DNA of 64,000 nucleotides from Octopus sinensis (taxonomy: Eukaryota), in the NCBI RefSeq assembly GCF_006345805.1, contig NC_042999.1, positions 52,638,001 through 52,702,000 on the forward strand, read 5' to 3'. The notes below the pieces were generated by a model that was given only the letters and a program-made list of their open reading frames with translations, searched no databases and was not told the origin of the DNA. This document shows, piece by piece, positions 1 to 64,000 of the stretch (its first letter is position 1; every line of letters starts with the position of its first letter). A program made the position numbers and the translations under genes.

Positions 1-260
1 CTCTCCAATATCCTTCCTAAATGCCCGAGAGACCTGCATGGTGTGGATGTAGGTTTCTTTAAAACTAAACTGGATATCTTCTTGTCGGGGGTCCCAGATG
101 AACCTATCTCTCGGCAGGAAGCACATATGCAGGCAGCGGCATCGAACTCCCTTGTTGATCAAGTGCCATGTTTCACATACTAGTGTAGCTCATTTAACGG
201 TATTGCCCCAGCATGGCCGCAGCCTTCGGGCTGAAACATTTTTAAGGATTTAAGGATTTA
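1..260 (+). mobile_element. 3' end of a CR1/L2-group LINE (RT C-terminus, 3' UTR, short tandem tail)
   Basis: Frame 1 from base 1 reads LSNILPKCPRDLHGVDVGFFKTKLDIFLSGVPDEP...AAASNSLVDQ* (stop at 181-183), the typical LxNxLP...FKxxLDxFLxxVPDEP C-terminus of CR1/L2-group LINEs. It ends in a (TTTAAGGA)n-like tail at ~241-260. Confidence 0.75.
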
Positions 261-567
261 TACACACACATACGCATTTCGTTTTTGTATCTGGTTTGTA
301 AGATCTTTTATGAAAATTCTTGTGTTGAAACAAATTTCGCTTTGTCCGGGGAGAGTCATGCTGCCTTAATATCTAACACACTCACTGGTTCAATTTGCAC
401 TCATTTACTATTGAAATTTTTTTCTTTTCGGTTCTTTTTTCCTCTCTGTTTTCTTTCTCTTTTGCTTGTTTTCTTCTATATAAATGATAAATGTGTGGAA
501 ATTAAAACTGAGCGTGTTAAATATTAAGGGAGTATGACTATCCCCAGACAAAAGGATATATATATAT

Positions 568-775
568 GAGGGCGCATGGGTTACCGGTTAAGCTGTTCCA
601 CTCACAATCTAGCGGACATGATTTCAATTCCTACACTGAGTGGTGCGTTGTGTTCTTGAGCAAAAAAACTTCATCTCACGTTGCTTTGCACCTGTAAACT
701 ATAAACAAATCATTTGTGCAGGTCATCTGGCGAAAACTGAATACTCATACGTCATCTAAAACAGGAGAGCCCATC
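568..775 (+). mobile_element. tRNA-derived SINE (family with GTGTTCTTGAGCAAAACACTT body), degenerate
   Basis: GGCGCATGG...GGTTA A-box-like and GATTTCAATTCC B-box-like head followed by GTGTTCTTGAGC. Related copies at 11755, 14989, 17818 and (minus) ~44190. Confidence 0.6.
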
Positions 776-791
776 ACATATATATGTGTGT

Positions 792-831
<40 letters not shown>

Positions 832-1770
832 ACACATAGATAATTAAATACTTAAATAGGTAGGTAGATAGATTGATAGATAGATATGGATGTGCGTCCG
901 CTATATCTGATATATGTAAATGTTTATATCTAATATGCTAGCTAATGTCAAATATAAATATCTTTATAAACATTTGGCGCCTGATTTAGCTTGCAATAAA
1001 CTGGTATAAGAGGTGGCTTATTGCTATAGACAAAAACAGAAGCAATTTTGGAATTGGTAATTTTAGATAAGTTAGTGAAGGCTAAGAAAGATAGGTTTGT
1101 AGTTTATATCTTTGTGAGAAGAACGAACAAAAGTTTTTTATGTTGAAGCACTTTCTGTATCTCACATCTTCCAGTTGACGCTTTTTTTTATATATTTACC
1201 TGCAAAATCTGGCAGTTTGCAGATAGACGTTCAACAATAGAAGTGAAGATTTATTTGTAGAACATAGGTTATCCATGCAATCAAACGGCAAAGAAATCGT
1301 GGTTCGAAATCACTCGATGAATTCAAGCATATATTCACCTTTACTCTAGTGTCTAAGACTGGATGTATAAAACTTAAAAAGAAAGGTACGGTTTCAATTG
1401 TCTGTTATAATACTTTCAGTCCTATGACATAAACTTCAGCATTACATTTTCGAACGGAAAACATGTGTATTAAGAACTACAAGTTTTGAGGCACACACAG
1501 GCACGCGCGCGCACACGCACACAAAAGCACGCGCGCGCACACGCACACACACACACACACACACACATGCGTGTGTATGTTTGTATGTGTGTAATTGCGT
1601 TTGCTTATATATAACTTATATATGAAAAACAATTTAACATTGAAAAGAAAAATCAGTGAAATTTAGGATGATTACATAACTATTGTTGACTGTAACTTCG
1701 AATTTTTGGCTTTCTTGCCATAATCATCATTATCTCTCTCTCTCTCTCTCTCTCTCTCACATACTTGTAT

Positions 1771-2170
1771 ATGTGTGGCTGTGTGGTAATTTGCTTGCTT
1801 GCCAACCACATTGTTTCGGGTTCAGTCCCACTGCGTGGCACCTTGAACAAGTGTATTCTACTACAGCCTCAGACAGACTGGATTTGGTAAAGGGAAACTG
1901 AAAGAAGCCAGTCGTATACATATATGCATGTATATATATATGTGTGTGTCTGTGTATGTGTTTGTTGTCTGTGTCTGTGTTTGCCGCCCTACCAACCCTT
2001 GACAACCAATCTTGGTGTGCTTAGGTGCCCGTAATATAGCCGTTCGGCAAAAGAGACCGATAGAATAAGTACTAGGCTTACAAAGAATAAGACCTGGGAT
2101 CGATTTATTCGACTAAACGTGGTGCTCCAGCATGGCCACAGTCAAATGACTGAAACAAGTAAAAGAATAA
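1771..2170 (+). mobile_element. CORE-type tRNA-derived SINE, near full length
   Basis: Head TGGCTGTGTGGTAA...GGTTCAGTCCC, CORE-like GGCACCTTGAACAAGTG, central (TA/TG)n, 3' end GGTGCTCCAGCATGGCC...ACAAGTAAAAGAATAAAA. The same family recurs at 34515, 38715, 40675 and 47945. Confidence 0.8.
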
Positions 2171-2293
2171 AACACACACACACACACACACATACATATG
2201 TATATATATATATTATATGTATATGTATGTATATATACATACTTACATGCATATACATATATATATATAAATGCATACACACACACAAACACA

Positions 2294-2350
<57 letters not shown>

Positions 2351-3019
2351 ATGTTAATCTTTGTTTTGATGTTCAGTTATAATAGAATTAATCTTGCATT
2401 AAGCTGATAAAGTATTCTATACTGCTATAGAGTACTAGTTTATCATTCTTAAGCAAGGATATTACTGACAGTGACTTCGAAATTTCGGCCAGTTAACGCA
2501 ATCCGACAAGGGCTTATCTGGCTGAAACTTTGAAATCACTACCAATACTATTCTTGTTTAAGAATAATAAATATATATATATCTTTTATATTTTAAAATA
2601 TATATGTATATACATACATAAACGTGTGTGCGTACGATGATGAAGTGAGGCAACAATAAAGCTAGTCTGCACTATGTCCCTCCCACTATCACCAAACCTG
2701 GAGACAGGCAATCTCGAAACGAACGTCTTCGCCTCACCACGTCTTCCATCCCCTCTTCCACCATTCATATTATTTAATAAAGTTTAATTAAAAGACAAAC
2801 GAAAAATATACGATAAGCAATGATATACATTTTGGGTTTATGTGGAAGAAAGCAGTCAAAAAAGAAAAAGATTGCATTCTTGAAATATACAGACTTCTCC
2901 TTAGCATCGACCCTAGAACGTAACTGCTACATAATATATCGACTCCGAAAGGATGAAAGGCAATGACCTCGGCGGAATTTGAAAAAAAAAAAAAACGTTA
3001 AGCATTTCGACCTGTATCC

Positions 3020-3083
<64 letters not shown>

Positions 3084-3110
3084 GATAATAATAATAATAA
3101 TAATGATAAT

Positions 3111-3729
3111 AAATAGCCTAATGCAGTACCAGACGGTGGCATTCGTGGCGTCTGATCTTAACTGATTGGAAGTGTTAACATGTACATTGTTATGTCTTGG
3201 TATAAAAGATGGGCTACAGCATATATTCTGCTCAATACCACAGATTTGCTTGTCAGTTGTTTGATCTTAACCAGTTGAAAATGTCCCTTGGTGGATGACA
3301 ATATGTGCATCTCTGATCACGAGCAGAAGTAGTGGGGGAGCATCAAATACCCCGATGCAGTACCAAGCAGTGGCTCTCGTGGATTCTGATCTAAATTAAT
3401 TGGCGGAGCATCATAGTCATGTGTTGAGAGGGATTCTTTAGGGTTGAAAATTCACCTCTTGTAACATGGGTGTTTCGTTCAACATCCTTAAACAACCCTT
3501 ATTGAGGGACCTTTTGAGTCGGGTGGGTTACTCCATCAGAAGAAAATTCTTACTGGGCGCCACCTGCAAGACCATGTGCTGTTTATTTTGATCTGAGATC
3601 ACCATGCTGGTTGTGATTGTGATGCATGTGCGTAGTGTATCCTTATCAGGCGGGTAGTGATGATGGATATACTGGGCTTCGTATATTTTACCCAGTGTCA
3701 CTTTGATGGCATTCGCTGCTCTCTCACTC
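3111..3729 (+). mobile_element. Non-coding (AAT)n-flanked interspersed element ('element A')
   Basis: Begins AAAT(G/A)GCCTAATGCAGTACCAG and ends CTGCTCTCTCACTC-(AAT)n. Homologous copies at 6707-7328 and, reversed, at 53126-53176, 53207-53646, 54413-54715 and 57890-58312. Confidence 0.8.
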
Positions 3730-3742
3730 AATAATAATAATG

Positions 3743-3776
<34 letters not shown>

Positions 3777-3818
3777 GAAGAAGAAGAAGAAGAAGAAGAA
3801 TAAGAAGAATAATAATAA

Positions 3819-4001
3819 TCTTTTCTACTCCAGGTACAAGGCCCGAAATTTTTGGGGAGGGGACCAGTCGATTAGATCGGCCCCTGATTGCAACGGGTGC
3901 TTAATTTTTCGACCCCGAAAGGATGAAAGGCTAAGTCGACTTCGGTGGTATTTGAACTCAGAACGTAAAGAGACAAGATAGCACTAAATACTTCGTTCGG
4001 T
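3819..4001 (-). mobile_element. tRNA-derived SINE fragment (GAGCTGGCAGAA family)
   Basis: Reverse complement contains TTCTGAGTTCAAAT...GTCGAC...CTTTCATCCTTTCGGGGTCG, the body of the most abundant SINE in the window. Duplicated at 7406-7588. Confidence 0.75.
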
Positions 4002-4002
4002 A

Positions 4003-4078
<76 letters not shown>

Positions 4079-4079
<1 letters not shown>

Positions 4080-6664
4080 GTTCTACCAAAAAGTTCTACC
4101 AAGAACTGGGCAAAAATAAAATAGAAGTCACTGCAGCACCAACGGCAGAAGAATTGGAAGAATTCTGGAGAGAAATATGGTCGGCGAACGAACCACCAAA
4201 AAAAAAGGAGTATCAAAATAACAAACTCGGCATCTGAACAACTTTGGACCCCCATAACAACTGAAGAAGTCACCAGGCACTGCAAAAACTAAGCAACTGG
4301 AAGGCACCTGGGCATGACAGATCCCCAACTTCTGGTTGAAATATCTAACAGGAATGCACAAAAAGCTGGCTGAAAACTTTAACAACGTACTAGCAGAGCC
4401 GAGACAATGCCTGAATGGCTCACGAAGGGGAAAACCATCTTAATTCCCAAATCAAATGAAACAGAAAAACCAGAAAACTACAGACCAATAACCTGCCTCC
4501 CTACTATGTTCAAGGCATTTACTGCAGTGATATCACAAAGGCTGAACAAGCACCTGGACGAAAACAAACTGTTCCAGAAGAGGAGAAAGGATGCCGCAAG
4601 GGCTCATATGGCTGTAAAGATCAACTAATGATTAATAAAGCCATAACTGAAGACAGCCACAGAAAGAAGAAAGGCCTCAGTATGGCCTGGATTGACTACA
4701 AAAAGGCGTTTTGATAGCATCCCCACACATGGATCCTCGAAACACTAGCCATTAACAAAGTAGCACACAACAATCATAAAATTCATAGAGCACTCTATGA
4801 ATAAATGGCAAACAGTCCTACACCTCCAAACAAAAGAGGGACTCATGAAAACCAAAGACATCCCTATTAGAAGAGGAATATTCCAGGGAGACACGCTCTC
4901 TCCACTCCTTTTCTGCTTGGCACTGTCACCTCTATCTGATATGCTAAATAGAACTGGATGCGGATATAAATGTTACGGCAAACGCAACGATCAGCAACCT
5001 TTTATATATGGATGACCTAAAACTATACACTGCAAATGACAAACAGCTGGAAACACTATTAAAGACAGTTCATGGATTTACCAAAGAAATAGATATGAAT
5101 TTTGGATTAGAAAAATGCGCCAAAGTAACCATGAAAAGAGGAAAACTAGTTAAGAGTAACAACATCACACTAGATGAAGCAAATGAAATAAAAGAATTAG
5201 ACCAAAGCCAAACTTACAAATACTTAGGAATTCATGAACTAGATAAGACACAACACACACAAATGAAAGAGAAAATAAAAAAGAATATTATAGACGAGTT
5301 AGATCAATACTAAACACAGAGCTCAATGCTAAAAACAAGATATAGGTATTAACACTTTAGCTGTCCCAGTTATAAGTTACAGCTACAATATCCTTAACTG
5401 GACACGAAATGAACTGACCAAAATAGACAGGAAAACAAGAAAAATAATGACAGGATCTAGGATGCAGCATCACCCAAAATCTGACATAGAAAGACTATAT
5501 ATACAACGTATAGAAGGTGGTAGAGGCCTTATACAGCTGGAAAACTACTATAAAATAACCACCATAGGACTGCAAAAATATCTACTTCAGAAGGAAGGAA
5601 AACTGATCCAGATAGCGGCAAAACACGAGCAAACAAAAAACTGTTCTCAGTATTTAAGGAAGCTGACAAATACAAACAAGAAATCATACCACCTAATAAA
5701 CATGAAGAAGAAGAAGATGAAGAAACAACAAAAGCTATAAAAAAAATGAAATCCAAACTAAAAATAGAACAGCAACGAACCATGATAAAACGATGGCAAG
5801 AAAAGCCCCTTCATGGTAAATACTGGACTAAACTAAACGCAAAAGAAATAGACAAAGAAAAATCCCAGCAATGGTTGAGAAGCTCAGGACTCAAAGCAGC
5901 AACAGAGGGATTTTTAATTGCAGCACAAGACCAAAGCCTCCCCACCAGAAATTACCAAAAACATGTAATGAAAAAAATATTACAAGTAACTGCAGAATAT
6001 GTGGAGATGGACAAGAAACAATAAATCATATTATCTCTAGCTGCCCAGTGCTGGCTAAGAAGGAATATATTCACAGACATGACAGAGTTGGAACCTACAT
6101 ACATTGGAAGCTATGCCAACATTATGGAATAACAACAGAAAAAAGATGGTATAGGCACACACCAGAAAAGGTCACAGAAAACGAGAAAGCAACCATACTC
6201 TGGGATATGCCGATACACACAGATAGAGAAATTAAGGCCAACAGACCAGATATAGTTGTCAGAGACCATGAAGAAAAAAAATGCTTTCTAATTGATGTAT
6301 CAGTACCGGCAGATGACAACGTGTCTCTAAAAGAAATGGAGAAACTCTCAAAATACAAAGACCTGGAAATAGAGGTAACTAGAATGTGGAATCTGAAAAC
6401 AGAAACAATTCCTATCATAGTAGGTGCATTAGGCATGATAAAAAAATATTCAGACAAATACATAACAAAAACACCAGGACTTACAAACACATATAACATA
6501 CAGAAAGTTGCACTATTAGGCACTGCACACATCCTACGCAGAACACTTTCCATACAATAACCATCAGAGCATCACAACAAATCACAGCACATACCCAAGG
6601 CACACAGAGCTGCGCTCGGTAGTGAAGTGAAAGCACGCTATAAAAAATAAAAATAAAACTACTG
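4079..6664 (+). mobile_element. R4/Dong-clade non-LTR retrotransposon (RT + CCHC + restriction-like endonuclease), 5'-truncated, frameshifted
   Basis: RT motifs GKTILIPK, NYRPITCLPT, WIDYKKAF, RGIFQGDTLSP, YMDDLKLY, FGLEKC, YKYLG. Then HPKSDIERLY...GGRGL, LHGKY, AAQDQSL, CRICG...ETINHIISSC (CCHC), RHD and ILWD...NRPDIV...LIDVSVP...KLSKY (PD-(D/E)xK RLE). ORF stop at 6560. Flanked by (AAT)n on both sides. Confidence 0.95.
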
Positions 6665-7341
6665 AATAATAATAATAACGATAATAATAATAATAATAAT
6701 GATAATAAATGGCCTAATGCAGTACCAGACGGTGGCATTCGTGGCGTCTGATCTTAACTGATTGGAAGTGTTAACATGTACATTGTTATGTCTTGGTATA
6801 AAAGATGGGCTACAGCATATATTCTGCTCAATACCACAGATTTGCTTGTCAGTTGTTTGATCTTAACCAGTTGAAAATGTCCCTTGGTGGATGACAATAT
6901 GTGCATCTCTGATCACGAGCAGAAGTAGTGGGGGAGCATCAAATACCCCGATGCAGTACCAAGCAGTGGCTCTCGTGGATTCTGATCTAAATTAATTGGC
7001 GGAGCATCATAGTCATGTGTTGAGAGGGATTCTTTAGGGTTTGAATAATTCACCTCTTGTAACATGGGTGTTTCGTTCAACATCCTTAAACAACCCTTAT
7101 TGAGGGACCTTTTGAGTCGGGTGGGTTACTCCATCAGAAGAAAATTCTTACTGGGCGCCACCTGCAAGACCATGTGCTGTTTATTTTGATCTGAGATCAC
7201 CATGCTGGTTGTGATTGTGATGCATGTGCGTAGTGTATCCTTATCAGGCGGGTAGTGATGATGGATATACTGGGCTTCGTATATTTTACCCCAGTGTCAC
7301 TTTGATGGCATGCGCTGCTCTCTCACTCAATAATAATAATG

Positions 7342-7406
<65 letters not shown>

Positions 7407-7587
7407 CTTTTCTACTCCAGGTACAAGGCCCGAAATTTTTGGGGAGGGGACCAGTCGATTAGATCGGCCCCTGAATGCAACGGGTGCTTAATCTTTCGAC
7501 CCCGAAAGGATGAAAGGCAAAGTCGACTTCGGTGGTATTTGAACTCAGAACGTAAAGAGACAAGATAGCACTAAATACTTCGTTCGG

Positions 7588-7588
<1 letters not shown>
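6665..7588 (+). repeat. Copy 2 of the ~930-bp direct duplication (contains element A 6707-7328 and SINE fragment 7406-7588)
   Basis: Only scattered substitutions/indels and microsatellite length differences versus 3073-4001. Confidence 0.9.
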
Positions 7589-7638
<50 letters not shown>

Positions 7639-7663
7639 TAATAATAATGATGATGATGATGAT

Positions 7664-7713
<50 letters not shown>

Positions 7714-7822
7714 TAATAATAATGATGATGATGATGATGATGATGATGATAATAATAATAATAATGATAATAATAATAATAATAATAATGATGATGATGA
7801 TGATGATGATGATGATAATGAT

Positions 7823-7875
<53 letters not shown>
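7589..7875. repeat. Compound (AAT)n/(GAT)n microsatellite
   Basis: Direct reading of the sequence. Confidence 0.95.
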
Positions 7876-7877
<2 letters not shown>

Positions 7878-8188
7878 TCTCATAAACTGAAGTAAAAAAA
7901 CAGGGGTATGTGTTTGTGTTGCCAATTACACTAGTTTGGCACAGATGAATTTTTTTTCGGCAACGGTGTTCGCTGTAACTTTGGCAGTAATTCTCAAAAT
8001 AGATGCGTAAATGTAAAGTGTCGGGTTACACTTTACTACACTTTACTGGTCCAAGAATCAGTTCTGAGAGATACCGTCTTCATCACCCCGTCTCACCCCT
8101 CTCATTCGACGTAACATTATTACTTGTGGCACAATACTACATGTACTTTGCAAATACAATTTCTACTGAGCTTTTTTTTTTTTTTAAA

Positions 8189-8610
8189 GCGGTGAGCTGG
8201 CAGAAACGTTAGCACGCCGGGCGATAAGCTGATCGCTATTTCGTCTGCCATTACGTTCTGAGTTCAAATTCCGCCGAGGTCGACTTTGCCTTTCATCCTT
8301 TCGGGGTCGATAAATTAAGTACCAGCTACGCACTGATCTCAATGTAATCGACTTAATCCTTTTGTCTGTCCTTGCTTGTCCCCTCTATGTTAAGCCCCTT
8401 GTGGGCAATAATGAAATAAGAAACATTAAAACGCTGGGCGAAATGCTTAGCGGTATTTCGTCTGTCTTTACGTTCTGAGTTCAAATTCCGCCGAAGTCGA
8501 TCTTGCCTTTCACCCTTTCGAGGTCGATGAATTAAGAACTAGTGGCGTACTGGGGTCGATCTAATCGAATGAACCCTCCTCCACATTTTTTGCCGAGGAC
8601 AGAAAAGAAT
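8189..8610 (+). mobile_element. Two tandem tRNA-derived SINE units (GAGCTGGCAGAA family)
   Basis: GCGGTGAGCTGGCAGAAACGTTAGC head, GAGTTCAAATTCC B-box, AAGAAA tail, then a second partial unit. Confidence 0.85.
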
Positions 8611-9589
8611 TTCTACTCAGCTTTTGTAACATAAGACCTTTAGATTTCTTTTAAATCAGTGTTTCTTAACCATGTTTTGCCTGTAGACGTTCTTCGATTC
8701 CCATATTACTCTACAAGACTCCCTTATCAATTCGGTTAAGGAATCATGTTAAATTTTTATAATTAAATTTTATAACAAATCGTATTAAAAATTGCTAAAA
8801 TAATTTGTGGACGGTGAAACTAATTTATAGCACAAATTATAACAACAAAATCTAAGGTGGACCCTAAGGGCCATATGAAACCTGGCTCCGAATCACTGTT
8901 TTGGACTCTATTTCGGTGTTAAAAACTTATGGAACGAACTAATGCGGGTGCCTCTATATGTTCGATAGACCAGCTAGAAATAGAAACGTAATCTCCCAAA
9001 TCTCACAATACTTCTTTAAAATGAAGGACATATTTCATAATTTAGTCGTGGTTCTCTGAAAAATAGAAAAGAAAAATTGGATAATCCCGGTTAGACTAGA
9101 TTTGTGTGACTGACTCAGCACCAAGAACAAGAACAGCGTTAGGAAAAGCAATAACAACAGCAGCAGCAACAACAACAACAACAGCAGTAGTAATTGTGAC
9201 AGCAGCAACAACAAAAGCATCACCATCATCACCATCATCATCATCATCAGCAGCAGCAGCAGCAGCACCAACAACAACAACAACAGCAAGAAGAAGACAA
9301 CGATAATACCTGTTGCAATCCTGTTTCCCATTTTGGTATTACACAGTTGTTAAAAGAAATTCCTTTAATCCAATGTTTAGAAATCTTGGACAGATTCACA
9401 AATTATTTCATGGGAATTCTTTTCGCAGTAATTCCGGTGTGGTTTTAGTTAAATTCTCAAGAACTTCAACAAACAAATAAATCTTGATATCTGTTTGTGA
9501 TTGTGTATGAACATGGAAGTTGGTTCAGAGAAACGTGTAAATGGAACTATACGCATCTTCGTTCTGTTACACACACACACACACGAACC

Positions 9590-9850
9590 TATGCGCAGAT
9601 TAAGAGCATCTAACTGCCAATGGCGAGCGACTATGACTAGTCACCAAGCACAATGATTTCCTAATTTCATTAGTGGGCCGCAAGATGTGATCGCTGGCGA
9701 TATTGATGAAACAGCACCCGTTCGGCCCATATTTAAAACCGAAAAGACAGCAACCAGGTGAAACGAAGCGTGTTGCTCAAAGAGGCAACGTGACCCCGCG
9801 TAGCCTACCAATTGAACCCAAGACCTTAAGATCATGAGCCGATCACTCTT
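9590..9850 (-). mobile_element. Degenerate tRNA-derived SINE
   Basis: Minus strand has a tRNA-like head (...CTCATGATCTTAAGGTCTTGGGTTCAATT) followed by TTGAGCAACACGCTT. Confidence 0.5.
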
Positions 9851-9960
9851 AGCACAAAGATCAGCTCCTTCATTAAATATGCATACATATATATACATGC
9901 ATGTATACATACATACATATATACATATATACATATATATATACATATATATACATACGT

Positions 9961-10272
9961 AGAGGCGCAATGTCCCAGTGGTTAGGGTAGCGGACTCGCG
10001 GTCGTAAGATCGCGGTATCGATTCCCAGACCGGGCGTTGTGAGTGTTTATTGAGCGAAAACACCTAAAGCTCCACGACGCTCCGGCAGGGGGTGGTGGCG
10101 ATCCCCGCTGTACTCTTTCGCCAAAAACATTCTCCCACTCTTTCTTCTGTTGGCCTGCTCGCTTAGCCAGCGAGGTGGCGTCATTTGAAGGCTAAAACAA
10201 TGCGAACCGCATTATGACCAGCGATGTGTAGCAACATCTGATAGCCTGGTCGGTCACGGTGATCACGGTGAT
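9961..10272 (+). mobile_element. tRNA-derived SINE (GGCGCAATGGCCCAGTGG family), full length
   Basis: A-box TGTCCCAGTGG, B-box GTATCGATTCC, body TTATTGAGCGAAAACACCTAAAGCTCC, tail (CACGGTGAT)2. Reverse copy of the head at ~13500-13636. Confidence 0.8.
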
Positions 10273-10729
10273 ATATACATATATACATACATTCATATAT
10301 ATATATATATATGTATGTATATATGTATATATGTATGTATGTATGCATGTATACATATATACATATACATATTACTTTTGTCGTACATTTTAAATTATGC
10401 AGAAATAAGCATCCTTATAATGCACAGTTAGTTCATAAATATGTTTCATCAGCGCTCTACGTACATTTTTGGTAAACATTAAACTCAAACCCAGAATGTA
10501 AATAAATTAGTTTTTAAGAAGTATACAGAAAGCTACACAAGTCTGTGTGTTAATATTTATGGCTATGCGAAATGTATACAGTCAGACATGTGTATATATA
10601 CATACCTATGCCCACGCGCACGCAGACGTATGTGTGTGTGATATACATACATATGTACATACATACATCCATACATACACATATTTATATACTTATATAT
10701 TTATTTATTATATTTGTGTATATAGGTAT

Positions 10730-10761
<32 letters not shown>

Positions 10762-10770
10762 ATATATATA

Positions 10771-10815
<45 letters not shown>

Positions 10816-11074
10816 CATATATACATTTATATCTACATGTATTTACGTATACGTGTATAAGAATACACACAGTTATATTTATCTTTATATTTAAACATAT
10901 AAATGTCGTCTTTGTAAATTTCCGGTAACTTCATTTTCCGGTTTACACGTACATTTTAGAAAACACACACACACATACACACAAGCACATGCAGACGCAT
11001 ATGCACACGCACACACACACACATACACATACACACACGCGTCAGTACTGAAAAAGTCGCCCACGCTGCTGATG

Positions 11075-11310
11075 TTTGTGACCTTGTTGGAACAGTCTGC
11101 CAAACAGTGTGGTCGCAGCTCCATTAGTCAATGCCTTCAAGAACAGGCTTCACGCACACTGGAGGGAGCTTCCTGAAAAATTTGACCCTGTCTGTTACTA
11201 TTAGCTACAACTGTCGAGGTGTTGTACCGCACATGACATTAATTGTATTTGTGGAAAAGGACCTGTGAACAAGCTCCTAGGAGCTTCAACACGGAAACCA
11301 TCCAGTATCC
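11075..11310 (+). mobile_element. CR1 LINE 3' end fragment
   Basis: Translates PCWNSLPNSVVAAPLVNAFKNRLHAHW, matching the canonical CR1 C-terminal WNxLPxxVVxAxSVNxFKNRLDxHW. Confidence 0.75.
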
Positions 11311-11754
11311 AGTAAATGAAAACACAGATGTTTAAGCGGCGTTTGGGCACCGACGCCCTCTCCCCGAAAATGCTACACATTTAGTACCACTGCACACAAC
11401 CCATTTCTACAGAAGACCAACCCTAAAACACGCACACATTTCCCATAAACATTTTCCCAGAAAATTCATGTCGCCAGAGGAAGTGTTTAGGGCCACGGGA
11501 CATAACTCTCAACCCCTGCCCAATTCGCTTCGTCGTCTTTTCTCCAGCAACCATAAACCGGATGTGACTTTTTACCTCCAGCAATAGAGAGCAGTCGCTA
11601 TATTCCATAGCTGTCATATCTGAAGAGCGTAGGGTTATATAACCGGACTTCCACTTAACACTCCGTTGAACTCCTAATGCGAAACCAATTGGTAAGATCG
11701 ACTGAGATGAATATATAATACAGTACACTTTGATTAATCTGCTTATTGGATTGG

Positions 11755-12030
11755 GCTCATGGCCTAGCGGTTAGGGTGCTGCACTCACGATCGTTAGATC
11801 GCGGTTTCAGTTCGTAGACCGGGTGGTGCATTGTGTTCTTAAGGAAAACAATTCGTCTCACGTTGCTCTGCGATCACTTCGACGCCTAACACGTGATAGA
11901 CCGTGCATGTGTTGAGAGGGAGAGAGATAGAGAGAGAGAGCTAATGTGCAACACATGCATTTGATCACTATAAACAAAACATTTTTGTGCAGGTCTTTCG
12001 GCAAAAGCTGAATGCTCATACAGCATTATC
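11755..12030 (+). mobile_element. tRNA-derived SINE (same family as 568-775)
   Basis: GGCTCATGGCCTAGCGGTTAGG head and TTGTGTTCTT...CACGTTGCTCTG body. Confidence 0.65.
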
Positions 12031-12774
12031 GACGAGAGAGCTCATCACACACGCACATGCACACACACACACACACACATACATGCATGCATACATACAT
12101 ACATACATACACACATGCATGCATACATACATACATGCATACATACATACATACATACATATATATATGTATGTATGTTTCCACACATAGACATACACGC
12201 ATACACATCTGTATGAGTGTGTGTATGTGTGTCTGTATGCATCAACGCATATTTAAAGACAAATACACTTACTCACACACAGACACACACACACACACAT
12301 ACATACGTAGGTGTGTGTTAAAGTACGCACATCTGTTTGAGGTTAAAGGAAATTTCGTGCCAAGGATTTCCCCTCTCTCTCTTCCTCTTTTCTTCTATCT
12401 CTCTCGCCGTCTCTTCTACTAAAACTCCAACTATATTCCTTTCTTTCTTTCTTTCTTTTTTTCTTTCTTTCTTTTCATGTGTCCAGCCGACCCTCTCTTT
12501 ATAAAATGTAGACAATTGATATACGTATGGCCAACTCCCGTAACCTCACACATCTTTGCTACTCGTTACTAGCAAAAATAATAACAACAGTTATGAAGAA
12601 TAGAGCTGCTAGAAATAGTAGCCAAATTCCCTCTCAAATCACACGGTACCATGTTTAAAATGGATTAATGCACAACAGAGAGTGTGCCTCAAAATACTGC
12701 AAAAACTAAACAGCATGGTCACAGCTGGTATGGCCTTGATCATGGGTTTGCTCATTTAGGGTTAACCCTTCGGG

Positions 12775-12802
12775 TAAAACTACTACTACTACTACTACTA
12801 CA

Positions 12803-12835
<33 letters not shown>

Positions 12836-12931
12836 ACTACTACTACTACTACCACTTCCACCACCACCACTACCACCACCACGACCACGACCACCACTAC
12901 CACCACCACCTCCACGACCACGACCACTACC

Positions 12932-12963
<32 letters not shown>

Positions 12964-13105
12964 CACTTCCACCACCACCACCATCAGAACCACCACGACC
13001 ACCACGACCGCCACTACCACCACCACCACCACTACTACTACTACTACTCTACTACTACTACTACTACTCTACTACTACTACTAATAATAATAATAATAAT
13101 AATAA
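12775..13105. repeat. Compound trinucleotide repeat (CTA/CTG/CCA/CGA/AAT)
   Basis: Direct reading. It accounts for the low-complexity 188-aa and 108-aa ORFs. Confidence 0.9.
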
Positions 13106-13431
13106 TAGGGCAGCAACAGCAGGCGCAGCAGCAGCAGCATCAGGTAAAGAGAACCGCCTACTGGTAATCCACCCCTCACTCAGTGATCATTCGCGATTGC
13201 ATGGCTGCTTGCTAGCTGACAGATTCTCCGATTACATCAATGCCAGATGATAAGAGACGATGCTAGCTACTGATGTACATAACTTACTGTTTTCTTAATT
13301 AACAGCACCTGACTCTAGTTGCTTGCTCTGTATTCTTCGCTTCTACTTGTTCTTCCATTTATTTCTTCAGCTTTTATTTTTCTTTTTACCGACGTGTGAA
13401 GACGTGATGTTGTGATTTTTTTTTTTTTTTT

Positions 13432-13636
13432 TTGTACTTGTTTCAGTCATTTGACTGCGGCCATGCTGGAGCACCGCCTTTAGAGTACAGCAGGGATCAC
13501 CACCTCCTGCCGGAGCCTCGTGGAGCTTTTAGGTGTTTTTTTCGCTCAATAAACACACACAACGCTTGGTCTGGGAATCGAAACCGCGATCCTCCGACCG
13601 CAAGTCCGCTGCCCTAACCACTAGGCCATTGCGCCT
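13432..13636 (-). mobile_element. Two juxtaposed reversed SINE fragments (CORE-type 3' end; GGCGCAATGG-family head)
   Basis: Reverse complements of the 3' end of 1771-2170 and of the head of 9961-10272. Confidence 0.7.
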
Positions 13637-14595
13637 CCACATGTTTATGTATTTCTCTAAAATAACAATGTGGTTTATGTATTTCTCTAAAATAACAATG
13701 TGGTTACGCAGTTCGCTCCGCAACACATAATTTCAGATGCCGTTTAAATGCGCGGCACTTTAGCCAAGTGTCGCCGGCTGTTGTTAGGCAAAAGCCTTGT
13801 GAGTGAATATGGCATTTATAGATAGAAGGTCTTACAGCTGTTTCTAGAATATTAATTAATAATAATATCCTTTCATCGGAGACGGTGTGAGAGGAAAACT
13901 TAAGTCATAGTTAGTTTCGATGTAATATAAAATAGAGAGTGAGGTGGAGGAAAGAAAATAGATGTAAGATATGTATGGTTATTGAGTTCATAAATCAGTT
14001 TTATAGGCATAATGGTATATATGAATATTACCGAATCTGGAACTCAACTACGGTCTGTCTATAGCACATATTCAACATTACCTGACACTTTGGGGTCTCA
14101 TTGACACCATTATCTCATATATATATATATATATATATATTTGTAAAAAATGAAGTTCGAAAATGCTGCTGTATTATACAATTTTTAATTTTTATATATA
14201 CATTATAACATGTTTCAGTTCCTGAAATGAACCTTATCAAAAAAAGTTATATATAAAAAGAGACAGCTCATGCCGTCAAACACAAGAAATTCATTTATAA
14301 TACACAACGGAGTCAGACATCTTAGAGTTCATGTATAGTTGATATATAGTTCATGTATAGTTGATATATAGTTTGAAGTATATGTTCAAAGTGTTCGATG
14401 CAGTGGCCCACGGTGGCGATACGTATTCAATACAAAAAACAGATCAAAGTGGTGGAAAGCGGTCAATACAGAAGATTGATGTTTCCGAAAGAGCGAGGAA
14501 TTCATTTTTACCTTAAGCAATTGTGATGACCCATGGTGGAAGTTCGCTGGGTGGTTCTAGTGATTTTTTGTGAAATGCTTGGTTTTATAATGCCT

Positions 14596-14782
14596 GTTAG
14601 GTGGTCAATCTAGCGTAGCGTGACGTCATCAATGTTTTGACCAATCGTTTCGTTAGGTGGCTTTAATCAAGTGGAACGGGACGTCATCATTATTTTGACC
14701 AATCGCTGCATTATAACTCCCTCTTGTTTGTTTCCTGTCTTGACCAGTCGCTTCGTTAGTCAAGCATAGCGGGATGTCATCC

Positions 14783-14783
<1 letters not shown>
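14596..14783. promoter_or_regulatory. ~58-bp degenerate tandem repeat carrying CRE-like (TGACGTCA/GGACGTCA) and CCAAT-box (GACCAATCG) motifs
   Basis: TGACGTCA at 14621 and CCAAT at 14641; GGACGTCA at 14679 and CCAAT at 14699; a third degenerate unit follows. Regulatory function is inferred only. Confidence 0.35.
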
Positions 14784-14835
<52 letters not shown>

Positions 14836-14939
14836 CATGAATAATATTGAGAGTGACTCCGAAGTTTCACTCTGCTTATCTTTCATCATTCTAATCTTAA
14901 ACTGTTTTGATTACGAGTTGATGTAAAATCACACATTAA

Positions 14940-14974
<35 letters not shown>

Positions 14975-14988
14975 ACACACACGCATTG

Positions 14989-15250
14989 GAAGCGCGTGGC
15001 CGATTGTTTAGGGTGATGTATACACGATCGTAAAATCGTGGTTTTGATTCCCGTATTGGGCGATTCGTTTTGAGCAAGGCACTTTACCTCACACTGTTCG
15101 CCATTCACTTCGACACGTAACAAGTGGCACACGATGCGTCTGCCGATTTGATGGAGGAACTGGATATAAACTGTTGAAAGTGATAAACAAAATATTTGTG
15201 CAAACTACAGCAAGAAATAAATATTCACTCATCTGTCGTCTACGGCAAGT
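14989..15250 (+). mobile_element. tRNA-derived SINE (same family as 568-775), degenerate
   Basis: GCGCGTGGCCGATTGTTTAGG head, GTTTTGATTCCC B-box-like, TTGAGCAAGGCACTT body. Confidence 0.6.
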
Positions 15251-15349
15251 GAGTCTACTCTATGTCTGTCTGTCTGTCTGTCTGTATGTATGAATGTATG
15301 CATTTATGTTTGAGTAGATTTGTATGTTTTGTTTTATGTATGTATTCTC

Positions 15350-15775
15350 ATACATATAGTTACATAGCTAGACATGCTCATATATATTTAAATGATAAAC
15401 TTCTGGAAAGTTTTACAGATATTTTGCAGTTCCAGTGATAGAATTGATCTGTAGTCTTCGAATTAGCTTCCTTTTTTCTGGTTTTAAGAAGCCTAATTTC
15501 TCAAGATTGGTATTCAGGCCGTGTGTTACATATCCTCGGGTTCTAATGATTACAGGTATAATCCTGAACGTGTAACATGGATAGAGTAACTGCAGATTTC
15601 TCAATAGTTCAGCTTAGGTATTCTCTTTTTCACTGATCTCAGCTTTATGTCAACATCCGCTGGGCAGCTAATTTCCACAACTGTGCACAATTTCTCTTCT
15701 CTATCCCAAATCATTATCTCAGGTCTGTTGTGCTTACATTTTATTGAGGTCTTCACTGGGACATTCCACCACTAT
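15350..15775 (-). mobile_element. 3' fragment of an RLE-type (R4/Dong-like) LINE, divergent family
   Basis: Minus strand WWNVPVKTSIKCKHNRPEIMIWDREEKLCTVVEISCPADV / EKENT*AELLRNLQLLYP...IPVII..GYV = PD-(D/E)xK endonuclease C-terminus with a frameshift and a stop. Confidence 0.75.
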
Positions 15776-15964
15776 TTCTTTTTATTATGAGAGACTATGG
15801 CATCTATCATACTGTGCGTCCTAGTATGCATGTATATACGTATGGCTGTATGTACACATGTGTGCAATGTATGTATGCCTGCGTGTCTTCTATGTATTCC
15901 TGGGTATGACAAAAGCACATAAAAGAATAAAAAAATATGCAGATACACACATAAGCACAGACAA

Positions 15965-16400
15965 ACAAATGTAATACATGACGGATTTGGTTGTAAGAGT
16001 CTGCTCAGTGCTGACCATTTTTGGAGGATAGCAACTGACAAGTGTAGCACAAGTGTTATGATCAATTTCTAACGATAGTGCCATGATGCGGTCATAAATA
16101 CCTTTGGGGAGAGAAAAAAGGGATCTAGCTATGTCTGCGATGATGAGAAAACCAACACCAGAGTGGTGCGGTTTGACCTAATTTCTTTCAGAAAAATATG
16201 CATCCACCTTTACTTTCTTCTAACTGTGATTATCCTGCAAGACGCCTTTCACTGAGTGTAGCTATATCAATGTTGTATTTCTTTACTTCAAGGGTAACCA
16301 GTGCTGTTTTTCGTTCTTGGGCGGAGTGATTGTCTTGGATAGTTAATATTTTGCGATTTCTTCATGTTTCGACTGCGTTACTGAATAACTAGACAGCTGC
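15965..16400 (-). mobile_element. RTE-clade LINE fragment, AP-endonuclease N-terminus, decayed
   Basis: Minus strand ERKTALVTLEVKKYNIDIATLSERRLAG*SQLEE, HHSGVGF and DRIMALSL...ATLVSCYPP, matching RTE APE motifs ERRTALV..L..YNIDIAALSETRL / GVGF / DRLM.L / YAPT. Confidence 0.8.
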
Positions 16401-16978
16401 AGCAGTCTGCCAGGTTTAAGGTGAATAAGCAATGTTTAGGGCTCCATCCGTGTAACATCTCTTACATTCTTTCCCATGACTTTCAACTTCTACTTTACTG
16501 CCGTAAGACTTCACTTCCACACACGCCAGCTTAATTTAATTCTTCCTTAGTCGAAAGACATCCGTTGTTAATGTCCTGTTGTTTGTATTTATAATTGTGT
16601 ACCATTTCTCCGTTTTTTTTTCGTCCTTCTTTTCGTATACATTCACTTGCTTTCTTCCAAAGAATCTAATACTCTTAGCTTAGATTATTCCTGGGGTCGG
16701 CCAGATTAGAGCAGTCTCGAGTGTAACCGGCCGACACTGCAACGACGGTCTGGAACTCGACTGACGATAGAAAGCTCCGAATGACCCGTCAATTGATTTT
16801 TCCTGTCCTTTTTTGTATCGTCTAACTGTCCGAGTGTTTTGTTGTCGCCTGATATGTTGTTGTTCCATTTTTTGCTTTGTTTATATATATATATAGATAC
16901 ATAGGTATGACTTGTATTCAAAGTTTCATTATTCTTTGTTTCACTTCATTATTATGCAAACATACACACAAACACACA

Positions 16979-17191
16979 CACATACACGCACGCACGCACG
17001 CATGCACGCACGCACGCATGCACGCACGCATGCACGCACGCACGCATGCACGCACGCATGCACGCACGCACGCATGTACGCACGCACGCATGCACGCACG
17101 CACGCATGCACGCACGCACGCATGCACGCACGCACGCATGCACGCACGCACGCATGCACGCACGCATGCACGCACGCACGCACGCACGCAT
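16979..17191. repeat. (GCAC)n/(GCAT)n alternating purine-pyrimidine tract
   Basis: Direct reading. Confidence 0.95.
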
Positions 17192-18104
17192 AAATATTTA
17201 TATAGTTGGTAGTAATGCGCTTATTTTGTTTTTTAATTTAACGGCATTTTGATAGATGAATGTAACCTGCGAACAATATACATATGATATTCATTTAAAG
17301 ACAAAAATTCAGTGCTTTTCTTTCTTTTATATTCTTAATATAATTAATTCTTAATTACTTGAAAGTTCCTCCGCCTTTCTCAGAGAATTACTTAGTAGCG
17401 ACATTAGATTACTATATTTTCGTTCTCTAAGATGAAATTTTCTACTCATTCAAAAATTATATTTGCTTACGTCATTCAACGCATCGCTACTTGCCAAAAT
17501 GATCTAAATCTATGGCATTGGCATATTGTATTACTTTCCTTGGCTCACTAACTTTATAATTAGGCAAAGTAAAACATTCCAAATGAATTGGTATCCTATT
17601 TTCTATTTGTAAAAATGATTGTCTGCTGGTCTTGGCTGGCTTCAAAGGACTATTCCTAGCTGATGCTTTCTAAATATGCTCAACTATGGCTAGGATGTTT
17701 TTTTTTTTTTTCTTTATATGCCTCATCAGCGTTACCTAAGCTCTGCAAATGATGATCAGATATCACACACTATACCTGAATAAAGTTTGACGTGGGAATG
17801 TAAGAAAGTATGGGTGAAGGCATGCTGTCTAGGGCTTGGGGTATTACATTCACGCTCACACGATCGCTGGATCATGGGTTCAATTCCCGGATCGGGTGGA
17901 GCGCTGTGTTCTGGAGTAAAACACTTCATTTCACCTTCCTCCAATCTACTCAACTCCAAGTGGGTCACCCTCTGACGTAATAGCCTTCTGATAAGGGGGT
18001 GATGTTATCCTGCTCACCTGACCAGCGGGGTGGAGTCATTTGCATTATCACCAGCGTTGTATTGCAACATCCGATACTCCCGTCCATAGCGTCATAGGAA
18101 TTTA

Positions 18105-18610
18105 TGTATGTATGTATGTATGTATGTATGTATGTATGTATGTATGTATGTATGTATGCATTCATGTATGCATGTATGATGTATGTATGTATTTATGAAT
18201 GTATGTATGCATTTATGTATGTATGAATGTATGTATGTATTCATGTATGTATATTTTCAAGTATGTATGTATGAACCTATGTATGTATGCATGTATGTAT
18301 GAATGTATATATGTATGTATGTATGAACCTATGTATATATTCATGTATTTAAGTATTCATGTATGTACGAACATTTATGTATTCACGTATGTCTGAATGT
18401 ATGCCTGAATGTAAAAATGCATGCATACATGTATAAATGCATGTACGTATGTATATATATATATGTATGCATGTATGTATGTGTATGTATGTATGTATGT
18501 ATGTGTGTGTATGTATGTATGTATGTATGCATGTATGTATGTATGTATGCATGTATGCATGTATGCATGCATGTCTGTATGTATGTATGTATGTATGTAT
18601 GCATGTATGT
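18105..18610. repeat. Degenerate (TATG)n satellite tract
   Basis: Direct reading. Confidence 0.9.
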
Positions 18611-20037
18611 CCGTGCTATGTAGCAAGGATCTCGTAGATGATTTGTCACAAGTGCATCATAATTTATGTTTTGGTCAAAACTATTCTGATTAATTAGCAC
18701 TGCTTAATGTCGGTGTTAATGCAGTCATCTTTTTATGCCTCTTTAGCCATCCTAGCTGAGATACTTGCCGAATAAAGTCACATTTTTCTATAATTATATT
18801 TGGTATATATGAGTATAATCTAAATACGAGCATATCTGACAGTCTTGTTAACTCTAATAAGCAGATTATATTTTGGTAACGTACGATAGAATGTTGCGAA
18901 AACTCGATCTGTTCTGTTTAGGAATGCAGAGAGGCTGTTAATCTTTAATAATGTTGTTTTATTGGGTACCCCCAGGTTATTTCAGTTCAGTATGGAGTAT
19001 GTTGGTGTTCTTAATTATATTTTAACACAGCCAAATTCCGAGAAAGCAATCAAAGAGCGGTTTGAGAAAAAAAACAAAAAATGTCGGTACATCTTTGCTT
19101 AAATACACAACCGTATGTAAGAGATACTCCCATTATTGGTTGTTGTTGCTGGTTTGATGGTGTTGCTGTTGGTGGTATAATAGGGATGGGAGTGTAACGG
19201 TGTAGTGGGTGTGGCGGTGGTGGTGAGGTTTATTCCAGCAGGTCTATAATGAAAAGTTTCCCACGGTTAGGCATTGCTTGAATGAGAGTTGGATGTTATT
19301 TGTAGCAACCTCACCTTATTCAAACACTTTATTTATTATCTCTCTGTTGGATTGAGCAATATTTCTTTCTTCGGGAGAAAGTCAATATTATGAGTGATAG
19401 GGTGGGGTGGGGGAAGAGACAAATTTCAAACAATAGAGGGTCAATCATATACACCCACCGGTGTATCATGTGTGGTGGCTTACATGACTAAGTCTACCTT
19501 GTTCTATGAACATATACTGTAATATGCTGCGTGGTTACCTAAAGTAGGCAGCGGGAACGATGTCAAATTGATGAGTCTTTCGTAACGTCAGTTTTTGGTA
19601 GCATTTACGATAAAAGATTAACGTTTTGTTACCTGTTTTCCTCTTTAATAAAAATCTATTTTTGCGTTTTGAGTTCAAATCCCTCTAAGTCAACACTGTG
19701 ATTCATTCTTGCATAATCGATAAAATGAAGTAAATTGGGATCGAGTTATTTGATTGACTTCCTATCCCTGAATACCTTCCACATATTTGAGAAATCATTT
19801 TAAATTCATTTTACAGAATCAATTAATATAGACGTAGGATTGATTTCTGTAATATTCGAACTAGTTTGTCAGGCACCACCACCACCACCTGTTATTGGAA
19901 TTAGCCAATAATTTTTTGCTTGTTTATTTTTGTCTCTTTGTCTTCTCTCCTGGTGCTGTATGAACATTTAATGTGGTTTTAGAGTCAAGTTTTGGCTGCT
20001 ATATCTTGCATGGTGGTATCTTTTAGATACCCTTATT

Positions 20038-20098
<61 letters not shown>

Positions 20099-21102
20099 AT
20101 ATATATATATATGTATGCATTATTTACAGTGTATATAAAATATATATATACTCGCTATTTTTATTATTGTTGAGCAATAGACAGATATTAAGAAAGGAAG
20201 TAATCTTAACAAGAGTCAATATGAATCGAAATATTCTATAAGTCAATATTCTGTAATTCTTTTGTTCCCATACACCAAGAAACAAACTTTTTCCTTCGGT
20301 GTCTTGTGAAAATTCTGTCTTCAGGTAATTTTCCTTGTACCTGTTTCCGATGTCAGAAACGACTTGAAAAAGAAAGAAATGTTTCGGGGTAAACAGTAAG
20401 TTATGATATCTTCTAGGTTGTGACATACGAGCAGGCAAAGAATCAACAGATGGTTCATTTTCCGTTGTATTAATTCTTTCTGTATCTCATTTCATAGGAT
20501 GAATTCTTCTCCACTTACTGTCTCACTGATTCTAGTCTTCGTCTCCCCAGATGCCTGTTACTAATTTTCAGCTTTCACTACGAAATTGCCTTTTAGAAGT
20601 ATCAGAATTATGCAGATTCTATCAATGGAATCACTAATCGTCGATTTGATCGTTCCGAAGTTCACGGTGCTTGCTTCAGCAAATGACAAAGAATGAAATA
20701 CTTTCAATGTTTGAAGTGCTTTTAAAAAGATTTCGTTCACCTTGCAATTGGTGTGTTTTTTTTTATGAATCCGTTGAAATTCTGTTATTTCTAATTAATA
20801 TTATGCAATTAAATGCTAACAATTGCGCATTTTTTATTCTACAAAATCACTAATTACAATTATCAGAAATCTTCTCATAATGTGTCAACGCCTGAATCTA
20901 TGTTTGTGAGCATATCTATTTATGTTTGTGTGCGCATTATGTATTGGTGTTAGTGAAACGGCATTTGTTTTAGGATTTCTGGAGCACCGCACGAATGCGT
21001 GGTCTGAGTTATTTTCTACAAGTGATAAGTTGAGTAAAGGCATTGATTTTAATTGGAAATTGAACCTGACTCGAAAGTGGGAAGAAAATGGTATCAGACA
21101 AA

Positions 21103-21335
21103 GGCGGCGAGCTGGCAGAAACATTAGCACGCCGGGCGAAATGCTTAGCCGTATTTCGTCTGCCGTTACGTTCTGAGTTTAAATTCCGCCGAGGTTGACT
21201 TTGCCTTTCATCCTTTCGGGGTCGATAAATTAAGTACCAGTTAGGCAGTGGGGTCGATATAATCGACTTAATCCGTTTGTCTGTCATTGTTTGTTCCCTC
21301 TGTGTTTAGACCCTTGTGGGTAGTAAAGAAATAGA
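21103..21335 (+). mobile_element. Full-length tRNA-derived SINE (GAGCTGGCAGAA family) with 11-bp target-site duplication
   Basis: GGCGGCGAGCTGGCAGAA...AAAGAAATAG flanked by TATCAGACAAA at 21092-21102 and 21336-21346. Confidence 0.9.
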
Positions 21336-21909
21336 TATCAGACAAAATTACATGTTGAAGAACTCAGCTTCAATCTCACAGAGCGGTATCTTGGTTATAT
21401 TGTACATCTTACCAAGGAAAGCGAAAAAGATTTGGGAGTGAAATGTTTTGGCGACAGAAACTGCACGGGATCTTGCCAGAACAATCGTTCATATTATTGG
21501 CTGGTAAACGTAATCATTCGTTCGGCTGAACACTACCATCTTGCTTTATGAAGCAAATTTCAGTTACAGGTGCCAGGCCTTTGGTCTGAAGATAACGTGT
21601 TCATTTTCTCTCATAAGTCACTGGGTCCCTAAAAATGGTCACAAGAACTGTTGTTCTCCATCAGGATTATGTCAGAGTTTACTGAGAGAAATGAACGATA
21701 TATCAGAAGTGATCTTCTCCTAAATATACGCTGACTTATTTGAACAATTTTATAAACATCTGTGAGACATGTTTCGGGGCTGTTGATTCCGAGTTCAAAT
21801 CTTGCCTAGTTACCAACAAACTTCTGTAAGGAGTTGCGACGAACAGACAATATCATCAATTTGAAAATTCAATGGAAACAGTTCCCTTGGTTTGAGAGGC
21901 AGGTCAAAC

Positions 21910-21941
<32 letters not shown>

Positions 21942-22916
21942 CAACAACACGATGACGACGACCGCCACCACCACTACCAACAACAACAACACTATCACCA
22001 GCACTACCACAGATCCAGCCCTGCAACCATCATAGTGTAGAACAAGAAAGTCAGTGAAAACACTTAGCCATTGTAGTATTTAGTTTCGCTCTTTATATTT
22101 TGCGTTAAAATCTTCAACCATGGCCAATTCTGCTTTCATCGTTCTAGTTACTGTAGGCAACATAATCCATAAAAAATCTCTCATTAATGCCTAGATATTA
22201 TCGATTAGTGCTTCCTAACAGTAGGAATCTTCTTTGTCGTTTGTCGTCTTCTTCGTAATGTTTTGTATGTGCAAGAATCTCCCTGAGAACTACATTAAGG
22301 GTGCGCACGTCTGCGGAGTACTCAGCCACATGTATGTTAATCTCGCCAGCAGAGTGTTTCGTTGATCGGATCAACTGGAACAATCATAGTCGTAAATGAA
22401 GGAATGCCCTTTCCGTTGACTCCAACTCAACCTTGATCGAGTAGACAAGATCAAAGACAACCCAGTCGTGACAATCACATCTTTTTCCCATCTTCAGGGA
22501 TTCCAAGATCAAATTAGCACACGTGGCCCTTTGAAGGTGAAAGAGAATAATGTGATGGGCATTCAACTGCCATTACTAGCAGGTGAAATAAGCAGCTCGA
22601 AGCCACCCACGTTTTCTCACTTAAGTAATAGATTAAATAACGGAATGTAGTTCTCGTCCTACGCACAATCTCACTTGTTTCATCTTTCGTACTAATGGAA
22701 TCGTATCTGTTTACGTCTATACAATATTTTAACATGAACTTGGCACATTGTATAATCCTGGCTTTCTTTACGATGCTAATACACAATAGCCATAGTTACG
22801 ACATAGTAACGGTTACAAACAAGACGAACAGTAATGATCGCCGTTGATCACAACGTCAGCCAGAAAGACCGGGGAAAAGCGAAATGATTAATGTAAGAGA
22901 ACAACTTACAGCTGGC

Positions 22917-22969
<53 letters not shown>

Positions 22970-23103
22970 ACAAGCATGTATATGCAATTCATATGTATGA
23001 TGTACATGTATAAATATGTATATATATATATGCATACATATATAGTTTTCCCTTACTAAACCTCATGATATTGCTTCAAATAAATCTTGATATACATACA
23101 TAC

Positions 23104-23150
<47 letters not shown>

Positions 23151-23152
<2 letters not shown>

Positions 23153-23653
23153 AAGCATGTTTGCACTCCTCACACAAAGATGTATGAGATGGCTTGAGCA
23201 TGTTAGCCGTATGAAAGATGGCAGAATCCCCAAGGACATACTCTGCGGAGAGCTTGCTAGGGGTACTAGGACTGTGGGTAGACCGTTCTTACGTTACAAG
23301 GATGTTTGCAAAAGGGACATGAAGGCCTGCAACATCAATATTAGTAGTTGGGAAGCAATTGCCAGCAACCGTGGAGATTGGCGACGTACCGTAAAAGAGG
23401 GAATACAAAGGAGTGACAGAGAGAGAGGAGAAATGGAAAGACAAGAAAAAACGTCAACAAGACACTATGACACTACAACCAGCCAGGAACAGTCTTCGCT
23501 ACACTTGCGGTACCTGCCAGAGGGAATGTTTGTCCAGGATAGGACTACACAGCCACAGCAGGAAATGTATCAGGACATGAAATATAAAAGCCGGATGGAC
23601 TATTTTATGCGCAACTCCATTGTCTCCCGAGACAAAAAGGATGCCAACAACAA
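23151..23653 (+). mobile_element. RTE-clade LINE 3' end, 5'-truncated
   Basis: RWLEHVSRMKDGRIPKDILCGEL..G.R.VGRP.LRYKDVCKRDMK...WE.IA..R..WR. In a shifted frame, CGTCQRECLSRIGLHSHSRKC (RTE C-terminal zinc motif). 3' UTR CCATTGTCTCCCGAGAC...GGATGCC(AAC)n. Confidence 0.9.
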
Positions 23654-23669
23654 TATGCATACAACATAC

Positions 23670-23724
<55 letters not shown>

Positions 23725-23726
23725 CA

Positions 23727-23772
<46 letters not shown>

Positions 23773-24297
23773 TTCCCTCACTAAACCTTATGACATTGCT
23801 TGAAATAAAACTTGATTTTATGACTATACCATTTAGTATGTCTGTTTACCCCAAACAGATACTACTCTGTTTTCTCTCAGCCTTAAATATACAAAGGATT
23901 TGATAAACTAGTCTATAAATTAAAACTGACCCCATAAAAACAAATAAGAGAAAAATCAGTGTCACGAAGTGTCTTTCAGTTACAACTATGATGTTGTTGG
24001 TACAACATGTTCTTTGTCTATCTCCGTAACTTCTTGGAGGTTTAAGGTAAAATTATACTAATGTGTCCTTCTATTCTAATTTAATTAAATTCTATGTCTT
24101 TGCGCTGCTGAAGATTGATCTACATTTTAAATTGATGATTGCATTGTTCAATTAAATGGAGTTGCATGAAACGATCGTACTGCAATACCTCTGGATATCC
24201 TTGTTGTTTATCTTGATTTTAATCACTTTATTTTGAAATTGTATGAATAATACCGTACTAAATTATAGTGCCTCAACTTAAGTACCAAATTCATCTG

Positions 24298-24600
<303 letters not shown>

Positions 24601-24689
24601 CACAGACACTGACATGCAAGAAGTAGATAGACAACTTTAATTTTTATTTAATACGCAAAGCGAACAATTGAAATGTAATCGATAGGTAG

Positions 24690-24960
24690 GACTACATACT
24701 TTAGTATTTAGTTGACATTCTCTTTACAGTTTTCAATTCAGAAACTCTTGCCATTCAAACCGATGAGCTTTGTGATTGTCTGTTGTGGAATTTCTGCACA
24801 CTTTTCACGCAACAATCGGAACAATTCATCTTTAGATTTAGGTTTCTGTCAAGTTTTTCTTATAGCTCTATCTAGTATGCTGCAAAGATTTTCAATTGGA
24901 TTCATGTCAGGGGATTAGCCAGTCATGGCCAATGATTTTAGCAAAAGCGTTATCTTGCAC
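24690..24960 (-). mobile_element. Tc1-family transposase C-terminal remnant
   Basis: Minus strand QDNA, *SPDMNPIENLCSILDRAIRK..QKPKSKDELFRLLREKCAEIPQQTITKLI and STKY*, matching Tc1 SPDLNPIENLW...TKY. Confidence 0.8.
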
Positions 24961-25758
24961 CAAAAATGCATAAATATGCAAATCTAAGTCAAATGGCGGA
25001 TTTATTTGAGCGCATACGAGCATATTAACGAAGAATGATAACATATTTGAACCGTAATGAACAGCAATAAAGTGTTACACAGGTATTCATTTTCCACTCA
25101 GTATTTTCAGTTTTTGTCATTACTTTTCGCGACATCCATGATTCGTGTAGGCATGCTGGAAACCAATGATTGAGTCAGTCCTATATATATAATTCTTTAA
25201 TTTCAATGTTATCGCGCGGAAGGCAAAATGACAGCACATCCGTTTTCTGTTCTTGTTATTATTTTGAGAGTTATTTTCGTTGTTAAACTTAATATTTTCT
25301 GGATTATTTGTAAATACTTTTGTTTCGTTTTGTTTGTGCGTGTAAAGACCTTGTACAATTGTTTATAGAGCATCTGTTAATGTATCAACTGCCGTTCTTG
25401 ATTGTGTTTAAAAGTGTTGAGATATTATTTCTGTTTAGAGAATTTATTGTTCTCACCAGAATTCTAGCCACGATAGCCCTGCCTTTTCTTTTATGTTATA
25501 TTCTGTATTTATTTTAACATTTAAACTTAAGAGTAGACTGTAGAGGGGTAGTATTTGAGGAAGATTCACTACAATCTCTTGCAAATTAAATGACCTGACA
25601 AGAGATTACCTACGGAATGTTAGAACCACAGAGAGTCATCGTCTCTAACTCGCGACATTATCGCGTCGGCTTCGCTAGAAAATGCAAGAAGGACGTGCCT
25701 CCTTTCTCAGTTAAAATGTATCAATGTTACCATAGACATGAGGTGTTGCATAAGAATA

Positions 25759-25792
<34 letters not shown>

Positions 25793-25933
25793 TGGGGAGG
25801 AGAGAATGAGAGAGAGAGCGGGGGAGAGAATGAGAGCAAAGAAAAATGATATATAGATATTAAAATATTGTTAACGCAATCTTTGATGTAATGAGGCTTA
25901 AATTTTGCAAATTAAATGCATTCTATTCTTCAG

Positions 25934-26299
25934 GAAAGATACTTTTTGACCTTGACCTGCACGTCACAGCGGAAATTTGGCTTCGGAGGGCCACTCAGAT
26001 GAGTCAGCGAAAAGATCTGGAAGCTGCAACACTCTTCCAGAAAATCCGAGTCCATCGATTATATCAACCCCTGGTGAAAGATTCTAAAGTGAAAGTAGAT
26101 TTTACACTATATGGACGTGCCGTAGTGGCGAGAGAAGATGTAAAGGCTGGTGATATAGTCCTTGCGGATCGACCTGCGGTATTTGCTCAGATATTAGAGA
26201 AGGATCCTGTGTTGGCCTGTCCAAATTGTGCCAAATCTCTAATGTCAGCACAAGATTACTTCGGCTCAAGTAATTTAAAGAAGAATAAAACTCTAAAAG
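25934..26299 (+). CDS. SMYD-family (SET and MYND) lysine methyltransferase, first detected coding exon: TPR motif, SET-N, first half of MYND
   Basis: Acceptor TTCTATTCTTCAG|GA, donor AAAG|GTAAGT, phase 1-1, 366 nt. Encodes GKILFDL..AEIWLRRA (TPR spacing), YGRAVVAREDVKAGDIVLADRP (SET-N) and CPNC. Upstream exon(s) not found. Confidence 0.9.
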
Positions 26300-26629
26300 G
26301 TAAGTCTCATCTACCACTGTATTAGTCCACACTAACCAAATTCTTGAACTGTCATTTCCGAAAAATGGAATTCATCTCTCGTACATTGGGATCACATTCA
26401 ATACTAACGTTTAACAATCGGCCAAAATTTGAAACTCGGAGAAATGATGTGCGAGTTTCTGCTTGCAATAAATTATTTGTTAAATATAATTACTTCTTCT
26501 ATTATGCAATCTCCTTTCTTCTTGTCTAGCATAAAGTGTATACACACACACACATGCGTATACATATATATGCATATGTATGTACGCACGTATTTATATG
26601 CATGTATATATATGTGTGCGTTGAGGGGT

Positions 26630-28200
26630 TACTATAAAAAATATTTTTTATATATTTATTAATCTTATAAGATTTTTAGAGTATATATAATAATTAGTGG
26701 TTTTTAATTATTTAGCTTATTCTGTATTAAGTATTATTTATGATAGTTATTTTATTAATAAATCTTATAGTATAGAGTGATTCTATTCTTTATTTGTGAC
26801 TTCATTCTATTTACATTTATTGATAAACCATAACTGTTCCCATTCACAATCTTCATTGATAAAGTGTATTTGTTCCTCACGCTTAATGAATTCTTCAACA
26901 CTTTATTCTTTTTTTGCTAATAACGTAATTCCACGTGTAATCTTATAAACGCTGTAAAGACATTTTCCGATTCAAAATTTTAGTTCATCACAAAACCTCG
27001 CTAAGCTAAGTATATATTTATATTTAAGATCTTTAAATTTTAATATTTATAAGTCTTATGGTATAATATTATTGTTTTTTTATGCTTATATCGTTGTTTA
27101 TCTAATTATCGTAATTTTTTATATAATTATTAGATATTAACTTCAAGTTTATTCGCAAGATTTTACTTAGCGATAGATATGTTGTTTGATAGCAAGTATA
27201 TGAGTTGGTTAAAGTTAGATTCATGTATATACATGTATTAATAGCATTAATTGTAGTTTTAAATCTCTTATAATTATTATTTTAACTTATATATTGTCTT
27301 TTCAAATTGTTATTTGCTAGTTACATTATTCCCATTGATAAATATATATATAGTATTTATTTGTTACTATATAACTACGAATTGATTATTTCTTTAAGTA
27401 CTTTAAAGATAAGATTGTTTGTTTGTATTTTTGAAATTAGCTATTTCATCTTTAAATATGAAAAATTAATTTAATAGGTCTTTATTATATGTGCATATAT
27501 ATTTATTTATAGAGATTATTTTAGATCTTAATTATAATATTTATATACATTTATATATTTTCATTGATAATTTATATATTATTTAAATTTTATATTTTAA
27601 TAATATGAATAATCATTTTTATTTGTAAAATATTTATGTAATTAGATATTGACTATTACTGATATTAGATCATTGGTGGGTTTCTTACCTTAAAAATTAA
27701 TACTTAAAAATTAAAATTAATATTTAACATTATAATCGTTGTTTTGACATAATCATAATCGTTAAGTTTCTATTTTTATAATAGAGTTTTTTATAAGAAA
27801 ATTTATTATATTATTTATTTCTTAAAAAATATTGTTTAGATATTTTTGATTATTTATTAAAATATTACAATTAACCTGAAGATTGACTGTAACCATAACT
27901 CGAATAATTAATTGAATTTAAATTATTGTTATTCGAATTGGTTACGTGCATGAAACGATCGTAGTGTTTTTACTCTATATTTTATATTAAACTTTTAATA
28001 CTCTTTGATAGTTTATAAAAAAAATAAAAAAATATAAACAAAAATTAAAAAAATAAATAATTAAATAAAATAATAATAGAAATATATATATATATTTAAA
28101 TATATATATATATTTATAATTTATAAGTTTAAATATTAATTTAAATAATTGGATTTTTATATTTTATATTTTATATTTTATATTTTTTATATATTTTTTA
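26630..28200. other. Extremely AT-rich block; possible garbled duplicate of nearby sequence (assembly artefact) or hypermutated copy
   Basis: Abrupt drop in G+C. Shares CTGAAGATTGA (27876 vs 24108) and TGCATGAAACGATCGTA (27947 vs 24163) in the same order with the 24.1-kb region. Confidence 0.45.
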
Positions 28201-28271
28201 ATTAATTTTATTTCTATGTACTGGCTTCTGATTTTCGATATTTGATTTGCCTAATAGTGGTTTTATCTCTA

Positions 28272-28310
<39 letters not shown>

Positions 28311-28320
28311 TATGTGTGTA

Positions 28321-28382
<62 letters not shown>

Positions 28383-28419
28383 TATACACACATATATATA
28401 TGTATATATATATATTATT

Positions 28420-28455
<36 letters not shown>

Positions 28456-28590
28456 ATATATATATTATATATATTATATATATATATATATATATTATTT
28501 ATATATATATATATATATATATTTATGTATGTGTATATATGTATGTGAACATATGTGTTTTTTTAATACTAGGAATCAGGTGATAGCTGC

Positions 28591-29480
28591 GATGAAATCA
28601 GGAGAATAGAGAGGGTGATCAGCCAATTCAAAGCCACAGTCACGCACAGCAGCCAATGAAACGACAGGCTTGTGTGCTGGAGCAATGTTCTGATGAAACA
28701 AGATTCCTTTCCTCAGTTTTCCTTGCTGTTTGGTCTTGATAGTCTTTCGTTGCTGCCTCAGCAATTAGGCATGGTTCCCTTCACTGATAGTGCAATCAAT
28801 TTGAAGATGGTCACAACAAACCTGAGGCCATCATCTTCTCTACAGATGAAATGACCTTGGTTTTCTCTAGAGCTAAGAGGAGGAGGTGTTTCCATTGCAT
28901 GGATTGTTTCTCTGCCTCTGGCTCAAAGTGATGAAACTAACGCTCATCTTGGGTTGGGAAATGTTCAAGGAAACCAGTTGGATTTGCCTCAGACAATGTC
29001 AGATTGTCCCGTGATGGGATCAGCCTGGTGCGCTTTTGAACAGAAAACTTCGTAATGCCAAGCTCATTGTGCAGAATCTTCTCAACTCCCCCCTCTCTCT
29101 CTCTCTAGATATGCTAATAGTTTTGGCTATTGGATTTTTAGTAATCCATCAAAATGCGGTGAATAAACTCAATGTTTTCCTCAGTGGTGGTAATTTCAGG
29201 ACGTCCAGACCTTGAGTTATCTTCAAGATTCTCCCCTCCTAAATTTAGTTGCCAACTTTTGCAGTGTTCATAAAGCTAGAATGTCATTCTCTAATTTAAG
29301 TACCATGTCAGCATGAATGCTGTTTGAGACTAAATCCTTTTACTGCAGTCACTTGATAGCACCACACTACCAAATTGTGTCCAATTTGAAGAGAAGTCCC
29401 TACTGGCTCTTTGAACAGTTAGATGTCAGTTTACCTGGGTAAAAGCAATTAATAAGAAGAGCTGAAATTAATGTATGCAA
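28591..29480 (-). mobile_element. mariner transposase remnant in SMYD intron
   Basis: Minus strand SGRP..TTEENI, ILHNELG, TQDE..HHFEPE.EKQSMQWKH and GILFHQNIAPAHK...DCGFELADHPLYSPD (mariner QDNAPAH/YSPDL). Multiple stops and frameshifts. Confidence 0.85.
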
Positions 29481-30112
29481 GATTTCACAACACTAGCATT
29501 ACTCTTTCATAGTCAGCCTATGGACATTTCAGATATGTACAGAGAGTAAAAGTGAAAAAGAGAGAGACATTTGTATATCATACTTAAAACACATATCGCA
29601 TTGAAAGCCTTATATAAGGCGATATTCGTCTCAAGTTAGCATTACTTACAGACATTTAATGTTAAAGAAACGGAAAAATATCGGCAGCAGACAGAAAAAT
29701 ATCGGCAGCAGCGGTGGTGACATTGGCATTGCTAAGATCTTATAAACATAGTTACTAAATGTCTACAAAAGGTGCTTTCTGGAGACGAATACCATGGTTT
29801 TCACGCTTTCAAGATTATATCTTCATTAAGTATGATATACATATAGCTATTTAGAACTAACACTTCTTCTCTCCCTAATAACGCATGCGCGCACACATAT
29901 ATAGATACGTATAAGTTTGCATGCATATATTCATACATGCACGCACGCGTGCAACCCCCTCCCCACCTGTTTATCATCTAGTTATATTTTAGTTATATTT
30001 TACATGTCTAATGACTGAAATGGGATTTTATCGAAATCATTTGCTATTCATTTATTTTTTTTTGTATATGCATCTAGATCTCTCCTTTTTTATATATATA
30101 TTTCATATTCAG

Positions 30113-30455
30113 CCGCTGTTACCAAATACTGGCCAATTGTACCACGAATTCCTTGCAGTGGATGCGACAAAGAAATATATTGTTCGGAAACATGTCGTGA
30201 AGAAGCCTGGTCGAATTATCACGAGGTTCTGTGTCCATCTGTCAATCCGGAAGCTAATAAGCTGTACGATATCTGTCAGAAAATCAAAGAATTAAGTGAA
30301 CAACGACGAAAAATATGGAGCGCCAGTTTTTGTCCAACTATCCTTGCTCGAATTTGGGCTGCCATCTGTTGTCATGCGAAGAGACTGGCTGCTGAAAATG
30401 GTTCCACCACACCAACACAGATGCAATGGGCTATTGCTAAAGCTCCATACAGACG
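30113..30455 (+). CDS. SMYD-family methyltransferase, internal exon: second half of MYND and SET-I
   Basis: Acceptor TTTCATATTCAG|CC, donor AGACG|GTACAG, phase 1-2, 343 nt. Reads AAVTKYWPIVPRIPCSGCDKEIYCSETCREEAWSNYHEVLCPS...PTILARIWAAIC...KAPYR. Absent from the ORF track (that frame has no suitable start). Confidence 0.92.
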
Positions 30456-30577
30456 GTACAGTCTATAATTTATAGTGTATTACACATGCGCGCGCACACA
30501 CACAAACACATAATATCTGCAAGTTCTTATTTCTACAGTTCTATATTTAAGAGATGAAGAATGATGTGCATTATATA

Positions 30578-30666
30578 CATTATTTACATTTGACGGATAT
30601 TTGTCCTCATCTTGCTTGTTGTTAATACAAGGCATTTTTCGATGCTATAATAATAATAATAATAAT

Positions 30667-30698
<32 letters not shown>

Positions 30699-30754
30699 TA
30701 ATAAAAATAATAATAATAATAATAATAAAATAATAATAATAATAATAATAATAA

Positions 30755-30848
<94 letters not shown>

Positions 30849-30995
30849 TAACATCGAAAAATACCTTAGGAATGAGAACTCAGGTTCCAAATTTCCCCCA
30901 AGACACCTGATGAAGGATGGAGGATATATCAGCCGAAAAGTTGTGTTAACAACAAACAAGATGAGGACAAATATCCGTCAAATGTAAATAATGTA
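30578..30995. mobile_element. Penelope-like pLTR remnant in inverted arrangement around an (AAT)n/(ATT)n tract
   Basis: 30578-30626 is the reverse complement (1 mismatch) of 30946-30994. CATCGAAAAAT occurs at 30852 and, inverted, at ~30634-30644. The forward copy holds a hammerhead-like core. Confidence 0.6.
30903..30946 (+). ncRNA. Minimal type I hammerhead ribozyme-like motif (probably degenerate)
   Basis: ACAC-CTGATGA-A-GGATG-loop-CAGCC-GAAA-AG-TT-GTGT. Stem I ACAC/GTGT and stem II GG.TG/CAGCC with one mismatch. Stem III is AG where the palindromic CG of Penelope minimal hammerheads is expected. Confidence 0.55.
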
Positions 30996-31444
30996 AATAA
31001 TGTTCTTATTTCTAATTTCGAAATATTGGGAATGCTATGTAATTAAAATGTTTTCTTTTAAAACTGAATATGAATACTTTCGGTAATAGTCTATATTCAG
31101 TTGTAGTCTAGAAATTATGGTCTCAGCTGTTTCACTTTATTAATATTTCTATCTGATTCACTTGCCATAACGTATATACACATACGAATATATTTAAAAC
31201 TGTTTGTCTGGCGTATTGAATATTAAAATAAGGATAAAAATAGGGCAATAAGTTAATGTAAAAGAATTTAGTGTATCGTAAATTCGAAAATGAATAAAAT
31301 CTTTAAAACACATTTAGAAGGCTTCTAAGTGGACTTTTAAAGATGTGCATTTAATAATAATAAATCATATTACTCTACCTCCGGTATTTGAGTACTATTT
31401 TTACCCGCCTTGCTTCATATTTGCACTTACTTTGGTACTTTGGT

Positions 31445-31486
<42 letters not shown>

Positions 31487-32214
31487 TGTCTGATGATGTC
31501 TTACCTGGCCGAAACATACAAGTTGCTCTGAATAATATCCTTGCTTAAGATTGATAAATTTGTACTCTACAAAAATAGAGGGTGACAAACCCCGTCGATG
31601 CATCCAGTCCTGTTCGTTTAAGCTGTCGGGAAGCTAGTTGCAGAAGATTTTGGCACGTGAATTTCTTCCCTCAATTTTTCATGGAAGGAAGGTTTTTATG
31701 ATATTTTGGGGGTGTCTTCTTCTATTATAATAATTCTGTTGACGGAAGGAGCTGGAATACGAAGAATGAAGTTATCTGTCGGAGTAAATTCAATAACCGT
31801 TTATTCACTGGTCCTTCGCACAAGGGGTTTGCTTTTAGTAAACATCTTCACAGCAGTGCGTAGTTACTATAAACGTGAGGTTCAATAACCTCTGGAGACA
31901 ATGCATGTGGCATCACAACGAGACAAAATTCCGGGGGAAATGTCTTTTCCTTAAATAATGGTTGCAGGCGAGATCTCGTTTTTGTCGCGCGTATGGCAAT
32001 GATTGCAGGCGAGATCTCGCTGTTTCAAAATGGAGCTGGATTCTTTGTGCATCACTACAGGGGCTACCCCTATGAACGCCTGTGCGAAAATAGAAAATAA
32101 CTGGAGCAGGCACGAGAAAAGAGCGAAGATGGTAATCGATCGCAAACAAGATATGGTATAAACACGTGACAAAATCAGATTAAAGTCAAATTATTTTTAT
32201 TATATCAGAAAAAT

Positions 32215-32890
32215 AGTAAAGTGGTTAGCACACCGTGATAAATGCTTAGCCGTATTTCGTATTATGCAGCGAGCTGACATAAGGCAGCGAGATGGCAGAA
32301 ACGTTAGCGCGCCGGGCGAAATACTTAGCGGTAATTTGTCTGCCGCTACGTTCAGAGTTCAAATTCCGCCGAGGTCGACTTTGCCTTTCATCCTTTCGGG
32401 CTCGATAAATTAATTACCAGTTATGCACTGGGGACGATATAATCGACTTAATCCGTTTGTCTATCCTTGTTCGTTCTCTCTGTGTTTAGCCCTTTGTGGG
32501 TAGTAAAGAAACACGTATTTCGCCCGTCTGAACATTCTGAGTTCAAATTCAGCTTTGCCTTTCATCCTTTCCTGGTCGATAAAATAACTGCCAGCTGAGT
32601 AGTGGGGTCGATGTTATTGAGTAACCACTTCTCCCAAATTGAAGCCCTTGTGCGTAGAGTAAAAAAAGGGATATATCTGAAAATAGTAAGGCGGTAAGCT
32701 GGCAGAATCGTTAGCACGTCGGAAGAAATGCTTAGCGGCATTTCATCGCTCTTTATGTTCTGAGTCCAAATTCCGACGAGGTCGACTTAGCCTCTCATAC
32801 TTTCGGTTTCGATGAAATAAGTATCAGTTACTTACTGGCGTCGATGTAAACGACCCAAGATCTCAGGCCTTGTTACCTATAGTTGAAAGG
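32215..32890 (+). mobile_element. Cluster of nested/tandem tRNA-derived SINEs (GAGCTGGCAGAA family)
   Basis: At least three GAGTTCAAATTC B-box bodies and heads at ~32215, ~32285 and ~32690. Confidence 0.8.
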
Positions 32891-33353
32891 ATTATAGCTG
32901 AACATAATAATAAAGTATTCGGGACGGTTTCACCAAGAACATCTCCTGCTGGTTGTGCACCAGCATGGTCGTAATCTAACGACAAACCTAAACAAATTAA
33001 GAATAAATCAAGGGAAATGAAAGTCATATTTAAAAGCTAATCAATAATTTTACATTGAACAATAAAAAGTTGAATACGACAAAATTATTCGATAATTTTG
33101 AATTCTGTAGAGTAACATAAAGTAACGAATATATGGTGGAGAGTTATACGTCAATGAACCTTGGTATATGACTGGTATCTAGAATGTTTAGTGCGGTACT
33201 TAACTTACGAATCCAAACATTTAATAATTTCACAGGCTCGCATTTATTCACACTTCATCAATATCAAGTCTCATATCGAGATACTGTAATTCCCAACTAT
33301 TTCCGAATATATTTATCGAATGTATTAACATTTTTTTTTTCTTTCTTTTGCAG

Positions 33354-34053
33354 TTTTATTGCATATGGAGCCCAGGGTGTTGCAGGCAAATTCACGGTGA
33401 TGCATCAAGTTATGAAAGATGTCTTCAATGGTCTTCCTGAAGGTTTGCGTTACGATGTAACACCGCGTGAGTTCGACGGACGTTATCTACAAATGGCATG
33501 TAACGTACAATCATTCTCTGATGGACGAAATCCATTGCATTGTTTCTTAAATTCAATCAGTAATTTCTCTCAATATGCCCAGATTGCGGACCTTGTCGAC
33601 GTTGACAATATTCCGGAAGCCAATTTTGCTGGCGTGTTTCCGGTACAGTCTTGCTTGAATCATAGTTGTGCGAATACTATCGAAGTAATGGACGGTGTGT
33701 CGAAAGGACGACCCGGAATTCACTTAAGAGCCCGTATAAATATCAAAGCTGGTGAAGAATTATTTAGCACTTATATCGATACATCAATCCCACGTCGAGA
33801 AAGAAGAGCTTGGCTGTTCAGAGGCTACAATTTCTGGTGTCAATGTCCACGATGTAAATTTGAAGGAGACGGGCCAGATGTGTGTGCTAACTGTGAAACA
33901 CAAGCTCCAGAGGGAAAGCAATTCCCAGCCTGTGGTAAATGCCGGAAAGTTTGGTATTGTTCTCCAAAGTGTCAAAAGATTGCCTGGAAAGCTGGACACA
34001 AGAAAATTTGCAGTATGAGTCATTCAAAACTTTGCAGTTATAATCTTTATTAG
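33354..34053 (+). CDS. SMYD-family methyltransferase, terminal coding exon: SET-C, post-SET, second MYND finger
   Basis: Acceptor T-rich tract-TTTTGCAG|T, phase 2 matching the previous donor. Motifs GVFPVQSCLNHSC, EELFSTY, YNFWCQCPRC, then CANC...CGKC...YCSPKC...HKKIC. Stop TAG ends at 34053. Confidence 0.95.
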
Positions 34054-34514
34054 CACGTATCGCTACACAGCATTAGTAGAAGGTTTTAGATTACCGCTGT
34101 TTGCTATTTATTAATGTTTTCATGTTTTGTTTAATTTTATGATTTGGTTGTTAATTTACATTTTCAGTCTGTTTATTCTTGATATTTCCTACAGAATTCA
34201 GTGTAGTTCTGCTTGAAGAGCTTCAATATGTTCAGCAACTATAGCGCTAGCAGATATACATACATACATACATACATATATACATACATACATACATAAT
34301 ACATACATACATACATACATACATGCTTACATACATACATAATACATACATATACATATACACACACACATATATATAAAAGATATACACATATATGTAT
34401 GTATGTATATATATATATATAATATATATATATATAGATATATATATATATATTATATATATATATATATATAATATATATATACACACACACACACACA
34501 CATACATACATATA

Positions 34515-34667
34515 TACGACGGGCTTCTTTCAGTTTCCGTCTACCAAATCCACTCACAAGGCTTTGGTCGGCCCAAGGATATAGTAGAAGACACTTGCCC
34601 AAGGTGCCACGCAATGGGACTGAACTCGGAACCATGTGGTTCGTAAGCAAGCTACTTACCACACACC

Positions 34668-34670
<3 letters not shown>
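34515..34670 (-). mobile_element. CORE-type SINE 5' half
   Basis: Reverse complement of the head/CORE (GGCACCTTGGGCAAGTGTCTTCTACTATA). Confidence 0.8.
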
Positions 34671-34750
<80 letters not shown>

Positions 34751-36622
34751 ATGTATACGCACACACTCACACACACAAGCAGATAAATAAACCTGCAAGC
34801 TTACTCTATGATTGGCTTTGAGCAGCGCTTTTAATTGAAGCAATCCTGTTTCAGTTTTCCATGTAAAAAAATGGAAATATGCGTAAATATTGCATTCATG
34901 CCAGCGTTCTTTTAACTAGAATAGTGAAACCGCATGAATGCATGCACCATCTTATATTGCAGGCTGTCAAAACAGGCGCTTGCACAATTTCCTTTCAGTT
35001 TGCTTTCCATTTTCTGACACAAATGTATATATGTATGTATGTATAAACATGTAAACCTCTCTATGTCTGTATATATGTACCTATGTATGTATCCGTATAG
35101 AGTTACCCCAATGAAGATACAAAAGTAGAAATAGCTTCTTACACGTAATCTCATGAAATATGAGGAAAAAAATAATGCATGCAGACGTTTCAAAGCGAAG
35201 TTTCGATGAGAGAATGAGAGGCAGTTCAGTTAAGGGATGGCTGGGCTTCTTGTCAAAACTGATCCAATAATATTTCAACAAGATTCTATTTACGAAGGTT
35301 GTTTGAAAACAAATTTCATCATGTGAAACAGCAAACAATGTTGATATATCTTCTCTTAGCTTAAGACTCATTCTTCGTGTTTAGTAATTACAGCCAATCT
35401 GTGTCAAAGCGGTGCTTGAATGCGTGTAGCATATCGCCTCATATACATTGGTGGATATAAAATCTTTATTTGTAGGTCAACAAGGCTACCATTGGTTTCA
35501 CGCCCGAGTTTTCAGCAGTTATCAAGCCTGTCTCGTAGGATGTTGGTGTTTCTTTATTACCCACTAGGGGCCTCGTAGGATGTTGGTATTCGTCTCCATC
35601 CTGCATGAGAGTATATATAAATATATATGCATGTGTGTGTGTATGTATGTGTGTATGCACATGCATATGCAAGTGAGTTCATGTGTGCATGTCTATGTAT
35701 TTATGTATCTGCGTAACTATATGTTTTTATACAAGCATGTTAATTTGAACTAGCGAGACCCGTGAATATTTCACGGAATTAACTGTAAACTTGTTGGATT
35801 TTTTCTGAAAACTTTATCCAGAAAAACTGAAAGTGTAACCTGTGTTGTGTCTGTATCGAAAGATAGTCGCTCATCTGCTGAAGAAAATCTTTTTCTTTCG
35901 CTCTTCGCTTTTCCTTTCAACTAATCACGTGAAAACGTTATGGACGGGGTAAGTAATGCATGAACAAGAAGAATTATAAAATGTCTGCAATTAGTTGGTA
36001 TCTTCTCTTGCGTTTAGCGTGCAGGTAGGGAAATAAATTGGAAATAATCTTATAAATGAAGATATTGTCACATCTAAAATCTTTATCAAATAGTTGTTAA
36101 ACATTAAGCTTTCAGGTAAATCCTTCAATTCAACAGTTTGTTAAGTTTCCAATTTAATCTTTAATTAAACGCCAGTTAACTAACCCATGCAATTAAATGC
36201 CTGTGAAAGCTACCCTTAAATGCCTATTAAATTTGAAATTATATGTCAGTTAAACATCTTTTAAAATTATAATTAATACTCAGTTAAATGTTGTATTTAA
36301 AAAGGTCTAATTAAACGCCTGTTAAACCCTAAATTAAACTCCTATAACATCTCGAATTAAACTCCAATTAAATACAATCTCCTTTAATACCAGATATCCT
36401 ATAAAACTTCAGGCATAGAAATATATTCGGTGAGTTATTTAACGCGAGGAGTGGAGATTTCACGTCTCTGATATTTGTCCTTCCTGAAAAAAAATACCAC
36501 GCTCACATGAAGGGAGATGAAAACAGAAATGAGAGAGAGAGAGAGAAGGGGAGAAGGATTTAACTCGATGGGGAGAAGGAGAGACTGTGAGTAGTACTCG
36601 CTGTAATATATTTTTATCAAAT

Positions 36623-36818
36623 AATTTTTATGGATTGAATTCTAGTGTCTCAGAGCCAAAGTTTGGATTCTGGATCTTAAATTTTTTAAAATGAAACCCC
36701 TGGTATTATAACTATTAACACAATTTATGGATTGAATTCTAGTGTCTCAGAACCCAAGTTTGGATTCTGGGTCTTAAATTCTTTAAAATGAAACCCCTGG
36801 TATTATAACTATTAACAC
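36623..36818. repeat. ~99-bp tandem duplication (2 copies)
   Basis: TATGGATTGAATTCTAGTGTCTCAG...AAACCCCTGGTATTATAACTATTAACAC repeated with few substitutions. Confidence 0.9.
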
Positions 36819-38567
36819 AATTTCTGCATTTTCCTTATTGTTATATTCTGACGTTATTCTGTTATAATTCTCTTTAACCCTATTAAATCTAATAGGAACA
36901 GTATATTGTTTCTCAGGCAGCTCTGGTTTAGACCCTAGATATATTTATTAACAATCATTAAACTACCATTAACAAATACATCGAACATATAATGCATAAT
37001 ATATTAAGCAAGGTTATGGGTTGAATCCTGAAGCCGAATTCAACTGATGCAATTAAACTTGTTCTGCTGTGACTGACTAAAATGTTGATTGCGTGCTCTA
37101 TTTTATGCAAGTCAATGTGTTGTAGCACTAAAAACATTATTTAACGTATATCTATTCCGTGTTTTTTATTACAAGTGCTAAGAACTGCGCTGCACCACTT
37201 TATATGTAAATGGATTAAGGTTTGTCAATTATTAAAAAACCCTTTACTCTTTGTCGGTGGAAAACAATATATTTCGAGATACAACGATAATAAAACAATT
37301 TGTAAGAAAAAGAAAATCCCTATTACATCTAAAGAAAATTAAAAATATATATACACATATATATATTCAAATTTACTATTAAAAAAAAAATAGACAATAA
37401 AAAAAACAAAAGAAAAGAAAGAAGCGCAAAATATACCCAACAGAAACTTGAAAAGTTTGACTCGTCAAAACATTTCAGTCTAGAGATAGGTAATTCTCTG
37501 GCGATCATCAACAAAACTGACATTTCATATGTACATTCTCTTAAATTTCCTTACTTTAACTACAGATAAAATTTATTGCCAAGCATAAAACAAACCAAAC
37601 ATTACTGCCATTGCAGCTTTTAACTCTATAATTCTGTTCATTTTATTGAAGTTTTACACACTGACAGCTTCAAAGTAGTTTTATTACTATTGTAAATTTG
37701 GTTTTATTGTTTATTGATGTCTTTTTCTTTTTCAATTTATTGGTAACTAATATATTTTTTTTCATTCCAGTTCTACAAATGTTTCGTCGTTTATTGTTTT
37801 CCAAATGCTTAATGGATTTTTTTGATATTCTTTGATGCGCTAGACGCGATGGAGCAACAGCCTGTTTTTGGCCAAAATTATTCTGCAGCTCCGGTTTGAT
37901 TCCAGCATGCATTGTTTAAGTGTGTGTATTGAATATGCTTTAGAATACATCAGATTTAGAAAATCCTAACACTCCATTCCAAAGAAAAATTTCATTTATC
38001 TACCAGAAATATCCTTCTATAAATTTTCATGACTTCTATATTGTTACATGTCGATCAGTTAAAAACGTAAAATGGAATCTTCTTTAAATATTTTCTATAT
38101 AAATGGTCGACATGCCTAAATACATAATAAGAATTAATGAGGAAACTTCCATTTGGTCATTCGATCAGCTCCAAATAGGGGACACGTTTTTTTATTCAAA
38201 TCATAAATCACCATCTTTAAAAATGAATATTATATTGAATGGTTTTGCGCGAAATAAAGTACCTAAAAGAGTCAGAAGGGACATGGCAGGACGGATACTT
38301 ATTGACTGGAACAATCACGAACTGAGTTTTAGCTGCAGGACGGATATGAAGGATTTCAGAATTTAGATTAAACGAATCTAAATATACATTCTGAAGGGCT
38401 TTAATACCTGTCTTAATAATCAGTAATAAAAGGTTGAGGAGGGGATATACAAAGACGAAATCACCTGAAAGTCTAAGATTACTCGTTATTAAAACTTAAC
38501 AGGTTCTCATTCCGTGACATCAAAGCACAGTCAGTAGACATAACATCGAACCACCCTAGAGACACGG

Positions 38568-38626
<59 letters not shown>

Positions 38627-38699
38627 ATATGCATAATAGGTGAGTGTGCTTGTATATAGATGAATGAATTGATAAGCAGATAGGTATATATGTGAAATA

Positions 38700-39680
38700 T
38701 AGTCTAAAGCGTAACAATGTGGTTAGAAGCTTGCTTTCCAGCCACATGGTTCCGGGTTCAGTCTCAATGCGTGGAACCTCAGGCAAATGTCTTCTACTAT
38801 AGCCACGGATCGACCAAAACCTCGTGAGTGGATTTGCTGAAAGAAGCCCGTCGTGTGAGTGGATGAGTGGATGACATCGACCCCAGTGATTCACTGGTAC
38901 TTAATTTATCAACACCGAAAGGATTAAAGGCAAAGTCGACCTCGGCGGAATTTGAACTCAGAACGTGGCGACGGGTGAAATAACGCTAAGCATATCGTCC
39001 AGTGCGCTAACAATTCGGCCAGCACACCGCCTTTAACAACAAGAACAACAACAGCAGCAACAACCCTGAAATTTTGGTGGAGGGTATAAGTCGATTACAT
39101 TGACCCCAGTATTCAACTGGTACTATTTTACCGACCTCGAAAATATGAGAGGCAAAGTCGACCCCGGCGGCATTTGATCTCAGAAGGTGAAGACAGCCGA
39201 AATACCGGTCAGCATTTCGTCCGGTATGCTATCAATTCTGCCGGCACACCGCCTTCAACAACAACAACAACAATAATAATCCTTTCTACCATAGGAACAA
39301 GACCTGAAGTTTTGTGGGAGGGGACAAGATAATTACATCGACTCCAGTGTTTCTTAATTTATCGACCCATAAAGGACGAAAAGCAAATTCGATCTCAGTA
39401 GAATTTTATCCGAAGATGTGAAGAGGGACGAAATGGTAGCTAAGAATTCTACCAACTTGTTGCCTTATAGTTATAGATGATATATCAGAAAATGGATAAA
39501 GCGCCTAGTTAGCAGAATTATTAGCACGCCGGAAAAAAATACTCGGCAGCATTTCTTCTGGCTCTACGTTCTTAATGCCTCTCGGGTAGATTTTGTCTTC
39601 CATCCTCACTTGGGGCGATGAAAACAAGTACCAGCTGTGTATTGGGGTAAATGATCTTATTCTCTTCTCCAAAGTTGCTG
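38700..39680. mobile_element. Cluster of SINE fragments (one CORE-type +, three GAGCTGGCAGAA-family -, one degenerate +)
   Basis: Recognisable heads and bodies of both families, separated by (AAC)n/(AAT)n tails. Confidence 0.7.
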
Positions 39681-40674
39681 GCCCTTTTTCGATCGTCTGT
39701 CTTCAATGGGACGAAGTGGAAATATTTTATGAATATTTGTGAATAATTGTTGAAGTGAATCTAACGATTTTTTGTGTGTTTTTAAATGGCTTATAAACAC
39801 CTTCCACGCTGCAATTGTTTTTATTTCAGCACACGATCTCAGATCAGGTCACTTGCTATGCAAGTAGATCTCCGTAATATTTTAAATGAGTTCTAAATGA
39901 AATAATTCCATTTGTATTGTTGTAAGAGATTTTAAAATTACTTCTGAAATAAGCCATTATTTGGCTTTTATTAAGTGCCACGTTCCACCTATAAAGAGTT
40001 GTGCAACGTAACATTGTATGTTTGCGTGACAAATAACAACATACAAAAAGCTGTAACACATACTGTTAGAGTTGTTGAGGGCTGCGTGTTAATTTCCATG
40101 TAGTTTCGTGTACGTTAATCTACCGAGTAACTATAGAATCGTTTCACAAATATTTAGCAAATATCTGAATTTAGAAACACGAAATTATAAGCGGACAAAT
40201 TGAATTATAGTATATTTAATTATTACTATATGTGATTTCAAATTGCTTTGACTATTTCCCCACAAAGAAGAGAAAAAGATACATCTCGTAATTTAGACTT
40301 TTGCTATTAAATTTCAGTTGAAATATACTGCCGAATATATTTTTAAAATGATTAATAATTTAAACTGGCCTTTACAACAAAAGGGAACATAAAATGTTGA
40401 TAAAATGTTTAGGTTTTAATCACTTTAAGACAGCAGATTTGTATTCCTGTACAGGATCAATCCCTGCTTTAACAAAAGTGTTAATCGTTTGTCTCCCTCA
40501 TTAAATAAATATTTTCCAGCAGCTAGCTGATAAATCTAAGAAAACCGGATTAGAGATATTGATGAGATTTGGAACAGAGACTGATTCCGAAGAATTGCTA
40601 CAGATTTAAAGCAAGATTTAAATAACTTTCTGTTTTCACTGAGTTCAAATTATCGTTTATTTTTTTGTTTTTTT

Positions 40675-41100
40675 TTTACTTGTTTTAGTGATTAGACTGC
40701 GGCCATGCTGGGGCACCACCTTCAAGAAATTTAGTCGAATGAATCGATCCCAGTCTTTATTTTCGAATGACTGGTACTTATTCTATCGGCCTCTTTTGTC
40801 GAACCACCAGGTTACAGGGACATAAACAGGCCAGCACCGGTTATCAAGCGGTGGTGTTGGTGGACAAACATAGACACAAACACGCGCGCGTCGGCACACA
40901 CGCACACACACACACACGCACACACACACACACACGCACACATGACAGGCTTTTTCTTCCCACTATCCTTCTACCAAATCCACTCACAAAGCTTTGGTCG
41001 GTCTGAGGCTGTAGTAGAAAAGACTAGTCCAAGGCGTCACGCAGTGTGACTGAACCCGGAACCATCTGGTTGGATAAGCAAACTTCTTACCACACGACCA
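40675..41100 (-). mobile_element. CORE-type SINE, near full length
   Basis: Reverse complement of 1771-2170, from the ACTGCGGCCATGCTGGGGCACC end to the GAACCCGGAACC head. Confidence 0.75.
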
Positions 41101-41948
41101 ATAGAAAACGTGTGGCGGAGGAGGAGTTGTAGAACTGGGTGCTGGTTATTTGTTACGATTGCCGAGTCAGTGGTACAGGTTCTAGTTAGGAATAGTACTT
41201 TGTACTCCACCTAGTCCTCGTACTTCATAAATCGAAAATGGACAAGGGTTAGGGGCAATCGTTGTAGCTAAGAAACTGATTTTTTTCAAAATCATTTAAA
41301 TTAGAAACAACAAAATTTTCACGGAAGTCATTCAACCTTTAAACTTATTCGACATACACCACTGCGTTCGGTAGTGTTTAATAAGCCTTTCTGTTTTATT
41401 CATCTATTATATCGTTTCATTATTTTATTTTGCTACGGTTGGAGTGTCTCTGCATGTTCATTTTCTATAAAGCACACTAACCAGCCCATCAGATTGCCTT
41501 TCTTTTGACTTGAATGCATAAACGCCGATCTCGCATGCTTAACATGTCTCAAAGCTGAGGCAGCAGTTTTGTTTGTTTTACAGTTAAAGGGAAATAACTC
41601 TTAATCTTCAGAACTTTTCTGTTTCTTTCCCGTCAAGTTTTCGTGCGAAGGAGGCCGTTGATGTCAAATTCATTAATTAGACAGGCGGACAAAATGATGC
41701 CTTGCGGTGTTTAATTACATCCTTCTCCGATGACACCCACTTTACCTTTCCTTCTTCTCTTTTTTTATAACATAATATCTGTTCACTTATTGTAGTTGAT
41801 TGTAGTCTATCCTGTTTTACACATCTTTCCTTTCAGAATTCGTAGCATATACTTTCATTGTAAACATACGATTGTTGCCTGATCAATTTGTATTCACCGT
41901 AATTTTAATTATCATTTAATATTATCATTATTAATTTTCACATTATTC

Positions 41949-41982
<34 letters not shown>

Positions 41983-42119
41983 GTGATAATGAAATATAAC
42001 TTCACATAACTTCTTAACAAATGCATTTTTCTAATTACTTAAATCCACATTTTGAGCACCGACTTTCATATTTAGTCTGCACACGTTATTGAATCCCAAA
42101 TGATAATTTATGCATAAAC

Positions 42120-42153
<34 letters not shown>

Positions 42154-42298
42154 CCTGTTTATATACCACTACCCTCATTTAACCTTTCTATTCCTTCCTT
42201 TTTTCCCCCCACTACTTTTTCTCCCACTTAACCATTCCTTGTCGTAATCCTTCACTTTTCCATGTCTTAATAACTAACACCTTCTTTTTTAATTCCAG

Positions 42299-42413
42299 CC
42301 GCAGTCAGTGCTGTTGCGCCGTCACCAGCGTCCATCTGATGTTGACTTCGATCTTCCATCTCATTCTGATAATTCACAAATCCCTCCATTACTCACCAAA
42401 ATCAATGAGGATG
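42299..42413 (+). CDS. Candidate orphan exon, product unknown
   Basis: Branch-point-like AACTAAC, pyrimidine tract and CCAG acceptor; donor GATG|GTAAC. Open in two frames (PQSVLLRRHQRPSDVDFDLPSHSDNSQIPPLLTKINED or RSQCCCAVTSVHLMLTSIFHLILIIHK...). No partner exon identified. Confidence 0.3.
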
Positions 42414-42956
42414 GTAACACATGTAAACGTGCGTGCTGTAGGTATCTTGCGCTGAGCGATTTGTTGCGTTCAATGTGCTACGAAGAGAAGAACTACGTCG
42501 TTTTGGTTAGGAGGTCAAACATCAAACGTCGCCTTGTTTCATGTTCATATCGTTGGGTAGGAATTAGGGATGTGTCTGTCATGAAACATTTCTGAAGCTA
42601 ATCAGGAAAGATAAGTGTAGATTGAAAACAAGGAGTAATTAGGGCCAGTTATGAATGATATCATTGATTACGTTCAGATTCAGTGTGTATTTATCCCACG
42701 CACACACAAACATTCGCACGCAAGCTCACAGAGGTGTCCTCTGTTGGGTTAATCGACCTGTTATAGCCGTGAAATCGCTCTCATGCCATACTTTGCTGTC
42801 AAAAAAACAAAAAACAAAGGGAAAACAGCCGACATGTTTATTCAATCATACGTTTGTTGATTATCACTGAAAATAGCAACAGAATGACTACGGAACGACT
42901 ATTTGATCAAACCATCCACGGTGCTAAACAACAACAACAACAACAACAACAACAGC

Positions 42957-42987
<31 letters not shown>

Positions 42988-44659
42988 GCAATAACAACAA
43001 CAACAGCAGCAGTAACAGTAACAGTATCACCACCACCAACAACACCGGCAACAACACATTCGTAAACTCATGCATATATACACATGTATGCATACACATG
43101 CATACATACTCGGACATACACGCACGCATGCACACACAGACACATGCACACAGACACACATAGACACACACACACACACACATACACACATTCACGAGTG
43201 CATATATATATACATACATGCAGAATTCTTTAAACATACGAATAGAGGAGAATGTTTCTACCCATTTGAACGACCGGCTAGAAATAGCAACCAAATCACT
43301 TTCAAATCACCACATAACATCTGAAAAAATAAGGAAGAGAAAAAGAATAGTCACATTTGATAAAATTTATCCTCTAAATTCACTAAAAGAGATGGTCACG
43401 ATTGGAATGTCTCTCATCATGTCTCCTAGATCAAGATTAACATAAGGCGAAGCAAGAGCTACTTACGCATGCACACACATGCATTCGCATGCACACTCGC
43501 ACGCATGCCCACACGCGCCTACTCACTCACACACACGCACACAGTTTCTCTCTCTCTCACTCGTAGACGAACACACAGAGACATACATAGTCTCTTTCTC
43601 TCTCCGTCTCTCTCTCTCTCTCACACACACACACAAACACTTGTACACACATATACAGACGCGCGCCCACACACACACACGACTTTTTGGATTTCATTTT
43701 AATCCCACATCATTTGAACATAGGCTGGATTAAACGAATCGGTAGATCGTCCATATTTATACCTCAATCCAGTTACCAGCGAGGTCACATTTGCCGTTCA
43801 TTCTTCTGGGGTCGATCAAATAAAGTACCAACTATGTACTTGGGTCCATACATAGTAAACTCTACACGACAGTAGTAGGAGTAGCAGTAGTAGTAGTGTG
43901 TGGGCATGCGCTGTAACATCGCTGTAACAGCGTGTCGCTGCATCCATCATTTCTTGGTGACTCTCTTCTTCTCTTCGCGGATGATATCTCTGCAAAACTC
44001 AGGCGACAATCCTCCAACCCCTCAGACCGTGGGTCTGGTTTGAGTAGTTGTTGCTGGTGGGGAATTTTACGACGTCGGAGTGCAAATGCTACCTCAACCC
44101 CTTTTAATCGCTTTTACGATAGGCAGAGGAAACATTAGATCTATTCTTTGGTATGACGATTCCTACACATCATCGGAGGAACGTCAAATGAAATATTTTG
44201 CTACAGAACACAACACGCTGCCCAGTCAGGGACTCGAAACTGTGACCTAATGATCGTGAGCGCAACATTTTGTCCACTGGGCTATGCATCTCCATGGTAC
44301 AGTTTCCTTAAACTTGCTACCTCGTGCCAATGCTGCTCAATACACGGAGGTGCAAAAGTAGGTAAAAAGTTATGAAAAAAAAAATAAAGAAAAGAAAAGA
44401 TGTACAATACTCATTATTTTTATGAAAAAATTAAAAGTGTCCCGCTTTTTTAATATTTTCAGTGTCATTAATCACAATAATACATTTATCATAACTATAA
44501 TAATATTTTTATCGTAATTTAAAATTTTTGATAAAAATAAACGAGCGTTGTACGTGTTCTCTGTTTTTTTCAAAACTGCATTCCTACTTTTGCAGACGAG
44601 TGTATATTTGTTTGAAACTTTGGCACAAGGTTGGTAAATTTCGTTCAGGAGTAAATCCA

Positions 44660-45000
44660 TCATATTGACCCCTGTGCTCAACTGGTACTTATTATTTTGA
44701 CCCCCAGAAGAATAAGAAGTTGACCTCGGCACAATTTGAACTCAGAACTTAAAGACGGATGAAATGCCTATTTCTTTACTACCCTCAAGGGGCTAAACAC
44801 AGAGGGGACAAACAAGGACAGACAAACGGATTAAGTCGATTACATCGACCCTAGTGCGTAACTGGTACTTATTTTATCGACCCCGAAATTATGAAAGGCA
44901 AAGTCGACCTGGGCGGAATTTGAACTCAGAACGTAACGGCAGACGAAATACGGCTACGCATTTCGCCCGGCGTGCTAACGTTTCTGCCAGCTCGCCGCAT
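44660..45000 (-). mobile_element. Full-length GAGCTGGCAGAA-family SINE followed by a second partial unit
   Basis: Reverse complement of 21103-21335 plus a further B-box body. Confidence 0.85.
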
Positions 45001-45274
45001 TGCTGGAAATACATTCTGAAACACTAGCTGTTAAATAATTAACATAAATTAACATAAATTAGTGCAATGTATACATGTATAGAATAAATAGCATTTCACA
45101 TTCGCATCAAAGGCCAGACAATTATACAGTTATGATTTTGAAATTCTGAGGTATCACTTTGTCCTTAACCAGTACCTAGTTTCCATAACTTGCGTGTGTG
45201 TGTGTATGCGTTTGCGAGTGCGTGTTTGTGCGTCTGTGTGTGTAATGTATATACATACATATATACACACACAT

Positions 45275-45340
<66 letters not shown>

Positions 45341-45365
45341 ATATACATATACATATACATATACC

Positions 45366-45427
<62 letters not shown>

Positions 45428-45744
45428 TGCATATATATATATATTACATAATACATACATACATACATACATACATACATACATGCATAAGTCCTACAAC
45501 CATCTTGGGCTGCAATCCCAACCCTAGCTAAAACTCATACACCTCCATAACTCTTAGAGGGAAACTTAAAGAAGCCCGTCATATATATGTTTTATCTTTT
45601 CTTTTTATTTTTTACTTGCTTCAGTTGTTAGAATACAGCCATGCTGGGGCACTGCGCTAAAGAATTTCTTTAACCAAATATCTTGACCCCACTACTTTTT
45701 TTAAAGCCTGATATTTATAATATCCGTCGAAACATGGAGTACAA

Positions 45745-46170
45745 AATAAGGGATCTTTTCAGCCGTCTTTTTTGTGTTCCCTTTAAAATCCTTATCATAA
45801 CTTGTCCATGAAATATAGCAGCTACAGGAATGGATCCAATAACATCTTTCACCTTCTTTATTCGTTAATGATGTGAAGCTCTATGTACCAAGTACTAAGC
45901 ATATCAATAGAAAACAGGAATTCATAAAACAGTTCTTCACAGACACTGGAATAAGATCTGTTTAGTTCAAATACACATTTTTGGTTTCAACATGGAGGAA
46001 ATTTGTGACCTCAACCAAGACCCTGAACATGGATTACCTAAAAATTAAAGCCTTTACTGCATGGGGAACACAAGTATCATGGACAAGATGAGAAGTATAT
46101 CAGCTGTGAAGGATCCTTCAAGAAAGAGGGGAAAATACCGCAGGAAATTTTTAAAGATACGGCATCTTAT
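45745..46170 (+). mobile_element. Heavily decayed RT fragment of an R4/Dong-like LINE
   Basis: KGIF(Q), FV.PL..LS and LFVNDVKLY...FIKQFFTDTGI resemble GIFQGDSLSP/LFVDDLKLY/KQFSxDIGM. Many stops. Confidence 0.55.
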
Positions 46171-46274
46171 CTCTCACGTTATAACCACTATATCTCTCCG
46201 TTACATTCGAATGCGAGGGATCTCCTGGTTACATACATACATACATACAAACATACATACATACATACATACAT

Positions 46275-46334
<60 letters not shown>

Positions 46335-46394
46335 CATATATACACATATGAGTGTATATATACATATATACATACACACACACATATATGTGCG

Positions 46395-46431
<37 letters not shown>

Positions 46432-46490
46432 ATGTGTGTGTGTATGTGTATGTGAGTATGTATGTATATATATGTATGCATATTTATAAA

Positions 46491-47604
46491 CAACTTATAA
46501 ACAAGGGCTAAAGAAAATTATTTCTATGCCTGATAACAGACTTTTAAATCGTCAATTTGTGCATTTTATTTACTCGCTACAGAAAACACGTAGAGCTGAA
46601 ATCGAGGAAAGCCAGCCAACAGAATTTTTTAAAGAAAAGTTCGTTATTTCTATACTGAATCAATTTTGGAATTAATCGCATAATAATTTTTTCCACTTCA
46701 GTAGAAAATACGAAAATACTTAAATGAAATACTTACATGCGCACATGGAGAAAAAGCCGAAGCAAAAATCATGGGTACATATAAGTACCCGAGATATATC
46801 TAAAAATAAAATCCTTTGGTCAGCCTCAGCACACGTGTGAACTGTCCTCCAATACAGCTTATATTGGTTACCAGTCCCTATAGCGAATCGTAATCAGTCT
46901 ACTACTAATATAGGATGAAGCTTTTTTACAGAAAAAAAAATTCATCAAAAAATGTGGCATCATATTAAAATACCTTTAATGTTAAAATTATAAGCAACTT
47001 ATAAACAAGGGCTAAAGAAAATTATTTCTATGCCAATATGCTGATAACAGACTTTTAAATCGTCAATTTCCACATATTATTTACTCGCTACAGAAAACAC
47101 GTGAAGCTGAAATCGAGGAAAGCCAGCCAACAGAATTTTTTAAAGAAAAGTTCGTTATTTCTATACTGAATCAATTTCGGAATTAATCACATAATTGATT
47201 TTTTCCTCTTCAGTAGAAAATACGAAAATACATTAATGAAATACTTACATGCACCCATGGAAAAAAAGCCGAAGCAAGAATCATGGGTACATATAAGTAC
47301 CCCAGATATATCTAGAAGTGAAATCCTTTGGTCAGCCTCAGCAGACGTGTGAACTGTTTTCCACTACAGCTTATAGTGGTTACCAGTCCCTATAGCGAAT
47401 CGTAATCAGTCTACTACTAATATAGGATGAAGCTTCGGCTTTTTTTCCATGGGCTCATGTAAGTATTTCATTTATGTATTTTCGTATTTTCTACTGAAGA
47501 CGAAAAAATCTATTATGTGATTAATTCCGAAATTGATTCAATATAGAAATAACGAACTTTAAAAAAAAAAAATTATGTTGGCTGGCTTTCCTCGATTTCT
47601 AGCT
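46491..47604. repeat. ~430-bp tandem duplication followed by a ~170-bp inverted copy (fold-back)
   Basis: 46491-46921 matches 46995-47433. 47432-47604 is the reverse complement of 47105-47275. Confidence 0.9.
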
Positions 47605-47683
47605 AGTGCAATTTAGTGGGATTCATCCTGAATTGTTCGAGAAGAAAACGTTGGGAAGAAAACATCTTACAAGGCATGCATAT

Positions 47684-47728
<45 letters not shown>

Positions 47729-47766
47729 TATGCTAACAAACACACACATGCCTATATATACTATAC

Positions 47767-47811
<45 letters not shown>

Positions 47812-47944
47812 TATATATATATATATGTATATATATGGATTAAAGCAGTTTGATGAAAATTCCTTGGAAATTCCAAGTTCCAAACCGAGATGCTGATCCT
47901 CACCCACTGGAAACATATAAATACAAAAGTATTTATATGTCCGC

Positions 47945-48470
47945 AGGCATGGCTGTGTGGTAAGAAGCTTGCTTCCCAACCACGTTGTTCCAGGTTCAGT
48001 CTCATCACGTGGCAACTTGGGCAAGTGTCTTCTGCTTTAGCCTCAGACTGACTAAAGCCTCGTCGGTGGATCTGATGGACGGAAACTGAAAGAAGACCCT
48101 CAGATTTATATATATATATATATATATAGTCAATAATAAAAGGGTAAAATTAATTAATTATTAATTAATAATTTTACCAAGTAGTGTTCAGTATGTAAAA
48201 AGACCATTTACGGTATATTTAAAACATTACGTTATATAATTAGGGTTCAGTAAAATAATTTACTTTACCACACACCGACCTTTTAGAAATAGCTGCCCAA
48301 AAAGTATATATATATATGTATATATATATGTATATGTATGTATATATGTATGTATGTATGTATTTGTATGTCTGTGTTTGTCCCCCCATCGCTTGATAAA
48401 CATTACTTAGTGGTTCTCCAGCATGGCCGTAGTCTAATGACTGAAACAAATAAAAAATAAAAAATAAAAG
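47945..48470 (+). mobile_element. CORE-type SINE interrupted by an unrelated AT-rich insert
   Basis: Head and CORE at 47945-48105; 3' part TGTTTGTCCCCCC...CAGCATGGCC...AAATAAAA at ~48350-48470. Confidence 0.7.
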
Positions 48471-48724
48471 AATATATATGTGTGTGTGTGTACATAATTA
48501 AGGATAAAATCATTATAAAAATAACGATCCTATCAGGATCCTAATAAAACATCATATAAGTAAGAAATTATATAGATATTTAATTATATAGGTATAATTA
48601 TATAGGTATAATTAAAGGTGCTGAGTGTTTGATGTGCTATTGAGGGTCGTATGGCATCTATTTCTAGCGTGTTGGTGCTATTTCCCAGTACCTTTAATAA
48701 TAATTATATCTATATAATCACATA

Positions 48725-49110
<386 letters not shown>

Positions 49111-49399
49111 ATAGATATATAAACGTTTGTGAATTTGTGTTGCATGATTCCTAATCTAAAACCGTGTGCTGTAACAGATATTGTTATATTTCGGGATGGT
49201 AATTTGTCTTTTGCCAAATAAATACACACGCCATATATTTTTTCTTCACTCGTTTAATACTGGTATGACAAATAGAAAAAAATAACAGTGTCTTCATGTT
49301 TGGTGGTGAATTAACATACCTTTTTAGAAAAGCATTAGATAACATTAATCTACGGATTAAAATATTAGAAATGTCTAGAACTCTTATAAATTCCCTGCT

Positions 49400-49800
49400 C
49401 TGTAGACCTTATCACTTCGATAGGACTCTGTGTACAGTGATTCTGTGTATAGTATGCAGGATGAATCTATAGGTTAACTGTAAGATTAGGAATGTGGTGT
49501 ATATCTTACTGTGTACTGAGGTTTGATGCAGACAAAAGACGACAACTTACTACGGTGAGACAGCGCGCAGCATAGCGGAGCGAATAGGCGACATTGGTGA
49601 GGGCTCAAAGAGAAGAAATGCTTGTCAGTGCTCTACTAACATGCTCAAGCAGAACACAGAGGCTCGTTTAATATCAAAGAGGTTCAGGTATTATGAACGC
49701 ATAGAAATGACACGACACTTAGGCAGATTACAGATGCCATACATATAGTAATTGACAGAGCGAACCTCAACAGAAAACACGATGGAACAATAACACTTCA
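49400..49800 (+). mobile_element. Penelope-like element GIY-YIG endonuclease remnant
   Basis: CIVC...NCKIRNVVYILLC...C....YYGETARSIAERI, then (frameshift) HAQAEHRGSFNIK...RQITDAIHI...LNRK, matching the PLE NVVY-x-C-xx-C...YIGET.R...R and RQIxEAxxI...LNxK pattern. Confidence 0.7.
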
Positions 49801-50115
49801 TCACATAACACGACAACCAAAGACAGAAGGGAGGAAAAAAAGAATAGGTACAAACAGTGTAATGCTCACACAAAAGACAAACATACACATACCTAAGATA
49901 GATATAAGAAATTGAGATAAATACGAGATACAGAGACAGGTAGAAACAATGAACATGCCTCTTGTATTTGAATACTATGCAAATATTCTTTTAAAATCCT
50001 TTTCATTTAATTTATCTGTTTTCCATGCTTACAGGTGAAGAAGTCTTAATGATAGAAACCGGTACTGAAGGTTTTTTTATAAAATTATTTTAGCATCTTC
50101 TACTTTGATTTTTTT

Positions 50116-50185
<70 letters not shown>

Positions 50186-50859
50186 GGGCACGGATATAAA
50201 GAAGATAGTTAGCAAGCCCATATACACACACAAACACGCATATAGTAATTTTATAAACGGCAACAACAGCAACATTAACAACACGACCGACAACAATAAC
50301 ATCAACCACGATAAGAACATCATGAACGAACACATAAAAACAGAAAGATAAAAGAACGATATCAAAAGTAAGGGTCAAGCACAACAACAACAACAGCAGC
50401 AGTAACAAGGGAAAATGTAGAGGGGAGGGGCAAAGTACCACAAAGACTAACGGCGATAACGATAACAACAATATAAAGAGCACAAACCATATATACAGTG
50501 TAAACATACCTGCGAAACAGATACACACCCGTACGTACAGGCACGCACACAGAAACACACACACACATACACGCAGAGACGCAAACGCATGTGCATATAA
50601 AGATACACATCATAGAAGAACAGAATGGACTAAGCAGAGAAGGTGTACACACGAAGACGGAAAGTGTCGCTAAGGAGGTCACAGATGAGTGATGAAAGAT
50701 TACAGGAGTATGGTCATTAGTTAAATTAAAAACAGTAATAAACGTGTGAAGAACAAATGTATAGTGCATGTGTTTATTTTGAACAAAAAAAATTGACTAT
50801 CCCGGAATATAACAATCTGTATATATACAGACACACACATACACACACATATGCATATA

Positions 50860-50946
<87 letters not shown>

Positions 50947-52384
50947 TTTGTGTGTATACGTGTGTACGTGTGTGTTTGTGCGTGTGTGTGCGTGTGCACG
51001 TGTCTGTGTGCTCGCATGTTTTTGTGTATATCATACAATTTTCTACCATGTTAATCTTTAATAAATTTCCACTTACACCGGTCAATCCAACGTTTTTCGG
51101 ATGGCATTTAGCAAATGTACTGCCGCGCAATATCTTTGAAGTCGGAACCGAAGATGTAATTTCTAGTGGTGAACGTATTCAATCGCCCAGTTTAGCAGCC
51201 TTGGCATTGGTCTTAGAGCACATTGAACTAAGACTCTAACCCAAGGATAACGTCCCCGAAATTTCTAAGTGTTGGTGGTCATTTATTTAAGCGAAATAGA
51301 AGGCCAGGTCCTAATTCTTGTCTACTGTGAACCACCAAACCTCCAAATAGTAACTCGATATAATCAGAGTAGCAGTGAAACTTTCCACATGAAATTACAT
51401 ATTGTCTTTATAGGTCAACAACGAAGCCTGTTTGCTGTCGTTCGACCTTCTAGTAAGAGTAACCGAGTTCCCGATAATTATCATCTAGTTTCTTAGATAT
51501 ACAGTGGGGATGGTTAAGGCATTATTGATCATAAGGCTGGCTAGCCTCGATTGACCGACGACTAAACAAGAAAAACATGCTCTCTTAAAAATAGGAACCC
51601 TTAATTTGGTCCTAAATCTCAGCTCATAATGCAAACAGGATGTTCTCACCACCTGCTATAGGAATATATATAGATGCGGGCTGAACATCAATTAATTTAC
51701 ATATGGCCATCAGTAATGAAGGATTTTCTAGGTATTTGCAGTTAATGGCTTTTGAAAGCTGTGATTTATTGGCCGTTTCAAAGACAACCCTTAACAAATA
51801 CAGCATCAGCATTTCCACTGTTATTCAAACCTGAACAATCTTGCACGTCATCACTGAACCATTCCTCGTCTCAGCTGTCTGTGACCAAGAATGTCTGAAT
51901 TCTTCGATTATAGATATACGCTTCTCATACAGTTTACTCAAACATTTTGAGAACACCTACCCAGTACCCTAAACCTCAACCTAATGTGATCCACTCTTAC
52001 CGTGAGAATAAGGACAAACTATTGATTAGAGTGTAATATTGAGTTTCATATTGTTCATTTCTTTAACGAAAATATAATTTTTTTTGTAGATTCTTTGCGA
52101 TTGTGGTTATTACATCACTTCTTAATCGGTCTCTTATTTCACTAACAATGAAAATCACCGAGCTGTCAGTTCTATCAAATGGACGACTCGACCACCTGCT
52201 AAAATACAGTGATGTAATATTGTGGTAATGATTAAAATAAAATTATACAGTTGAAGCTTTTAGTGTCTGACAGGAGTTTATTTATTGAGAATTAGTTATG
52301 AAATGGCTTGTTTTTATAGCTTCACACAACACTACAATTAATAAAGCATTGTAATTAATAACAAATTTGTGTTCTTGTTTAATT

Positions 52385-53095
52385 GTTATTTTGGTATGGT
52401 TCAGGTTCGGTCTTATTCCTGGTGAGAGTTATGTAGATTGCGGGTTGCTACCTGTAACCTTAAGTATCCGCAAGTTTTCAGCAGTCTTTCAAGTGCTTAG
52501 AACCCTCCTGATAATCTTTGCTGTCCCTAAGAGGCAAACATTCAGGAGGATCTCTACCAGTCATTCTACTTTAATCTCTTTCAGCCATTTGTCTATATTT
52601 TGGTTTACTGTTCTCAACGCTCCAATTATTATAGGCACGAGCATTACTCTTCGTTTACTCGAAATTCCTCATATTGCAAACTTTTGGGGATTCTATTATA
52701 TTGATTTTCTTCCTTCTTTTTACGATCCTGGAATCAAACGAACATGATGGGCCGATAAGCAAGCAACTTCGCTTTTCCTTATCTATGGTTGTAATACCTG
52801 GTCTATTGTTTTCTAATGTCTTGTCCGTTTGAATAGGAAAGTCCCACAAAATCTTACATTTCTCCGACTCCAAGTACTCTTTCAACTCGATGATTGTACC
52901 ATGTTTCCAGCTTCATATTCCCATTCCTGGCACAATTTCCGGTGTATAACTTTTACAGCCTGGTCGTGCCTCCATTTCTTATATTCTTCCTGTTTTACCG
53001 TGGGGCATTCTTCCACAAAATGTGCCATTTTCTCGTCCCAAGTTCGACAGGCGCCACATGTCTTTATCGCATTCTCTCTCTCCATATTATTTATT
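52385..53095 (-). mobile_element. R4/Dong LINE 3' fragment (CCHC + RLE)
   Basis: CRTW..KMAHFVEECP...EYKKWRHDQ, ILWDFPIQTDKTLENNRPGI and CLLGTAKIIRRVLST*. Confidence 0.88.
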
Positions 53096-53125
53096 TGTTT
53101 TTATCGCTTGAACTTGGGCTGCTAC

Positions 53126-53175
53126 AATTAAGTTCAGAAACCATGAGAGCCAATACCTGGTACTGCATCAGGGCA

Positions 53176-53176
<1 letters not shown>
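53126..53176 (-). mobile_element. 5' ~50 bp of element A, joined to the downstream Dong fragment
   Basis: Minus strand ATGCCCTGATGCAGTACCAGGTATTGGCTCTCATGGTTTCTGAACTTAATT. Confidence 0.7.
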
Positions 53177-53206
<30 letters not shown>

Positions 53207-53642
53207 GAGTGAGAGAGCAGTGCATGCTATCAAAGTGACACGGGTAAAATATAAGAAGCCCAGTATACGCATCATGACTACTCGTCTAATAAGGGTACAC
53301 CAGGCACATACATCACAACCATATGTGCGCGATATGGTGATCTCATATGAAGATAAACAGCGCATGACTTTGCAGGTGGGGCCCAGTTCGAATTTTCTTC
53401 TGGTCGAGTAACTCATCCCGCTCAAAAGGTCCCTGAATAAGAATTGTTTAATGATGTTGAACGAAACACCCATGTTTCCAGAGGTGAATTATTCAAACCC
53501 TAAAGAATCTCTCTCGACACATGACTATGATGCTCCCCACTACTTCTGCGCGTGATCAGAGATGCACATATTGTTAGCAAATAAGGGACATGCTTAACTG
53601 GTTATGGTCAAACAACTGACAAGCAAATCTGCAGCATGGCAC

Positions 53643-53646
<4 letters not shown>
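53207..53646 (-). mobile_element. Element A, truncated copy between (AAT)n tracts
   Basis: Reverse complement of the 3' two-thirds of 3111-3729. Confidence 0.85.
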
Positions 53647-53720
<74 letters not shown>

Positions 53721-54390
53721 GCCTTTGCACAGCGTCTAAAGCCGGAGACGGAGCACGGTGTCAGATGTTTACTACCAGTGAACTAAGGTAACACCTCTTA
53801 TTTTTCGGGCACCTTCCGGAGTATTAGAGCGGTTCCAAGCAGTGATGTTTTCTGGAAGTGCTCCATCCTTATTGCAGCCCCTATTTCTTCCACGTAGTTC
53901 TCGAGATTTTTGCTCACTGTTCCCAAGGCTCCGACAGTTATTGGTACTACTGCTTCCTTTTTCATCGACCACAACTGCTTAACTTCCCAAGCTAACCTGT
54001 CATATCTCTCGACTTTTCTTTCTTCCTCATCGCATACCTTGTTGTCAGCTGGGCATTCTGTATCTATGATCCAGCATTGTTTGTTTTACTTTCTCAATTA
54101 AAACTATGTCTGGCTTCCTGTTCTCTATCTTATGGTTGCATGAATCATGAAATCCCATAGGATCTTTGCATTTCTATTTTCGACGATGCCTTCAGGTTTG
54201 TGGTTGTGCCAAATTTTTGCTTTGTCAAGTTCATACTTGTTGCAAAATGTCCAGTGGAAAGCCTTGCTATATTGTCATGGCGTCTCTTATATTCCCTCTG
54301 GGCTAGTGGCGTACATTGGCTGGTAATATGCCATACAGTTTCACCGTTTTGTCCATAAATTCTGCACTTATCACTTTCAGCTGTGTTGTG
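53721..54390 (-). mobile_element. R4/Dong LINE, 5'-truncated (CCHC + RLE + 3' UTR), between (AAT)n tracts
   Basis: DKCRIYGQNGETVWHITSQC...EYKRRHD, ILWDF, NRKPDIV, VVPITVGALG and LLGTALILRKV. Confidence 0.9.
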
Positions 54391-54412
54391 TATTATTATT
54401 ACTATTATTATT

Positions 54413-54714
54413 GAGTGAGAGAGCAGTTCATGCTATCAAAGTGACACTGGGGTAAAATATACGAAGCCCAATATACCCATCATGACTACCCGTCTGATAA
54501 GGGTACACCAGGCACATGCATCACAACCATATGTGCGCGACATGGTGATCTCATTTCAAGATAAACAGCACATGGCCTTGCAGGTGGGGTCCAGTTAGAA
54601 TTTTCTTCAGGTTGAGTAGCCCATCCCGCTCAAAAGGTCCCTGAATAAGGGTTGTTTAAGGATGTTGAAAGAACCACCCATGTTTCCAGAGGTGAATTAT
54701 TCAAACCCCAAAGA

Positions 54715-54715
<1 letters not shown>
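54413..54715 (-). mobile_element. Element A, truncated copy between (AAT)n tracts
   Basis: Reverse complement of the 3' ~300 bp of 3111-3729. Confidence 0.85.
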
Positions 54716-54790
<75 letters not shown>

Positions 54791-54795
<5 letters not shown>

Positions 54796-56690
54796 ATGTT
54801 TGACTTTTGCTGTTATCTGTACAAGTTGATTCCAAGTCCCACCTAGAGACATCAAGAGACAACAAGTTGGAAGTTCATGTTTGTGTTATGCCAAGGGTGC
54901 CATATATTTGGTTGTGCACGTAATATTGTTCTAGAAAATGTTTAAGAAAACAAAAAAATTATGAGTTAGTTTTTAAATTTGAGATTACGCACACAGTATT
55001 TTACGTGGTATATGAGCAGTTCCCATGGGCACTAACTTTTGAATTTCTGCCATTTGGGTGTTTCCTGGTATCTGAGCATGGAAGGAATCAGACCCTTTTG
55101 TTATCATTCCTAGGGCACCTATGTCAACAGGTATTGTCTTAGTCTTGACGTTCCACATTATGCCAATTTCTATTTCATGATCTTTATATTTATGTCGATT
55201 GGGACAGTCATATCAATGAGGAGGCATGATTTTTGTCTGAATATCATGTCTGGCCTATTCGCATCTATCTTTCTGTCAGTTTGAATGGTGAAGTTCCAGA
55301 GGAGTGAGATGCGATACTTTTCAAGCACTGGAGGTGGTTTGTGTTCCCGCCAGTTTTTATCATGGGGCAAGTCCAGATTTTTGCAAATTACCCAGAGAAT
55401 ATATTGTGCTGCTCTGTCATGTCTGTTGAGATACTCTTTAGGAGCAAAAAGACTGCACATGGAAACAACATGATCAATGGCTTCTTTCTCTTGTTGACAA
55501 ACATGACATGTTGGAGAGTTGCCTTTCTTTAATATGTTAGCCTGGTAGTTTTGTGTATTGATCTCGGGTTGTTATGATAAACCCTTCTGTTTCTTACTTT
55601 AAGCCAGAAGCCACTGGCCCTTGATGGGTAAAGGCTTTGTCAACGTCGGCACTGTTAGCTCTCTTTGGGTATTTGCCATTCGGAGGCTTTTCTTGCCATT
55701 TATCAGGAAGAATATCTAAGACAGCAGTTATAGCATGGGTTTTCATACGCTTAGCTTTTTCGGTGCTTGTTTCCAGTACGTCTAATTCTGGTATTTGTTG
55801 TATTTGGAATTCACTTAGATATTCCTTTGCCTGTTTTGTTACTGAGTATGATGCTTTCTTGTTTTCATGCTTTGAGATAAGTTTTAACATCCAGTCATCA
55901 GAGTTTTTTAGGTAGGTGTTGAGACGAATTTTGGTAATCTTCATTGTTAATTCCAGTTGTAAAAGTCATTTCTTGGCAGATAAAGTCGTTCTATATCTGC
56001 CTCAGGGTGGTGCATTCTAGGCATCGTCAACAATTTTCGTATTTTTCAGTCAATATTACATATTTCAGTAATTGACCAGTTAATGATTTTGAAACTGTAA
56101 GTCACGACTGGTATGACTAAAGCATTGATCGCTGCGATTCTGTTTCTTGCATTCAGCTCTGACTTGAGTATTGCCCTTACCCTGCGATAACATTCTCTCC
56201 TGATCCTTTCCCTCATCACTGAATCTTTGAATCCGTCCCCTTCAAATACCCCTAGGTATTTGTAGCTCTCCGCTGGTTCTAACTCCTTTACGGCATTCTT
56301 CTGGTCAAGATTAACATTGGAGGTTTCTGTCATTTTACTTTTGATAAACGTAGCCTTTGCACATTTATCGAGGCCAAATTGCATTCAGATGTCATCACTG
56401 AATTGTTTAACAATCGCTAATAAGCCCTTAAGTTGTTGGTCATTTTTTACAAAGAGCTTTAAATCATCCATGTAAATGAGACGATTTATATTTTCATCAA
56501 ACAATTTATAGCCGTATTGTACATCATCGAGCAATTTCGAGAGAGGTATTAAGGCTACACAAAAGAGGAGTGGTGATAAAGAGTGACCCTGGAAAATGCC
56601 ACGTAAAATTCTTACATCCCCACCATTGAGCGATTCATTCTCAATGCTCAAAGTCAGTGTGGTTCTCCGTGATCTCATACTTACAGACAA
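54791..56690 (-). mobile_element. R4/Dong LINE, decayed (RT C-half to 3' UTR), ending in (AAT)n
   Basis: RGIFQGHSLSPLLFC, YMDDLKLF, FGLDKCAK, YKYLG, HPEADIERLY, EYLNRHD and LLWNFTIQTDRKIDANRPDM. Confidence 0.92.
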
Positions 56691-57847
56691 GTAATTTTGC
56701 AGAGTAGGTGCTACTTAATGCATTTCCGAACTTTCTTAATCTAGCTATGTGGTAGACTATCAAAGATGTTTCTGTTTCCTGTTTAAGCAGTTTTGTACAG
56801 TATTTGATTTATTTGTGGGGAAATACATGGCATTATAGAAGGCCTTAGGAAGTTTATTATCTCCCCAACACAATTTTCCATTTTTGTTTTGGTTATTTGA
56901 CAAAGAGCATGGATGGCCATCTGTTGGAATATTCCGATTGTGGGGTACTTCCTACTCCTGTGTTTCGGGAAGATTTGAACTAGGAGCTGATTTTTCGTAC
57001 CCAATCTGTTTCCTCACTCGATCACGCGGCCCTTGGTGATACGTCAGATGTGGTTTGTATTTTACGTTGTTATCAGTGAGGCATGACGAGCTTGAACGTT
57101 GACATTAGGGGACGTATCTGTCTGTTTAGAGTTAAGTTTTTGAGACAATACCGCCCCCGAGTTCTCTGAATGAAAACATTGCTCGTAACGTAGCTTCTTA
57201 AGACTAACAGATCTGTATTCGTCTGTCTATTTTTTTGTTGATAGCTTTATCACCGGGCATATTTTTTTGAGCTGTTTTTAAATTTACGAATTATCCACTC
57301 TGTGTTAGTTCGAAAAAGAAAAATAAAGAATATTTTGTTTTTTTGTTTCGTTTGTGAAACGTGTTTTCATATGTGTGTATGTGTGCCCTGTAAATTCCAA
57401 GTAGTTGTGTAAACTTTGAGATGTATGTGTAGTCCTATGGGTATTAAAATGTATATATGATTATGTAGACATTCAAGTGTAATTAATTAATTTACATATT
57501 ACTATTTTGTTCCACTTATATTTTATAATTTGTAAACTTTCTGATGTTGATTTTGCGTGTCTTTCGCTCATGTTTCACTGAGATATCATGCATAGAAGAA
57601 ACTGTGCTTTGAATGGCCGTAAAATGTCGTTTTTGTGATTATTTTCATTAAAAGGCCGTTTCTTTCAAATCTTACACAGGTTCTTTTATTCTATTCCACC
57701 GATTTTATTAGATTAGATTTGTATTATAGCGAACTACAGAAACAGTGCATGTTGAAGGCAGTCACACAGTTCCTTGCATAGAATGGAGAGCCTGGTGTAG
57801 CACATTCATGCTGTTATTCATTATGGAGCTCTCTTCTTCTTCTTCTT

Positions 57848-57880
<33 letters not shown>

Positions 57881-57889
57881 ATTATTATT

Positions 57890-58312
57890 GAGTGAGAAAG
57901 TAGAGCATGCCGTCAAAATGACATTGGGTTAAAATACACGAAGCCAGTGTACTCATCATGAATACCCATCTGATAAGGGTACACCAGGTACCTGTTTCAC
58001 GACCATATGGTGATCTCATATCAAGATAAACAGCATATGACCTTGCAGGTGGAGCCCAAAGAATCCCTCTCAACATATAGCTATGATGCTCCCCCACTAC
58101 TTCTGCTCGTGAATAGAGATGCACATGTCAGCCACTAAGGGACATGCTCAACTGGTTAAGGTCAAACAAATGACAAGCAAATCTGTGGTATTGAACAGAA
58201 TATTTGCTGTTAGACCATCTTTTATAACAAGACAAAACAATATACATAACACTTCCAATCAATTAAGATCAGAGGCCATGAGGGCAACTGCTTGGTGCTG
58301 CCCCAAGGCATT
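57890..58312 (-). mobile_element. Element A, both ends present, internal deletions, flanked by (AAT)/(AAG) tracts
   Basis: Plus strand runs GAGTGAGAAAG...CTGCCCCAAGGCATT, the reverse complement of 3111-3729. Confidence 0.85.
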
Positions 58313-58810
58313 TATTATTATTTCTACTACTAATAAATCAGTCCTTGTAGCTTCTATTATTGCAGTTTATGCCGGCCGAAATTAATTTGCAGTGTCGTAG
58401 GCATTTGTGCAATTTGACAGCCTACGAACACTTATGTTATTAAAGCTATTCTGATTCGGATGAAGAACTGAGAAGAGAAGACTCGGAACCAGTTATTTTC
58501 TCAACTCATACTTTCTTGAAAGATAAAAGCAACGATGGGAAGCTCAAGCCGTAATAATTGTTTCTAATTTCGACTCGAAAATGTGAGCCTTCTTTTATAT
58601 TCATTCGTAATCTGATCTTGTCATAGGAAAATGTTGCTATCCAACTTATATTTCTGACTTGACTGTAGATTCAGGAATATACTGGTTCATTTAACAGTAA
58701 ACCATAATTTTATTGGTTACTCCCGACACTGAACAAGGTGGAGAGTCTAATATTGGGTCATCCTCTTTCCATTTTTCGATTCCTTTCCCCCAATAAATCG
58801 CTTCCTTGTT

Positions 58811-59205
58811 GCGAGCTAGCAGAAATGTTAGCATGCCGGGGGAAAGGCTTAGCGATAATTCGTCTGCCGATACGTTCCGAGCTCAAATTCCGCTGAGGTC
58901 AACTTTGCCTTTCATCCTTTCGAGGTCGATTAAATAAGTACCAGTTACCCATTGGGGACGATATAATCGACTTCATGCGTTTGTCTGTCCTTGTTTGTCA
59001 TCTCTGTGTTAGCCCCTTGTGTGTAGTAAAGAAATAGGTATTTCGTCTGCCGTTACATTCCGAGCTCAAATTCCGCTGAGGTCGACTTTGCCTTTTATCC
59101 TTTCGGGGTCGATTAAACAAGTACCAGTTACGCACAGGGAACGATGTAATCGACTTAATCCATTTGTCTGTCCTTGTGTAGCCCTCTGTGGGCAATAAAG
59201 AAATA
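58811..59205 (+). mobile_element. Two tandem GAGCTGGCAGAA-family SINE units
   Basis: A full unit to ~59035, then a second unit starting at GTATTTCGTCTGCC. Confidence 0.85.
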
Positions 59206-60949
59206 AATATTAGTTTTATCTGATGAGGGTTTTGCAAAAGTCCATACCATTATACTCTAAGTTTTGTTACACTTCCAGAATAAAAACAAGTTTTACATGA
59301 TTCTTTTCTGTTCCTTACAAATCTTTACGAATTATAAAAATATAGCAAAAAATTTAACACTTTAAAAAATGAACAAAATCCGTTTATCAAGAAATAATTA
59401 AAATTTATTAATTTAAACATCAACCATTTGACAATATTATTTCGTTGATTACGTATAAATAGTCAGTAACTGCTTAGAAGTTCACATATAACAGTGCCAT
59501 ATTTATCTTCTTGTTAACATCATTTTACATTTATTGTTATTTATGCTGTTGCTGTTATTGATATTGAAAAAGATAATGTAGGCAGGACTGCTGTTTATTC
59601 TGATATCATAACAAACTTATATTTAAGTTGTTCTTGTTGACACTGCTTCAGTTTTTGATGCTCTGTTCAACAATTATATGTATTTGTGTTATTTTAATTC
59701 TTGCTAAGACAGTTTCGCCAAGACACGAACCATTCATCTCTTCGTTTGGCTGCATCAATCCTCATCATCGCAGATTTGTGTTATATTTTCTTAAACCCCA
59801 ACTGTATTGAAGCAGTGTAATCTACTACATTTCTGACCTTGGAGTTTTATATGACATATTTTCAGGACGTTTGTAGCAGATTCACACATTTCATCTCTCA
59901 TTAGACTCCAATAAACACGACAAACCACAAGTTTGATTTCTGAGAGCTTCCGGCTCTTTTTGGTAAGATTCAATCAGTGAAATATAATATTTCAGTGTTT
60001 AAAAATAGGAATATAAATATTCTGTTTAACACTTTTATAAAAATTAGTTCGTTGCTGTTTTAATTCAGATCATATATCCGCTCTTAAATGTAGAGGTTTT
60101 TATATTATAAAATATCCAGGTTTCCTTTATTTCCTTTCAGACCCTCTTTCTATTCTGGAAAGAAAACAAGATATAGATGAATGTGAAATTATCTATCCAT
60201 ATGTAAATGAGAAAAGTAGGGAATATGTTTCGCAAGGTAGTAAACAAGAGATGAACATCTATAGGCCGTCTACAGAATCCATTTCTGTTTTCTTCATTCT
60301 TTTAATCGTTTCTATGCTTTAACTCCACTTTACACACATTGTAAACATTTGGCTCAAACTCTTCTTCAGTCTTAAGATCAGCTAAATACTGTTTACAAGC
60401 GTAACAGATTTGCTGATTTTTCAACGAAACAATGCGACAGATTGAAACACTGTCTTTTAATTTACAATAAAACTGTGAGCTCCAAACACACCACCCTTCT
60501 CACTTGCTCTATTTCTCTCTTATTCCCTCTCTCTTTCCCTCTCACTTCCTTAACTGAGGTAAATGCTTGTAAATGTTCTACAAAATATTCCAGTTTCGCC
60601 CCTCCACAAACAATATCCGAACGATCGACTAATCTCAATCCCTTCAGAAGCAGCTGCTAGTGACTTCCATCGATTATTCATTTATTCCTTCCCCTTCATT
60701 GACAATCATTTCAGTTTCCTTACAACCACATTTGTCAGCTACTTGTTCTCCCAAATTACGCATCAGATGATTCTCTCCTTTGGCAAATTCTGTGAAAGCA
60801 ACGTTGATATTAATGACAACGGAACATTTCTAAACGCTTCGTAATAGACATTTTTCAATGGTAGACCCAATTATTTCTCTTCATTTAATAACCCAACCTC
60901 TGTGTTTAGTTATAATTTGGATATAATTTAAAATTTCAATAGAAACAAT

Positions 60950-61384
60950 GGATCTTTTCGGTTTCAACGGCAATTTTTAACATAATTTCTAGGTAAGAAA
61001 AAAATTTTAAACTTCGTATACTGGTAGAATGTGCTTATAAAACATCTTTTTCTCTTGACAAAATTCTATAGTTTGTAAGATATTTGTTGTTTTTTTTCTT
61101 CAATTTCTGCAATTTCAACCAATCACTGACGTCTATTGAGGTAAAAAAAAAAAACATTCTGTGCCGTATGAATATGTCCCTCGTTTAAGAAACAGATTGG
61201 GTTTATTTACATTTGTGAAGAAAAAAAGATAGCCTTCCCCCCACCCCTAACTCTAACCCTAACCTTAACTAACCCTAACCTAAAACAGAATGAAATGCAA
61301 TAGATCGATACTAGGGTCATAATTTTGGGTGACAATTTCATATGACACCGCTAGAAAAAACTGCCGTTCAAACCGAAAAGATGC
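60950..61384. mobile_element. 435-bp MITE with ~28-bp TIRs and 8-bp TSD, containing telomere-like (CCCTAA)n
   Basis: Left GGATCTTTTCGGTTTCAACGGCAATTTTT; right (reverse complement) GCATCTTTTCGGTTTGAACGGCAGTTTTT. GAAACAAT at 60942-60949 and 61385-61392. Degenerate CCCTAA repeats at ~61244-61285. Confidence 0.85.
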
Positions 61385-62475
61385 GAAACAATTGTGTGCA
61401 AAAACATTTATTAATGCTTATAGGTAATACTTTCTTCATTAGACTTAACACAGGCCGCAGCTTCTCTTGCATTTACGACACAAAGAAGGAAGTATTCGAC
61501 ATTTCACAGATTTGTTTTTATAGATATGATAGCGCTGACTTTTGTCGCGGAACACGGGAAAAGAAATGCGAGTTAAAAATATATTTTCTAGAAATACAAA
61601 ATTTATGGAAAACTGTAGTCTTATTTCAGAAAATGACACCTTGTAGAATCACGAGAAAACCCCTTTTTGTAACTTCATTATGGCGATTTTATGAAGTTTA
61701 CATTTTGGGAATTGCCTTTTACATACAGAAACACACGATGACATGCACATATACATTTACGTATACACACATGTTGACCTACAAACGCACGTTTACATGC
61801 ATACACACGTTCACATACATGTTTATATGGACACGCACACACACACAGACACACAGAGTTATAAATGCGATCTCCGCCTGGTTTTCAGTGCCTCTCCCCG
61901 TCTGGCTTTCTAGCTTATAGACTCAGTCCCTTGGAAGGCTACATCCCACGTATTTGGTATCAGTGTATTCCCGGAAATGTTTCGATGTTAATTTGACCCA
62001 TTGATCTGTGGTGCAGATTTCAGGCCACTCTACAGCACCTTTAGTTCTTAGTAAAACGTGAACTAAAGAATATAACAATAAAAGTAATATATGTGCAATT
62101 TGTATATCCAAGAGCGTTACACCTCTGTATATAGTGGCTATTTAAGCAAGGTGTTCGAGGATGATCAAAGGGTTGAACGGGTTGTGATGAAGGGGCAATA
62201 ACCCCATGAAATATGTCATGCTCCCATTACCCCTTTTTTCATCTTCGATCTCATTGTTTGTTTACGCCTGAGCTCTCGTATACGATTCGTTTTAACAAAC
62301 ATCATTGGTATCTGGAATTTCTAGAGAATATTTGTATAGACAATCTTAACAAGTAGTGTAAACGTGAACTGCCAAAGTAGTAGAATGGGGTATTGTTTGA
62401 TATCGTTTGATATCCTTTTATAGTATAATTTGGTTGCATAAGGAAATACTGCGTACCTTGATAAATGCAAGGAAA

Positions 62476-62690
62476 GCGGTGAGCTGGCAGAGTCTTTAGC
62501 ACGCTGGACGAAATGTTTAGCTGTATTTCGCTCATCGCTAAGTTCTGAGTTCAAATTCCGCCGAGGTCGACTTTACCTTTCATCCTTTCGAGGTCGATAA
62601 ATTAAGTACTAGACAAACACTGGGCCCGATCTAATCGATTAGTCCCCTCCCCACAAATTTCAGACCTTGTGCCTATAGGAAAAAGGATTA
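62476..62690 (+). mobile_element. GAGCTGGCAGAA-family SINE (short-tail variant)
   Basis: Head GCGGTGAGCTGGCAGA, B-box GAGTTCAAATTCC, tail CCTTGTGCCTATAG..AAAGGATT. Confidence 0.85.
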
Positions 62691-63115
62691 AAAGGATTAA
62701 TAAGTGCAAGGCTTACTAGAGTGCTAAAACAAAATGGAGTTTGGTTTAAGAATTATCCTTAATTCCGAAATTGCAAGACAAACAGAATAATTCAAATTTT
62801 TGGAATTCTTTCAAATTTTACATATGGTTAGGTAGTAAAAGACTTCTTATTGGTTTAGAATCGTTTTACCTCCTCCCCTTTTACCAAATTTGCTGGCCTT
62901 GTGTAACTAAAGCGAGCTTTTCCTTTCATTCTTTAGGGCTGGATGAAATAAGTACCATTTAGGATTTGGGGTCGTTCTAATCGATTTAGACCTCTCTTAG
63001 AAATTGTTGGCGGCCCTGTACCAAAATTTGAAACTATTATTATTATTTTTATTATTCAATTTCACTCGCCCTGGGAGCAAACAAAATAAATCACTACTAC
63101 TACTACTACTACTGA

Positions 63116-63310
63116 GGCAAGCGAGCTGCCAGACTCATTCGCACACCCGGCAGAAGGTTAGCAGCATTTCGTTCGTTTTATATTTTCAGTTCAATTTCCA
63201 CCAAGGTTGATTTTGCTTTTCACCCATTTCGGGGTCAATAGAATAAGTACCAGTTGTGTACTGGTATCGATGTAATCGATTTGCACCTTCTCTCAAAATT
63301 GCCGACATTT
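63116..63310 (+). mobile_element. Degenerate GAGCTGGCAGAA-family SINE
   Basis: GCGAGCTGCCAGA head and ATAAGTACCAGTTGTGTACTGG body. Confidence 0.65.
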
Positions 63311-63329
63311 GAAACCATTATCGTTATTT

Positions 63330-64000
63330 AATCTTTTTATCCCAGCTTTTGTTGGAGTTCCTGGAGTTATGCAGCCGTAGCCTACGGTACCATGCTACTC
63401 GTTCTTTTCAGTTATCTAATACTTTCCTGATTATTTTGGTTGTGCCAAGGAGGCAAACATTTTGTAACAGTTCTACTGGGCACTCTCTTCTACTTTCCTT
63501 TACATTTCTTTTGATGCCTTCTGATACTGTCCCCCAGAACCCAAAAATAATTAGCACTTCACCTTCCTCATTTTACATAGCCGGGCATTTTGGTACTTAA
63601 GAGGATTGTATATATCTATTTCTTCGCCTTCCTTTACTATTCGTGGGTCAAAGGGGCAACTATATAGCACACGCATCTATTAAGCTCTAGCACCTGATCT
63701 TTTAGGATTGGGAAGTCCCAGAGGATGTTGCTTGTCTCCGACTCTGCAACTCTCTGTTGTTTCTGCTCATACCACATCTTGCCTCTCTCTAACCCTCACT
63801 TTTTGCAGTTTCCAATGTAGCACTATCGCTACCTGATAATGTCGCCACAACATGTAGTGGTTTTGGACAAGTCTAGGGTATCTGTTCCCGATATAGGCAG
63901 TGGTTTCGTCCATTTTGTTACAGATGCAGATCAATGGAGACACTTGCTTATTCCAAAGGCTGAACCTCCAAATCATGTTTGGTCTTGTGTTGCCAGTATA
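63330..64000 (-). mobile_element. R4/Dong LINE 3' fragment, decayed, continuing past the window edge
   Basis: CICNKMDET...YMLWRHYQVAIVLHWKL, NILWDFPI and LQNVCLLGTTKIIRKVLDN*. Confidence 0.8.

What the first reader, a model, noticed from the sequence alone, without database searches (positions are those of the whole stretch)
25934..34053. Atypical SMYD methyltransferase: TPR - SET/MYND - post-SET - second MYND finger
Seen: three phase-compatible exons give ~469 aa. They contain a TPR-spaced helix pair, SET-N, MYND-1 (CPNC-x37-CSGC-x5-CSETC-x8-HEVLC), catalytic NHSC and EELFSTY, post-SET CQCPRC, and a complete second MYND (CANC-x12-CGKC-x5-CSPKC-x8-HKKIC) at the C-terminus. Known: SMYD1-3 end in a TPR-like CTD, SMYD4 has N-terminal TPRs, and SMYD5 has a long insert in its MYND and an acidic tail. 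These canonical members carry one MYND. MYND fingers bind PxLxP-type motifs of co-repressors, and TPRs often bind HSP90. Inference: an invertebrate SMYD subfamily combining a SMYD5-like core, an N-terminal TPR and an extra protein-binding MYND, with the catalytic residues retained. It is probably not a 1:1 SMYD5 orthologue.
Basis: partly seen in the sequence, partly recalled or inferred. Interest (0 to 1): 0.7.

Follow-up and report, generated by a model that had tools for sequence, protein, structure and literature searches.

The report
Octopus TPR-SMYD methyltransferase gene, known class
The window holds the last three coding exons of an Octopus sinensis gene for a predicted protein lysine methyltransferase with N-terminal TPR repeats, a SMYD5-like SET/MYND core and a second MYND finger; this domain layout is real, but it was described in 2015 as the "atypical TPR-SMYD group".

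Summary
The three exons (25934-26299, 30113-30455, 33354-34053) have AG/GT borders. Joined, they give exactly residues 253-721 of RefSeq XP_036356879.1 (Octopus sinensis LOC115209940 isoform X1).

Two corrections:
- The gene is incomplete in the window. Residues 1-252, which carry all the Pfam-detectable TPRs, lie more than 25.9 kb upstream, off the window.
- Isoform X2 splices at 34012|GT to a small terminal exon at 42299-42339. MYND-2 is complete in both isoforms.

It is an invertebrate SMYD subfamily with a SMYD5-like core, catalytic residues retained, and it is not the SMYD5 orthologue: Octopus has a separate 393-aa SMYD5 that is 25% identical.

The novelty is gone. Calpena et al. 2015 (PMC4521844) described this class, N-terminal TPRs plus a long-spacer MYND plus an extra C-terminal MYND, in Lottia, Crassostrea, Aplysia and amphioxus. 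Lottia 232186 is among the hits here.

One modest new point: the class also occurs in a brachiopod, an annelid, bdelloid rotifers, a priapulid and a nematomorph. That favours an ancestral bilaterian gene with many losses over horizontal transfer. Function and substrate remain untested.

The parts
25934..26299 (+). Internal coding exon, aa 253-374 of the 721-aa protein. It encodes the last TPR-like helix pair, a linker helix, SET-N (YGRAVVA...) and the first CxxC of MYND-1 (C95/C98 codons at 26218-26229). The first two bases complete a Gly codon begun in an upstream exon that lies outside the window.
   Evidence: AF2 helices 246-258, 262-275 and 281-299, and strands from 305.
30113..30455 (+). 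Internal coding exon, aa 375-489. It encodes the end of the 37-residue MYND-1 spacer, the remaining MYND-1 zinc ligands (CSGC...CSETC...HEVLC, 30154-30234) and the start of the long helical SET-I insert.
33354..34053 (+). Last coding exon of isoform X1, aa 490-721. Contents:
- the rest of SET-I and SET-C with NHSC (33658-33669) and the catalytic Tyr (33772-33774);
- post-SET CQCPRC (33838-33855);
- MYND-2 (33883-34011);
- the tail SMSHSKLCSYNLY and stop TAG (34051-34053).
   Evidence: SET-C, post-SET and MYND-2 lie in one uninterrupted exon.
34013..42298 (+). Alternative intron of isoform X2 (8286 nt). The donor is GCA|gtatgagt, one base after the last MYND-2 Cys codon. The acceptor is ttaattccag|CC.
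   Evidence: The spliced product equals P0001 (XP_029634436.1) aa 253-721.
42299..42339 (+). Terminal coding exon of isoform X2, encoding (T)AVSAVAPSPASI and stop TGA (42337-42339).
   Evidence: The same kind of tail is annotated in O. vulgaris, O. bimaculoides and Argonauta hians.

Best explanation
The window carries the 3' part of Octopus sinensis LOC115209940. This gene is one of two octopus paralogues of the 'atypical TPR-SMYD' class of SET-and-MYND proteins.

The 721-aa protein has these parts:
- two N-terminal TPR arrays (about aa 3-128 and 176-299);
- a split SET domain whose insert is a MYND finger with a SMYD5-type long spacer;
- a long helical SET-I region;
- SET-C with the NHSC and Tyr catalytic motifs;
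- a Cys-rich post-SET;
- a second, canonical MYND finger at the point where SMYD1-4 have a helical C-terminal domain and SMYD5 has an acidic tail.

Most likely mechanism (inferred, not shown): it is an S-adenosylmethionine-dependent protein lysine methyltransferase. The catalytic core would work like that of other SMYDs. The TPR arrays and MYND-2 would act as protein-protein interaction modules that recruit partners or substrates. MYND-2 keeps the conserved Gln and Trp of the 'CQK-x-AW' helix that, in other MYND fingers, contact proline-rich peptides (from memory, not tested here).

Shown: the gene structure, the domain architecture, conservation of all catalytic and zinc-binding residues, class membership, and distinctness from SMYD5.
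Inferred: enzymatic activity, and the roles of the TPRs and MYND-2.
Unknown: the substrate.
For: Identity and gene model:
- 100% match to RefSeq isoforms X1 and X2.
- Cuttlefish-type mRNA contigs from 9 runs carry the orthologue as one uninterrupted 2172-nt ORF. It aligns without gaps across all the octopus junctions and has the X1-type tail.

Architecture:
- Pfam finds TPR, SET and two zf-MYND stretches.
- The AF2 model has pLDDT 89.1 and pTM 0.75.
- Foldseek's top hits are SMYD2, SMYD3 and SMYD1, followed by TPR proteins.

Catalytic and zinc-binding residues are invariant in 18 and 48 sequences spanning several phyla. The NHSC, EELFSTY and CxCxxC motifs align to the SMYD2 motifs NHSC, EEVFTSY and CECQEC.

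Class membership:
- Lottia 232186, the type sequence of Calpena 2015, is hit P0039: 45% identical, 737 bits to the family profile.
- Full-length family members score at least 330 bits; the next best proteins score at most 143 bits.
- The neighbour-joining tree gives the TPR-SMYD clade 92/100 and canonical SMYD5 100/100.
- Literature description: PMC4521844.
Against: - There is no biochemical evidence for any member of the class, so a pseudoenzyme or scaffold role cannot be excluded.
- There is no direct RNA-seq junction evidence from Octopus sinensis itself. An exact-product look-up found no transcript contig.
- The tree is neighbour-joining on 363 columns, without labelled SMYD3 or SMYD4 sequences. 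The position of the class relative to those classes is therefore not resolved here.
- The window lacks the first 252 codons, so the N-terminal architecture rests on the RefSeq model and its homologues.
Confidence: 0.9

Rival explanations
1. It is the octopus SMYD5 orthologue, which has gained TPRs and a MYND in this lineage. NCBI names several family members 'SMYD5-like'.
For: - The core is closest to SMYD5: hhalign probability 99.9 across columns 51-414, including the long MYND spacer and the ...EGDxPDV stretch after post-SET.
- Automatic names such as 'SMYD5-like' appear among the hits.
Against: - A separate canonical 393-aa SMYD5 exists in Octopus vulgaris (P0362; the O. sinensis copy was not looked at). 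Separate copies also exist in Haliotis, Sinanodonta and Branchiostoma, all of which also have TPR-SMYD genes.
- The window protein is only 25% identical to P0362.
- The two groups form separate clades, 92 and 100.
- There is no acidic tail.
Confidence: 0.03
2. The TPR-SET/MYND-MYND layout is a gene-model artefact that fuses neighbouring genes, or reads through into an unrelated MYND exon.
For: - The RefSeq models are predictions.
- The upstream exons are more than 25.9 kb away and outside the window.
- Older O. bimaculoides models were fragmentary: 455, 483, 284 and 257 aa.
Against: - SET-C, post-SET and MYND-2 lie in one uninterrupted exon.
- Cephalopod mRNA contigs from 9 independent runs encode TPR, SET/MYND and MYND-2 in a single 723-codon ORF.
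- The same architecture recurs in molluscs, Lingula, Owenia, Priapulus and amphioxus.
Confidence: 0.03
3. The protein is a catalytically inactive scaffold that uses its TPRs and two MYND fingers only for binding.
For: - No activity has been shown for any member.
- It has three kinds of protein-binding module.
- The substrate is unknown.
Against: - NHxC, the catalytic Tyr, the Gly of the N-SET motif and all post-SET cysteines are invariant across phyla. That pattern is expected for a conserved enzyme rather than a decayed one.
- The equivalent residues H316, C317 and Y351 are required for human SMYD5 activity (PMC13362160).
Confidence: 0.15
4. The class spread by horizontal transfer between molluscs and cephalochordates. 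Calpena et al. raised this as the alternative to an ancient bilaterian gene with many losses.
For: In 2015 the class was known only from molluscs and amphioxus, with mollusc and amphioxus sequences as each other's best hits.
Against: - Members are now found on large scaffolds of Lingula (Brachiopoda), Owenia (Annelida, 34.9 Mb), bdelloid rotifers, Priapulus (281 kb) and Gordionus (Nematomorpha, 93.7 Mb).
- The non-mollusc members among them that were scanned (Owenia, Rotaria, Priapulus, Gordionus) keep the C-terminal MYND.
- Calpena et al. already noted that exon structures differ between molluscs and amphioxus.
Confidence: 0.07

Closest known systems
Atypical TPR-SMYD group (Calpena, Palau, Espinos & Galindo 2015, PLoS One 10:e0134106; type sequences Lottia gigantea 232186 and a Branchiostoma floridae protein)
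   Same: - One or two N-terminal TPR blocks.
- A divergent SET/MYND core with the SMYD5-type long spacer between zinc-ligand pairs 1 and 2.
- An additional C-terminal MYND finger.
- More than one copy per genome.

Lottia 232186 (P0039) is 45% identical over the core and belongs to the same clade.
   Different: Nothing in kind.

- The octopus gene has more coding exons than the 'three exons in mollusks' reported for Lottia: at least 4, or 5 in isoform X2.
- It has two annotated C-terminal tails.
- The window gene belongs to the mollusc paralogue group that does not contain Lottia 232186. That group has weak support (53/100), whereas the Lottia-containing group has 93/100.
SMYD5 (canonical, about 390-420 aa)
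   Same: - Long-spacer MYND, the 'M-insertion'.
- Long SET-I insert.
- NHSC and Tyr catalytic motifs.
- CxCxxC post-SET followed by ...D-x-PDV.
- No helical C-terminal domain.
- Profile-profile probability 99.9.
   Different: - SMYD5 has no TPRs and no second MYND, and ends in an acidic Glu/Asp tract.
- Identity is only 25%.
- Octopus has its own separate SMYD5.
SMYD4
   Same: [quoted passage not shown]
   Different: - SMYD4 has a short-spacer MYND and a C-terminal TPR-like domain (Calpena 2015; the spacer point is implied by their contrast with the Smyd5 class).
- The octopus model has only MYND-2 after post-SET.
- No direct comparison with labelled SMYD4 sequences was made here.
SMYD1/2/3 (solved structures)
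   Same: - Best structural matches to the model (Foldseek E about 1e-8, TM normalised to target 0.42-0.48).
- SET-C and post-SET motifs align residue for residue.
   Different: - SMYD1-3 have a short-spacer MYND, a short SET-I and a helical C-terminal lid.
- They have no N-terminal TPRs and a single MYND.

Membership tests
SMYD family (SET domain split by a MYND finger) | SET domain interrupted by an insert, with SET-N and SET-C recognised as one domain | tested here: met
   Pfam SET model positions 1-104 of 105 span residues 60-376 of the window product (313-629 of the full protein), E=2.6e-8.
SMYD family (SET domain split by a MYND finger) | MYND-type C4-C2HC zinc finger inside the split | tested here: met
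   C95, C98, C136, C139, C145, C149, H158 and C162 are invariant in 18 and 48 sequences. Pfam zf-MYND reports a second stretch.
SMYD family (SET domain split by a MYND finger) | Catalytic NHxC and Tyr motifs, and a Cys-rich post-SET | tested here: met
   N338, H339, C341, Y376, C398, C400 and C403 are invariant. They align to the SMYD2 motifs NHSC, EEVFTSY and CECQEC.
SMYD family (SET domain split by a MYND finger) | SMYD fold | tested here: met
   AF2 model pLDDT 89.1. Foldseek top 12 are all SMYD2, SMYD3 or SMYD1, probability 1.0, E 1e-8 to 4e-8.
SMYD family (SET domain split by a MYND finger) | SAM-dependent lysine methyltransferase activity | not testable with these tools
   Needs recombinant protein and an assay.
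Atypical TPR-SMYD group (Calpena 2015) | One or two TPR domains N-terminal to the core | tested here: met
   Pfam TPR_1, TPR_2, TPR_16 and TPR_19 hits at aa 5-105 and 190-250 of P0001. AF2 shows helical arrays at 3-128 and 176-299. This region is encoded outside the window.
Atypical TPR-SMYD group (Calpena 2015) | Additional MYND finger at the C terminus | tested here: met
   Pfam zf-MYND positions 1-39 of 39 at aa 666-708, E=1e-15. All eight ligands are invariant.
Atypical TPR-SMYD group (Calpena 2015) | Internal MYND with the SMYD5-like long spacer between ligand pairs 1 and 2 | tested here: met
   37 residues lie between C98 and C136. The spacer aligns to the SMYD5 spacer in hhalign.
Atypical TPR-SMYD group (Calpena 2015) | Groups with Lottia 232186 and the amphioxus sequences, away from Smyd3, Smyd4 and Smyd5 | tested here: met
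   P0039 (LOTGIDRAFT_232186) and Branchiostoma P0046/P0048 fall in the same clade, NJ bootstrap 92/100, separate from canonical SMYD5 (100/100). Score gap: at least 330 bits against at most 143 bits. Labelled Smyd3 and Smyd4 sequences were not in the tree.
SMYD5 class | One-to-one orthology with SMYD5, a single copy per metazoan genome | tested here: not met
   A separate canonical SMYD5 exists in Octopus (P0362, 551 bits to the SMYD5 profile). The window protein is 25% identical to it.
SMYD5 class | No TPRs, and a C-terminal acidic (Glu/Asp/Ser-rich) tract | tested here: not met
   TPRs are present. The C terminus is MYND-2 plus a 13-residue non-acidic tail.
SMYD4 class | N-terminal TPR plus a C-terminal TPR-like domain after post-SET | tested here: not met
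   The N-terminal TPR is present. After post-SET the model shows only MYND-2 (residues 666-708) and no helical C-terminal domain.
SMYD4 class | Sequence clustering with SMYD4 proteins | not tested
Calpena 2015 places the group outside Smyd4.

The most novel reading that the evidence does not exclude
TPR-SMYD is a distinct, ancient SMYD class that was already present in the last common bilaterian ancestor. It has been kept in molluscs, brachiopods, at least one annelid, bdelloid rotifers, priapulids, nematomorphs and cephalochordates. It was not seen here in vertebrates, tunicates, arthropods or nematodes. In this class a second MYND finger occupies the position of the C-terminal lid of SMYD1-4, so substrate access and partner recruitment would be governed differently from every studied SMYD. 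If so, it methylates a substrate, or uses a targeting logic, that no model organism can reveal.
Probability: 0.6. Interest if true: 0.4.

Novelty: already known. Interest (0 to 1): 0.2.

Why it matters
As a discovery it matters little. The gene is annotated in RefSeq as 'uncharacterized protein LOC115209940', and its class and domain layout were published in 2015.

What interest remains:
- No member of the class has been studied biochemically.
- The class is missing from all the standard model animals.
- Calpena et al. left its origin open, between horizontal transfer and ancient origin with losses. The wider distribution found here (brachiopod, annelid, rotifers, priapulid, nematomorph, all on large scaffolds) favours ancient origin. 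A proper phylogeny could now settle the question.
- The distribution also suggests that the unplaced 'smyd-like' gene reported in Owenia (PMC12153100) belongs to this class. This is inference.

Tried and rejected
- **Upstream exons in the window.** I looked with tblastn (word size 2, E up to 1000) and with exact 6-mer matching in six frames. Nothing was found, so the 5' third of the coding sequence is off the window.
- **Transcript contigs for the exact octopus product.** None are on record. I used cuttlefish-type orthologue mRNAs instead.
- **First tree attempt.** Biopython distances plus mafft localpair timed out. I redid it with numpy Kimura distances.
- **Taxa of four divergent family members.** P0096, P0098, P0102 and P0103 come only from metatranscriptome or run assemblies. 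The two looked up (P0098, P0103) trace only to a JGI sample id (3300018902) and a run id (ERR6349783), with no organism named. They are left unplaced.
- **HSP90/HSP70 'two-carboxylate clamp' in TPR block 1.** I threaded the sequence by eye onto the usual KxxGN / N-R / KxxxR pattern. The positions are L4, I8, R42, A72 and L76, so the clamp looks absent. This is manual inference and I give it little weight.
- **Other genes or RNAs in the window.** There are no Rfam hits at gathering score. Long ORFs outside the gene are microsatellite read-throughs or LINE remnants.
- **Rejected readings.** SMYD5 orthologue, gene-fusion artefact and SMYD4 member; see the rivals and membership tests.

Full report
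**1. What is in the sequence**

- 25934-26299: ttcttcag|G ... AAG|gtaagt
- 30113-30455: catattcag|C ... ACG|gtacag
- 33354-34053: tcttttgcag|T ... stop TAG at 34051-34053

Joined, they read through in one frame. They give 468 full codons plus the last two bases of a Gly codon.
- MYND-1: CPNC-x37-CSGC-x5-CSETC-x8-HEVLC
- NHSC and EELFSTY
- post-SET CQCPRC
- MYND-2: CANC-x12-CGKC-x5-CSPKC-x8-HKKIC

Pfam finds SET (E=2.6e-8, spanning the split) and zf-MYND (E=1e-15, two stretches, MYND-2 covering the whole 39-position model). phmmer against PDB sequences aligns the SET-C/post-SET segment to SMYD2, SMYD3 and SMYD1. In that alignment NHSC, EELFSTY and CQCPRC lie on the SMYD2 motifs NHSC, EEVFTSY and CECQEC.

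**2.

A search of 5.8 billion proteins gives a 100% match to Octopus sinensis LOC115209940, 721 aa. Cluster members show two RefSeq isoforms.

- Isoform X1 (XP_036356879.1) ends ...HKKICSMSHSKLCSYNLY.
- Isoform X2 (XP_029634436.1) leaves exon 3 at 34012 (GCA|gtatgagt), one base after the last MYND-2 cysteine codon. It joins a terminal coding exon at 42299-42339 that encodes (T)AVSAVAPSPASI and a stop.

MYND-2 is complete in both isoforms. An 'xxHS' motif right after MYND-2 (SMSHS, SLSHS, QLQHS, QTPHS...) recurs across the family. The X1 tail is therefore the ancestral type.

Residues 1-252 are not encoded anywhere in the window on either strand. The intron before 25934 is longer than 25.9 kb and the gene runs off the 5' end of the window.

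All the Pfam-detectable TPRs lie in that missing part, at aa 5-105 and 190-250. In an AlphaFold2 model built on 48 homologues (pLDDT 89.1, pTM 0.75) it forms helices 246-258 and 262-275. These continue the second helical-repeat array (176-299) into the SET domain.

The model shows, in order:
- TPR block 1 (helices 3-128);
- a lower-confidence linker;
- TPR block 2;
- the SET/MYND core with a long helical SET-I;
- post-SET;
- MYND-2 (666-708), with no helical C-terminal domain.

**3. Support for the junctions**

No octopus transcript contig with the exact product is on record. The decapodiform orthologue, P0003, shares a 90% cluster with an Acanthosepion pharaonis protein. It is encoded as one uninterrupted 2172-nt ORF on contigs of about 2.5-5.7 kb from nine sequencing runs (the four examined were 3.2-5.7 kb), which looks like assembled mRNA. 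It aligns to the octopus protein at 67% identity. The only gap is at residues 3-4, and there are none at the three junctions. It carries all the domains and the X1-type tail.

SET-C, post-SET and MYND-2 lie in a single exon, so the second MYND cannot be a fusion artefact.

**4. Conservation**

In an 18-sequence core alignment covering molluscs, Lingula, amphioxus and unplaced sequences (A1), and in a 48-sequence full-length alignment (A2), the following are invariant:
- all eight MYND-1 ligands;
- N338, H339 and C341;
- the catalytic Y376;
- the three post-SET cysteines;
- all eight MYND-2 ligands;
- the Q and W of the 'CQK-x-AW' helix.

Foldseek against the PDB puts SMYD2, SMYD3 and SMYD1 first (E about 1e-8, probability 1.0). 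TPR proteins follow, including Sti1/Hop TPR2AB.

**5. Relation to SMYD5**

I built a profile of canonical SMYD5 proteins (A3) from sequences with the typical ...PDVTSEEE acidic tails. It retrieves named SMYD5 from vertebrates, cnidarians and insects. It also retrieves SMYD5 from Octopus vulgaris (P0362, 393 aa), Haliotis, Sinanodonta and Branchiostoma. All of these taxa also have the TPR/double-MYND protein.

The window protein is 25% identical to octopus SMYD5. Profile-profile comparison gives probability 99.9 over columns 51-414. The match covers the long MYND spacer and ends at ...EGDxPDV. At that point SMYD5 turns acidic and this family starts MYND-2.

An exhaustive HMM search of 1.84 billion representatives shows a clear gap. 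Full-length family members score 330-737 bits. The next proteins score at most 143 bits; they include canonical SMYD5 at about 100-113 bits and assorted protist and fungal SET-MYND proteins.

A neighbour-joining tree on 363 core columns with 100 bootstraps gives the TPR/double-MYND clade 92 and canonical SMYD5 100. Within molluscs there are two paralogue groups. The group containing Lottia 232186 and the second octopus gene, LOC115221259, has support 93. The group containing the window gene has support 53.

**6. Comparison with what is known**

[quoted passage not shown] )'.

LOTGIDRAFT_232186 is hit P0039 here, and the Aplysia protein is P0037. The octopus gene meets every defining feature of that group; see the membership table.

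Full-text searches found no later paper that characterises the class. A 2025 annelid study left one Owenia SMYD unplaced as 'smyd-like'. I infer, without checking the accession, that it is the Owenia member found here (P0094).

Calpena et al. could not decide between horizontal transfer (mollusc to amphioxus or the reverse) and an ancestral bilaterian gene with many losses. The named hits now include:
- cephalopods, gastropods, bivalves and a chiton;
- Lingula (Brachiopoda);
- Owenia fusiformis (Annelida, 34.9-Mb scaffold);
- bdelloid rotifers (Rotaria, Adineta);
- Priapulus caudatus;
- Gordionus (Nematomorpha, 93.7-Mb scaffold);
- three Branchiostoma taxa.

The non-mollusc members that were scanned keep the C-terminal MYND. 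Owenia and Priapulus also keep detectable TPRs. No vertebrate, tunicate, arthropod, nematode, echinoderm or cnidarian member appeared among the named hits. That absence comes from ranked lists and is not proof of loss.

This distribution favours an ancient bilaterian origin with repeated loss.

**8. Mechanism**

Shown: the architecture, and the conservation of the catalytic and zinc sites.

Inferred from established SMYD and SET biochemistry: it is a SAM-dependent protein lysine methyltransferase. NHSC and the conserved Tyr would line the cofactor and lysine channel, and the post-SET zinc cluster would close it. The equivalent H316, C317 and Y351 are needed for human SMYD5 activity (PMC13362160). 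The TPR arrays and MYND-2 are most simply read as partner- or substrate-recruiting modules.

Whether the TPRs bind HSP90 is untested. By manual threading, the clamp residues of EEVD-binding TPRs are not present in block 1 (low weight). The substrate is unknown.

**9. Verdict**

- Observation: confirmed.
- Interpretation: supported.
- Novelty: already known. The gene is a RefSeq-annotated member of a class published in 2015.
- Interest: low (0.2). What remains of interest is that the class is functionally unstudied, and that its origin can now be settled.

Noticed in passing
Outside the window: aa 132-160 of P0001/P0062 (linker between the two TPR blocks): The motif YNAVxLCSQDxYPGDDELxxxExEIL is the most conserved part of the N-terminal half. 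Y144, P145, D147 and E154 are at least 90% conserved in 48 sequences. It sits in the lowest-confidence stretch of the model, pLDDT 61-83. It could be a docking or regulatory segment.
   Followed up: no
window 25891-25933 (+): The open frame of exon 25934-26299 extends 14 codons upstream of the acceptor to an ATG (MRLKFCKLNAFYSS). An old O. bimaculoides model (P0064, 483 aa) starts there. Current RefSeq models and all homologues instead splice in from upstream TPR exons, so this stretch is probably intronic.
   Followed up: partly
Other octopus chromosome (P0045, LOC115221259): Octopus sinensis has a second TPR-SMYD paralogue, 725 aa and 43-44% identical over the core. Cephalopods, gastropods and bivalves each have members in two paralogue groups. 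Some species have three copies, for example Gigantopelta.
   Followed up: partly
L001 (JGI 3300018902), L002 (ERR6349783); proteins P0096, P0098, P0102, P0103: Four divergent full-length family members (378-477 bits) with a C-terminal MYND come only from metatranscriptome or run assemblies of unknown organisms. They group together weakly (58/100) at the base of the family. Their taxa could move the inferred age of the class.
   Followed up: partly
window 5871-6560 (+), 23157-23903 (+), 56046-56384 (-): These ORFs look like remnants of non-LTR retrotransposons. The first has a weak zf-RVT hit (E=0.0012). The others have no Pfam hit, but their sequences look to me like retroelement (LINE/RT) fragments. 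All lie in introns or flanks.
   Followed up: partly
window-wide, e.g. 7589-7876 (ATA)n, 12779-13083 (ACT)n, 18103-18610 (TATG)n, 24299-24589 (ATCT)n, 28272-28544 (AT)n, 48723-49082 (TATC)n: Microsatellite density is very high: 54 TRF rows at score 80 or above. Most of the long 'ORFs' in the window come from these repeats.
   Followed up: no
window 38866-39273 and 36627-36830 (inside the isoform-X2 intron): A 222-bp unit repeated 1.8 times (80% match) and a 97-bp unit repeated 2.1 times (94% match). They may be interspersed-repeat copies in tandem.
   Followed up: no
Literature: PMC12153100 (Genome Biol 2025): One Owenia fusiformis and one Dimorphilus SMYD were left unclassified as 'smyd-like'. 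The Owenia TPR-SMYD member found here (P0094, CAH1780281.1) may be that gene. I did not compare accessions.
   Followed up: no
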